Origin: Geosiphon pyriformis uo1
Lineage: Eukaryota; Fungi; Glomeromycota
Length of the DNA stretch: 58,069 nucleotides
Assembly: GCA_016748015.1 (NCBI GenBank)
Contig: JAAOMT010000088.1
Coordinates: 157,978 to 216,046, forward strand
Direction: 5' to 3'
Part shown: piece by piece, positions 1-58,069 of the stretch
How the letters are laid out: the number at the start of each line of letters is the position of its first letter
Position numbering within the stretch: the stretch's first letter is position 1
Program-made: the position numbers and the translations under genes
Notes under the pieces: model-generated
The model's database searches: none
Seen by the model: the letters and a program-made list of their open reading frames with translations, nothing else
What the model was told of the DNA's origin: nothing

Positions 1-412
1 AAAAAAAAAAAAAAAAAAAAAGTTTGTCCAACCAAAATGTTGTCATAACTGATTAGTAATATCAGGCATCATCGTCATAATTGTGAGTCATACATTAATG
101 AAGATGTAATAGGATAAATTATTTGCTCAGCTGCCACAGTATTTTGTAACCAACACTAAACAAGATCAGCGGAACGTGAGTTAAAAATGATTGAAGAATT
201 TCCAAAATTTAGATGTTCTCAAAAACGGGATCAAATATTTCTTAAAAAACTCTAAATTTAGAAATTGCAGACTCGCAGCAGCAAACCACCCTTACCAATA
301 TGTAACACAACCGCGGAACATTATAATAAAAGTATCATCAATCATTGTTTCCCGATAATTAATACCCATCAAAAATCTTTTTTTTTTTTCCATTCAAATC
401 AAAATCAACATC

Positions 413-1172
413 ATGCCTGCGAAATATCAAGTCAAAAGCATCAGAATCAAATTCCAATCTCCGAATATAACATGCACACGACTACAAGTACTTGGCAAAG
501 ATCATCCAGAATTTATTTATTTGAAGAACGATTTCTTAAAAACTCTCCAAGATATCAGTGTAATTTCTATCATAAGATTACAAATGCCAGATGCAATAAA
601 ACAGCGTCATGAAGCTTTGAAACGTGAAATGTCGATTGGATCTCATTTGCCTTTAGAGCAAATAACCAAACGAATGTATCATGGAACGAGTTATACTTGC
701 GACGCTATGGCGATTATTAAGACCAGAAAACCATGTGGGTTAACCCGTTGCAGTATGTGTGGTATAGTAAAAGCTGGAAATAGCGGCACAAAATCAAAAT
801 GGAATGGAAGTAAGGGAATATTTCGACCATTTTGATATTTTTTAATATTTTCTTTATCCGTTCACCTATTTTGGGTTGTTGGGTCAATTACAATTTCAGA
901 AATGTATTTCGCTTCCAATCCAGCAACCGCTTTACCTTATAGCCGACGACCAATGGCAGATTCTTGTGCACCAAGGGTCATGTTCATTGCTGATGTGCTT
1001 GCTCCTGAATACGACGACGTTGTTGGAACATGTCAAGAGGCGGTAATCACTATTTACAAAAAATTATTTAAATCTTACTTTCTAAATATAAATGCTCCAA
1101 TATATATGAATAATTATTTAGGCTGCTCTCCCTCGGTACCTCGTCATTTTCGAGCGTGAGATCGAATACTAA
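413..1172 (+). CDS. Small PARP-catalytic / ADP-ribosyltransferase-fold protein, 3 exons (413-809, 900-1042, 1122-1172)
   Basis: Spliced via GTAAGG..TTCAG and GTAATC..TTTAG. Product has MYHGT, a C-x(n)-CxxxxCxxC cluster, KMYFASNPATALPYS, RVMFIADV and terminal ALPRYLVIF, the motif order of fungal stand-alone PARP-like domains. Confidence 0.8.
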
Positions 1173-2141
1173 AAAAAAAAAAAAAAGAATAATTATTTGG
1201 TTCCAACTTACTAGAAAAGTTTAAAAATTCTTGGTTTGAATAATGAACAATCAAGCATGGCATTTTATGAATATTTATTTACAATTCACCAAAACAATGA
1301 AAATTTCACATTATCAATTTCATCATTTAAAAGCCCAAAGTTTTATGAAATTAAACAAAACTTGGGATAATCTTCTATCAATAAGATGCTCTTGAGGGTT
1401 CTCCTTTTCCAATTTCTTTTGTTCTTGCAACATCGTCATCATGAATAATTCCAAACTACTTTTTAAAAAACTCAAGAGTCGGGGAATTACATTGCATTTC
1501 AATAATCAACGTTAAACATATGAACAAAATTTTACTATGTGACCGATAAAGTTAATTGAAAAGTCAATTTTGTGAACGTATTCAAAATATATAGGAGGAA
1601 TAGTTCGAGGTTAAAAAAAAATTTCACGAGTTACGATAATATATAAAGAGCATGTTTACAAATCTCATTATGAAACAGATTGAATATCTTTTACTTAGCA
1701 GTGAGTAATCAATAGAAATGTTTTAAACTAATGTTTCAGAATTTGATTTAAAGCTATTTTTAGCTGAGAAGAGAAACGGATGCAAAGGAAGAATTTATCA
1801 TTAAATAAATTTTTTTTTGCTACTTTTATTTTATGGAAATCTTGACAAATCCTCAAACAATGAAAATTTTATAAAGTAGAAATTTGGTTGATGAATTATT
1901 TGAGTATTTATCCAAGTTTTTTCAAATAATGGGGTTTTAAATTATCCTATGTAAAATATCTCTTTTTCAATCGAATGATTTCACAGGTAAAATAACTTTA
2001 TCTCATCGAATTTTAATGTTACACCAATTTATAAAAAATATCTTGAATCCCCATTTTTAATTCACAATTGGGTTTGCTGAAATAAATAAATAAATGAAAA
2101 TTCAATTGGACGAATTGGGCAAACAAATGATATTTCCTTCT

Positions 2142-2846
2142 TTAGCGCCAACGAGGTGGTTCAATGCTTAAAGTCAACAGCGAAGTCCATAAACCATCAT
2201 CCTTTGGCATTTCATTATTTTCGCATGCTTCAAGCCGAGTCACATTCAAAGAGTTTCCTTCGCACTATATAAGTAGACGCAAATTTAATACAATTAAATT
2301 ATTCATTTCTATACCATATTTTTTAATGACTTGTAGAGAAATGTGGAGTTTTCAAAGGATAGAATAGTGAAAAATGCATCTAAATAAAAATCTTTATAAA
2401 AAAAAGGTGTTCGTGAGAATGCTTATGAAATTCATTACACATATGATCATCTTCTTGCTTTAAAGCAAGGGAGATGAATTTTTGGTATCTGAGGAAATAA
2501 TTACATATGTTATTAGATTGGTCGATCTTAATTTGTGATGGGTGAACTGATCAGTTGCATGAATAAGATACTGAAAATGATTTTATGCAATCCTGTTACT
2601 CTGTACTTCATTGTGCATGCATTTTGTGCATCTTCCTCCACTTCAACAAAATAGCTGCGAATGGCTAAAAACCGTAAGCATTATGCCCAAGGTAAAAAGC
2701 TGAAAGTTTATGTATTTTGCAAACTCTGTATTCCACTTCCCATAATTCCTAAAACTAACATTAAAAAAATCATCTGATAAGATACTGTGTGTTAGGAAAA
2801 AGGATAAGTAAATAGATAAAGATATTGTAGCTGTTAAGAATGCCAT
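2142..2846 (-). CDS. Putative small multi-exon protein with hydrophobic N-terminus, function unknown; 5' exon structure uncertain
   Basis: The three 3' exons join in frame through canonical introns (YQKFISLALKQEDDHMY / AFFTILSFENSTFLYKSLKNM / CEGNSLNVTRLEAC...PPRWR*). Upstream ORF starts MAFLTATISLSIYLSFFL. Confidence 0.4.
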
Positions 2847-2989
2847 TAATTATTGTAATGTCAATATCCACTTTGAAATAGAATAAAGTGATAATTGTGG
2901 TAGATAAAATTATAATATATCGATTTATTTCATAAGGGCATTGAAAACAATTTCATAGTTTTGAACGATACAAAATTCATATGGAATGG

Positions 2990-3985
2990 AATCTTAAAAA
3001 AACTGCGAATTGTGTTGAATATAATTAAAAAAAACCAATTCAAAAGAATTTAAGTTATTAAAAATATCAAATAAAATTTTTCAAGTATATAAAAAATAAA
3101 TTTTTTTTTAAGTTTAATTTAAAGAACATTAATTAATTTTTACAATTTTTATTTTTTAAATGATAATAAATCTTGAATGATAATTTTTTTTTACTCTTTT
3201 AATAATTAAACCAAAAAAGTTGAAAATTTTTATATTAAATTCTTAAAGCTTTTAATGAATAAATAATACTTATTTCAAGAAAATTTATTTTTTTAATTAA
3301 AATATTTTTAATTAATTTTTTTTTACAAAACAATATATTATTAAAATTTAATAAAAAATCAATTTGGTTCGTTAATTTATATTTTAAAAAAAATTAATAA
3401 TATATAATTAATTTTATATTAGTATATAAAAAATATAAAAAATGACTTACATTAAAAACAATAATTTACATATAAATAAAATAAATCAGTTTAAAACATA
3501 AATTGAAAATTATTTTTTAATTATCATATTTTATACAAATTATTTTTATTTATTTATATGTTAAATTAAACAATTTTTGTTTTGTTTTTAATATAATAGC
3601 AAAAGTTCAATTAAAAAAATTAATAATAATTTGATAAATAATTGAAAATTAAAAATTAAAAATTTTATTATTTTATTTTCTAATCATTAATTACAAAACT
3701 TTGGCACAAAAAAATATTTAAATGTTATATTTAATTTTGATATTTTTTATTTATTTATTTCATTCATAATTAATATTATTAAAAAAATTCTATGTAATTA
3801 AATTAAAAAAAAATTATTTTGTTTATATTTTATCATAATATATTGTATATATATATTAATTAAAATTATAAAAACTTATAAAATTTTTTATTTTAATAAT
3901 TATTAGAATAAATTATTTTTAAAATTAATATTAACAAAAATTTGAAACATTAAATGTTAAAAAAAACTTATCTTAAAATAAATTG
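2990..3985. other. Hyper-AT island (putative hypermutated repeat relic)
   Basis: Almost devoid of G/C and CpG; abrupt return to normal composition on both sides. Confidence 0.7.
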
Positions 3986-4118
3986 GTTGGAGGATAAATG
4001 CGTTGTACGATAATAGTTGGCGGTTGGATTAAACCGTGAATCCAAGGAAAATAATAAATAAATAAATAATTATATTTTTCAATTTATTAAATCATTCAAT
4101 CAAGTATTTAATAAATGG

Positions 4119-4148
4119 GTGGCTGGTCGCGCGCGAGCCACATCTAAT
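4119..4148 (+). mobile_element. Helitron-like 3' terminus (GC-rich hairpin followed by CTRR|T)
   Basis: GTGGCT-ggtcgcgcgcg-AGCCAC hairpin followed by atCTAAt, in an otherwise AT-rich context just right of an AT island. Confidence 0.4.
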
Positions 4149-4609
4149 GTACCATAATTGATTTAGTGGATTACACCTTCGGCAAAAAAAAAAAATTTAA
4201 TTAATTAAGTTAACATTAAAGCACAATCTACTAAAATATGTTGATTCATATACCAAAATGAATTAGAATTCGAAAATATTAAAATTTAGTAATTTAGTAA
4301 CTATTCTAGAGACCCATTCAATACAAGAAACAAAATTCAAATCTTTTATTCAACTTAAAGATCCATAGAGGGTTTGAATTTCTTACCAATAACATATCAG
4401 CGATCTTGTCACGAGTACGTTTCTTTTGGACCTATAATTTCTAAGAAAATCGAATGCAATCGGTATAATCAAATCAATCTTGCTTGCAAAATTCTCACCA
4501 GCTTAAGAAATTTTGAGGCAATGAAATTATAATAATAATAGTAATAATAATAATAATAATAAGCTTTTAGCAATAAATAAAATATAGACTCAAAAAACGG
4601 ACTAAAGAA

Positions 4610-4939
4610 ATGTCAGTAGCATATGCAAATTCTCTTCGTACACAACCCACCCGCTCTCACATTATTCATCTGTATCGCTCGTTTCTGCGCGCAAGCAACA
4701 CGTTCGCAAACTATAATTTTCGCGACTATGTAAAACGTCGTACGCGAGATTCATTTTGTGAACACAAAAGCGAGACAGATCCGCTCAAGATTACTGAACT
4801 AGTTCAAAAAGCGGAACGAGAGTTGGTGGTAGTGAAGCGACAAGGATATTTGAATGGGTTATATGCAGTAGATCGATTGGTGGTTGAGCAGGAAGCATTG
4901 AAGGGAAGTAATAAAACGAGATTGCGTGGATGGAATTGA
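4610..4939 (+). CDS. ISD11: LYR-motif protein Isd11/LYRM4, mitochondrial Fe-S cluster assembly (Nfs1 partner)
   Basis: LYRSFLR...FANYNFRDYVKRRTRDSF...ELVVVKRQ...LYAVDRLVVE is the Isd11 signature; intronless 109 aa ORF. Confidence 0.95.
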   Translation: MSVAYANSLRTQPTRSHIIHLYRSFLRASNTFANYNFRDYVKRRTRDSFCEHKSETDPLKITELVQKAERELVVVKRQGYLNGLYAVDRLVVEQEALKGSNKTRLRGWN

Positions 4940-5446
4940 GAATGGTGGCATAAACGCAATTCTTTTATGTGGGAACTTAATGGTAGACAAGATTGGATTT
5001 ACTGGATGGCTTTCCTAAAGCCAAGAACATTGGTGCAGGGATATTTTTGCCTTCGTTTTCGAATATCTGTAAATTAATCAGTGGAGCAGTTTTGGAATTG
5101 TAATTGATTGGATATTTGGACTCATAGATTTCCACGATGAACATAATAGTTAATGTAGTAAAGTAATCTTGAGAGTCGAAAGAAGGCTTATCTTATTCAA
5201 AAGAACCTCAAGTGTCTGATTCAATGAGTGATGGTTCAAACATAATAAGAGCATCCAACTATCTAGAGATCCTTCATTCTGGCTTTGAGTCTTTTTTACA
5301 TTTAAATACAATAGTTTCTGATACTAAACGTATTTTACTAATTTCATTTTATGAAGCTTAAAAAGAATTGACCAATAAATTTTAATAATATAAACAAATC
5401 AGGGAAAATTGATGGTGTCTATTACTGCAATCTACAAATTTATGTT

Positions 5447-5847
5447 CTAAACTTTCTTTTCTTTGCGTTCACGCTCCTTCTGAATACGTTCTTTTTCTCG
5501 GCGGTCCTCTTCTTCGATTATATCATCCCCTGTCAATCCACCCTGAAACTCTTCCATGAAAGTGTGATGTCCATGAGTAGTTGGTTGATGTGAGCTTTTG
5601 TCAAAATGAATAATTTATTAATGTGTCTCTTCAAGTCAAAGATGAAATTTATAATGAACTACCTTCCCTCTTTTTCCTCCTTCTCTCTCGATTCTTCCGC
5701 ATCACTTTTCTTTTGATTTTCCGTTTGACCATACAGTAAGTGACGTGTATGATCCAACTTGTCAGTGGTGGTTGGAGCACCTGCGTAACCTGCTGACAGG
5801 CCAGTTTCGCGAGAAATTTTATCCTTGGAAGGATCAATGCCAGACAT
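5447..5847 (-). CDS. Small highly charged hydrophilic protein, 2 exons (5847-5663, 5594-5447)
   Basis: MSGIDPSKDKISRETG...EEKEG, intron GTAGTT..AAAG, then SHQPTTHGHHTFMEEFQGG...KEKKV*; splice is in frame. Confidence 0.7.
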
Positions 5848-6147
5848 GATTTTGAATTGAAGATAAATATTTGGTGGTTCGCAAGGGGAACGAATGGTTA
5901 TTATCAATAAAAATTTAAATTTGAGGAAACTTCTCTTGTTCCCACGCCACTTTTTAGATCCAGTCACATGCTCAATGCCATGACCAATAATGACATATTT
6001 GATGATGAAATTTTTCGAGAGACTGAAACCTATCGAAAAATGTTTTGTCACTTCTTTAACTTGACTGATTCGGAAAACAAGGGATTCGTTTTCTGCGTAA
6101 ATAAATAAAAGTTTAGTCACAATAGTGAAAGGAAAACTAGTATAAAA

Positions 6148-6861
6148 ATGGCTCGTAAACAAAAGACAACAAATAAGCTTTTAACTTCCACCCCTAGACC
6201 TGCTGATAACCAAAAGATCGCTCGGGTTTTAGGTGGAAGAGGAAAAAATCTCCATGAAGTTGAATACTCTGACCAGAGCACAACTTTATGTACATTGCCA
6301 CCAAAGTTTCGTAGCTTGGTCTGGGTAAAAAGAGGTATAATTCGCAATTTCATTGCATGATGTAATTGTTAGATTCGATTATGATATAAGAAAAATTCCC
6401 GATTCCTTTGATCTTCACCATTTAAGGTAGTTACGTTATAATAGCACCTTCAGAATCAGATCGTATAAATAAAATTGGGGGTGAAATTGTTCATGTTCTG
6501 TTGCCAAAACACATCAAAGAATTGAAGTCGGAAGGGATATGGTATTTGGATTTGTACAACTTTGATTTGCTCACGTTTTATTATCATAATACATAATTAT
6601 ATCGCATTTTTGCCAATCAAAGGTCCAAAGAATTTGATGTAAAAGAGGATCCATCGTTTATGCTGACAAGGTTTTTTATGATGAGCCTCATTAAATTAGC
6701 ATTTAATTATAAAACCCCTGATAAATAAACTTTCTTTCATAATCATTAGATCCCATCACGAAGAAAATTCAGATAGCGATATCTTTGTCAATACAAATCG
6801 AGAGGTGGTGGAAGACGAATCTTCATCGAGTGAAGGCTCACATTCAGATTCAGAAGAGTAG
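6148..6861 (+). CDS. EIF1AD: eIF1A-domain (S1-like) RNA-binding protein EIF1AD, 4 exons
   Basis: IARVLGGRGKNLHEV...LPPKFRSLVWVKRGSYVII...KIGGEIVHVL...HIKELKSEGIW and C-terminal DIFVNTNR plus acidic tail; canonical introns. Confidence 0.9.
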
Positions 6862-7007
6862 CTATTCAAATTCAAATTCAAGGCACTAGATTGCCCTGCG
6901 TATATGTAGTGCTTGATTTTCAATTAAGAACTTTATTAGAAGTTTAGTCTTCCTACCAACTGCACACGACTTCAGGTAGATAATAGTTTTTCAATTCTCC
7001 GCGCATT

Positions 7008-7595
7008 CTAGTTCTTTCTATCGATCAAACATTCTAGCTTTTTTTGCGATTCTGGATTTTCAATTTTTTGCATTCGACGTTCAGCAGCTAAAACCAAAGG
7101 ATTCAATCCAGAACCAAAAGATTCTTGTAATAAAGAACCACCACCTAAACGTTGTCCACCATATGTATCGCTACTTGCAGTTATTTTGCTATGTTTATTT
7201 CCTGCCTTCCGAGTCTTATCATTATTGGCAATGTTTTTCAACCCCTGACCGCGATTTTTTTGAGCTTCTCTATTTGTTGAAGCTTGATGTTGAATCTTAG
7301 CATAAGGAATCTGGGGAGTTTTTTTTTGGTCTTGTTGCCCCTCCCCCCCTTAGAGCCAAATAGATAAGAAAATTACATTATTTTAGTAAAGAGAAGCGGT
7401 TTGAACTTAAAATTTGCACAAAATTCATAATCAGGTTTAATATAGCGTTAAGAATGGCTAAAGAATTATTCAAAAAACCAGTTTTGAAGCGGAAACAAAT
7501 TGCCTAGTTTAAAAAGTGATCAGAGCAATTGATTTACAACTTTGTTGGTTTTGTTGCGTTCGAGCAGAAGGTCGAGTCTGGCGGGTAAAAGACAT
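7008..7595 (-). CDS. Small basic/hydrophilic protein with GQRLGG and AAERR motifs (possible Cdc48/p97-binding motifs); first exon uncertain
   Basis: Open frame from the acceptor near 7349 to TAG at 7008; a compatible first exon MSFTRQTRPSARTQQNQQS ends at a GTAAAT donor. Confidence 0.55.
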
Positions 7596-7705
7596 AACAA
7601 AGTTTTGGAGTTGAAGGAATTTGAAGATGAGATCCATTTATATAAGCCTATGAAATGGAATCTTGCCATCAGCTGTGTGGCTGAGCAAAATTTTCGTCAA
7701 AAACC

Positions 7706-10700
7706 ATGTCTTTTGTGGAGGAGACTGTCTTCAATTCAAAGACGACCAAAAAAAATTTTACGATATCTCTTTTCGAAGAAGGTAGGAATATGAAGCTCTA
7801 GGTTTTCTTTTGGTGAGAATCCTGTGTTTTAAATATGACGTTATTGAAGATTTGCGACCCCGCACTGCATCTGGGAAAGAGAAAGGACAATACTCTCAAT
7901 TTGACAGAGAAGAGAGAGAAGAGAGTGGTAGCGAGCCAGATCGTGATGATTTTTTCTCTGATGAACAAAAAGACGTTGAGCACGAAGAAACATATTCTTT
8001 GAGTGAGGAAGACGAGGAGCTAAAGGAGCAAGTCTTTTCCAGAAAATATGATAAGAAAGACAAAAAAATCTTAGGCAATGAATCTTCTAAAGCAAGTCAT
8101 GAAGACACAGATGAGACTATAATTGAAGTTGACTCTGATAACGAAGAAAGAGGGATAACAGAAAAAACAGATAAAGGCAATAAAAAAGAAGAAAAGCAAA
8201 AGAACAAAAAGGATAAAAAAAAAACTGATCCTTTGGCCCCAATAATATCGAAATATCTCCGACACTCCGAAACCCCTTTGAGTAAAAAGAATTTAGAGGT
8301 TTGCCTTTATTAAATTTAATTTCTCAATTTTTATATAAATAGATCTCCTTAACTATATGCTTTTCATATTTTCCCAAGAAAATAAAAAACAAAAGACTAA
8401 AAAGAACTTTAGAGCGTACAGAAAACAAATTTAATGAAGCAGCTACACAAGCTGCGCGATCCGAATTATTGTTGACTGAAGAGGCCGGGTAATGTGCTAC
8501 TCGGATTTTGATCTTTATAGTTGAATAGCTATATATAATTGAAACCATCAACACAGGTATCTTAAAGCAGATGGACTGGAAAAAACCTACTCGTTTACCC
8601 AAGAAAAATTGAAAGAACATATAGACATTAATTCAGCCGCAAAGGTTGGTGGAAGATGGAGTGAGTTTCAACTTATTATATAACATTGAACCATCTAATT
8701 TCGCATTCTTCATGAACTCATTAGATTTTTAATTTAAATCTTCCCACTTTTGGACCATATGCTCTGGATTACACACGGAATGGCCGGTAGGAAACGTATG
8801 GAATTACGCTACATTCAAAAATCTCGGATTGCTTTTTTTTTAATCATCTACTTACCTTTTCCATTTTTGTTCCATCTCCATTGAAGTCATATGCTAATAG
8901 GTGGTCAAAAAGGACATATTGCAACCTTCGATTGGCAGATTGGTCATTTAAGCTGTGAATTTCATGTGAAGGAGACGGTACGGGATGTAAAGTATGTAAT
9001 TTTTTTGTATATCCATTATGATGATTCTCTTCTTATTCGCCGTTCAATTTTCAGATGGCTTCACAATGAACAATTCTTTGCGGTTGCACAAAAAAAGTAT
9101 GTATATATATATGACCACAGTGGTCTTGAGGTTCATCGTCTCAAAAAACATATCGAAATCAATAAACTGGAATTTTTGCCATACCACTTTTTACTTGCTT
9201 CTGTGGTAAGACTTCAATGGTAACTGGATTTTCTTTTTCCTATAAATTACGTTTTTATAATTTAATCCTTTTATAGGGAAACTCAGGGTGGCTACATTAC
9301 CAAGACACCTCTACTGGTAAATTTGTCGCAGAGATGAAAACAAAGCTTGGTAAATGCGAGGTGATGTGCCAGAACCCCTGGAATGCAATAATTCACCTGG
9401 GTCATTCAAATGGTTGGTATGACCTTGTAAACCTAATGAGTAACCATTTGATATATTCCCATATCTTTATAAACAATTTTTTTTATACTAGGGACGGTAA
9501 CCTTATGGTCTCCAAATATGTCAACGCCTTTGGTTAAAATGTTGACACACAAAGGACCAGTAACATCCCTCGCTATTGATCAATCTGGAAAGTTAGTAAA
9601 TTTATAAATTAATGTTTTGCTTTTAACCTATACATTGCTAAATTTATTGAATGTCTTTCAAACAGATATATGGCAACGTCAGGCCTTGATGGACAGCTGA
9701 AGCTTTGGGATATTCGGCAATATAAGTTACTTAATTCTTATTTCACGCCTACCCCTGCTTCTTGTCTCTCAATTTCACAATTAGGTCTTTTGGCTGTTGG
9801 GTGGGGGCCTCATATTAGTGTAGGCATTTCTGATATTCCCTCGAAAGTTGATTTCATTATAAAGGTTCAATAAATTCATTTTATATACGCAGATTTGGAA
9901 AGATTCATTCCTTACAAAACAGCAATCGCCATATATGACTCATCTCCAGCCTGCAACTCAAGTAAAAGATCTTCATTTTTGTCCTTTTGAAGATGTTCTA
10001 GGATTTGGTCATTCACAAGGAATTTCAAGTTTGGTCATCCCAGGTAAATTTCATGGCTAACTTTTCTCGTACTTGGTTATAATTTTAATATAGCGAAGCT
10101 TTAATCTTATGATGCCCTTATTGTTCAATATCAATAACAGGATCAGGTGAACCTAATTTTGATACCCTCGAGAATAATCCATTCCAGACGAAAAAACAGA
10201 GACAAGAAGCAGAAGTTCATAGCCTCTTGGACAAGGTTTTAGTGGAACAATATATATTATAATTATATAATAGATTAGTTCTAATACATCTTTTATGGCT
10301 ACTCACACCTCTTAACACAGATTCAACCCGAAATGATCACGCTAGATCCAAATATCATTGGCAAAATGGATCGGACACCCCAAGAGCTCCGAGAAAAAGA
10401 ACGCGAAGCGAGTATTTTTTTCTTGATTTCTCCTCAAGATCCCTATTTGATACTTTTGAATGAATAAGATTATATTTTGTACAAAAGATGGAAGAACAAT
10501 CCCAAAACATATCCAAACCTCGCAATAAAGCACGAGGTAAAAATTCCTCGTTGAAAAGGTACCTTCGAAAGAAAAGCAAAAATGTCATTGATGAGACAAA
10601 GGTTGGTGAATTCCCATTACATTCTCATTGATAATCTTATTTGATACTTAATTTTTGTTCTTGATCCTAAGGTACGGCTTCAGGAGCAAATTGCACGGGA

Positions 10701-10803
10701 AAAGCAAGAACGTGAAAAACGCGCCCGTGGTTATTCTGATGACAAGCCACCTACTGCTTTAGATCGATTTGATAGGGGTTTCACTAAAAAAAGAAAGGTA
10801 TAA
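7706..10803 (+). CDS. UTP7: U3 snoRNA-associated protein Utp7 / WDR46 (WD40 + BING4CT), multi-exon
   Basis: [101 protein letters not shown]-terminal ALDRF; many canonical short introns. Confidence 0.96.
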
Positions 10804-11189
10804 TTTTTCAAGTACTCCAAGGTAAGGACGTTCCAAAATCCTTGTTGGAATTCGCAAAGTTTCAAGTGAAACAAGAGTATTTGGATTCAATTCAGCTGAG
10901 AATTACCTTTGTCACTAATTAGCATTTGAACAGGCAAATAAATCATTTTGACAAATTCTTTTTAATCTGAAAATTTGTTAAAACTTGAAAAAAAAAATTG
11001 TTTTTATGAGTAAATTAATAAATCTAATAATTAATTGTAGAATTAAGAAATTGTTTTTATACATATTTTTTATTGATTTATCGTATTCATTTTTTGTTAT
11101 TAATATATATTATGATAAACCAAAATACACTAACTGTTATACGATAAGATAATTTGGTTTATTATGAGACATAACTAGAACCTAAAAAA

Positions 11190-13552
11190 TTAAAACCGTA
11201 ATTGACAAGGCTGATGCCGATCTCGGCTCTTTGAAACAATTTTTTTGAAGCTTGGTGTTGCAAGAGTGCTACGCCTGCTTGGTTCTTTTTCTTCAGTAGA
11301 TATAATACAGTTGGACCAAAACGCATTAGATATTATGAGAAGCGTATCAAGACTGGTGAGAAAGCAGGAACTTGTTCAAGTGACATAGATACATCAACGT
11401 GACCAACTTCCACCATAACATATAAGGCGTCACACATAAGCGTGGTGAGATAAAATGTAATATGATGCCCTATTTACAGAGCAATTGTTCAATAATGTGT
11501 GATCTGAAAAAAAGTTATTGTTGGAAACTTACCAAAAATCTGAAATCCAAGCACATAATCCATGTTATAAAAGTCGATCGCGTCTTTGTTAAACACAGCT
11601 ACCCGGATGAGATCAGTGCAAATAAGGTAAAGATTATTCATCTCTTCTTGAACTTTTGCTTCACCATGTCCTTTGCTCAAGTTCCAAGACAACTGATCGA
11701 TTTCCTTGATGATAACGTCAGGTTGTTTTGCCCTGCCTATTGACTTTCTAGCCTTGGACTCTGTTGCCTCTTTATTTGACCTGTAGTATTCCTATTTATC
11801 AAATATATATGTAACAATATTATTAAATTAAAGAGCTTACCATCGCAGAAATATACCGCGATCAGGATCTGCAAAAAGTGGCCTGAGAATTGAATCAATG
11901 TAAGTGGTACACAGCTCCACCTCTCCAATGGGGCTTTTTAGTGTGACTCTTGGCACTTTTTCGATACTAATAATTAGATATTAAAAATGTGTTAAGCATT
12001 GGATACTGTGAAAAACCTCTTGTCCAAAATTTGTTACAATCTTACATGTTTCTTATGACCTTCAAAATTACACATTCTCCATAAGAACGACCAACTCCAA
12101 GAATATGCAGCTCTGAAACTGCATCGTCTCTTGTGATCTCCTCCCGTTGCAGGCGCTGTAACAAATTAACGGGCAATGTTGTTTCGGCTTCAATAGAAGA
12201 ATGTGTGATAAAGATCTATACAGTTAAGATAATTGCAATTAGCTTTCGCAGCAACCTAGCAAATGAAAAAATTGAAAGCATACAGAATCAGCTGTGTGTG
12301 GCTTTCCACAAAAAGGCCTTCTCTATTTACCAATTCCAATGATTTTCCTTAATTAAATGTCATTTTTCAGAGACGTCCATGCTGTTTATGAACCATCTGG
12401 ACTCTTTTCGAGGTAATGGTCCCAATTCTAGTCCTATAGCATCATTGATAATTGTTGGATGATTGAACACAATTTCAGTATCTGAAAGAGATGTGTCACT
12501 CAGATTCTAGAAACGGATTGTCTTCAGTATCTGCAACTGGTTCGCTTGAGCCAAATGAATGATAACATGTTAATAACAGATAACAACAACAAATAACAAA
12601 CGTAATGAAACTTACGTGCATTGCCTCTTATGCCCATGTTTTCCCTCCTGATCATCAGAATCAGATTCATGTTCTTTATTTTTCATGAAACCTGAACCCT
12701 AGATTAAGAGAAAAAAAAGTCAAATTTATTATGAACGTAGAAATAAATATAACTAAATGCTCACACAATTTCGTTGTTGTTCCAACAAGTGCTTTTTAAT
12801 GACTGTTTTTTGTAATTCAAAACGTTTCTTTCGTTGTGTTCAATATATGTTGCGTCTAAAAATGTATTTTTCAGTAAACTAAGAACAGTGTCAAGCCAAA
12901 ATACCAACATGTCCAATCCTGATTTGATCTTTCAGGTCGTCCAGTTTTCTCTTCAATATTGTTAAGTGTTTTCATAACAAAATCCTTTAAAATTTTCGAA
13001 TATATAAAAACAACTTACTTGCTGTACGTGTACTTTTTTTTCGTGTAGATTCCAGAAATCATTTATTTCTTCAGAGTTTTTATCTTTCTAATGTAGTAAG
13101 AATAATCAACATAAAAAAAAAATAACAGCTCTGCTACCGCCCGCTCATAAACAGAAACACGCTCTTTCCCACTGTCAAACAGCGCTTGACATGGTAGTTG
13201 GTGATGGACCAGTGCAACACAGGCGTAGCAAGCAAATAAATAAATTAACTTGCCTTAAAGATATTTTTCCATTTTACGCGATCTCGGATGATTCAGCATA
13301 GTATTTTGCGATAACATTTAGTTCTATTTTATAACTATGGTGTTCTGTTTTCGCATCATTCATATCACCTTCAAGTAATCGAAACTCTAAAAATTTTATG
13401 AGAGAAGGACATTCCACGTTCTCCCAGAAAGCTACATATATATAATATTCACAAACAGGTTATATTATTACAAGAAAACAAAGAAAACAGGTGCATAGCT
13501 TTGCTTTACCAGGACGTTTCAAAGCGTTAAGACACTTGGGAAGCAGATACAT
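11190..13552 (-). pseudogene. PD-(D/E)xK nuclease-like gene of a Mucoromycota-type multicopy family, disabled (copy 1)
   Basis: Spliced translation gives FWENVECPSLI..FLEFRL, GEVELCTTYIDSILRPLFADPDRGIFLRW, KQPDVII...GHGEAK...DLIRVAVFNKDAID...LGFQIFG/HHITFYLTTL...LYVMVEVG...RHQPCQLRF*. In-frame stops (e.g. DVSEK*) and frameshifts are present. Confidence 0.75.
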
Positions 13553-13680
13553 TATGAAAGTACGGTTGGGCAGAGTATAGAAAATTTTTATTAAGGATAG
13601 TTCTAATAAAAACAAGACAAATGGGTCATATTAATATTAATACGACAGGGTGAAATCTGAGATGATCAGCCATGTAATGT

Positions 13681-13747
13681 AAAACCTGCGATAGATTGGA
13701 GATTGGTAAAACCTGCAATAGAGTAAAAACCTGTAAACCCTGCGATA
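13681..13747 (+). repeat. Cluster of AAACCTG(CGATA)-like direct repeats (4 copies)
   Basis: aaaacctgcgata, aaaacctgcaata, aaaacctgta and aaaccctgcgata within about 70 bp. Confidence 0.7.
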
Positions 13748-14059
13748 AATTGTATTTTATTGGCTATATTATATGAGACTAAAGAAAATGAAATATATAA
13801 AATGCGTAAAGAAGTTAAAGGTACATTATCTTTACTACCATAACATTATCACTAAAACAAAAAAGGCCATTTGGGCGCCCATTATTGCCAACTATTCGAT
13901 GCATACAAGTGCCACTTATAGAAGTACCCTCAATGTTAGACTTATATATGTTTGATACGGTATCCCTAGGAGGTGGTAGTCTTAGTAACGGCTATAAAAT
14001 TCTAGATTATGACTGTATGCATAAGAAGCGGGTAAGAGATTGTTATTTATATGAATTAT

Positions 14060-15690
14060 ATTTCTATATATAATAGTATTTTATTGAATATTAAGGTACG
14101 TGAAGAATTATAATTGTTCTTAATAGTTTTAAAATTTGATAAAATTTATTTTAAATATTATAAATTGTTTAGTAAAACCAAAATTATGTTGCTTAATTTT
14201 AAAAGTTTTTTTTAATTTAACTCTTAATTTATTATTAATAAAATATTTGAATTATATTGTTAATTGGCTTTTTAAAATAAAAAAAAATTAGAATTATTAA
14301 TAAAACTTTTTTGTTTAAGTTTTTTAAATTTAATTTTAAATTTAATTTTTTTAATAAATAATAGTATGCTAAAAGCATAATATTTTTAAAAGTTTAAATT
14401 ATTTTTTATAATAAATTTTACAATAATAATAAATATAATTATTATATTTTTTTTTTCAAAATATAAACAGATTTTTATTAATAAAAATTGTTTTTTTGTA
14501 ATTTTTGCATTTAAATAAAATATTAACTAATTTTTTTTTTGGTAATTTTTGTAAATAAAAATATTTTATCTATTAATTAATTTTTTTATTAAAATAATTT
14601 GGTATTTTAAACCAAAAAGTTTTTAATTGTAATTTTGTTTTGTTTTATTTTATTAATTATTAGTTTTTTTCTTAAATTTGAATATTAAGACTTTTTTAAA
14701 TTATTTGTTAAAAGTATTATAAATAATGAATATTCTAATATATTGTTTTTAATATAAAATTTTTGATTTTAATTTATATTGATCTTTAAAACCCAATTAT
14801 TTTTTATAAAGCTTAATATTAAAATACATTTATAATTAAAACTTTATAATTTTATTAACTATAAAAAAAATTGTTTATTTTATTTATTAAAGTCTTTTTT
14901 ATATTATTACTAATAAAAAAACTGTTTAAGTTAATTTGTTTATATTTATTTTTCATATTAAATTATATAATTAATAATTGAAATTATTAATTATATAACT
15001 TAGCATAATATTATTATAATATTATAAATATATTATTAGATTAATATAGTCTCATATTTTAATTTAAAATTATATTGGTATTAAAAAGTTATTTTAGTCT
15101 TAATTTATTAATAATTTAAATTATTTTAGCATTTTTTATGTCACTTAATTTTTTTATTTATAAAATAGTTTATTAAGATATATAAAGATCACATATAAAA
15201 AATAAATTAGCTGTGTTTAGTTTAAAACACTTGTTGTTATATCGTACTAAATAACAGTTGAACCTCACTCATTAAAAAATATATATATATATTAATGTTT
15301 TTTATTGTTAATATTTGTTTTTTTGATAATATTATATTATAGTATAACAAAACTAAACAATATTATCTATTAATAATAATTTTTTTTGGTATAAATCTAT
15401 TAAAAATAATATATAAAAACATTTTAAAAAGATTTATTAAAAATACTTTTTTTGTTCTGTTTAATAAGAAAAAATGCCTTTTTTTTGTTATAATATTTAA
15501 AACAAAAAAAAATTATAAGAAATATTGTTTTTTGTTAAACTTTAAAATTTTATAATCAGTTGTATTAATAGATTTTTTTTATTTTAAACATTATTAAAAG
15601 CATGTAAGATTGTATTAAATTATAAAACAAAAAGCTTTTTACAGTATTTAATGCTTTTTTATTTTTTATTATTAATATTAAAAGAGTATT
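14060..15690. other. Hyper-AT island; probable eroded 5' portion of nuclease-like pseudogene copy 2
   Basis: Near-total loss of G/C; grades into recognisable paralogous coding sequence at about 15690. Confidence 0.7.
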
Positions 15691-16347
15691 AAAAACCATT
15701 CTGTTAAAGAAGTTGAAATTTGCACAATATATATTGATCCAGTTCTTAGTTCAATTCTACAGATTTCAATTACAATGTTTTTTTGTATTGATAAGCTTAT
15801 TGACCTATCATTTTTATTTATGTACTCTCTGAATTATAGAAAAACCGCAAAGTAAATAAAAAAGTGTTCAAGTTCAAGAACAAAAAGTTAACAAGCAGGG
15901 CAAAACAGTCTGATGCATTATAAACAATATTGACCAGTTGCCTTGGGATCTGAGCAGAGAACATGATGAGGTAAAAGTGCAGCCTTTGCACTGATCTCTT
16001 TAGGGTCGCTGTGGTCAACAAAGATGGATTGACTTTTATAGCATATATTGTATGCTTAGATTCTAGGTTGTAGGTAAGATTCACAGTGGTTGAGAATTTT
16101 CTTAATTAAACATACTGAACAAGAGCTCAACAGGATATATTACTATTCTTCTGTAAGACGGCCGCCTACACGTTATAATGGAGATTGGCCATCTTAATGT
16201 AACTATGTCACTTGAGCATCTTCCTGCTTTTCTCACCAGCCTTGAATCCGCTATTGAAATAAAATCAATACCTTCGCTATATCAAATTTTAAAGAGTTAA
16301 TTGCAAACAGTTGGGATCAGCATCGTTCATGCCAATTGCGATTCTAA
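15690..16347 (+). pseudogene. PD-(D/E)xK nuclease-like pseudogene, copy 2 (recognisable 3' part), head-to-head with copy 1
   Basis: Aligns to the reverse complement of about 11190-11945 (gcagggcaaaaca, ttgcactgatctc, cctgcttttctcaccag, ...caattgcgattctaa) with the same intron positions; many indels and stops. Confidence 0.8.
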
Positions 16348-17109
16348 TTCTTCTGCTCGTCTCGGTTGTCGACATTTTCCATCTAATTGTAATAACCTTC
16401 TCAAGCAGCTCAAGACCTCACTTAAAATTTTGAGAAAGATGATTATTTTGTACATAATATAATTTTTTTCAAGTATTTCAAAGATTTGCATTAAGCGCTA
16501 ACGTTTTTTTTTACTTTTTTCAATTTCGTTAATTCATTAGTTCTACCAAAATGAAACTTTACAATATTTAACTGTTTGTAGCAGACTCTAAAGAATCTCA
16601 AATTGACCAAAAGGAATAAATTTCAAGTGTTGTCTTATTCATAAATTTAAATTTTATTGTATCGATTTCAAGCCATCAAAAAAAAAAAAGATTTTTCATT
16701 GTTTTTTTTTGTAGTTGATTTTTTTTAAATCTTTTTAACAGCGCTGCACATTTATCATTTTTTAATTTAACTTTTTCAAGATCTGACTAAAAAAAGTAAA
16801 TTACTCATTTCATTCTTTAATCGATCCAATTAATATTTATAAATGCCTATTTATAAAAAAAATTAAGATTTGTGAAAAATGCAACTTAAATTCATGTTAC
16901 GTACATAAAAATTTGAAAGTTCTTAATTTAAATTGAATTTCGATATTGCCTTGCACAAAAAAGTTTCCGCTTTTTCACGCGTAATTTTCATAAATTGAAA
17001 GCTAAGGTTTAAGAAAATGCGAATCCCTCTTCATTCCGAATCTTATGTAGTGAAAGAGCTTATTCGTTGACATTTTCATAGGAATAATTGATATACCGTT
17101 ATAATAAAC

Positions 17110-17815
17110 ATAGGTGGCTCGAAGCTTATCTGGATATAGTCAATCTTTTCACAATTTTGAGGAAGAACTTCAAAAATTACGAGGATAACAAATGAAAAGG
17201 CTGTTTTTCTCTCGATTAAAATTATTTGACAAAGTTCAATTTGACTGAAAGTAGGGATAGGATCTTTAAGGAGAATAAGATATTATTCATACCACTTTTG
17301 ATATTAATGATACATAACACTCTTCCCAAAAATAGGCTTGAAAAATCATCACAAAATCAATGTTACTCTATCCCGACAAATTCTACCTTGGAAAAATTCA
17401 GACTACTTCACAAGTATGACAATCACCACACAGAGTCTTACATATATATGATGGTTTACAAAAAGTGACTGGGCATAGGGAATAACATTCAACGTAATGC
17501 ACATCGGACTCACACGTAACTGTCTCGCAACGAGTACAAGTTTGTCGATGAAGAACACAGATTGTGCCCGGAGGACACTTTGGGCATAGTTTATAGATCT
17601 GAGGACAAAATATACATTGATCCTTCTTGGGGTTTTCGATGGATTTTTGACCTGAAGGACAAAGGGGTGGCCGATGTGAAATTTGTTGCGCATCGTGGTC
17701 TGTTCCAACAGGTATTTAACTTTAGGTTTTTCCTATTTGAGAGATAACTGAAAAACAAGAATTTTCAAATCATACGTTTACAAGAGTCGGATGCCTTATA
17801 AATCAGTTGAATGAA
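17110..17815 (+). pseudogene. Degenerate coding relic, family not recognised
   Basis: Locally higher GC, coding-like frames (NEYKFVDEEHRLCPEDTLGIVYRSEDKIYIDPSWGFRWIFDLKDKG...) with splice-like GT/AG sites, interrupted by stops and frameshifts. Confidence 0.35.
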
Positions 17816-18289
17816 TAAAAGAAATAAGAAATTTTCAAGCCGAGGAATTTTTGACATTTTTTACGAAAATTGGATCTTTAAGATTTTATGACTTTATGAA
17901 AAATTGAAAATAAATTAGCTGTGAAAATTGGAATTTTGCCGTCGAGCTTCAGGGTTTGAAAAGTCATCTTTAGTTTATAAGATTTTAGTCGAAACTTAAA
18001 AATCGCATTTTTAGGATCCAACTGTGAGTATTTAACTAAAATTGATCATTTTTTTGTACCAGCTTTTTAAGTTAATAATCCACTTTGATCTTTGAAATAT
18101 AATCGGCTTTAATAATATAATATTTAAAGTTCTCATACCAACAAAAGTAGGGAGAAGATTAAAAGCTTAAACTTTTGTAAAATTTTAAAGCATAGTTTTT
18201 TAAAACCATGATTTCTATCATTCATAATCCCGATGATATGCAATAGGGTTTGAACACGATTTTTTAAGGCTTTTAAATTTCATCTCTTA

Positions 18290-19290
18290 TAATTATTTGA
18301 AAATGTAAGACTAAAAGTTTATCAAATAATTGGATTGATTTTAATTGAGTATATCCATCTAAATATTAAACATTTATATTTAAAAAAAAAAACTTTGATG
18401 CTCTTTAAAATAACCAATTATGCTAACATTTTCTTGGAAAAAAAAAAGTTAAAACAAATATAAAAGAGATTACAGTAAGAGAAATATGAAAACCAAATAG
18501 TTATTCACAGCCAATGAGGTAATATAAATGTAATCAAAAAAAATTCCAAATAAATCTTTGTGCTTAAACCAAAAACTTTTGGCCTAAGAAAACTTTAAGC
18601 GATTAAAAAAACTGAATCTAAATTTCCAAGATAATTATCATTATATTAAGAAAAATAATCCAAATAAACTTAATTCTTCTACTTTATGCTTATATAGTTT
18701 TGTGAGCCAATAGATTTAACATGCAATTATTAACAGTCATTTTTTATCTTTATGTTTTAGATAACATATGTCATTTAAAGATTAAAACTTCACATTGATA
18801 ATCTTGCTTCATATCTTTGAAAAAGCTGTTAAATAAAGTTTGTGTAAAATAAAATTAAATAAATTTACAAGTTGTGTATAAACAAACAGATTTTGATAAA
18901 AATTTTCATTGTTTTGTTATATAAAATTGCAGTATTGAAATTAATCTAAAACAAAGTTTTTTATTTATTAAATAATATTAATTAATGTATGCTAATCCAA
19001 AATAATATTATACTCTTTATTTTATACTTCTACCAAGTTGCAAAGCTTTTTAAATTGGGAGTTTGAGATTTAATTAGATTTATTATAAAATAATTTAATC
19101 AATTAAAATTACTAGCAAATTCTTTTATTAATTTTATGAAATTACATAACATATACAAAAAACAATTATATTTTTTATTTTATATATATATACATTTTTA
19201 CTTTTTACTCTTTCAATATTTATCTAAATCTTTTTAATAGTTTTATTTAGAATATTGTTAATCAATTTGCACATTTTTCTTCTCAAATGA
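18290..19290. other. Hyper-AT island
   Basis: Very low GC with almost no CpG; abuts the left inverted-repeat arm. Confidence 0.55.
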
Positions 19291-19294
19291 TTTC

Positions 19295-19956
19295 AAGTAT
19301 ATGTTTTTTTTTAAAGAGATCTATTATTATTGTTATTATTATTATTATTATTATTAAAATTTGCTTAGAATTAATTCTTAATATTACTAAAATATACAGC
19401 AGGATATTTAAAAGGTTTCTTGTGATTTGCAAATTCATGGTTTTATTTAATAAAAACAATTAAAAAGTGAAAAATACATTGAATCAATTACGCAATAATA
19501 AACACATTATAGCTTTCTTATTCATAATTTGGTATGATATATTGCTAACAAAAGACTTTTTTGCAAACTTTTATTTTTATTTTGAGATAGGTTGTTTTCA
19601 TTATTAATAGCGTTAAACTCTTTCTTTCTAGGAAAGTCGATTCGATGGCATAAAATATATATATTTTTAAAATGAATCAACAAAGACTTTTTTTTCTTGG
19701 GGAAATTATGATCGATCCCATTCACAAAAAGCTTTTGATCAAGTTGAAATATTGGGAAATTTAGACTAGTATAGAAATTTTCTGTTTTAAACTATTTTAA
19801 CTATAAAATCTCTGATTCGCATATTTCTAGTTTGATAAATGGACTCAAAATTTTTAAAACGAAAAGAAATATTATCATGCAACATGTTTTGGTTTAAAAT
19901 TAATCTATAAAGTTCTTTCAAAGAGTAATTGACTTTTTTATTACTTTAAGTTAATC

Positions 19957-20002
<46 letters not shown>

Positions 20003-20210
20003 TAGTGTCAAGTATGCACGATTGGCAAGTATTTTAAAGCATAGTTTTCAATATATATTAAATTTAGATTTCAGTAATTGAGTTCAAATTATTAAAAATA
20101 ATTCTTTGCTTGAAATGTCACTGTGAAAAGATATTTGAATTCTATGATATAATCAACGGATTTACCGGAACAGAAAAGTATGGTTTAAATGTTATAAAAA
20201 GTTAGATCTA
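19295..20210 (+). repeat. Left arm of a ~0.9-kb diverged inverted repeat (partner 28565-29440)
   Basis: For example gtgtcaagtatgcacgattggcaagtatttt at about 20005 is the reverse complement of aaaatacttgccaatcgtgcatacttgacac at about 28717; matches are collinear along the whole arm. Confidence 0.9.
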
Positions 20211-20239
20211 GATGCACGTTGCTAGTTAAGGCGTATTTC

Positions 20240-20730
20240 AACCACTCTCGGAAGCAGTTATCGAAGCAATGGATGGATTCGGCAAGCTTTCCGTAAAAGG
20301 GGTGAAATAAAAGGCATTTTGTTATCATAAGAAAAAAAATGAAATTATTGAAAGAAATGTCTGAGGCTTATGATATCATCAGGGGGTGAACACAGTTGTC
20401 TTTCGTCCCAGTAGCTCTTATGACTGATGTATCCATTGGTCAGGTATTGACAGCACGAGACAAAATTATTAGGCGTAATACACAGCGACAACAAGATGCG
20501 CTTTTTTCCCAGTATGTAAGTCATTGCATCAGACTATTACCTCATTATTGTGAAATCGTTTAATGTCTCTTATCTTCATATTTCGTTAATGCATGCTTAT
20601 GAATATCAACAGAAGATAAAGATTTTATTTTTGAAAATTTTTTTTTTCTAGGAGTAATCCTTTATCAGGCATTTGCTTGATGGAGGTCACGCAGGAAAAA
20701 CATGTAATAATCTTATATAGCAATACCTTA
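20240..20730 (+). pseudogene. Short degenerate coding fragment, family unknown
   Basis: MKLLKEMSEAYDIIRG*TQLSFVPVALMTDVSIGQVLTARDKIIRRNTQRQQDALFSQY followed by a GTAAGT donor; contains an internal stop. Confidence 0.25.
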
Positions 20731-20896
20731 TACTACAATCAAAGCAGCAACCTTTTCAATTAATAATACTTGAACTCATTAACATTGTTTTATGTAATAA
20801 TAATATTACATGTAGTATTCTGAAATCCGTGTTTTAGTGTATCCCGATTTACAATTTTGGTTTATATCTAGTATTTTTTGTTTAACTTTAAGCGTA

Positions 20897-20935
<39 letters not shown>

Positions 20936-22342
20936 TATTATTATTATTATTATTTTCCCATTAAAAGCTGGCACAAAGATAATTTAAATGACAAACTGGT
21001 TTTTAAGGGGAGATTAGCTTTGATTTATTCATTTAGAAATTTTTTGAAACCGTATGATCGCTCAATGAAATTTTATATTATGAAGGCAGCAAGAGCTCAA
21101 TTAAAAAAAAAATTTCAGATTGAAAATTTATTATGTCATAATGAAGAAAAAACAAACATGGTATTATACCAAAAAATTGACATTCATAATCACAATGACA
21201 GTATTAGGAATACAATGAATTCATTTAATATTTATAACTTCACAAAAAATGCTAAACTTAATTAAAATTTTATATACAGCCTACATGGATTATTTTTAAT
21301 CTTTCTCTACCAATTCTATATTTCTAAAATTCTCTACATTTAAAAAGTTGTCTATTCCTTGAAATAAAAAGTTTTTTTTTTTTAACTTTACCAAAGTTTC
21401 TTCCTCAAACTTTTTATTTTCCAGCTGATCCCAATAGATGATTATTTCCAATAATCTACCTTTCATCTAAATTAAATTTTTCAGGAGTAAAAAATATAGA
21501 CGAATGGCTAATTTTATTGGTCTGGCTAACAGTTGCCAAAAGTAAAATCTGAGGAAAAAGATTTCTGAATAAGTTGGATGTTTCTCTACCTTTAAAGTAT
21601 ATTATTTGTAATTATTGTTGCCGCCTGAATTAAGTAATTGAATTAGCACATTCAGGATGAAATAATAATTTTTTTTAGCATGGTCAGCTTAGCATTACAT
21701 ATTGTCGGCGCATTAAATAACTGTTTACACAATTATATAATCTTATAACTAGCTATATAACTAGTTGGGACGCCTTCTAATTATTTACTTTTGAATTCGA
21801 TCAACCCAATCACAGCTCTCATGGAGTAGATCAAAAACCTTACTTTTCTACCCATAAATTAGAGTGAATTTTCAATAGTTTAACTACAAAGACAACAAAG
21901 AGTTACTGAGATATTAGAAAAATGCCTCAAATGAACTTTATTTTGAAATTATGTAATCATAAATCCCGGCAAAAATGTCTTATCATTGACTGAAGGAGAA
22001 ACGTGGTGAGGTGTGGTTAAAAAGTTTCGTCACATCATTATGTTGTGCAACGATTCAATTTCAACAAATAAACGCCTGACGCAGGTAATACCCATTCATT
22101 GATTATTTCCTTTTCAATTGACAAGCCGTGTATCATTACTACAAAGAATAGCCTTAAGTTGACGAGAATTAGGAATGGAAGCATTGGTGTTCCAAAATTA
22201 AAATATTTATATATTTATATATTTATATATATCAATTTTATTATAAAAGCAAGCCATTTTGATCCTATGTGAACAAATCATCCAAAATTTTGACGTCGTC
22301 TTTCCTCATCATTATCATTTTTCACCGCTTAATCAATCGATC

Positions 22343-23317
22343 ATGAATTCCTTCAAAAGTGAAAGCTTATCCGGCAATAGCGACGTCCCTGTCAAATCAA
22401 CGACTCATCATGATGATTATAATCTGTACAATCTTTTATCAATTCATGACCACCACCTTCTTGCAAAAAATTTACACCCAAATTTTAAAACAACACTCAC
22501 TTTTACAAATTGTGTTAAAAACAATGATACGATTAAGGATTCTTTGCAATTAGAATTGATTTCAATAATTAATTCAACTTGCTGTCAGAGGTTATCAGCA
22601 TCAGCATCAGCATATTCATCTTCCTCTTCCTCTCCCTCTTCCTCTTCCTCTTCCTCCTTTTCCACGGTTATGTGTCACCCTGGCTCTCATTGTTTGAACG
22701 GTGAATTGGTTGGGCTTCGATATCATTTTTTATTAGGAGCAAGTCCAGATTGCCTTTATCCCTTCATGGATTTTATGCTCCCACTTCCTTTAATTGCGGT
22801 ACAGAATTTATCGATGCAAGAAATTATTAAAACATTTGAACTAATTGAAGAGTTTGGGGGTAATTTGAAAATCAAAGATTCTGAGACTGGCCGATCAGTT
22901 TTATTAGAAGCGGCCAATAAACTTGCTCGTCGGGATGAAGAATATGCTGCTGAATTTCCCAGCTTTCTCAATTGGTTGGTTAAATCGAAACGTTTTCGAA
23001 TTAATGAGATTGATATCGAGGAAGGATGTAGTATTCTACATTTTGTAGCCTTCACACAACATGAACACTTATTGGTGGCAATTCTTAAAAAATGCCTTGA
23101 GCTTGGTGCTGATCCTCAATTCGAAGATCATGAAGGGCTTAATGCATTAGTTTACCTCGCGAAGTTTCAATCACTTGAAACTTTAATAACAGTTATGGAA
23201 CAAATTCCTGAATTTCGAAAGCAAGAAGTCCTGATTCGTGCAATTTCTAAAACCCCTTGGACGAGCAAACAAAGATCTTATTTAAAGGAGTGGAAAAAAG
23301 CAGTATTAAATTCGTGA
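22343..23317 (+). CDS. Intronless ankyrin-repeat-like protein with Ser-rich N-terminal region
   Basis: Open frame of about 324 aa from ATG 22343. Repeats DSETGRSVLLEAA, DIEEGCSILHFVA...LKKCLELGADPQFED and HEGLNALVYLA resemble the ankyrin consensus. Confidence 0.8.
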   Translation: MNSFKSESLSGNSDVPVKSTTHHDDYNLYNLLSIHDHHLLAKNLHPNFKTTLTFTNCVKNNDTIKDSLQLELISIINSTCCQRLSASASAYSSSSSSPSSSSSSSFSTVMCHPGSHCLNGELVGLRYHFLLGASPDCLYPFMDFMLPLPLIAVQNLSMQEIIKTFELIEEFGGNLKIKDSETGRSVLLEAANKLARRDEEYAAEFPSFLNWLVKSKRFRINEIDIEEGCSILHFVAFTQHEHLLVAILKKCLELGADPQFEDHEGLNALVYLAKFQSLETLITVMEQIPEFRKQEVLIRAISKTPWTSKQRSYLKEWKKAVLNS

Positions 23318-26300
23318 TACTCTTTTGAAATTTATGCAAATCATTATAAGAAAACTTTTTACTATCAGTAATAATTTTCTTTATGGTAATTTTTAGGCCC
23401 ATATTTTTTGTTTCCTTGGTTTTTCCTCCCTTTAAAAAATTCGAAGGAGTGAAACCATATGAATTCATGCTATTTCAACCCATAAAAGAATGATATTCTG
23501 ACTTATTCAAATAAGGTTACCCATTCGCTTTTTTGGATGACAACAACTTTTTTTCGTTACCTATGTTTGTCAATTCCTAAAAAATTCAAAGTTTCAACTA
23601 ATCGTATCCTTTCGATAAAGAAAAACAAATTAGAAATTTTGCCATGGTTTTTATTATTGTTTTCTCTTTCAAGTTTTATTTCGGGGTTCATTTCGTTTAT
23701 TCTTAATAAGTAGAATTTATATATGAAAATTTTTCTTCATATATAGATCCAAAAACTTTTATTGACATAATTAGTTTAGAAGTAAAAATAGTTTTAACGG
23801 TTCACTAGGTCTACACAAAAATTCTTTGTAAAATATTTAGGAAATAATTTTTTTCATAATTTTACAAAACATATGTTGTACAGCATTTAATCTAGGATTT
23901 TTTCCAGATTTTTGAATTCATTATTTTATCCTTCATTTCAAATACCATTTCTTTGAATATGTTTTGAAAATAAAATAAAATAAAAAATTATCGATATATA
24001 TACATAATACCATCCAGAAGATTTCAACGGGGGAAATAGTTTAAAATTTAAAAAAAAAAGTAACTACTAAAAATTGAGAGTGAAAAAAATTATGGCTGAA
24101 AAACCAACCTAAAGTAATTATTAATGGTATGCATACAACTTCTGGATCCAGCGAAAAATGATATAAAGCACAATAAATTAGGCTGAATTGAGCAATGATC
24201 CTAATTGTTAAACCGATAAAAAAGCGAAAAATTTTATTGAACTAACCGATTTGGCCATTTTGTTCTACCAGACCCTGCCTTTCAATCATTCTAATAATGT
24301 ATTTAGGGCTGAAAATTGTCACGCATTTAAAATAGGCATTATTATTATCATTGTCATTTTTTTGCTCAAATTATTTATTTTTAGTCACATGAATATCTTT
24401 TTTCGGTGGGGAACATCTATACTTTTTGAGAATTTTATTCAGCCATTGTTCTCATTCACCCATTTAAAAAAATAATGTATGATAATATGTAACATTAAAT
24501 GAATAATAGTATGAGCATATCGCATCATTGCATGAATAATAAAATAGTGTGAAAATAACTTTGAATATAATATCACGAGGCTATTATAGCCAATGATATC
24601 AAGATTTTTGTCACAATTAATGATTATTTAAAGATTTAGAAACTTTTTTTTTTCTTTTTCCTCGAGAAAAATTTTTAATCTATTCTATGTGACCAATCAA
24701 AGTTCAAAGGAAATAAAGAGATGCGTTAAAGAAAAATTTTTTTATAGTTTAGTGTAGGTTATAGCATATGTATAGATCGTCAATCTATGATTTTCAATAA
24801 GCAATTAATAATGATAACATCCTAAATTTCTAAAAACGTTTCCAAGCATTAGATTAATGTGGAGTGAGATACAAGTATTTTATCTCTCGTCTCGAAACTT
24901 ATTCTTTGGCTGTGAGTTTCCAATTTAAGAATTATAACCATTCAAGCCTAATTAAAGTTTTCAGGGGAAATTTTATTTATTTATTTATTTATTTATAGAT
25001 ACATCATATGAGGATTCCTTTCAAAGATTTTTATTGAATCAATTTTCAGCCTTTTATCTTGAACCATTTAAGGATAGAGTTTCCTAAATATTTAGTTAGA
25101 GCTATTTGAATTCATAATGAAAAATGATGAATTTTGGTATTTAAATTCACGCTAAATCTGAAAAGCTAGTTAGAATCTCGGTTCTTTTTAGATAGATATT
25201 TCTTTGACGATTATTCTATGAAAATTAACGTTAGAATAATCTGACATTAATAATCAAAAGAAAAATCTGTGGTTATTTGAGATCTAGTAAAAAATTTTTT
25301 GGTTCAATGGTTTGAGAAATGGCTCATAAAGTTTTATTCAAGTCGAATAAGTTATATTTGTATTGGTTAATTTTCTAACTAGATAAATATATCTACAAAA
25401 AATATTTCAATTATTGAGTTTGTTTTGATCTTTAAAGTAAAAATTTTATTATTTTCATCAAATCTTTTTTTTTTTTTTAATTTTGGAATTTAAAAATATT
25501 TAAATCCTTTATTGAATAATTGGGCTAATTAATATTGAAATTTCAATTAGAGCTGAATTAGAATGTAAAAAAGAAGAAGTTTTCGAAAGTAATTTTCAAG
25601 TAAAATAATTTTGTGAAATAAATTAACGATGAGAAATTCTTTAAAATTGTCTTTTTTGTCATTCTATTCAAATTTCTTTTAAAAGTTTCTTTTAAAAAAT
25701 TTAAATTGGGAGCGAATAAAAGAATTCTTTCATCAATGGTATTAGGATATTTATTATAAAGTATGTTTAAAGAATTTTTGATTCAAGCTTCATTAAAAAT
25801 GTTTGAATTTACCACAACTAATTTTATTTATTTATTTATTTATTTATTTTTCATAAAAAATAATTGAAAAATTTTAATGATAAAATTTTGATGTTTTAAA
25901 TAAATTTTCAATCATTTATTTTTTAATTTAAAAAAATAAAAATCAATATTTACCTGATAAAAATCAATTTGAAAGAATAAATTAAAAAAAGTAAGATTAT
26001 ATAATTAAAATTACATAATTAAAAATTATTTCCTTAATATCGAAACATTAAATTGGAATACCATATTCAAATCTTTGGAAAAGAATAAAAATTTTTTTTT
26101 CCTTGTACTTATTCAATCTCAACTAATAAAATATCCTATTTTTAGAACTAATTAAAGCAAATATCTGCAGTCAAACTTTATTGGGAATTTTTAAATTGAT
26201 GTTCAATTACAGTTTATAATTTTCCGGAGTATGTTACCCTTTTGATAATAAATATTTTGATGCTTATTTATGATCAAATAAGTAGATTTATTGATCGATA

Positions 26301-26789
26301 TATTGATCAAAAAACCAATTAAACGAAACTTGTTGTGTGATAATAAATTTGTTTAGCATATACATGTATTTATGTTTTATCAATGCTTAAACAAAAGAAA
26401 CGTGTTAATATGAATTGCTGGTTTGGTAAATTGAGTTTTTCTTCTTATTCGAAAATTTGAAAGCTTTATCAGCAAAAATAGAACCCTTTGCTAGATCATT
26501 TTTTTCAAAACATAAGCTCGAAAGCAAAATATTTTGAAATTTTTCGAATAGAATTCTTTATGCTCTTTTAAATACACACAACAAGAGTCAACATTTCTTT
26601 TTAAATCCTAAAACAAAATAAATAATATTTTAATCGAAATTCTCTTATAAAAGTATGTATCAAAATTTTTTAAATGATGATTAGACTTTACTAACTTCAT
26701 ATCTTTTGAAAATATATAAAATTTTTAATAATTCACGCATAATTATTAAAATCTTCAAATTTTAAAAGAGACACACTCGTTCTTTCAAA

Positions 26790-27334
26790 ATGAATAAACC
26801 AAATTTTTTTGTCTCATTTAAGAAATTTATTTTAATGAATTTTTTGATATTATTCCTCGTAATTTTAAATGTTCTAGCGTTTCCTGCCGATCAAAACAGT
26901 AAGTCTCAAGATTTTATCATGATAAAATTACTTTCAAATTTCCCTTTAACATCTAAAAATTTATATCTTTTTTTAAAAACATTATAAATTTAATTAAAGA
27001 ATTGAAATGCTTAATTTGCCCGCGATTCATTCCTCAATGCCCAGTTTGCACCACTAACGAAAAATGCGTTAAAAAAGGCTATTCATGTAAGGCCTGTGCA
27101 TCTGCTAGATGTGTTCCACTAGTTAATAAGGAAGAATCTGGATCCCAAAAATTTGGTGGTGATCTTTGTATTAACCCTGCGTTATGTTACAAAGAACCAA
27201 GCTGTAACCCAAAATCTTGTAATAGTGATGAAGAATGTAGTGTTGTTCAACCCAGTTGTAATAATTGTGCTACCATTAAATGCACCCCTAAAGATTATAA
27301 AAAAGTCAAAATCATGAGATCGTTTGAGCAATAG
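26790..27334 (+). CDS. Small secreted Cys-rich protein with two tandem 8-Cys Opy2-N-like modules; 2 exons (26790 or 26836-26898; 27000-27334)
   Basis: Signal-peptide-like MNFLILFLVILNVLAFP and an in-frame GTAAGT..AAAG intron. Modules: CLICPRFIPQCPVCTTNEKCVKKGYSCKACASARC and CINPALCYKEPSCNPKSCNSDEECSVVQPSCNNCATIKC. Confidence 0.85.
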
Positions 27335-28564
27335 AAATTTACAACCCTGATCTCAAAAAAATGAGATGATAAATTATAAATTCTCAAATTTTATTTGGTC
27401 AATTTTCCATAGTAAAAATATGCTTTAATATTAATTCTTATTATAAATATCAAACTAGTTGAAAAGAAGATAGCTACATATTAGGCTATCAATATTTTAC
27501 AAGTAAGGTACAAAAAAAATGATTACTTATCGATTCAAAAACAGTTTCTATAATTGAACACTTTGCAATTCAATCTTGAGTTTAATATACCATATCAATG
27601 ACTAACATGAAAGAATTTCGAAAACTCCTATCTCAAACTTAAAAAAGTTTTCTTTTCAGAAATCAATTATTATTATTATTATTATTATTATTATTTCTCA
27701 ACGGTCGAATTTCTTCGTAGCGCCCTGAATTGATTAGCCTGAATAAATTGCGATATAGCCTCATATTAATCATTTTCCAAAATAATGAAATGGCGATAAG
27801 ATTCAAAAAGATGATAGTTCTTTAAAAATGATTGATAGCATTTTGATAATAAGTAGAAGAAAATATTGTTATTATAACTTGAGATTTTCAAGTATTCCCT
27901 ATCATACCTTCAAACTCACCACATATTTGGCTAAATTAACAAGGATCCAGCTTTCTTCTCTGATAAAATAAATCAATGAATTTGAAATTTCTCAAATAAT
28001 ATAAAAAATATTGAAATGATCAAATTCTTATAACAAAATACAAGAATTGAATAATTAACCTTAAAAGATTAGTTTAAAATGTAAATTTTATATTAAATTG
28101 TACAAAATTAAAAGTGGTAGATGTTTGCAACTAATTTCACAAGTTAATTACCTTCTTTTTCAAATTTTATTCAATCAAATTTTGAAAAGTTTATAAATGT
28201 AGCATTTTATATATTTAGATTAGTAAAGAATTTAAAATTTTCGCTTTTAGTGAAAAATCCTTTAAATTTTAGTACCTTAAAATTTGGATTAATAATCTTT
28301 GAGAATGTTTGACTTTTCGTATTAAAGTTCTGCCAAATGGATCATAAGTTATTATAACAAAGTCCGAAAATTCTTCTAACCTGTTTGGTTGATTGGTTTG
28401 CAATTTCTTATTGTAAGCAGTAAAATTTTAAGGTTCTGTAGAAGAATTCTTTTTTATTAGTTTGTCTAATTTATAGTTTGTGTCCACAGCACAGAACCTT
28501 TTTTAATATGGTAAAAATCGAATTCATATTATATTGCTTAAAATCCAAGTCCAAATGGTTAAAA

Positions 28565-29440
28565 CCTGAATTTGAATTTTTATAATATTTAAAGATGCTT
28601 TTCTGTTCCATTCAATCCGTCCATTATCTCATCGAATCCAAACATATTTTGAAAGTGACAATTCAAGTTACCAATTATTGAGATCTCAATTTAATATATA
28701 TTGGGAACTATGATTGAAAATACTTGCCAATCGTGCATACTTGACACAAATTATCATTATCTGATTACTTAAAGTAATAAAAAAAGTCAATTACTCTTTG
28801 AAAAAACTTCATAGATTAGTGTCAAAGCAAACATGTTGCATGATAATATATATCTTTTTATTTTAAAAATTTTGAGTCCATTTATGAAACTGGAAATATG
28901 TGAATCAGATATTTTATATTTGGGAAAAATAATAATTTACAATAGTTTAAAACAGAAATTTCTGTAATAGTCTAAATTTTCTAATATTTCAATTTGATTA
29001 AAAGTTTTTGGTAAATTGGATCGGTCATAATTTCCCCAAGAAAAAGTCTTTTTGTTGATTCATTTTAATAATATATTTTTAGCTATCGAACCTACTTTCC
29101 TAGAAAGAAAGGTTTTAATGCTTATTAATAATAATGAAAACAACCTATCTCAAATAAAAAAAGTCTTTTATTAGGAATATATTATACCAAATTATAGTTA
29201 AAAAAGCTATAATTTTATAATCGATTCAAAAAAGTATTATAGTTCAGTTTGTAACAATTTGTTTTTTTTAAAAGATACGTGATAGGATATCTCTTAAATT
29301 ATAAATCATATCTTGAATTTGCAAAACACAGAAAACCTTTTAAATATTCTACTGTGTTTGTTTTAGTGATACTAAGGATTGATTTTAAACAAAGCTTATT
29401 ATTAATGATAATAAATCTCTTTAAAAAAAAATATATATAC
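28565..29440 (-). repeat. Right arm of the ~0.9-kb inverted repeat (partner 19295-20210)
   Basis: Reverse-complement similarity as above (e.g. cataatttccccaagaaaa vs ttttcttggggaaattatg). Confidence 0.9.
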
Positions 29441-29489
29441 AAATAAACCTCTTTAAATGCACTTCTCTTGTGACTGGTCATGAGAATGC

Positions 29490-31180
29490 ATTTAGAGAAT
29501 TTTGGAGTTAAATTTAAGATTATTTAAGAATAAAATAATAATTGAAACAAATTAAATAAATAATAAGAATTAAAAACAAATTTCTTGTTTAAATTTGAAT
29601 TAGTAACAACAATATTTATTTATATAAAGCTGTTGTATTTAATTCATGTTTTTTCTCAATAAAAATTTTCAAAGTATTTATTAATCTTATTTAATTTACC
29701 ATTAAATCTTAATAATCTAATACTTTTTAATTTTTTAATGCTGTATTATTTTATTCATTTCTTTAGTTTTATATTTACTGCCTAATATATATTTACAAGT
29801 TTTATTAAATTTAATTGAAAAAAGTTAAAATTTTTATTTTTATTGTTTTAAAAAGATTCAAAGCATCAAATATTTTGGTAGATTTATAAACACTTATGTA
29901 TTGTTTGGTGTTAATAAAAATTGTTAATTGTTTCAACAAAGTCTTTTTTAAGCTTAGATTATATATTAGACTGTTTAAAAAAAGTTTATCTTTAAATTTT
30001 GCACTAATTAATTAGCTTTAAGTTGTTTTAACATTTATTTAAAATAATCAAACTTTTAAAACATTGTTGTAAATATTTAAGACTTAAAAAATTTTTCAGT
30101 CTCTTATAAATAAGCTTCAAGTTTTCAAATTCTTAAAATATTATAGTTTTTCAAATTTATGAATTTAATTTATAAGATTATTAAAATTTGTATATAATGT
30201 AATTTGTTTTTTTTTTTACAGCAAAATGCTATATTGCGATTGTTTGATCTGATTTCTAATTAAAAAAAAAAAGTTTGTTTTGTTTATATTATAAATTTAA
30301 TTTAAAAATAAAAATAAAAATAAATTATTTGTTTTATAATTAATTAGAATTTTACAATAGGTTTTTTTTATTAACAAATATTGTTTTTTGATATATTTTG
30401 ATTATTTGGAAAAAATGTAACATATTTTTAAAAATTTTTAACTTTTTTGTTAAATAATTCAGTTTTTTAATTAATATATTTTTTTAAAAAAAATTGTTTA
30501 ATATTAAATAGATTAATATCAATTTTTTTAAAGTTCTAAAATAATATTATATTATAATATTATTTTATATTTAAAGTTTTGTTTTTAATCAATAGTAAAA
30601 AAAAGATACTTTACTAAATTGTAGCTAATATTATATTTAATTTTTATATAATTGTAATTCCATATTATATAATTATACTTAATTGTATTTAATATATTAT
30701 TTATTTTTTATATTTGCAATTTCATATTTAATTAAAAGTTACTTATATATTATTTGGTTAAAAATTTGAGCAATTGTTAACTTAATAATAATAATAATAA
30801 TAATAATAATTTATTTATTTATTTATTTTACATGTTTTTTTTTGGTCTTTTATTGTTACGTATATAAAGACATAATTTGTATTTTTGAAAATTTGTAAAG
30901 TAATTTATTTTTAAATGACATTTAAGATAAAGTAAAGCAACCAAAAAATAATAATTATTTTTATTATTTTTAAAATTCAATAATCTTTTTTGTAAATAAG
31001 TATTACTTAATCATAAAATATGTATATACATTATTTGAAAAAAAATGTACAAATTAATAAACACTTTCTTAATAAAATTTTTTAAAAACTTATAACAAAA
31101 TTTTTTCGAAAAAATTTGAGTTAAGAAAAACAAAAATATACAATTTTAATTTTAATAAAATACAATTTATAAATGATCTT
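29490..31180. other. Hyper-AT island; its right part is probably the eroded 5' portion of the Fanzor relic
   Basis: Extreme AT content grading into recognisable TnpB-like codons at about 31200. Confidence 0.65.
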
Positions 31181-31199
31181 TGCTCAAAGAAAATAAATT

Positions 31200-31445
31200 A
31201 AATACCTAGTTAAAATTTAAGAATGGTAAAGTCAAAAGATTAAAAAATACGATTGGGTCTATGAATTAAAAGATCTTACACTTGCAGGCAGAAATAAATA
31301 GAAAGGCAGTCGCATTTTTCACTTACAAATGTGATGCTATTATCATTCTTGCCTTTGAGATATCAGACATGGTGAATGGAAAAAAGTAAAAATGATATTA
31401 TGCTGGGTAATTATCGATTCGTCAACGTCGGAGTATTACTATTAT
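31200..31445 (+). mobile_element. Fanzor/TnpB-family (IS607-type, Fanzor2-like) RNA-guided nuclease relic, bridge-helix to RuvC-II region
   Basis: KVKRLKNTIGSMN*KILHLQAEINRKAVAFFTYKCDAIIILAFEISDMVNGKK*, then after frameshifts MLG and YRF(R)QR. Matches the remembered pattern I.NL..EVH.K...FL...FD.IIIP.FE.S.MV.......ML.W.HYRFRQRL. Confidence 0.7.
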
Positions 31446-32810
31446 TAATGTGTTACAATCGATCCGAAATATATATTGAAAAATGATTAATCTAAACGAG
31501 TTCCTTAGATAAAACTTCTATTTAAAAAAAAATCTTGAATTCATAAAATTAGATTAAAATATTAAAATTAATTTTAAAGTTGACTATGTATAAAAAATAT
31601 TTTTATTAAAAATAAAAGCTAATTCCTAACTTCTAAAAAATCTGCTAAATTAAAAATATTACGTCTTAAATTTCGTATCACTATAATTGATATAATATAT
31701 TCTGCAAAATTTAAATATCTCTCTATGATACTGTTTCTCATCTTCGAATTATGATTATTTAATTTGCTATCTTATTATGGGATTTCACTGATTAAGCTTA
31801 AAAGTAATTATAACTAATAATTTAGTATGATGTCGTTGAGTTTCATATTGAGCAACCAATTTCTAATTATGGAACAGATTCTAAAGAAATCGACATATTA
31901 TTGGTTGCTATGCTTGCACTATTTACTAAATGGGACAATGAGATTTCAAATTTTCATTGAGGAAAATAAATATAATTTTTAGTATCGAAATTTCCTTTAA
32001 AAAGGAAACTATTTTTGATAATAGATGTGTGATTATTTTAGCTTTGAATATGGATGGATAGTTAAGATAAACAAACGTTCAAGATTTCTAGCCAAGCTTT
32101 GAAAACATCATTTTCTATCAAAAACCCCAAATTTTTTCAAATTTATTTCTGAATACTGAATTCGACAATGAAGAATTTATTTCATTACTGTACATTCTAT
32201 AAAACTTACTTTTAAAGAAAAACTCAAATGATTAATGTTAGTCGAAACAAAATGACTTTTTAAATTCTTATGTAAAGACTACCTCAGTTAAATAATTTTC
32301 AAAATTATCAAACAAATACTTTTATTGTTATTTCTAAAGATTCACATTTCAAAATGTACAAGAAAACTTTAAACATTTTTTTATCAGTATTTTGTACTTT
32401 ACCGTAATCCCTATCGATTATTCGAATAAAGCATCCAAAGATTATATTAATATATTAATTAATATAAAATTTGAATATTTTTAAAAGAATTAACCTTAAA
32501 ATCAATTAAAAAAACCAATTTTCTGCGCCAAAAATTGGGTTTAAAGCTTATTAAAATAAAGTTAGTTTTTAACTATAAATATAAAAAATATATTCAAAAT
32601 TTGAATTATATTTATTATTAGTAATTATTAGTTTTAGTATTATTTATATTTAAAAATATGTTACACGCAAAACATATTTTAACTTAATATGTATGGTTTT
32701 CATAAAATATTTCGAAGATAAAGTTATTAATAGTATAAATATATCTCCGAATAAGAAATAATGAAATGGATAAATAAAAAAAGATAGATAATAAGTTTTA
32801 AATGCTATTG

Positions 32811-32852
<42 letters not shown>

Positions 32853-34073
32853 TAAAATTTTCATTTCTAAAAAATTTATTTAAATTCATTCTTTGATAGC
32901 TTTTCAATAGCAGTGTACAAAATTTAACTCGTAATTCACAAAGAAAATTTATATTTTTTAAGATTTGAAATAAAATGGATTTAATTGTTTAATACTATTT
33001 AAACCAGTAAAAAATTGTTAAATAATCATATATTTTTTTTTATTTTTAATTATTTTTCCAAAATAAAAATCTAATTAGAATTGTAACATGTTTAATTTTA
33101 AAATTATTGACCTTAAATGTGCAATCTGAAAATTAATAATTTTTTAGATTGCATTTTTTATATATTCTTTTTTAAAAAAAAATAAAACTAAATTTTTAAA
33201 AACTCATTTAATTTACAATATATTTCTTTTATCAAATTTAGAAAGTACCAAAAATGATTTGAGCATTAAAAAAATTACTTTTACATAAATAAAATTATTT
33301 TTGATAAAGAAATATTGTGGAATTTTAATTAATTGAAACGAAACTTAAATTTAAAAATTTAGATGTTAAATTTTATATAACAATAAAATTCTCGTCTATT
33401 TGACCCAAGAATTATTGCGTGCTCATAATGTGATCAGTTTTGACAAAAATATCCTAAAATTTATCAAAGTCCTCACTTGAGCGTCAAAGAACTTTTGACG
33501 ACTCTCAAGTAATAAATAAATATTTACGATAAAGATGTATTGAATGACCAGACTGAACATGATTTTTAGTAAATAAATTTACTCTTCCTTTTTTTTTCAA
33601 AAATGCTAAATTTTTCATTTGTTGTTGATCAAATTGATACATTTCGATAGCAAGGGCAGAGGGTTTTCGTTTTACACGATGAAAAAGCATGCTCAAACTT
33701 TAATATTTAAACCCGATATTAGATCAAATAAACAGAACTTGCGCATAAAAGGTCTCGAAAAGTATATTTGATCGGTGGTTTTAAATATGAAGTTATTATT
33801 ACCAAACTATTATCATTTAAAAATACTTATATTAATTACAATAGTTTATTATACATTAGGTTTCTTAAATATTTTATATCGATCATTTCAAATTTCTGAA
33901 TTAGATTTCAATAGGCCTAAACAATAAACAGTAAATAACAAGGGTTTATCAGAATTGGCAACGGGTGAACAATTTTGCCATTGTAAAAACCCTTCCCTGA
34001 TAACTTTGTTATATACTGATAAAGTTTTATTCCTGGACTAGATGGATATAGAAAAGATAATTGACAAATGTGG

Positions 34074-34192
34074 CTACCCCCTCCCGCTCTTCACTCTTGT
34101 AAGAAATCTTAAACTAAAACTACCTCCTCCCGCTCTTCACTCTTGTAAGAAATCTTAAACTACCCCCCTCCCACTCTTTATTCTTGCAAGGC
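34074..34192 (+). repeat. C-rich direct repeat, about 3 copies of a 40-bp core
   Basis: ctaccccctcccgctcttcactcttgtaagaaatcttaaa starting at 34074, 34120 and 34160. Confidence 0.9.
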
Positions 34193-34297
34193 ATAAATAA
34201 CAGACTAACAATTATCAATTCCTCACCACCTAACCCTAAAATTTAATTCAGTTATTTGATGATCGATTGTTCATGATTTTCTATTCCGTATTCATTG

Positions 34298-34626
34298 GCT
34301 ATTTGAATGTTGAATTGCGAATTACTAGTGGGTGATGGTTATTTGAATGTTGAAATCGCGCATTTTTGATGGCCAGTGGTTATTCGAATGTTGAGTTGCG
34401 AATTATTGGTGGGTGGTGGTTATTCGAATGTTGAGTTGCGAATTATTGATGGCTGGTGGTTATTCGAATGTTGAGTTGCGAATTATTGATGGCTGGTGGT
34501 TATTCGAATGTTTAGTTGCGAATTATTGATCGCTGGTGGTTATTCGAATGTTTAGTTGCGAATTATTGTTGGCCGGTGGCTATTCGAATATTTAGTTGCG
34601 AATTATTGGTGGGTGGTGGTTATCCG
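34298..34626 (+). repeat. 40-bp minisatellite, 8 copies plus a partial
   Basis: Unit ggttattcgaatgttgagttgcgaattattgatggctggt with an exact 40-bp period (34378, 34418, 34458, 34498, 34538, 34578). Confidence 0.95.
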
Positions 34627-34637
34627 TCAATTGTTGG

Positions 34638-35190
34638 TGTCAAACTAGAGTCAAGATCAATAGGGTCTTCTTTTCCCGCCGATTTTGCCAAGCCCGTTCC
34701 CTTGGCTGTGGTTTCACTAGATAGTAGATAGGAAGAGTTTAACCCATGATGCACATCAATAACCGTAAGTGGAGCAGACATTCGGCAGAATGTCTGCACG
34801 CAGAGGTATAACAATTCATGTCATTGACCATAAGTGGAAGCAGACATTCGGAAGAACGGGTGCACGCACAGAGGTATAACAATTCATGTCATTGACCGTA
34901 AGTGAAAACAGACATTCGGCAGAATGGGTGCATGCACAGAGGTTAGAGAACACCACACTTGGCGATATAAAGGAGTTGGAAACCCCGTGCTTGGTTGAGT
35001 TTCTTCGGTTAAAGGTTGGGGTTCTTTCCGGTAAAGGATGCCCCCTCCCTCACCCAACACTTAGAGCTAGAAGAGATACGTCAACACCCTTACCTGGATT
35101 GTTCTATCAACTAGAGGCTTTTAACCTTGGAGACCTGCTGCGGTTATCAGTACGACTCGGGGCGAGAATGAACCTCTTAGATTTTTTATT
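34638..35190 (-). pseudogene. Rearranged 28S/LSU rRNA-derived sequence (domain III-IV-V pieces), not a functional rDNA unit
   Basis: Minus strand carries collinear LSU blocks: gtcgtactgataaccgcagcaggtctccaagg..agcctctagttgatagaa (35157-35087), gctctaag, gaagaaactcaaccaagcacgg (35006-34983), and cctatctactatctagtgaaaccacagccaagggaacgggcttggc...gaagaccc...ttgactctagtttgaca (34734-34638), with large internal deletions. Confidence 0.9.
34763..34943 (+). repeat. 65-68 bp tandem repeat (about 2.7 copies) inserted in the LSU-derived sequence
   Basis: Units start at 34763, 34828 and 34896; the first has a perfect hairpin GCAGACATTC-ggca-GAATGTCTGC (34774-34797). Confidence 0.9.
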
Positions 35191-35570
35191 CGTTATTGGT
35201 AAGTTGTTAACGACACTGGTAATTGAGATTTTGGTGTTCCTTGGATTCGTGAGTCGTGATTCGTTAGTCGTTAGTCGTACTGGTTATAGCTGTTGTGTTC
35301 GTGAGTTGGTGGACACCGGTAATTTGTCGTTGGTAGTCGATAAAGGTAAGAGTAATCCTATATAGGATAAAATTTTGCATAAAGGCAGAGAACACCTCTT
35401 TATATATGTTACTGCCTCTAAGTTGTTGATTTCGATATTGGCTGTTTATCAAAAATTACGCGTTTGTATTTCACGCGAAAACAAGAATACAAGGGTGGAG
35501 TTAACTAGACCTTTTTAGTAAATTTGATTCGACGATAACCTCCCTAGTTTTTAAAATGTTAAAAACAAAG

Positions 35571-35632
35571 CGTCACTTTTTGAAACCTTGTAATCAGTTA
35601 ACGTCACTTTTTGAAACCTTGTAATCAGTTAA
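35571..35632 (+). repeat. Perfect 31-bp tandem duplication
   Basis: cgtcactttttgaaaccttgtaatcagttaa twice. Confidence 0.95.
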
Positions 35633-36171
35633 GTACTTTCTGGAAATTATTTTAGAATAAACAACAGTCATGAGGATCCGCGTAATATTAAGCCGATTCT
35701 CATGACTCATTTTTTTTGACTCGACTATCCTAAAATGGCTAAATATAATCAGTATGGGAAATCAAATTCACATCCCCCTTAAAACCGTGAGACCCATTAT
35801 CCAATGTAAATGGTCAGTGATTAAGTACATGGGGTCCATATTTCGTAGTCGAAAACATAATCGGAAGTGCCTCTGATCTAATGTTAGTGTTTCGGCGTCA
35901 CACTGGCATCCCTTCCCTCTTTTGGTTTTATCGTTCATGGAAATAGACCTTTTATTGCGTTATAGGAATACCCCCGTTTTTTAAAGTGTAAATTTTCATA
36001 CTAAATTCTTTTAATTAGCTTATCTATCAAACATCTAGACTATCTATTTTTTGAAATAATTGTGTCATTTAGTTATTCATTAATTTACTTAATAATAAAA
36101 TTGAAAGAAGTTCTTATTTAAATAATAAAGAAAATTTTAATTTTTTATCATTCCACAGAGGATGGCCAAAA

Positions 36172-36676
36172 TTATGCGACCACGTTATTTTTGATGAATT
36201 CAGCTAAAAAAAATATCATGAAGGTTTTGTTTATAATCGATGGCTCTGTGCTATCATATCCGTGTACTTTTGTATAGAAAAATCTATTTCTGAACATACA
36301 ATAGATTGTAATCTTATATTCCAATGTAAATCTGCTATGAATAAAACAGATCATAGGAAACAAGTCAAATTATTAAAATTAAAACATTAAAAAGATTCTT
36401 TTTCCTGAAAATATTTTACATAAGAAAATATCGTTCCATATGATCCCAAAGTTGACACAGCTGGAATTGCGATATTACTGTGGCCTGATTGAAAATCTTT
36501 TGAATCATCCAGAACTTAAAAAGCCCGGAATCATCTTTTTTATTATAAAAATTTAATCGAAAATATGTAATTGCTGCAAATAAAAGCACAATTAATAATG
36601 TTTTTTGTATAAAATCAATAAATACCTTGATTAATTTATGCACAAATAAAAAAAGTGATTTAAAATATATCTGCAT
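36172..36676 (-). pseudogene. Truncated GT34 (GMA12/MNN10-like) glycosyltransferase remnant
   Basis: N-terminal membrane anchor, then NRFFYTKVHGYD (cf. NR..YA..HGY) and PSIINKTF..F.LAEFI (cf. P.I...M..FP.AEWIWWLD); stops before the DxD motif. Confidence 0.45.
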
Positions 36677-37263
36677 ATATTTTCTATAAATACTTTAAAA
36701 ATTGTATAAATCAAAAGACCAAATTTTCAAATAATATTGATTTCGATTTATTAATTAATCAAAAAATGAATCTTTGATTAAAATTAAATTTAGAACTAAT
36801 AAGTAAAAACATATAATAAAAAAAGAAAAAAAGAGCTTTGAATTAAATATTGTAAATTATTCAATAAAAGAAATAAATAGAATTTAGAATAATAAGAAAG
36901 ACATCTGGAAATTTTAAACTATGTCAATTATATTTTTCTGTAAAAAAAAGTTTAAACAACTCAGTTAATAATCAAGTCAACAATTTGTTTTTAAAATAAA
37001 ATATTATTCTGTATAATTAATATATAGTAGGTGAATAAAAAATTAACTATAATATTAATATTGGCCAATTATTGTTAACAAATCTAAGAAGTTTGGTAAA
37101 AAAATTGATTTTTCAATAAAACTTAAAGTGCAAAATATCTTTTCAACAAATAAATTAATGAGGTGATAGTGGAAGGTTGATTAATATAAATTATCTCGTA
37201 AAAAATTTTACTAAAAATGCCCATTGGGCTCGACCAAGATATTTACCACAACCGCCCTCTTGA

Positions 37264-37565
37264 TCATTCTCGTCCGACTTGAGTGGTTTGAGACATGGGT
37301 TTCAATCGCACATAATCAACCATCTAGATAAATAAATAAATTCAAAGATTGGAAATATCTGAGTTTAATTAAACACTGAAAAGTCGGAGCTTTAGAATAC
37401 ATACAAAACCACTTTTCATACGAGATGTATTATGATCGATAATTCTGAAGTCAACATCTCGCCAATAATAGCATGGGCCGGTGCTTTTCGCTACCTCCGG
37501 AGGTTCACTGATGACAAGCTTGACAGGCAACGATGCTCAAACCATTGATCACTATTTGTTGTCAT

Positions 37566-37596
<31 letters not shown>

Positions 37597-38733
37597 ACCG
37601 TCATGTCTATTAGATTTATTGAATCACCGTCTTCCTGTTCCTAATTTCAGCTACATATTGATACTAAGAATTGAAAACAGTTGTTTACAATTGCACAATT
37701 ACCGAAGAATCCAAATAACAGCTTCGAATTTAAGTTATTGCAAAATAGCACGCCGATCAGCTTTGATGCGCCATATAACATGATAAGAGCCTGCTGGAAC
37801 TGATTTAATTGAAGAACGAACCTAGGAAATCGTGCAATAAATTATATTTGTAATGATAGATGGAAAAAATAACCGCGTAAATTCAAAGGAATAATCGTAA
37901 TTCTTACGTCAAACCACCAAACATGGTTCAATCGCGCAATTTTTCCAAATTTACTTTTAATAAAATTAAAAGTTATTAATTTTAATCGAAATTTGGGAGA
38001 GAAATAAATGAAAATAATCACCTCTCTTTATCATTTTCAATTCCCCAATAACCATGGTTTCCAAGCCAAGTAATGCGTCTTTCTTTTGCAACGTAGGATA
38101 TTAGGTTTCCCGCTAAAAACGAGTAATTTGATAGATGTTAATATTATTCCAACGTTATTTCCTTTGATTATATAAATTGGGGAGACAAAAAAAATTACCA
38201 TCTCTTACCCAATTTTTTGTATAATTTACGCCAATCAATTTCTGTTTTTTCCTCATCTATATTTTCATTTATGGTGTTAGAAAAATCCTCTTTTGGATCC
38301 TTTTCAGAACTATTTCGTACATCTTCCTGTTCCTGTTCCTCCTCCTCTTCATCATCACTAGATTTAAAGCTTTGTCCCTTTCCATTCTCTTCATCTCCAA
38401 GATATCTCAAGTCTTTATCTCCAAAACGTAACATAAACATAATAATTATCTTTGGTATGCGAAAACAAGTTTTTGTTAACCTGATTAAAAGCAAAGTTTT
38501 TTGATTAAATTCATAAATTATTTTAAAGTTTTCCTTTGAGATGTACAAGACAAAATTTTTTGAGACATTACTATAGCAACAGAAAAAATGTCTCGCTCAT
38601 TTAACAAGCATAAGATTTTTAACATAATGTCATGTGGTAATCTGGAAAAAATATCCTTATTTCTCGTTATATGAATCTCGATAGTGTCGTCAACCATCGT
38701 CTCGCAAGTATTTTTTCCAGAATCTTGTGACAT
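37264..38733 (-). pseudogene. F-box + PP2 (phloem protein 2-like lectin) domain gene, disabled by two frameshifts and a stop
   Basis: FSRLPHDIMLKILCLLNERDIFSVAI/VNK (F-box), IDWRKLY, ITWLGNHGYW..ES/KFGKIARLNHVWWFD/VRSSIKSVPAGSYHVIWR, QWFEH, KSGF/MVDYVRLKP. Frameshifts near 38440 and 37530; in-frame TAA near 37737. Confidence 0.8.
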
Positions 38734-39327
38734 TCTGTTTTTCAAAGGTATTTTAATTTTAATTTGTGATTGAGAATTATTAATTTTTTTCTTTTTTTGA
38801 TAAAGATTTGGGTTTCGATTGATGTATAATTGTTATGGTGTTGAAAAGTGAGGCTTTAATTGCAATTCTACAAGATATGCATAATTTTAGAATGATGAAC
38901 CATATTTAAATTTCACAATTTATTAGTATTACTGTATGAGGAAAATTCCAATGATTAAGAACTGTTTTGATTATTTCATTTAAAAAATCAATGAATCATA
39001 TCTAATTTTTCTCATTTTAAAAAGGGGACTAGAATTTTTACAATAGTTTTATTCACAGCTTTTTAAAAAAAATTGATCAAAATTTATATGTTCCAAATTC
39101 ATAGTATTTTTGCTTTATTTTATTTCTTAACTGTTAATCAAATTTTAATATATGGTTTATGTTTAATAATATGATATTTTTATTTTTACTTTTATATAGA
39201 TTGATTTTAGAGTTTATTTAACATTGACTTAAACATTATTTATTTTTCAAATAATAAGAAACTACATATAAAATAAATTTTTATTGCTATCATCAAGTTT
39301 AAGTAACAGGAAAATAAAGCCATTTGT

Positions 39328-39504
39328 NNNNNNNNNNNNNNNNNNNNNNNNNNNNNNNNNNNNNNNNNNNNNNNNNNNNNNNNNNNNNNNNNNNNNNNNN
39401 NNNNNNNNNNNNNNNNNNNNNNNNNNNNNNNNNNNNNNNNNNNNNNNNNNNNNNNNNNNNNNNNNNNNNNNNNNNNNNNNNNNNNNNNNNNNNNNNNNNN
39501 NNNN
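39328..39504. other. Assembly gap (N run)
   Basis: Run of N. Confidence 1.
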
Positions 39505-39509
39505 TAACT

Positions 39510-40191
39510 CTAAGCTATAATATTATAACAATTTGTGGATCAGAATGAAAAAGAGAAATTAGAGTAAAGGACAAAGAGATTAAAATTTTACAAAATATAT
39601 ATTTGACTATATATATATTTCGTAATTAAAACAATTACAAGTTTTTTTAAAAAAAATAACAATAGTCAAAATAAAATGTCAGATTTTTTTCAATTGATGA
39701 TTTTGATTCTGAACCAATATTAATCGGTTTTGTGTGTTTCTTAATTAATCGCAAAATTTGTAATTATCTTCAGAAAGATACGAAAACTAAAAAATGAAAA
39801 TATATTTTAAAAATATATTTTAAAGATTTAAATTTGTATTCTATTTTTACTTCAAGTATTTATTTATTTATTTTTGGCCTTTTTTCGCTATAGTTAAAAA
39901 GCTTTTTGTGTCAAAACAAGAATATTAGCACAAGTAAATATCAAAATTTGAAAATGGTTTGAAATTAAAAAATTTATTCTGAAATTTAATAAATGATGAT
40001 AATAGATCACTCAGAGAAAACAATTTTTATACGAGTCTTCCTAACACCTTTTCGGATATGCCAAGTATGTGATAAAAATCTAATATTTCATATCACCTAT
40101 AGCAAAGGTCACGTTTAGTCACGTGTGTCGATAATAACTTGTCGATAACATCTGATTGATATTGTTAATATTAATTTTAATTATAACAATA

Positions 40192-40243
<52 letters not shown>

Positions 40244-41376
40244 TTGATTTGCTCTTAATTTTGTTATTTTTTAAGCTAATAAAGGTTCCTCAAATTGAAA
40301 TCCTTATTCCCACATTGTCATTATATGAATTTTCCTATTATCTTTTCGCGTATTTTTTATCTTTGCTCTTCTATTTCTATTTATTCATTTGTTTGTATAT
40401 TTATTTAAGATGTCTGTTCTTTAAACTACTTTATGTTCTCACTTATAACGCTGTCTCTTATACACATCTAAGCTATAATATTATAACAATTTGTGGATCA
40501 GAATGAAAAAGAGAAATTAGAGTAAAGGACAAAGAGATTAAAATTTTACAAAATATATTTGACTATATATATTTCGTAATTAAAACAATTACAAATTTTT
40601 TAAAAAAAAATAACAATAGTCAAAATAAAATGTCAGATTTTTTTCAATTGATGATTTTGATTCTGAACCAATATTAATCGATTTTGTGTGTTTCTTAATT
40701 AATCGCAAAATTTGTAATTATCTTCAGAAAGATACGAAAACTAAAAAATGAAAATATATTTTAAAATTATATTCTTTTAAAGATTTAAATTTGTATCCTA
40801 TTTTTACTTCAAGTATTTATTTATTTTTGGCCTTTTTTCGCTATAGTTAAAAAGCCTTTTGTGTCAAAACAAGAATACTTGCACAAATAAATATCAAAAT
40901 TTGAAAATGGTTTGAAATTAAAAAATTTATTCTGAAATTTAATAAATGATGATAATAGATCACTCAGAGAAAACAATTTTTATACGAGTCTTCCTAACAC
41001 CTTTTCGGATATGCCAAGTATGTGATAAAAATCTAATATTTCATATCACCTATAGCAAAGGTCACGTTTGGTCACGTGTGTCGATAATAACTTGTCGATA
41101 ACATCTGATTGATATTGTTAATTTTAATTTAAATTATAACAATACATTATTATTTTTATTATTATTATTTTGATTTGCTCTTAATTTTGTTATTTTTTAA
41201 GCTAATAAAGGTTCCTCAAATTGAAATCCTTATTCCCACATTGTCATTATATGAATTTTCCTATTATCTTTTCGAGTATTTTTTATCTTTGCTCTTCTAT
41301 TTCTATTTATTCATTTTTTTGTATATTTATTTAAGATGTCTGTTCTTTAAACTACTTTATGTTCTCACTTATAACG
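39510..41376 (+). repeat. ~0.93-kb direct duplication (39510-40450 / 40468-41376), probably an assembly artefact
   Basis: Near-identical copies differing by SNPs and microsatellite length, joined exactly by an adapter sequence. Confidence 0.9.
40451..40469 (+). other. Nextera/Tn5 mosaic-end adapter contamination
   Basis: Exact CTGTCTCTTATACACATCT. Confidence 0.98.
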
Positions 41377-41739
41377 AGATTAATCAATTTTTATTAGAGC
41401 TTTTCAATAAAGTCTTTTACCTATCTGAAGTCCTTGTAATTAGGCTTAACCAAAATAAAAGTCACTAAAAGGCATATTAATAAAACTTTGTTCAATAATA
41501 AAAAGATGAAAGGTTTATCATTTGAGTACTCAGATGAAGTTAATTTTCGAGACCAACTTTTATTCACATATACAATCAAAAAAATTTCCATCTAATTAAA
41601 AACACCGCGTTAAGTTTTGTTACATTATTGGAAGAAAGAAGACCGCTCAGCATATGAATATCAAGCTTCCCATGTCAGCTATCTATTATAATATCCAAAA
41701 AATTGAATATAAAAGGCAATGCCCATCTAAAAAGATAAT

Positions 41740-42141
41740 NNNNNNNNNNNNNNNNNNNNNNNNNNNNNNNNNNNNNNNNNNNNNNNNNNNNNNNNNNNNN
41801 NNNNNNNNNNNNNNNNNNNNNNNNNNNNNNNNNNNNNNNNNNNNNNNNNNNNNNNNNNNNNNNNNNNNNNNNNNNNNNNNNNNNNNNNNNNNNNNNNNNN
41901 NNNNNNNNNNNNNNNNNNNNNNNNNNNNNNNNNNNNNNNNNNNNNNNNNNNNNNNNNNNNNNNNNNNNNNNNNNNNNNNNNNNNNNNNNNNNNNNNNNNN
42001 NNNNNNNNNNNNNNNNNNNNNNNNNNNNNNNNNNNNNNNNNNNNNNNNNNNNNNNNNNNNNNNNNNNNNNNNNNNNNNNNNNNNNNNNNNNNNNNNNNNN
42101 NNNNNNNNNNNNNNNNNNNNNNNNNNNNNNNNNNNNNNNNN
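41740..42141. other. Assembly gap (N run)
   Basis: Run of N. Confidence 1.
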
Positions 42142-42310
42142 GACCAAGTACCCGAGCACGATTCCATCAGCTAACGTCCTTTTTCCAGCCAATAGACATT
42201 CTCAGGCAAGGGGAATCTTCTGATGACGATCTGTTTTAAAAATTCATGGGGTTATCACCAAATCAATTACACTGACAAATTTAATATATAAACAGGCTTC
42301 AAAAAAAAAA

Positions 42311-42455
42311 AACTCACCAAAACACTCAACTCTAAACCAACCCTCCCAAACACTCTACTCTAAAAACTCACGAACCAACCCTCACAAACACGCAACTCCA
42401 AACTAACCCTCCCAAATACTCAACTCCAAACGAACCTTCCAAACACGCAACTCAC
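42311..42455 (+). repeat. C/A-rich degenerate tandem repeat (~28-bp unit, about 5 copies)
   Basis: caaacactcaactccaaaccaaccctcc-like units. Confidence 0.8.
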
Positions 42456-43019
42456 TTTAAGAAATAGTTTTAAGATTCCTCATAGATTAAAGAAGATTGG
42501 AAAACTGTTCCAACTTTCTAAAATTAAGTCTTGAAGTATATCTTATTATTAAATAGTTACAACTTAGTTAAAATTTGGGGATTTCTATGTTTAATGAGAG
42601 ATTTTTTATTTCCAAATATAGAAAGGTTTTGTAAATAATTATGAGTGTGTTATGTTCGAATACCATTTCTTCTTAAAACGCCAAATTATTAAAGCTTTAT
42701 ACAGTGAAAAATTTACATTAAATTGGAAAACAAAAAATAGTTTTTAAACTTTTTTAAATATTTTTGTATTCATTATAAGTTAAACAGAATTTTTATCATT
42801 CAGGGTTTAAAATATTATGTTTTTAACAAATTTTCATTATAGATAAATTAAAATTTTGAATTGATAAAATTTATCGATCGTCTATATAATTTTTGGCTTG
42901 TAGCTACTTGGAGTTTAGAATCATAAAGTTTTACTTTTCCAAATGAAAACTAGAATTTACGACTTTACATTTAGCTAGTTCAATGAATGTCAGTAAAAAG
43001 AATTTAACTCGTTAAATAA

Positions 43020-44960
43020 ACTGTATATTTATAATTTCAAGGTAAAAAAATTATCAAGTAAAACATAAAATAACAACAATTGTATTATTTTGTTAACAAT
43101 ATTATAAGTAATTTTGTTGAATTATATTCTGTAATTTTGTGGTAATATCTTTCTATAATATCTGAAAGTTTTTTGTTTAGAGTTTTTTGTATAAAAAACA
43201 AAAATTTAATAATTTAATGACTTTTAATACTTAATGTCTTACTTTCTTAACATAATAACTGGTTTATTCTGGTATTTTTGACTCTTTTAATAAGCTATTA
43301 AATTTTTTATAAGTTAACCTTACGCTTTAATTTTGTGTTTTTTATGAAACTATTCTTAATATTATAATATTAATGCTTATTATTTTTAATTAATTCAACA
43401 ATAAAATAAACAACAACAGAATGAAATTAAAAAATTAGTATTTTATTAATAACTATAATTAAAAGCTATTAGTTTAATTCGGTAAAGTTCATAAATTTAT
43501 GCTTTTGATATCTGTTGTTTTAAAAGCAATATAAATAAAATGAGCATTTAATAATAATAATAATAATAATTTTTTATTACATATAAAAAACAATTTATAT
43601 ACTTTTTATATATAACTAGTTATTTAACCCAGTTAAAATTATACTAATTAACCACATAAAATACTGAATTAAAAGCCAAACTATCTAATTTTTGTAACTT
43701 CAAAAATATTATATTTTTGATATAATATGAACTTTTTTAAATTTTACATAATAAACTATAAAATAATATTTTAAAAAACGATATTAATTGATTATTAAAA
43801 ATTTAAAAATTAAATTAAAAAAACATGATAATATTATTTTTAATATTTTCTTCTATTATTATTAATCTCATATTATGTTTTTTTTTCAAATTTTTTATTA
43901 ATTTTTTTAATTCATTCAAATTATACTTTTGAGTTTTAAAATTTTTAACTTTGTAAAAATAATAATAATAATATATAAAATCAAAAAAAAATATATATAA
44001 ACTAAAATTTGTTTTTGCTTAATTTTAGAAATTATTGTTTTTAAATTGTATAAAATCAGTATTAACATGCAAATAATATCAACATAATTATTAGAAATTT
44101 TTTTTAAATATTATTATAAATTTTGAATAAAAAAAATTTATATGTAACTTATAAATTTATTTAATTTTATTTTACATTAACCTAATTTAACAGCTTTGGA
44201 AATATAAAGTTAAATTAACAATATGTAGTTTTGATTTTTACATAACATAAATTAAAAACAAATAACTGTTAATAATTATATATTTAATTTACGTATTTTA
44301 CAAAACCAAATAAGTATAAAGAACAAATATTAAAATTATTAAAAATTTCGATTCAAATTTTTCTAGTTTTAAAGACCAAAAGTGATATATTTTTAATATT
44401 ATTTTATTGTTTATTAAAAACTGTTTAACTTTTATTTTATTTTTTATTGTAAATTTTGTTCTGTTTAATAATATTTGTGTGATTAATTATTTTAAGTATT
44501 TTTTAATATCAACATTATTTAAATACTTAGTTTAATTATAAAATTATTTTTATAAAACTTAATTAGCATTTATAAAATTGAAATTTTTTGGTTATTTTAC
44601 ATACTAAACAACTTTAAATTTTGAATTGAATTTAAGATATACTTTTACATTTATTAATTGTTTTAAAAGTTTTTTTTTTTTTTTAATATAAATAAGTCAA
44701 CTTTAACATTATAAAATAAACCAAAAATTAAATGAAAATACAATAAAAACTTATTTTTTCTTGGCTAAAATTTCTTCAGTTTTAAAAATAATTAATTTAG
44801 TCCTTTTAGTAGATATAAAAGCAGAAAAATGATTTGTTAACTTGCAAGCTAATATTTGCCAACAAAAATTGTATTTTGGAGATTTTTGATTTTTTGCAAG
44901 GTTTCTAAAATCTTTTGTAAATATTTTTAAACAATAATATCATTTTCAAATTTTACTTAT
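43020..44960. other. Hyper-AT island
   Basis: Extreme AT content; residual C/G mostly in ApC/GpT contexts. Confidence 0.7.
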
Positions 44961-47900
44961 TTTACCATTAAAAAGAGTGCACACATTAAGTTATAAACCT
45001 GTATTTACATACAAAAGTCTTAAGTAATTAATACTTAGTTATGCCTACGTTTGCTATAATACATTCTTTGATCAAGTATACTTTCGATAGTATTCGAAAA
45101 TATTTTGCCAGACTTTTTTCAAATAATGTTTGAGTTTTGCAAGATTGGATGGTGAAGAAATACTGTCGTATGTGAGTAATTGATTTGCTTGAAATTGTAC
45201 GGTTAGTATGACTTCCTATTTTTCAGGATAAAGGACTTTTTTGAGACCTATTTTTAAGATGTGCAGAGTCAAAAAATTAATGTAAACATCATAACTGACA
45301 AGTGAGGATTCACTTTATTGAGAAGTTGTGCAACATAATAATTAATTTAAATAACAAACAAAAATCTGGAAGATTGTGGTTTTGGTTCAGCAGAAATATA
45401 AAGATAAAAGTTATGCACATCCGGTGGAACCACTGATATAGGCGTTTGCTAAAATTCTCCAACTAATTCAGTGAATGCAGGTTTTTTTTTTTAAAATACT
45501 TTATTTGAATAGGTACTGAGAAAATCTAGCAACTGAATTTTTGTAAAAAACAATACCTAATCGAAAAGTTACACATTTTTTATTATTCATAAATTATTTG
45601 GAAAGATTATTTGTTGCTTGTAAAAATTTTGTTACAACATCTCATGTGATCTGACATAAAGTAAGAAGTTGTTCAAGAAAAAAAATAATTAACGTTCTAA
45701 AAAGATGATTGATCTCAACTTTTTAGGCAGCTTATTTATATTAACAAGAACTTTTTCAATTGAAGGGATGAGCATCGAGCGTTTCTTAAGGTCAAATTCT
45801 TTAAAGCAATAGTAATTTTGAATGTAATTGAAATTATCCAAAGACCATGATCACTTAAAGTGAGGGGGTCCCTCAGGATAAAAGATTTAGTTATCAGGGT
45901 TATTGATAGACTTCAAGCTAGTAACTTTTTCATCGCGATTTGAATGATAACTGTTCAACTACAATAAATAGTTTTCCTAACATTCCAATAAAATGAATCT
46001 TTTTCTTTCGCAAAAAAATTTGTAGTACAAATTATGTATATCATGACGGTATATACCGTTAACGATAACAAATTCTTACCGATTTAAAGTTTATTAAGGA
46101 TAATCATAACACTATTTGCAGACTGACACCGTAAACTTTAAAAGATTTTGATTTAACAATTAGAATTTTGATCAATTACTAAATACAAAGTTTAGAAATA
46201 TTAAACCTAATAATTTTGGGAATTCTTTGTGTTGAGCTTTATTCCGAACAAATCATTGTCAAGGTCCGTAATAAGTATTTTTGGTAAGACAAATCCAGCT
46301 ACTCAATTATGAATAGACTTTTCGCATTTCAAGAATTAAGCTTTAAATCTAATATTATGGCACATAGACCTTATCCGATTACAATTATATAATTTTGTCG
46401 TCTTAAAGGTTTCCAAGAATATATAAAATCTGACATATGTATATGAAATTCAGAGAAATATCAAATTTTAGCTCAGTTAATAAAGAACTCTAATTTTATT
46501 TGTTTGTACTTTACTCTTGTGTATGAAACTTTTTCTGGACATTCCAATTTAGTAACTAAATTTAAAAAGAGAGATATTGCTTTCTTATTGAATCTTGTCA
46601 TGTAGAAAATTTGCATCAGCTAATTCAAGTTACAAGATACATACAAACAAAATTGAATTAATTTTTCAATTTTCAAAAAATTCACTTAAAGTTTATGCGT
46701 CAAAAAAATTTCGTTTTTGAATCTTTACCTTTGAGATTGTTGTAGTGAACGATCAAGAAATTTAATAGTTTAAAAAGAAAGAATGTAATCGAATAAAAAA
46801 ATTATTAAGAAATCCAAAAGATTGAAACAGTAAAGAAGTTTTGACTGAACAAAATGAATTCCCGTTTGTATAGGAATTATATCTAAATTTAAGTTACAAA
46901 ATTATTATCTTTTCACAAAAAGATAATAATTTTACACTCATCAAATCTTGGGGATCTAACTGGAAAGATAGGTTTTATATTGATAACTAAAGGAAGAAAA
47001 TCAAAAATATTTTTATGGGGTTTTCTCATTATTATGATGAGTAATATTTTTCTTCCAAAGATTAGAATCTAAGCAGAGATCCTTATTAATTTTTTAGAAA
47101 AAATTAGTAAAATGTTATTTTTGTCAAATACGCAATACTTTTTAATGTCATATTTGTTTACTTGTAAAAGTAAAAAAATACTTTTTTTAATGTTCAACTT
47201 TCAGGTCACCTGGTAACAAGAAAAAATCTAGATGCTCATCCATCAAATATCTATTCATGTTTCTTAAAAAATGCACAAAGTCTACCACATCCTAAATGGA
47301 ATGGTAACGCAACATTTTGCCGAGTACATTGAGCTGATACATTTAAAATTAACCCCTTAAACCTTCTTTGCTTATTAATTTGAAACCCGAAGATGTCATC
47401 AAACTTTCATCTTTTCTCTGGACCATCCTTGTATTTTTTGAGCCCAAATTTAGGAAACGAGAACCATTTGTCGTTTATCTTTCCTCTAGGGATCAGCTTT
47501 GATTTGCTCAATGAACGCATAATAAATGCATGTAGTGAAGACAAAAAAAACAACCTAAATTTGTGTGATCAAGCGCCCCAAATTTTCGACCTCTATTTAC
47601 ATGCTACCCCATTATGCAGGATTTGATGCCTAGTCCCTTTACAGAGATCTTTGTTACAAACTTAATTTTAATTCCGATTCAATTAGATTTAGAAAATGAC
47701 ATGTTTGGCTAGATCATAGTTTCTACTTTGAGTAAATGAAGTGCACCTAAATAAATATAACCAAAAGTCCTGAATCGGACCCTAGTTGTAAACCTTGAAG
47801 AGGCTGTGAATTTCTTGTTTTTTTTTTTTCATTTTTCATTTTTCATTTTTTTTTTTTTTTTTTGACTCTCTTGCCTGTTTAAATTTCTTGCTTCAAAAAA

Positions 47901-49486
47901 GCCTTATCGTGGCGAAACTTGGCAGAAAGAAAGGAACAATTTATTTATTGTAGTTGAGCTTCTTAAGCCTTTTTACACCTTTCAGCTTTGAATTATTACA
48001 GAATAAATTATCGGTCATAAAGATTCTTAAGTTGTCACACGAAATTTGACCCCGAATCTATCAAATCTCACTTAGCAGCTAGGTATGGTGTAGGTTCAAT
48101 TTTTCGATGATCTATTCAAGATTTTGTCTTAATACATTGTATTACTTTTTCTTATCTTACCCACAAGAACTCATGACATTTTTCGTTCGATAACTCTTTT
48201 TCATAAATCGAATGCCTAATTGGAACAAATAATAAAGATTGAATATTAGATTGTATGAAACTAAAATTTTATCTGAATAAAGTGACACGATTTCTCAGAT
48301 AGGATTATTCAGACTCAAACTGAAAAGCTTGCATGAAAATTTTTTTTTCAAAGTTGAACTTTCATTCAAAGATCATAAATAAAAAATATTTATTTCTTCA
48401 ATCACTGAATAGCAAAGATCTGTCTTACGTAAAAATATCAGCCCAAGCTATAATTGGGGTGAAAACAAGAAAATTTCCAAAATTGAATTTTTGCCTCGCC
48501 TTTCATGAGACTCATCTGAAATTCTCCGCTGGAGTTAAAAAATATGCGCGATATTTCATTTTTGCAAGGTCATCTAGTATAAAGATTTGACTGATAATTT
48601 AGAGGGTCAAACCGTTAGTTTGAAAGTCGTGCCCCAAAAAACCTATAGGCCGACATGTATAGCAAAAATCAACTAAACAATTTAAAATTTGTGATTATCG
48701 CTCATGGCTCAGAACTTTTTTACACTCAATGCAATGTCACCTCATCCGATATATTCCGTAAGGAATTTGCGAGTGAAAATTACATCATTCTCCGGCCTCT
48801 GTTTAGAACATTCTTTGCAAGTCCCTAGAATTTTTCCCCTTAATAGTTCAATTGACCGAGTCTTCTCGGGTAAAAATATTCCGGTCAAAATATAAATAAA
48901 ATGAAAAAGATGTCATGATGTCAACACGTTTAGGGTCCACAATGATATCAGATAGACCTGAGAGAAGAGATCTCAAAACAACGATTCTCAATTGGCAGTC
49001 AATTTTTGTTTATGATTGTATAATTTTATGGGATTAAATTCAAAAACCAAACTTGAAATTTCCGGGATTAAGTATACTAATTTAAAAATATTGAAAATTT
49101 CAAAAAACGTTACGAAAATATTTTTTAAAAACATTTAGAAATTTAATTTCAATGACAAAAAAAAATAATCATCTTCCGCCAAAAACTCAACAATATTTGG
49201 GGAAATTGAGAAATTTTTCAACAAGAAATTTCTGATCATTTTTCACCGAATTTGTTGCGAGGTATTAAATTTAAAATGCTTTTTACACTTTGAATAGATT
49301 CTGAAACATTTAGTTTGCAAAGAGATATGAACCATGTCGTGATATTAAATCAGGATACATTTGTCTAAAATAATTTCGGACTCGGGAATATTCTTAAATC
49401 TTTGTGTTGTAAACATGTTTACAAACCAAATAAAAATTCAATTCAGAGGAAAGTGTCATCTGAGATTGAGAAAAAATAAATAAATA

Positions 49487-49528
<42 letters not shown>

Positions 49529-50439
49529 CTTCTGATAACTTAAACAGAAATTTCTTTTTTAACTAAACCTTTAACTCGAGAGGAAATAAAATTATTCAGA
49601 ATTTTCCCGCTTTTTTTCTCGGATCGTTCCTTTGAAATCCAAGGCAACAAATAACTTTTCATTGAAATAAACGCCAACAAACTTTTCATATTTTTAATCA
49701 GCAGATAAACCGGAAAAAAAATTCAAAAAAATCGGACGCATGTTTGTGGAATCAAATCATTTTAAAAAAGTCCTCAGTTTGAATAAAAATCCTGAGAATG
49801 TTTATATCACTACCAGATCGTGGTGAGAATTGATCAAAAGATCTTTGCCAAATATTCTTTCAAGCAAACATCAATAGATAAAGAACAACAAACATCAGCT
49901 GAATTTCATAACAAACATTAATTATGTTTGTTCCTATGATTACTAATTTGGTTTTCTTTTTCCTCTCTACCTTTACTCAACATTAGAGTAATCAGGGAGA
50001 GATTAGAACCATTTTCAATGCATAGCTATGGTTTTTCTTTCATCTCTAAATAAAGTTTAATAAAAGTTTCGATTTTTATAAGCTGAAGACAATTAATGAG
50101 TAAACTTGTCATCAAAATCCACCCAATTTCATTAAAACGTACTCATCGAAACATTGATAATTTTATTGATTAGCCTTTTCAAGAGATTCTGCTATATTTT
50201 CCAAATTAAGCCAATCAAATATGTAAATTTGTGATTTCATAATGTATAAATTTTTTGAAATTTTTTGAAATTCAGCCAATTATATCTTCAAAAAAATTTC
50301 AATCCCACCCCGGAAATTTTGGGAGGAAATTTTTCAAATCACGGATTTTTCTGCATCATTTATTTCATGGATTGAGGTTTCTTAAATTTTTTAATACTCG
50401 CTCTCTGCCTAAATTGAAACCTAGCAATTTCGAATTTAG

Positions 50440-51900
50440 ACAGTGAAGGATTGCCATTTTAGGTGCATTAATTGGGTCATTAAAAGAGACGATCCATATT
50501 TTTGTTGTTTCATTTGAAGAATTGCGTTTACAAAGAGGCTTGTATGTCACTATATTCTGCATAGAAGCATTTATTTTTTGGTTATTAAAATCTTGAAATG
50601 TGGCTACCTTCCAAATAAAAATTATGGATGATTATCTTAGCCACTGAAAGTTTGTCCCTTTTCTTGTGAATCTTGTCAAATCAGAAACATTGATCGTCCA
50701 CTATTGGGCTTACCGAGGCGTTTTTTTCATTGAGAAAGCCCCGATTGTACTAGGTCGAAAATCTTCAGACCAGAGTTCACGAGGAGCAAATCTCATCCCA
50801 GCCATTCAATTGACAAAGGTCGATCTCACCATTGTGACTATCACCAAATTTGGTTCCAGACCAGATTTAAAAAAGCAAGGCTTGAGCATATTCCGGTTGA
50901 TAACCAAATATCAAACAAAGACACGCGAGAAATGTTCCTCATGAAATACCCAGATATTCAAAGCCACAGTCGTCACATTCTTCATATAATTTCGCACAAT
51001 AATATAGAAATTGCTAGAAAAACCAAGTTGATAGACAAAACTTGGGTTTCCCAAACAAATAAAAAGTCCTTCCTGCATGAGGCTTTTCCCATTGAAGACA
51101 AGTCAAAAAATACTATCTCGTGCACGATAAACTTTTTGACCAGTTTGAAAACCCGCTTTTTTCGCCGTATTTAAGATAGTACCAAAGGAATACCGAGATT
51201 CACAGGATCATTGTTTAAAGAAAATCAGGCTGCAAAGTCGGGACCTCTTCATCGAGTTAGGATACCGGTGGATTTTAAACTAGAATGAAATTTGTTCATT
51301 CTCCTTGTCGAAATGATGATTTCATTGCTTTGTAACATAAGTGAGGTTAATCAAATGTATAGGGGTTGAGACGTCCCGCCTATTATTCGGCTTGCTAAAT
51401 TGTGAGGCTTGTGCTGGAATTCGTGTTTGTTTTCTCATTTCATGTGGAATATCATTTAACGCAACTTACCAAGCGGCTTATACTTTTTGGCAGAACCCTG
51501 CGAAACTAAATCTTATTATGATCAGCGAAAAACAATACTGCAACCATTTTCGAAAATTTTACAATATAGGAGGCTTTGTGCTAAATTACCAATGCCATAT
51601 TTTGACTCAGCTTTGCCGCTCTTCAATAAGGTGCCTACCTTAAAATGATCACATATGTTCTTGTTATCTTGCAAGAAAAATTTGTAGGCGAAAATTAACC
51701 AAGAGGCTTTGTGCATACATTTTGGGAAAATCCATTGTCTCGGGAAAATAATATTACTTAAGGCTGAGACAGCAGGACAATTTGCAAAAAGGTCTTTGTT
51801 CAAGAATTCAAGTATCATTTTCAGGCCTTGATTGTTAGATCATCCAATTTACATTTTTCTAATTTTCAACCAAAGTGGGCTTAGAATTTGTTTAAAATTG
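50440..51900 (-). pseudogene. Degenerate coding relic, possibly F-box-containing
   Basis: Higher GC; fragments KMILEFLNKDLFANCPAVS and IIVRNYMKNVTTVALNIWVFHEEHF with stops and frameshifts. Confidence 0.3.
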
Positions 51901-53786
51901 TCAGCTTCAGACAAGGCCAACACAACCAATGATTGCTTTTGAGAGTCTTTTGAAATATGGTTTGAATCATTAATTAATGCGATCAAAGAATTTTCAATCA
52001 ATGAAACAGATCAATATTTATCACATGACAATTTAAATAAATTTGATTATTTGCACAATAAATGATTTGTTTTTTAATTGAAGTAAAGATCAAGGGTGCG
52101 CTGTAAAATCATAAGTACACGGTTTGACCTCTTTTGCAAAAATCAAAATTAATTTCTCTCCTCATGATTTTAATAGAAAGTCTCAAGTTTTGACATGGGT
52201 GCATGCACTTGTAAATTAGATAACAAAATGGATTAAAAAAATTAACTTATTTTCCAATGAGGAAGGCTTCTCGATGGGAAAACGAAATGGAAATAGCATA
52301 AAGCACATGATAGTTGATTTCCTATTCTTAACACCAACTTTTAACAACACGGAAAACTATTTGAATGCCATTACCTATGCGCATGTTTGGGGATAAATAT
52401 ATATTTCAAAGATGTGTTTTTTGCTGTAATTGCATAACAGCACAAAGAATAGATAACTAGCCTAAGATATATATATACAAAAAAAGAAGAGAGGAGAAAG
52501 CTAGAGAGAAAGACATTAGGACTAACATGATATAACGTATTAATAATAGCTATTGTACATGCCTGACTCTCGTAAAAAGGGATCCAATAGTTGATCACTT
52601 ATGCCAGTAACATCGATACGAAGGCTATGATAAAAATAAGGGAATAAAGATAGTTAGTACTAAAGACCTTTCATAAAAATTGAAGGAAAAAGATGATGAT
52701 GCAACTAAAGGGTGATCATTAGAAAGAAAACTGTAAGAGAAAAATTATTGAATAACGTGACGCGGGGGTACGGAATTACTGATGCTTTTGAATGTGATGT
52801 AAAAATATTGAGTGAAATGAAAAATGGATAAAATTTAATGGTAAGTGATGAATGAAAAATGAAACCTATAAAAAATCACCACGAAGAAAATTACCCTTCC
52901 TCCAAAACCAAAACTTCGTTTTTTGACTATAAACAAATTTCGATGAAACCTAAAACTAAAAAGGGAGAGACAAGAATATGTATATGTATTGATAAAGATA
53001 TTTACAGAATATATAAAAAGGATTTTGAAAAATAAATACAAATAAACCCATCTCGCCGCCAAAAGACTAAAAAAGAACTTGCGCTCCTAGCTTGAACAAC
53101 TGACAGAAATAGGACAATACAATTAAGAAATGATCGAGCAGGTCATCTTTGTCTTTACGCTTTACTATCCTCTTCTTTGAACCGATTCCTATTATGTGTA
53201 CTACGCTAAAGATAGTTGTTCAACTTGGATAAATAAGCTTATATTAACTAATATTATGCTGAGAAATTGTGAAGGCTTTCGATAAGCCCACCCCACTATG
53301 GCAGCGGACATCAAGCAAAAATCCAATAAAATCCAAACAAAAGAAAAGAATGTTTTACAAAGGGGAGGTTCAGATGCAGAAATATCTTAGAAATGAAAAT
53401 GTATTTACTGAAAAGAAATGATGACATTCTTGTTGCTCGAACTGGTTCTGAATAGGCAATAAAAATGGGATATATATATATATATATAATGATGGGAAGG
53501 CGAATTTGTACAAGGAGGATAAATATATTTAAAAGTGGAATCAAAAGGTGAAGGTGCTTTTTCGATAAAAAAATGATTTCCACATACTTCAAATGAGTCA
53601 AGTTTCGCAAAAAAATGGGAGGGAGAAATGAAGATTTGCTAAAAACATTCTTGGTCATTCAAATAATTTAGACCCAAGATGATATGTATGTGAGAATGAT
53701 TAATTTGACGACAGTGAGCTTCAGACTTTCCGGATGCAGCTGATATTCTTTGAATTGAAATGCAGGAAGGTGACAGAAATTCATGC

Positions 53787-56200
53787 TCAATAGGTTAGCC
53801 TTAATTGAAAAGAACCATCTTGTTGTGACATTTGACAATCAATTTCCATGTCTTGCTCGTCTTCAATTTGATGTACCAGTTCATCGTCGACACGAACGGC
53901 AATATTGCGCTTAGTATACCGTGTGACGTTGGTAACCAATTGAGCCTGAATATCCAATTTCTCAGCAAGCTTAGCAATAAGATCTTGGACGGTAAGATGA
54001 TTAAGATAAACGGCTCGGTATACCGCTTCAGTAGTTAATTTTATATAAATACAGAGAACTGTGCAATGGGAGGAAATGAGGGATTTTACCGTTAGTTGAA
54101 TTTAAAAAAAAATTTCAAAAAATCATACGTTTAATTACCTGCACGTCTCTTGCGCATGGGAATATAATTAGGATCGCAGTCCAATGGCTCCAAAAAATCG
54201 GAGCCAAGAGAGAATCTTCGCCGTTTGCCCAAATGAACGTTCATTAATTCCCCACCATCAACATCAGGATCAAGATTGTTTAGACTTTCCGAGAGACTAA
54301 GAACCTCTTCGTCATCCGAAGATTCATTATTTCCAGTGATATCGTTGAACATTGTCACGCTATTTGGTTGCGCATACATCATCATCATGGGTGTAGTTTC
54401 TTGTATTTTTCCTATTTTAATTGGGAAAATTGGAAGGCGTTAAGGTTAACACTTTGCTTTATTAAAATGTCAGTCAGAAATGCAGAATGATTCATAATGC
54501 AGAATAAATACCTCTCATCTTTTCACACATTTTTTCAAGATGCTTTTGATCATCTTTGTTTTTACGTTCGGCTCCCTGTTTTTCAAAAATATTCATAGCA
54601 GGGTTAATAAAGCAAATGGTGATAAAATAAATTAGAGTTATGATCGTGATTCACACCTTATCTCGGAACAATTTTATCTTGGCAAATGATTTCTCAAGGG
54701 TCTGACTATTTGAACCAATATCGCTCTTGGTCTCTACATGAATTCGAAGGGGAATTCCTTTGACACCTTTTATGCGGGAGAAATCGGTGGAAAGGCAGTT
54801 AAATCGCAGAAATATCTTGGCCGATTTTTTGCCGTTCCATTGAAATTGAACACGATCAAATGCTTTTATCTCCACATTCTTAATCCCAGTTGATGCAGCT
54901 TTGTCTTTAATGGTTTGTTTGAAAATTAATGACAAAATTTAGCCTTGAGAGAGGGATTGAGATTATAAAAAGTGCAAAGCTAAAGATTAACATACCGATA
55001 TCAATTGCTCGAGCTGTCTTGGGGGATGCCTGTTGCGTGAGCCAAAAACTCCAATATGTTGATGCCATCTTTCGATGAGCATCATCGTGAAACATCACTT
55101 TTATTATGCTTGTGAAGTCACCATCAAACTTGTCAGCATCTTGCATGATGACACCATAATATTGACCTTATAGGAGATGTTCGAATGGGACGAGCATTAC
55201 ATACATACATACATACATACATATACACCTAGAGATTAATCAATCAAATGACAGTCTTGATTCATTACCTTTGTTTAAATAGGTCATAGGCGTCTCATCG
55301 ATACGCTGTGCAGCCGCTGTGGGTGCTTCAAGAAGTATATCAAACTTCAAATTCCTAATTAAATAGTGCCAAGATTTCAGGAGAATTAGTGGGAGAAATA
55401 AATTTTAAACATAGGATCTGAAATTTGTCGGATTACTCACGATGAACAGGGTGTAATACTTGATGGTGGTGAGGGCATTGTAATTGGAGAGGAACTACCA
55501 TAATTTGGTACCTCTTGAGGAGGCTGTGCGTGTTCCATTGGAGGTGAATGATGATAAGGATTTGAAGAATGGTGAGATTGTGGTGCTTGCATATGATGAG
55601 ACATGTGATAATCGTTGCTGTTGCCGTTTAAAGAGGTTATGGGACTAAGAGTTTGTGAAGAATTCACTTGTACCGGCCCGACAGATGGGAGTTGTGATGA
55701 ACTCATTAAATGATTCGAGTTCATGATAGAGTGATTTGAGTGTGGATCATGTAATGAGTCCGATTTGAAAGCAGGTGGGGGCCTTAATTTAATGAAATAC
55801 AGGAGGAGGAGAAGGAGAAGGAGAAGGAGAAGGAGAAGGAGGAGGAGGAGCAGCAATATTTTGTTAGAAAACATAAACCTATCCAACCTCAATTTAACCT
55901 GTAATGAGTATATTCGTGATACGTACGGATGAGAGCTATATCCTTGATTAAAGTGCGGGAAATTATAACCGTTGTGCATGTGAGCTGCGACTGGCAGGAT
56001 GAGATTGCTTGAAGTTATAGGGAATTCGCATAAGCCAAATATACAAGGGAGACAGATTGATGAAGTGGAATGGTTAGTATCAGATTGATAATTTGATCCA
56101 AGTTGAAGGCCTAAATTAAACCGCAACATCTTGTAGGAAAAAGAGAAAAAATCAAAAAACTTTATGGCTTTTACCTGTTATCCTGAGTGTTATATGGCAT
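53787..56200 (-). CDS. CP2/Grainyhead-family transcription factor, multi-exon
   Basis: FDILLEAPTAAAQRIDETPMTYLNKG/QYY, YWSFW, FNCLSTDFSRIKGVKGIPLRIHVET, KIKLFRDK/GAERKNKDD, and C-terminal LCIYIK...VYRAVYL...IAVRVDD domain; the start exon is inferred. Confidence 0.93.
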
Positions 56201-57797
56201 TTTTTTACTTAAATTTGATTTGATTTTAGTGTTGTTGAAGTGACTTGGAACAGGTCTTTTGATGTCGTAACGTACGTAGGGTTTTTTCACCAACGTTAAT
56301 TTTTTTTTTTGGGGTTACAGATGTAAATATGATTTCGTTAAAGGTTGCAAGTCGTAAAGGGTCGTAGTTATAGTTATGAAAGTGCACAGGAAGGCTTTGG
56401 TGCAGACTACTTGACGGCTGACAAAGGTTCGTTAAATGGAAAAATTATCGTATTCGTTCAGAAAGTTGAAAATTATAGTTCCAAATGATATATGAGCGTT
56501 CGTTTCGTTTTTTGTGTTACGTCCTTGTTTTTTTTTTCGCTTAGAGCTAGATAAATTTCGTTGCTTTGCTAAAAAAAGGTATGTATAGAAAGGTAGAGGA
56601 GACTACCCAAAGTAACTAGAAAAGGTCCTTTAAGCGCTTAGTTTTACGTTGTTGTCTGTTAAAAACTCTTGGGGCACAAGAAAACGTGGTCGGTGCAGCG
56701 AAAGAGACGACGTAAAAAATAACACGACGTATACAAAGAGGGCGAACGGAAACAGAACGAGAAGAAAAACACGAAGTGTGTTTTTTGCTTGGATTGACAG
56801 ATTTTTTTCTGGGAATGAGCAGGTTTATAAGCAAGAAAGCTCAACCATAAAATAGTCCGATATTTAGGGGTGCTTGCCAATCCCTCTGCGATGATGGGTT
56901 TTTAATAATTTTTTAATGAGGTAATTCAATTATTTTAATGTATATTGGGCAATTTTATCTACTAAATAAAATATACTTTCAATAAAATGATATGAGAACA
57001 TCATTGAACATCTCAATGATTCGAGTGGCGATATTGGTCTATTACCTCTCCCCATCTGCTATATTTGGAATTGTTTTGAGTCACACTTAAAAAACTCTGC
57101 TTGCTTTGCTCTGGCTGGCTGAAGAGATTTGTGTGTATGATGGCACAAGAATTGGCCCACAATCTAGCGTTTTTTTTTTTTCTTTTTCCTTGATCCCAAC
57201 ATACACTATTCATAACTTCAATTTAACCTTTTTTTTTTTTAGGGCCAGTCTAAAAAAAATTTTAAAAGGCAAAAATTTATATGCAAGGCAAACCACACAA
57301 CATATTTAAAAAAAAAAAAAAGGTTTATACAGCATGTAGTGTAGCGTCTATCATAAAATTAGAGTAGGTTAGCATCATTGGTAATTCTTTATGCATAAAG
57401 ATGGATCGAGATCGACACGGAGCACTAAAGAAATCAAAGTAATAGGTTTATATGCTACAGAATCCTGAAATAAAAATAGCATCAAAGAGAGGCGAAAATG
57501 AGACTTTCAAAAAGAGCATCGACCAGCGATCTTTAAGATTTTCATTAAAAAATTTTCATAAAGCTAAACTCGTGTTGGGATTCAATACGGAACTCAAATA
57601 TTGATGATATGCGGTAATTTCCGGGCATTTCTGCAGAAGGAAAAATGAAATGCAATGCCGCAGAAGGTCCGAAAATGTTTCTTTTTCAAAGGCTTTTTGT
57701 ATGATGAATGGTTTAAAAGAGAAAAATGAAATGAGTAGGAGTTTCCAAAAAATTCAAATCTTTAATATTAGTCGTAAAATTGTAATAGGAGTTTCAA

Positions 57798-57898
<101 letters not shown>

Positions 57899-58069
57899 CA
57901 TCATTATTTTTACAAAATTTATCATGGGGATTTTTTTAGCATGAGAGCCGTGTAACAATATGCTACTCAAAAAATTTTAATTTGTTTCCCAAAATCAGTC
58001 CTAAAAGTGGTTTTATGTTTTTAACATATATCAAAGAATTTAAAGGGTACACTTGGAAAAATATGTTAA

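What the first reader, a model, noticed from the sequence alone, without database searches (positions are those of the whole stretch)
34638..35410. Mini-28S element: edited LSU rRNA core with an upstream TATA-like box and repeat tail
Seen: collinear LSU pieces in which the two blocks flanking domain IV are well conserved while the interior (ES27 region, H69) is deleted or scrambled. A TATATAAAG lies about 220 bp upstream on the same (minus) strand (35406-35397), minisatellites lie downstream, and the whole 34-36 kb block is GC/CpG-richer than its flanks. Such uneven decay is not expected from simple neutral rDNA drift. Inference: an rRNA-derived non-autonomous mobile element (SINE-like or captured), or an rRNA-mimic/decoy ncRNA. 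The span covers the R1/R2 and homing-endonuclease target region. Caveat: I saw no compensatory changes in the H61 pairing.
Basis: partly seen in the sequence, partly recalled or inferred. Interest (0 to 1): 0.78.

Follow-up and report, generated by a model that had tools for sequence, protein, structure and literature searches.

The report
Spliced non-coding RNA from 28S fragment
In what is likely a mycorrhizal-type fungus, a repeated 4-kb DNA unit carries a piece of the large ribosomal RNA gene that family members transcribe and splice so that the ribosome's central domain drops out as an intron, and the two ribosomal ends kept in the RNA are likely under selection, which would be an undescribed way of recycling ribosomal RNA into a non-coding gene family.

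Summary
The 28S pieces are real and collinear. Blocks 35156-35087 and 34738-34638 are 89% and 92% identical to a genuine LSU, while the normally invariant H69-H71 interior is deleted, duplicated or about 75% identical. The explanation is splicing. Two runs shown to be RNA cover only about 33,900-35,370, starting roughly 30 nt below the TATATAAAG. Their contigs join one CAG|GTAAGG donor (35094/35093) to several acceptors, including CTAG|TGAAACC (34717/34716). The DNA run shows none of the listed joints. The scrambled interior is therefore a 377-nt intron, and the conserved blocks are exon ends plus splice signals. In DNA the whole ~4.1-kb unit, with intron and 1.7 kb upstream, has at least about 14-16 copies. 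That argues against a SINE; no B-box, TSD, TIR or LTR ends were found. Best reading: a DNA-amplified, likely Pol II, non-coding RNA family whose rRNA-derived exons are constrained. Against a strict rRNA mimic: some expressed variants delete H72, and the spliced core folds no better than shuffles. Function, relatives and expression of this very copy are untested. No precedent turned up in 9 literature searches.

The parts
33020..37130 (.). Multicopy ~4.1-kb unit (ends approximate, to within one 333-nt bin)
   Evidence: DNA run X1: bin depth 84 at 32670-33003, 1,000-13,000 across 33004-37345. Single-copy contigs have depth 69-76; single unitigs inside have 994 and 1,149, about 14-16x
35420..37130 (-). 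Upstream, untranscribed part of the unit; holds a 31-bp duplication (35571-35639) and AP-1-, CRE- and MCB-like motifs (motifs recalled, untested)
   Evidence: Amplified in DNA; RNA depth 0-12; repeats; motif scan
35398..35406 (-). TATA box TATATAAAG, likely Pol II core promoter
   Evidence: Sequence; an X2 RNA contig ends at 35368 and RNA depth falls from 500-900 to 0-12 in the next bin
35094..35368 (-). Exon 1 (about 275 nt, no ATG); A/C-rich leader followed by 28S block A
35087..35156 (-). 28S block A (end of domain III, H60, 5' strand of H61; helix names recalled), ending in the donor CAG|GTAAGG at 35094/35093
   Evidence: 88.6% to L007 1549-1618; Rfam alignment; four RNA joints or loose ends share this donor
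34717..35093 (-). 377-nt GT-AG intron = decayed LSU domain IV
   Evidence: X2 loose end before 35094 equals window 34702-34716 exactly; listed joints have depth 0 in X1
34984..35010 (-). H68-region remnant inside the intron
   Evidence: 22/27 to L007 1913-1939, 0 of 500 shuffles
34762..34943 (-). 68-bp tandem repeat x2.7; its last unit overlaps the H71 remnant; holds an alternative 27-nt mini-exon (about 34896-34870)
   Evidence: X2 joints 34896->35093 and 34716->34870 (CT..AC on +); the mini-exon's acceptor is not AG in this copy
34739..34786 (-). H71-region remnant with a branch-point-like TTAAAC at its end
   Evidence: 33/45 aligned, p=0.002
34638..34738 (-). 28S block B: pyrimidine tract and acceptor (34738-34717, intronic), then exonic H72 and 5' strands of H73-H75 (34716-34638)
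   Evidence: 92.1% to L007 2478-2578
33918..34716 (-). Exon 2 (RNA cover ends at 33918 in X2, about 33796 in X3); only short ORFs, 24 aa or less from an ATG
34296..34623 (-). 40-bp minisatellite x8.2, transcribed, copy number varies among family members
   Evidence: back-going joints
34074..34190 (-). 46-bp repeat x2.7, transcribed

Best explanation
This is one copy of a multicopy ~4.1-kb unit whose family makes a spliced ~1.1-kb RNA with no long reading frame, likely from a TATA-box Pol II promoter, in which a captured 28S rRNA segment supplies both splice sites so that domain IV is removed as an intron and the flanking rRNA pieces are joined; the unit likely spread as DNA and the joined rRNA pieces are likely kept by selection on the mature RNA. 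Shown: 28S origin, multicopy DNA including intron and upstream region, RNA cover limited to TATA+30 down to about 33,900, GT-AG joints sharing one donor, exon-versus-intron difference in decay. Inferred steps: (1) a ~0.6-kb 28S piece landed downstream of a Pol II promoter; (2) near-consensus sites already in 28S (AG|GUAAG in the Rfam consensus; UUAAC...CUAG) were used by the spliceosome and then sharpened; (3) the intron lost about 200 nt and gained a 68-bp triplication; (4) the unit was amplified by DNA-level duplication or passive transposition. The likeliest role of the retained pieces is as a protein-binding or stabilising module (H60, H72, perhaps a new helix between two orphaned strands) ahead of a repeat-rich tail; this is untested.
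For: X2 and X3 are RNA: both join across CT..AC introns of the neighbouring F-box-like gene (37819->37906, 37953->38022), where X1 shows 0. They come from two studies and both lose cover between 35,320 and 35,420 while DNA goes on. Four RNA junction forms share the donor at 35094/35093 (X2 to 34716 as a loose end in 3 contigs; X2 to 34896; X3 to 34689 and 34693), and a second GT-AG joint uses the 34717 acceptor. Conserved blocks end 7 nt past the donor and begin 22 nt before the acceptor. All 18 loci with full context have an AG-containing 10-nt stretch between the branch-like TTAAC and the acceptor; it is deleted here, and two changes lengthen the pyrimidine tract. At 34656 every contig laid in X1 and X2 carries the rRNA letter rather than this copy's. 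No ATG in the first 628 nt of the spliced RNA (shuffle P 0.0025; 0.037 for the 355 non-repeat nt). No Pfam family passes its cut-off in 18 ORFs from 32.6-36.7 kb. The host looks glomeromycotan: 65% to an Acaulospora morrowiae protein, the only other hit among 7 candidates.
Against: Only contigs were available, so start, end, strand and level are indirect; strand rests on GT-AG. The main joint is seen only as a 15-letter loose end, joint tables were cut (58 and 48 rows not shown), and intron-less DNA copies are not excluded. Exon 1 and the intron end in similar letters (7 of 9), so template switching could mimic the main joint. X3 variants delete most of H72 (depths 1,092, 615, 371). The spliced core is not more stable than shuffles (z +0.6). 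This copy carries several changes at conserved rRNA positions, and it is not shown to be among the expressed copies. The host's own 28S was not available. No mobilisation signature was found, so the spreading route is a default.
Confidence: 0.55

Rival explanations
1. The unit is a non-autonomous retroelement, for example a long solo LTR (U3 37.1-35.4 kb, R = the RNA, U5 33.9-33.0 kb) or a Penelope-like intron-keeping element. The rRNA pieces would tether its RNA to ribosomes to catch a reverse transcriptase, as Alu does through SRP proteins (recalled).
For: Promoter, start and poly(A)-like signals lie inside one repeated unit. Summed DNA depth rises toward the 3' part, from about 3,000 to about 13,000. 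Selection on the RNA would explain the exon bias. Unchecked notes report active Gypsy elements and RNA capture in this genome.
Against: 0 TG..CA end pairs with a 4-6-bp TSD in the boundary zones, against a background mean of 0.54. No direct or inverted match above background (10 nt versus median 11). An efficiently spliced intron should be lost in copying through RNA, yet intron depth in DNA matches exon 1. No hammerhead core and no RT remnant. The 3' rise coincides with the tandem repeats, which inflate summed depth.
Confidence: 0.22
2. A functionless rDNA fragment inside a duplicated promoter-bearing repeat. Transcription and splicing are by-products, and the blocks stay rRNA-like because only the indel-free parts can still be converted by real rDNA, or because they are younger than the interior.
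For: Cryptic splice sites pre-exist in 28S. Family members differ by 5-10% or more, with transitions dominating (173 of 304 listed places in X1 are C>T or G>A). H72 is lost in some expressed forms. AM fungi have few, dispersed rDNA units (10.1101/2020.05.14.095489, passages).
Against: Conserved-block edges coincide with the splice signals. Derived changes favour splicing. RNA unitig depth in exon 1 (3,977) is well above the neighbouring gene's (278-658) in X2, though depth is a poor measure. ATG is depleted.
Confidence: 0.18
3. A classical rRNA-derived SINE (SINE28-like), or an assembly chimera.
For: rRNA-derived part followed by a repeat tail; multicopy.
Against: 4 kb long, intron and upstream region in DNA, no B-box, no tRNA, a central rather than 3'-end piece of LSU. 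DNA and RNA contigs bridge the leader/28S and 28S/tail junctions (X1 34808-35187, X3 35131-35325, X2 34616-34722), although no single contig spans the whole unit.
Confidence: 0.05

Closest known systems
SINE28 of mammals (Longo et al. 2015, PMC4994717; passages read)
   Same: Dispersed repeat containing a 28S rRNA fragment followed by a repeat tail; transcribed
   Different: SINE28 is under 700 bp, comes from the LSU 3' end, is Pol III-made, and has an A-rich tail and TSDs. This unit is ~4.1 kb, takes the centre of LSU, is spliced, and carries its upstream region
rDNA-bearing TEs: SINE3, Cassandra and Ajax TRIMs (5S), Pokey/mPok (IGS) (review PMC10946416; section 11 and passages read)
   Same: rDNA module built into a repeated, apparently non-autonomous unit
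   Different: Those mostly borrow the 5S Pol III promoter. The review's Table 2 lists no fungal case and no spliced 28S case. No TIR or LTR was found here
28S/LINE-1 chimeric insertions (PMC13174262; passages read)
   Same: Internal 28S fragments (median 269 nt) copied into the genome in sense orientation; a plausible route of capture
   Different: One-off insertions attached to L1, not an amplified, spliced family
Dispersed, non-tandem rDNA of AM fungi (10.1101/2020.05.14.095489 and PMC13443276; passages read)
   Same: Dispersed rDNA-related loci at about 10-20 copies in the same fungal group
   Different: Those are full 18S-5.8S-28S units; here only ~0.4 kb of LSU remains, and no other rRNA piece was found in 33.4-36.4 kb
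Spliceosomal introns inserted in fungal rRNA genes (recalled, not looked up)
   Same: Spliceosome acting on rRNA sequence
   Different: There a foreign intron is removed to restore rRNA; here rRNA sequence itself has become the intron

Membership tests
SINE / SINE28 | Short (<700 bp) unit | tested here: not met
   Repeated unit is about 4.1 kb
SINE / SINE28 | Internal Pol III promoter | tested here: not met
   No B-box match to two recalled patterns, no tRNA; the RNA is spliced and starts below a TATA box
SINE / SINE28 | TSD and A-rich tail | tested here: inconclusive
   Longest direct match 10 nt versus background median 11; unit ends known only to within a bin
SINE / SINE28 | Derived from the LSU 3' end | tested here: not met
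   Model positions about 1835-2440 of 3401
LTR retrotransposon (solo LTR, TRIM, LARD) | TG..CA ends with short inverted repeat and 4-6-bp TSD | tested here: not met
   0 candidates in 32950-33340 x 37010-37260; would be missed if the ends are decayed or lie outside these zones
LTR retrotransposon (solo LTR, TRIM, LARD) | Other copies occur as paired LTRs around an internal region | not testable with these tools
   No genome held
TIR DNA transposon / MITE | Terminal inverted repeats | tested here: not met
   Best score 43 versus shuffle maximum 51; only 9-10-nt A/T matches
Helitron | 5' TC, 3' hairpin plus CTRR, no TSD | not tested
   Needs base-exact ends from aligned copies; looked at by eye only
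Penelope-like element | RT/GIY-YIG partner, pseudo-LTR, often a hammerhead ribozyme | tested here: inconclusive
   No hammerhead core, no Rfam ribozyme, no RT remnant; a partner elsewhere cannot be sought
rDNA pseudogene (orphon) | Single copy, untranscribed, even decay | tested here: not met
   Multicopy, family transcribed, exon/intron Fisher p=0.005
Spliced Pol II long non-coding RNA | GT-AG intron removed in RNA and present in DNA | tested here: met
   (contigs only)
Spliced Pol II long non-coding RNA | No protein-coding frame | tested here: met
   Longest ATG-ORF 24 aa, longest stop-free run 58 aa in this copy's spliced form; other copies not seen
Spliced Pol II long non-coding RNA | Cap, poly(A) tail, Pol II dependence | not testable with these tools
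   No raw reads among the 4 runs listed
rRNA structural mimic | Native helices kept with covariation | tested here: inconclusive
   H60 and H72 hairpins predicted in this copy (pair probability 0.96 or more for the core pairs), H61 broken, z +0.6; H72 deleted in X3 variants; no alignment of copies available

The most novel reading that the evidence does not exclude
A host gene family of abundant 'mini-28S' RNAs, in which the spliceosome excises domain IV and joins the domain III/0 flank to the H72-H75 flank to form a new rRNA-like module (a predicted 8-bp helix between two strands orphaned from their native partners closes it). The module binds ribosomal or assembly proteins and so tunes ribosome supply in a fungal group that has very few rDNA copies; alternative mini-exons and H72-less isoforms diversify it.
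Probability: 0.2. Interest if true: 0.88.

Novelty: new variant of a known kind. Interest (0 to 1): 0.66.

Why it matters
rRNA-derived repeats known so far mainly borrow a Pol III promoter or are retrocopies. Here rRNA itself has become exon and intron in an amplified, expressed unit, a clear natural case of turning the most conserved part of 28S into an intron. If the exons are under selection, it offers a testable rRNA-mimic RNA in AM-type fungi, whose low, dispersed rDNA copy number is an open puzzle. In practice such copies (at least 14-16) could also confuse rDNA copy-number estimates, LSU primers in this region, and rRNA filtering of RNA-seq.

Tried and rejected
No whole genome is held, so copies could not be aligned. 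No second copy lies in the window. Exact-motif scans found nothing: viral contigs 0 in 3 scans with element motifs or a 28S motif and metagenome contigs 0 in 2 scans; these are blanks, not absence in relatives. The run search listed no holder on record as RNA; X2 and X3 were shown to be RNA only by their splice joints. X4 gave only 12-15 short pieces and was not used. Earlier-finding look-ups by sequence, by words (45) and by place with rRNA words (46) were empty. CpG enrichment was rejected. TIR, TSD and LTR ends were not above background. R2 target, B-box and hammerhead motifs were absent. No 28S homology was found in the leader, the tail or the first two 68-bp units (p 0.43-0.94). The + strand 161-aa stop-free frame has no Pfam match. 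The second Fisher test used a miscount (55/75) and was redone (55/72). Only 2 of 17 listed C>T/G>A places are CpG, so no methylation claim is made. Literature: 9 searches, read as listings; one search was swamped by 'sinensis'. None listed a spliced 28S-derived repeat in fungi. Most subscription papers and Repbase are not covered, and no supplements were opened. PMC5786205 and PMC4494074 (passages) added nothing beyond a mention of SINE28 and R2.

Full report
Setting. The window is AT-rich eukaryotic DNA with intron-bearing genes (F-box-like, Opy2, ankyrin and GRHL1_C matches). A LYR-motif protein at 4610-4936 has one other hit among 7 candidates, 65% identical, from Acaulospora morrowiae, so the host is likely a glomeromycotan fungus. 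No whole genome is held.

Observation. Rfam's eukaryotic LSU model matches 34600-35260 on the minus strand at 111 bits. I fetched 20 loci with genuine eukaryotic 28S that lie in prokaryote assemblies (20 of about 121 stretches) and used L007, a near-complete LSU with a group I intron, as reference. Block A (35156-35087) is 88.6% and block B (34738-34638) 92.1% identical. Of 10 segments tested against 500 dinucleotide shuffles, two interior ones were significant and collinear: 35010-34984 and 34786-34739. The decay is uneven beyond the inherent conservation of rRNA. The H71 piece is 46/46 among real LSUs but 33/45 here, and H69 is gone, whereas exon block B (74/79) is as close to L007 as real LSUs are (73-79/79). 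Fisher p=0.005 for exons versus the best intron pieces. Helix names are recalled. TATA box, repeats and raised GC are present; CpG o/e is not raised.

Copy number. Three of 4 listed runs hold the stretch, from 2 studies. In X1, contigs with 0 differences cover 29330-32643 at depth 69-76, and depth jumps to 1,000-13,000 from about 33.0 to 37.1 kb. Summed depth is no copy number, but single unitigs of 350 and 277 nt have depth 994 and 1,149, about 14 and 16 times single copy; this is a floor. The upstream 1.7 kb, the intron and 0.8 kb downstream are all amplified. The left flank is single-copy and the right neighbour, an F-box-like gene, is at 2.4-5.4x, so the unit is not tandem here. Members are diverse: of 820 contigs laid, 160 are 99%+ alike and 162 are under 90%.

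Transcription. X2 and X3 join across introns of the F-box-like gene where X1 does not, so they are RNA despite their labels. On the unit they cover only about 33,800/33,918 to 35,370. An X2 contig ends at 35,368, 30 nt below the TATA box, and the next bin has depth 12 in X2 and 0 in X3, against 5,031 in DNA. By the tool's own standard this edge is a weak hint, and the loose-end table was cut.

Splicing. Three X2 contigs leave the window at 35094 and continue with letters identical to 34716-34702. This removes 377 nt from GTAAGG to CTAG. X2 also joins 34716 to 34870 with CT..AC ends and 34896 to 35093. X3 joins 35094 to 34689 and 34693 through short inserts that read as exon-2 starts lacking most of H72. 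All listed joints of this kind have depth 0 in X1. One donor, several acceptors and GT-AG ends indicate splicing and fix the strand as minus. Caveats: cut tables, short sides (15-29 letters), similar letters at the two ends of the main joint, and a mini-exon acceptor that is not AG in this copy. Compared with 18 real LSUs, the element has lost an AG-bearing 10-nt stretch after the branch-like motif and gained pyrimidines. The donor reads CCAG|GTAAGG, where L007 has GTGGATAAGG and the Rfam consensus GUAGgUAAGG. The host's own 28S was not available to polarise these changes.

The RNA. The spliced form of this copy is about 1,074 nt, has no ATG in its first 628 nt, and its longest ATG-ORF is 24 aa. 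Folding predicts the H60 and H72 hairpins and an 8-bp helix between the start of block A and the H73 strand (pair probability 0.78-0.98), but the core is no more stable than shuffles (z +0.6), and covariation could not be tested.

Mechanism. Retention of intron and promoter points to DNA-level amplification, but no TIR, TSD or LTR ends were found, so the vehicle is unknown. A purely DNA-mobile passenger would decay evenly. The exon bias therefore needs selection on the RNA (host function, 0.55 as framed; or retro-mobility, 0.22) or conversion by real rDNA (0.18). The H72-less isoforms argue that no single rRNA helix is indispensable.

Comparison. It resembles SINE28 and other rDNA-bearing repeats in origin (PMC4994717, PMC10946416; passages and section 11) but fails the SINE tests for size, promoter and region. 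It meets the tested features of a spliced non-coding RNA family. Nine searches listed no spliced 28S-derived repeat in fungi; the library lacks most subscription papers. Verdict: real, multicopy, transcribed and spliced at family level; a new variant of rRNA-derived repeats; function open.

Noticed in passing
window 39509-40450 and 40467-41376: Head-to-tail duplication, 94% over 945 nt, between two N gaps; possibly an assembly artefact.
   Followed up: no
window 19339-20200 vs 28577-29414; 11347-12068 vs 15581-16245; 18663-18882 vs 44137-44340: Old inverted repeat pairs at 67-72% identity, likely decayed transposons or paralogues.
   Followed up: no
window 37064-38832 (-): F-box-like gene directly upstream of the unit, same strand, at 2.4-5.4x depth and expressed. 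Two RNA joints (37641->37713, 38114->38211) do not fit GT-AG in this copy and may come from paralogues; its 3' end overlaps the unit's approximate edge.
   Followed up: partly
window 35250-35280 (-): 7-nt micro-repeat with branch-point-like ACTAAC in exon 1; contigs in X1, X2 and X3 carry one more unit.
   Followed up: no
window 33940-33994 (-): Predicted long hairpin near the RNA 3' end (-16.5 kcal/mol for 88 nt, no shuffle test).
   Followed up: partly
window 33400-36400, run X1: C>T and G>A make up 173 of 304 listed differences from this copy, mostly outside CpG (2 of 17 checked).
   Followed up: partly
window 26766-27334 (+) and 17398-17715 (-): Small Cys-rich, probably secreted proteins; the first has two Opy2 repeats.
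   Followed up: no
L001-L020; L007 2058-2400; L001 3751-4171: About 121 stretches in the prokaryote genome collection carry eukaryotic 28S, likely contamination; L007 and L001 have group I introns in the LSU.
   Followed up: partly

Follow-up and report, generated by a model that had tools for sequence, protein, structure and literature searches.

The window, a stretch of 58,069 nucleotides of the Geosiphon pyriformis uo1 genome (contig JAAOMT010000088.1, positions 157,978 to 216,046 of the forward strand), contains AT-rich islands that differ from the surrounding DNA not only in composition but also in the dinucleotides they have kept (Table 1). The original prediction held that such islands have lost TpC and its complement GpA, and that a distinct cytosine mutator with a 5'-pyrimidine context acts on silenced DNA. 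The hand counts behind it were reproduced exactly, both within the island (TC+GA = 3 and AC+GT = 18 at 44161-44340) and in the control stretch (TC+GA = 25 and AC+GT = 16 at 48121-48300), and the bias that had been seen by eye at 14.1-15.7 kb amounts to 44 versus 93 when counted at 14100-15700.

Table 1. Features of the window, with positions counted from its first nucleotide
Feature	Position	Strand	Remarks
AT island, GC about 10%	3001..4000		bias weak, TC+GA 38 vs AC+GT 43
Second AT island, like bias	14060..15500		500-bp tiles, TC+GA/AC+GT 18/26, 12/26, 18/34
Repeat family B copy	14385..14975	+	nhmmer E = 1.4e-71
Contrast AT-rich DNA, GC 17-23%	25001..27000		no match to sampled repeats
Third AT island, TC+GA below AC+GT	29501..31000		per 500 bp, 26/34, 21/31, 15/29
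GC-normal multi-copy family C fragment	31164..31392	-	control for ordinary substitution spectrum
Duplicate, about 98% identical on contig C592	42142..43334		split between L002 and L003
AT island of the original prediction	43020..44960		GC 14.2%; TC+GA 79 vs AC+GT 140
Repeat family A copy, high-copy	43105..43563	+	nhmmer E = 7e-90
Second, partial, more degraded family-A-like copy, same island	43832..44047	+	
Control stretch of the original prediction	48121..48300		TC+GA 25, AC+GT 16

Over the whole window, TC+GA occurs 5992 times and AC+GT 4635 times (CA+TG 6174, CT+AG 5104), and binomial tests with this window-wide proportion as reference give p = 9e-5 for the 3 versus 18 at 44161-44340 and p = 1.9e-9 for the 79 versus 140 of the entire island at 43020-44960. 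The remaining counts of the island are CA+TG 136, CT+AG 109, CG 5 and GC 18, and its eroded core extends from about 43030 to 44720. Positions 43070-44020 and 44370-44670 match AT islands at many other places in the genome, and assembled contigs of one run confirmed the sequence of the core and its very high copy number, with no usable polymorphism in those contigs over the core. Low GC by itself does not give the signature, since the contrast DNA at 25001..27000 retains the ordinary TC+GA excess in all four of its tiles (TC+GA/AC+GT 61/27, 47/19, 46/34 and 54/29).

The genome-wide sample comprised 72 loci (~250 kb), in which homology to two repeat families of the window led to the islands; the island sample is therefore genome-wide in position, not random. 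The TC+GA/AC+GT ratio is below 1 in 51 of the 53 island-bearing loci from other contigs, and the pooled ratio is 0.508 (CI 0.454-0.553) in islands versus 1.208 in normal DNA. TpC/GpA is still depleted relative to ApC/GpT once base composition is corrected: in tiles of less than 10% GC, drawn from 68 loci on other contigs, the observed/expected values are 0.50-0.57 for TC/GA and 1.3-1.5 for AC/GT, accompanied by 2.2 for GC, 0.15 for CG, 1.06 for CA/TG and 1.0 for CT/AG. The earlier remark that CpA/TpG persist holds in a relative sense, with observed/expected values of 1.06-1.10 in islands versus 1.2-1.27 in normal DNA. A TC/GA value of 0.5 beside a CT/AG value of 1.0 excludes slippage and misalignment artefacts. 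Furthermore, low GC as such is ruled out as the cause by tiles of matched GC, where the ratio is 0.72-0.85 in repeat-derived tiles versus 1.19-1.23 in unique tiles (p = 1e-10 and 5e-8). Classical RIP indices are nominally positive in the islands (TpA/ApT 1.06, (CpA+TpG)/(ApC+GpT) 0.88), and the substrate index is low there because ApC/GpT is in excess, not through CpA loss; standard RIP indices thus score the islands as RIP-positive for the wrong reason.

Two repeat families lie behind the sampled islands, and searches with island cores (more than 1000-1800 first-look candidates) found matches that all lie within stretches of 5-14% GC. For family A, the search from the island gave 1855 first-look candidates and the summed contig depth over the copy at 43105..43563 is about 20000; this copy is among the least eroded, with 46-63% of its inferred ancestral C/G kept. 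The second copy in the same island and positions 43165-43464 share their alignment positions in other loci. For family B, a genome search with the island at 14060..15500 yielded 1016 first-look candidates, and the copy in the window has a GC content of 8.5% and has kept only 20-22% of its ancestral C/G. The inferred ancestral GC is about 24% for family A and about 37% for family B, while the copies stand at 7-20%. GC is 3% in the plain majority consensus of family A and 8-12% in its copies, which means that the G/C is private to each copy. No open frames were found in the copies of families A and B, and column-wise ancestral calls of the two improved the frames yet did not open them. The three open frames of one copy of the GC-normal family C matched no Pfam family.

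The signature comes from cytosine loss, and not from base composition or a biased gain by T>C. When C or G is counted column by column in the alignments of families A and B, the distribution is bimodal, with a lower class of Poisson-like form, at about 2% per site and copy, and an upper class with a broad tail, which represents sites that were ancestrally C/G. After polarisation, with column-wise calls that overlook sites lost in nearly all copies, the fraction changed by C>T/G>A is 0.63-0.69 in the two families, as compared to 0.016-0.027 for T>C/A>G, 0.02-0.03 for C>A/G>T and less than 0.01 for C>G/G>C. In family B, the loss is equal on the two strands (survival of C 0.338, of G 0.347), and none of its copies has a significant difference between C and G loss. 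The change is also sharply bounded. GC drops from 33-45% to 4-12% exactly at the start of repeat coverage, at 10 clean element edges the whole step between about 11% and about 35% takes no more than 50 bp, and erosion is as deep in solo insertions of 0.8-0.9 kb that sit in gene-like DNA as it is in the copies in large islands.

The sequence context of the loss was resolved by taking the least-eroded third of copies to set the ancestral sites and scoring survival in the remaining copies. Where the preceding base is T, the cytosine survival is 0.15, as against 0.27 for C, 0.35 for A and 0.36 for G; by the 3' base it is lowest before G (0.11) and highest before A (0.32). This order is present in each family separately, and the pooled difference between T and A has p = 1e-10 (Mann-Whitney). 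The most protected trinucleotide is ACA with a survival of 0.49 (GCA 0.30), while TCA (0.13), TCC (0.13), TCT (0.16) and TCG (0.15) are lost alike, and the survival of ACG (0.06) and CCG (0.11) indicates that the effect of CpG does not depend on the 5' base. In a logistic model with site bootstrap, the odds ratios of loss are 2.39 (1.86-3.08) for T and 1.88 (1.29-2.66) for C at -1, 1.58 (1.23-2.07) for T at -2 and 1.84 (1.18-2.67) for G at +1, and CpG is lost about as strongly as TpC. The TpC/ApC rate ratio stays at 1.5-2.5 at all erosion levels, as expected of a single process. Duplex stability was considered as a source of the context effect and rejected by reasoning from published nearest-neighbour energies, according to which CCA is more stable than ACA yet is lost faster.

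These alignments bear directly on what kind of mutator had been proposed. Changes go beyond the CpG and CpA contexts, and TpC loss is the highest among the 5' bases. The claim that the pattern is unlike ascomycete RIP holds, as a 3' A protects the cytosine more than any other neighbour and is not the target, and so does the claim that CpG decay alone is insufficient, as non-CpG cytosines lose 50-87% at a CpG observed/expected value of 0.15. The proposed 5'-pyrimidine mutator stands in part: loss is faster after T or C and is confined to repeats, but the preference is only about two-fold and every context is hit. An APOBEC3-like strict TpC mutator, on the other hand, is a poor fit, because 60-65% of cytosines are lost even after a 5' purine. 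A roughly two-fold 5'-pyrimidine bias modulates an all-context, transposon-confined hypermutation.

Some multi-copy DNA has been left untouched. Family C has T>C at 1.6% and C>T at only 4.5% with no visible TpC bias in a small sample, namely 39 C>T events, a spectrum that is compatible with a two-fold TpC bias in ordinary DNA. The duplicate at 42142..43334 reaches from normal flanking DNA into the first part of the island, and its two versions differ by 10 transitions and 15 transversions, including those of a further 166 bp match to L002 at 43335-43500; these differences are too few for a context spectrum and inform on recent hypermutation only. No hypermutation has occurred since the two copies separated. 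As family C and this 1.2-kb, 98% identical duplicate are not hypermutated, repetition alone is insufficient, and a duplication trigger is unsupported.

The direction of change, its context dependence, its confinement to repeats, its strand symmetry and its non-clock-like behaviour are established here. Taken as a whole, the likely explanation is that the AT islands are old high-copy transposon copies that were stripped of most of their cytosines by C>T change, in an episodic, element-directed C-to-U/T hypermutation with an outcome of the RIP type and a 5'-read, context-relaxed specificity. After the copies had left their source, about 65% (range 50-90%) of the cytosines on both strands would have been converted to thymine, in a process that would stop within about 50 bp of the element edge and spare the neighbouring DNA as well as some repeat families. 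The rate of conversion would be set mainly by the 5' bases, with T fastest, C intermediate and A or G slowest; a T two bases upstream would add to it, and a following G (CpG) would raise it. Survivors are mostly ApC/GpT and GpC, and TpC/GpA and CpG are nearly gone, because erosion is so far advanced. A dedicated enzyme system, presumably acting on inserted double-stranded copies, may be responsible. The preference is weaker than that of RIP for CpA or of APOBEC3 for TpC, and its two-fold size counts against this explanation.

Passive, continuous decay of methylated or heterochromatic elements, in which poorly repaired cytosine or methylcytosine is deaminated and the bias arises from chemistry, is an unlikely alternative, although several observations fit it. 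No dinucleotide is more depleted than CpG (observed/expected 0.15; odds ratio 1.84 for G at +1), the strands are hit equally, the DNA-methylase domain PF00145 matches at about six loci in the genome, and CpG methylation occurs on transposons of the related Rhizophagus irregularis (PMC8647823). The methylase-domain loci lie at C657:788280-789372, C657:820713-821336, C646:684535-685894, C371:423510-423692 and C692:422414-422635, with two broken ones on C702 and C666. The strong CpG depletion of the islands is likewise shared with vertebrate-type methyl-CpG decay, which differs in that here every context is lost, with 60-85% of cytosines gone and CpG only about 1.8 times likelier to be lost; CpG-only methylation cannot account for a 60-85% loss in non-CpG contexts. 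In addition, copies with more substitutions of other kinds do not carry a higher C>T load (rho -0.39 and 0.05), family C has reached a similar T>C divergence with only 4.5% C>T, the 98% duplicate has no transition excess in its island part, and the solo 0.8-0.9 kb insertions are equally eroded with edges sharp to 50 bp.

It is rather improbable that the copies arrived already hypermutated, through an APOBEC-type single-strand DNA deaminase acting on replication or transposition intermediates. Such editing before integration would agree with the very sharp edges, with a load that is copy-specific and independent of age, with a specificity read 5' at -2 and -1, and with the fact that certain families are affected and others spared. 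However, editing of cDNA should be strand-biased, and C>T equals G>A in every family B copy; a loss of 65-85% on both strands far exceeds known single-round editing, and the strand-coordinated clustering of changes is weak (z = 2.3 at lag 1). An APOBEC-like domain was not found either: exon-by-exon searches for APOBEC_N (PF08210), OTT_1508 (PF14441) and DddA-like (PF14428) domains gave no match in the genome, which is a weak negative for domains this short, and only five ordinary CDA-fold loci are present.

Geosiphon lives at the soil surface, where sunlight could in principle cause C>T change at dipyrimidines (TC, CC) through UV photoproducts and their poor repair in compact chromatin. The order TC > CC > AC, GC fits the dipyrimidine rule, but this origin is very improbable given that GCA and, less so, ACA still lose 50-70% of their cytosines with no adjacent pyrimidine, that CT/AG is undepleted (observed/expected 1.0), that DNA 50 bp beyond an element and other repeat families are untouched, and that CpG dependence is not a feature of UV damage. 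Equally, the sampled islands all derive from a few families and A/T runs abound, which would suit a bias inherited from one or two AT-rich families or produced by slippage or alignment error; this is hardly credible in view of the private G/C of family A copies (consensus 3%, copies 8-12%), the context effects shared by two unrelated families, the depletion of TC but not CT, and native AT-rich DNA that has no bias. Finally, AC and GT are single-transition products of AT, but an ApC/GpT excess gained by T>C/A>G transitions preferentially at ApT can practically be dismissed, as these gains show no such preference (0.029 after A vs 0.023 after T) and reach only about 2% per site.

Ascomycetes are seen as the specialists in repeat-directed C-to-T hypermutation, and a TpCpG variant of it is known from rust and smut relatives. 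The hypermutation proposed for Geosiphon shares with RIP, as known from Neurospora crassa and other Pezizomycotina and dependent on RID and DIM-2, the dominance of C>T/G>A on both strands, the confinement to repeated elements, and AT-rich blocks with sharp borders beside intact genes. It differs in that the 5' side (T > C > A, G) and CpG, instead of a 3' A, define the target. Moreover, RIP mutates every sizeable high-identity duplicate, which is not the case for family C and the 1.2-kb, 98% duplicate. The hypermutation of Pucciniomycotina is also RIP-like C>T change in repeats in which a 5' T matters, and in Microbotryum, Puccinia and Melampsora its target is strictly TpCpG, with partial matches not elevated (PMC3318451); in the islands, by contrast, TCA, TCC, TCT and TCG are lost alike, and the survival of ACG and CCG is low as well. 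Reading of the -1 and -2 positions, a 5' pyrimidine preference, especially for T, and mobile elements as targets are shared with AID/APOBEC enzymes (APOBEC3A/B at TpC) and with DddA (5'-TC), from which the islands differ by their only two-fold preference, the absence of strand bias, the weak clustering and the lack of a detected domain. No such signature outside ascomycetes and the rust and smut relatives was recorded in a kingdom-wide screen (PMC12543289) or in work on arbuscular mycorrhizal fungi (PMC8647823), and published surveys detected no RIP signature in Glomeromycotina (PMC8647823; PMC12543289). No published report of RIP-like erosion in this fungal group was found.

As a tentative suggestion, Geosiphon, and perhaps other early Glomeromycotina, may possess a dedicated transposon-directed DNA cytosine deaminase that reads T/Y at -2 and -1 and acts on both strands, an analogue of RIP that would have arisen independently of the ascomycete RID pathway. 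The distinct 5'-read context would narrow the search for such an enzyme. A TC+GA/AC+GT ratio below 1, GpC excess and CpG loss together would provide a fingerprint that separates hypermutated relics from native AT-rich DNA.

To conclude, if the explanation by element-directed hypermutation is true, genome defence by repeat hypermutation would extend to a mycorrhizal lineage. The Geosiphon genome is AT-rich and consists of 64% repeats, a state that such a process would help to account for. RIP acts in the premeiotic dikaryotic phase, and to our knowledge sex has never been observed in the group of Geosiphon, a lineage that is regarded as asexual. Should the hypermutation, like RIP, be linked to a sexual stage, it would also be relevant to whether these fungi have cryptic sex.

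The genome searched comprises 128.3 Mb in 792 contigs; the published Geosiphon pyriformis assembly has 129 Mb in 795 scaffolds, with 29.25% G+C and 64% repeats (PMC9453076). The GC content of the window is 27.6%, and it includes short stretches of 9-15% GC. The original prediction had counted TC+GA = 3 and AC+GT = 18 at 44161-44340, as opposed to 25 and 16 at 48121-48300, and these hand counts are exact. The whole AT island at 43020-44960 contains 79 and 140, and the entire window 5992 and 4635, respectively, so that binomial tests against the window-wide proportion yield p = 9e-5 for the short stretch and p = 1.9e-9 for the island. Tiling the window at 200 bp gives a TC+GA/AC+GT ratio of 1.2-1.5 at 16-60% GC and 0.7-0.8 at 8-16% GC; the one tile with less than 8% GC has 0.43. 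The window also contains 579 N within four 500-bp tiles between 39001 and 42500, which represent assembly gaps adjoining AT-rich stretches.

The bias extends beyond the window, as seen in 72 loci on many contigs retrieved by a genome search with three window stretches as queries. In 100-bp tiles with less than 10% GC, taken from 68 loci on other contigs, the composition-corrected observed/expected values are 0.50-0.57 for TC/GA, 1.3-1.5 for AC/GT, 2.2 for GC, 0.15 for CG, 1.06 for CA/TG and 1.0 for CT/AG, and therefore the predicted depletion of TpC/GpA relative to ApC/GpT survives the correction. The corresponding values in tiles above 30% GC are 1.0, 0.9, 1.1, 0.5, 1.2 and 1.0. Depletion affects TC but spares CT, so the effect is tied to the 5' neighbour of the cytosine; slippage in A/T runs and a general strand clustering of bases are thereby excluded as well. 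The ratio is below 1 in 51 of the 53 loci that have at least 300 nt of island, and the pooled value is 0.508 in islands (bootstrap CI 0.454-0.553), compared with 1.208 where tiles have 28% GC or more. Low GC as such is ruled out as the cause by comparing tiles of equal GC, since repeat-derived tiles display 0.72 versus 1.19 in unique tiles at 18-22% GC (Fisher p = 1e-10), and 0.85 versus 1.23 at 22-26% GC (p = 5e-8). The AT-rich stretch at 25001-27000 has no match to the sampled repeats, and TC still exceeds AC there; similarly, 36501-37000 and 41501-42000 (GC 14-23% across the three) lack such a match and retain the usual excess of TC+GA over AC+GT. AT-rich DNA in this genome is thus of two kinds, separable by the ratio.

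The islands are made up of two high-copy repeat families, termed A and B. Positions 43070-44020, and more weakly 44370-44670, are copies of one family (1855 first-look candidates), and the island at 14.4-15.0 kb is a copy of the second (1016 first-look candidates). Every retrieved copy is part of a stretch with 5-14% GC, and GC falls from 33-45% to 4-12% precisely at the start of repeat coverage. Copies of 0.8-0.9 kb that are inserted singly into gene-like DNA show the same drop. The fall takes no more than 50 bp at 10 clean edges, and the flank composition is immediately normal. A public run, assembled independently, yielded contigs that contain 93% of the sampled words of the window and reach a summed depth of ~20000 over the family A core. 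Two family A copies (L028/L029, G000:C646:244314-244975, on another Geosiphon contig) form a head-to-head inverted pair with ~20 bp between them.

The direction of change was derived from profile-model alignments of 31 family A copies (416 columns) and 29 family B copies (775 columns). A simple majority-rule consensus of family A comes to 3% GC versus 8-12% in its copies, which indicates that most G/C is private to the individual copy. The distribution of C (or G) counts over columns is bimodal, with a Poisson-like class of ~0.6 per column, equal to ~2% per site per copy, and a broad tail of columns with C (or G) in up to 27 copies. When columns with C (others T) or G (others A) in at least 3 copies are taken as ancestral C/G, the inferred ancestors have 24% GC in family A and 37% in family B. 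These calls served solely for counting substitutions in relic fragments. Relative to them, C>T/G>A has altered a fraction of 0.63-0.69 of its sites, T>C/A>G 0.016-0.027, C>A/G>T 0.02-0.03 and C>G/G>C below 0.01, hence cytosine transitions are roughly 40-60 times as frequent per site as the reverse change. T>C gains have no ApT preference (0.029 vs 0.023). Composition, ancestry and biased gain are refuted as sources of the signature by this finding together with the private G/C, the depletion of TC and not CT, and the matched-GC comparison.

To avoid ascertainment bias, ancestral sites were set on the least-eroded third of the copies, and survival was scored in the rest. Cytosine survival is 0.15 after T, 0.27 after C, 0.35 after A and 0.36 after G, and by 3' base it is 0.11 (G), 0.25 (T), 0.28 (C) and 0.32 (A); it reaches 0.49 in ACA and is 0.13-0.16 in TCA, TCC, TCG and TCT. 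Families A and B each show the context effect (Mann-Whitney T vs A, p = 2e-5 and 1e-6; pooled 1e-10). In a logistic model of loss with copy effects and site bootstrap, the odds ratios relative to A at the same position are 2.39 (1.86-3.08) for T, 1.88 (1.29-2.66) for C and 0.95 for G at -1, 1.58 (1.23-2.07) for T at -2, and 1.84 (1.18-2.67) for G and 1.27 for T at +1, while the +2 base has no effect. The 5' rule also explains the GpC excess, as both cytosines of a GpC pair have a purine before them. Misalignment of T runs would raise TC and CT equally, and such a parallel rise is absent. Whether copies are slightly or heavily eroded, the TpC/ApC rate ratio remains steady at 1.5-2.5, as expected for a single process. 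Of the proposed 5'-pyrimidine-context mutator acting on silenced DNA, the cytosine-loss bias on repeats is upheld by the polarised family alignments, but the context preference is only a modest modulation of a hypermutation that affects all contexts. An alignment-free count over all sampled loci found CCT/AGG and TCC/GGA (shares of 0.006 and 0.009 among surviving island cytosines) ~5-8 times rarer than CCA/TGG and ACC/GGT (0.049 and 0.040), a larger gap than per-site survival predicts.

Family B is strand-symmetric (survival 0.338 for C and 0.347 for G, with 0 copies significantly different), same-strand clustering of changes is weak (z = 2.3 at lag 1), and the C>T load per copy has no positive correlation with other substitutions (rho -0.39, 0.05). 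The GC-normal family C (39-42% GC, at least 207 first-look candidates, copies 70-90% alike) served as control. Its T>C level of 1.6% is similar to that of the island families, C>T amounts to just 4.5%, and transversions are many. By 5' base, C>T is 4.7% (A), 4.8% (C), 4.1% (G) and 4.5% (T), with no visible TpC bias among only 39 events. Three open frames of one family C copy matched no Pfam family.

Family C fragments and tandem arrays; positions refer to the window, L numbers to loci sampled from other contigs
Feature	Location	Description
Family C fragment	31164-31392	~1.6-kb family
Family C fragment	20213-20499	~1.6-kb family
Family C fragments	L066, L070, L071, L072	~1.6-kb family
Tandem array	34296-34623	GC-normal, 40 bp x 8.2 copies
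Tandem array	34762-34943	GC-normal, 68 bp x 2.7 copies

A 98%-identical duplicate of 42142-43334, with a match extending to 43500, differs by 10 transitions and 15 transversions, without an excess of transitions inside the island part. This duplicate lies on contig C592 (L002/L003, G000:C592:88381-96624), is split and partly inverted, and spans normal flank and island start. It may have arisen by recent segmental duplication, or it may represent a haplotype that the assembly left uncollapsed.

These data probably reflect RIP-like hypermutation that is confined to transposons and has a non-canonical specificity. If methylated heterochromatin decayed passively, both the CpG effect and the equal loss on the two strands would be accounted for, yet this reading is unlikely, as it leaves unexplained why erosion is not clock-like, why family C is untouched, why the duplicate is quiet and why solo insertions are eroded. 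A single-strand deaminase that edits transposition intermediates agrees with the sharp edges and with a specificity read on the 5' side, but the strand symmetry and the extent of loss make it a distinctly improbable source. Sunlight damage at dipyrimidines can hardly be involved, since cytosines flanked by purines on both sides lose 50-70% as well, and DNA 50 bp from an element is untouched. The gene inventory is not decisive: a DNA-methylase domain occurs at ~6 genome loci and ordinary CDA-fold domains at 5, and APOBEC_N, OTT_1508 and DddA-like domains gave no genome match in a search that treats short domains one exon at a time. Two of the methylase-domain matches (G000:C702:1327528-1327926 and G000:C666:681025-681548) contain several in-frame stops each; they could be methyltransferase genes that are broken or eroded, or exons with introns between them.

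The RIP-like hypermutation resembles ascomycete RIP in its outcome, and the classical indices are 'positive' in islands (TpA/ApT 1.06, (CpA+TpG)/(ApC+GpT) 0.88), the low substrate index being due to the ApC/GpT excess; however, the CpA preference that defines ascomycete RIP is absent. Hypermutation in Pucciniomycotina is restricted to TpCpG (PMC3318451), whereas the 5' T and CpG act independently in Geosiphon. Reading of the 5' side is reminiscent of AID/APOBEC and DddA enzymes, although here the preference is just ~two-fold and strand bias is absent. Surveys in the literature have reported no RIP signature in Gigaspora or Mucoromycotina (PMC8647823), RIP-like repeat signatures have been reported in Ascomycota only (PMC12543289), and our literature search found no paper describing such erosion in Geosiphon. 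Taken jointly, the symmetry, the weak clustering, the lack of load correlation, family C and the quiet duplicate give the process an episodic and element-directed look, unlike decay that proceeds steadily in every repeat or throughout AT-rich DNA.
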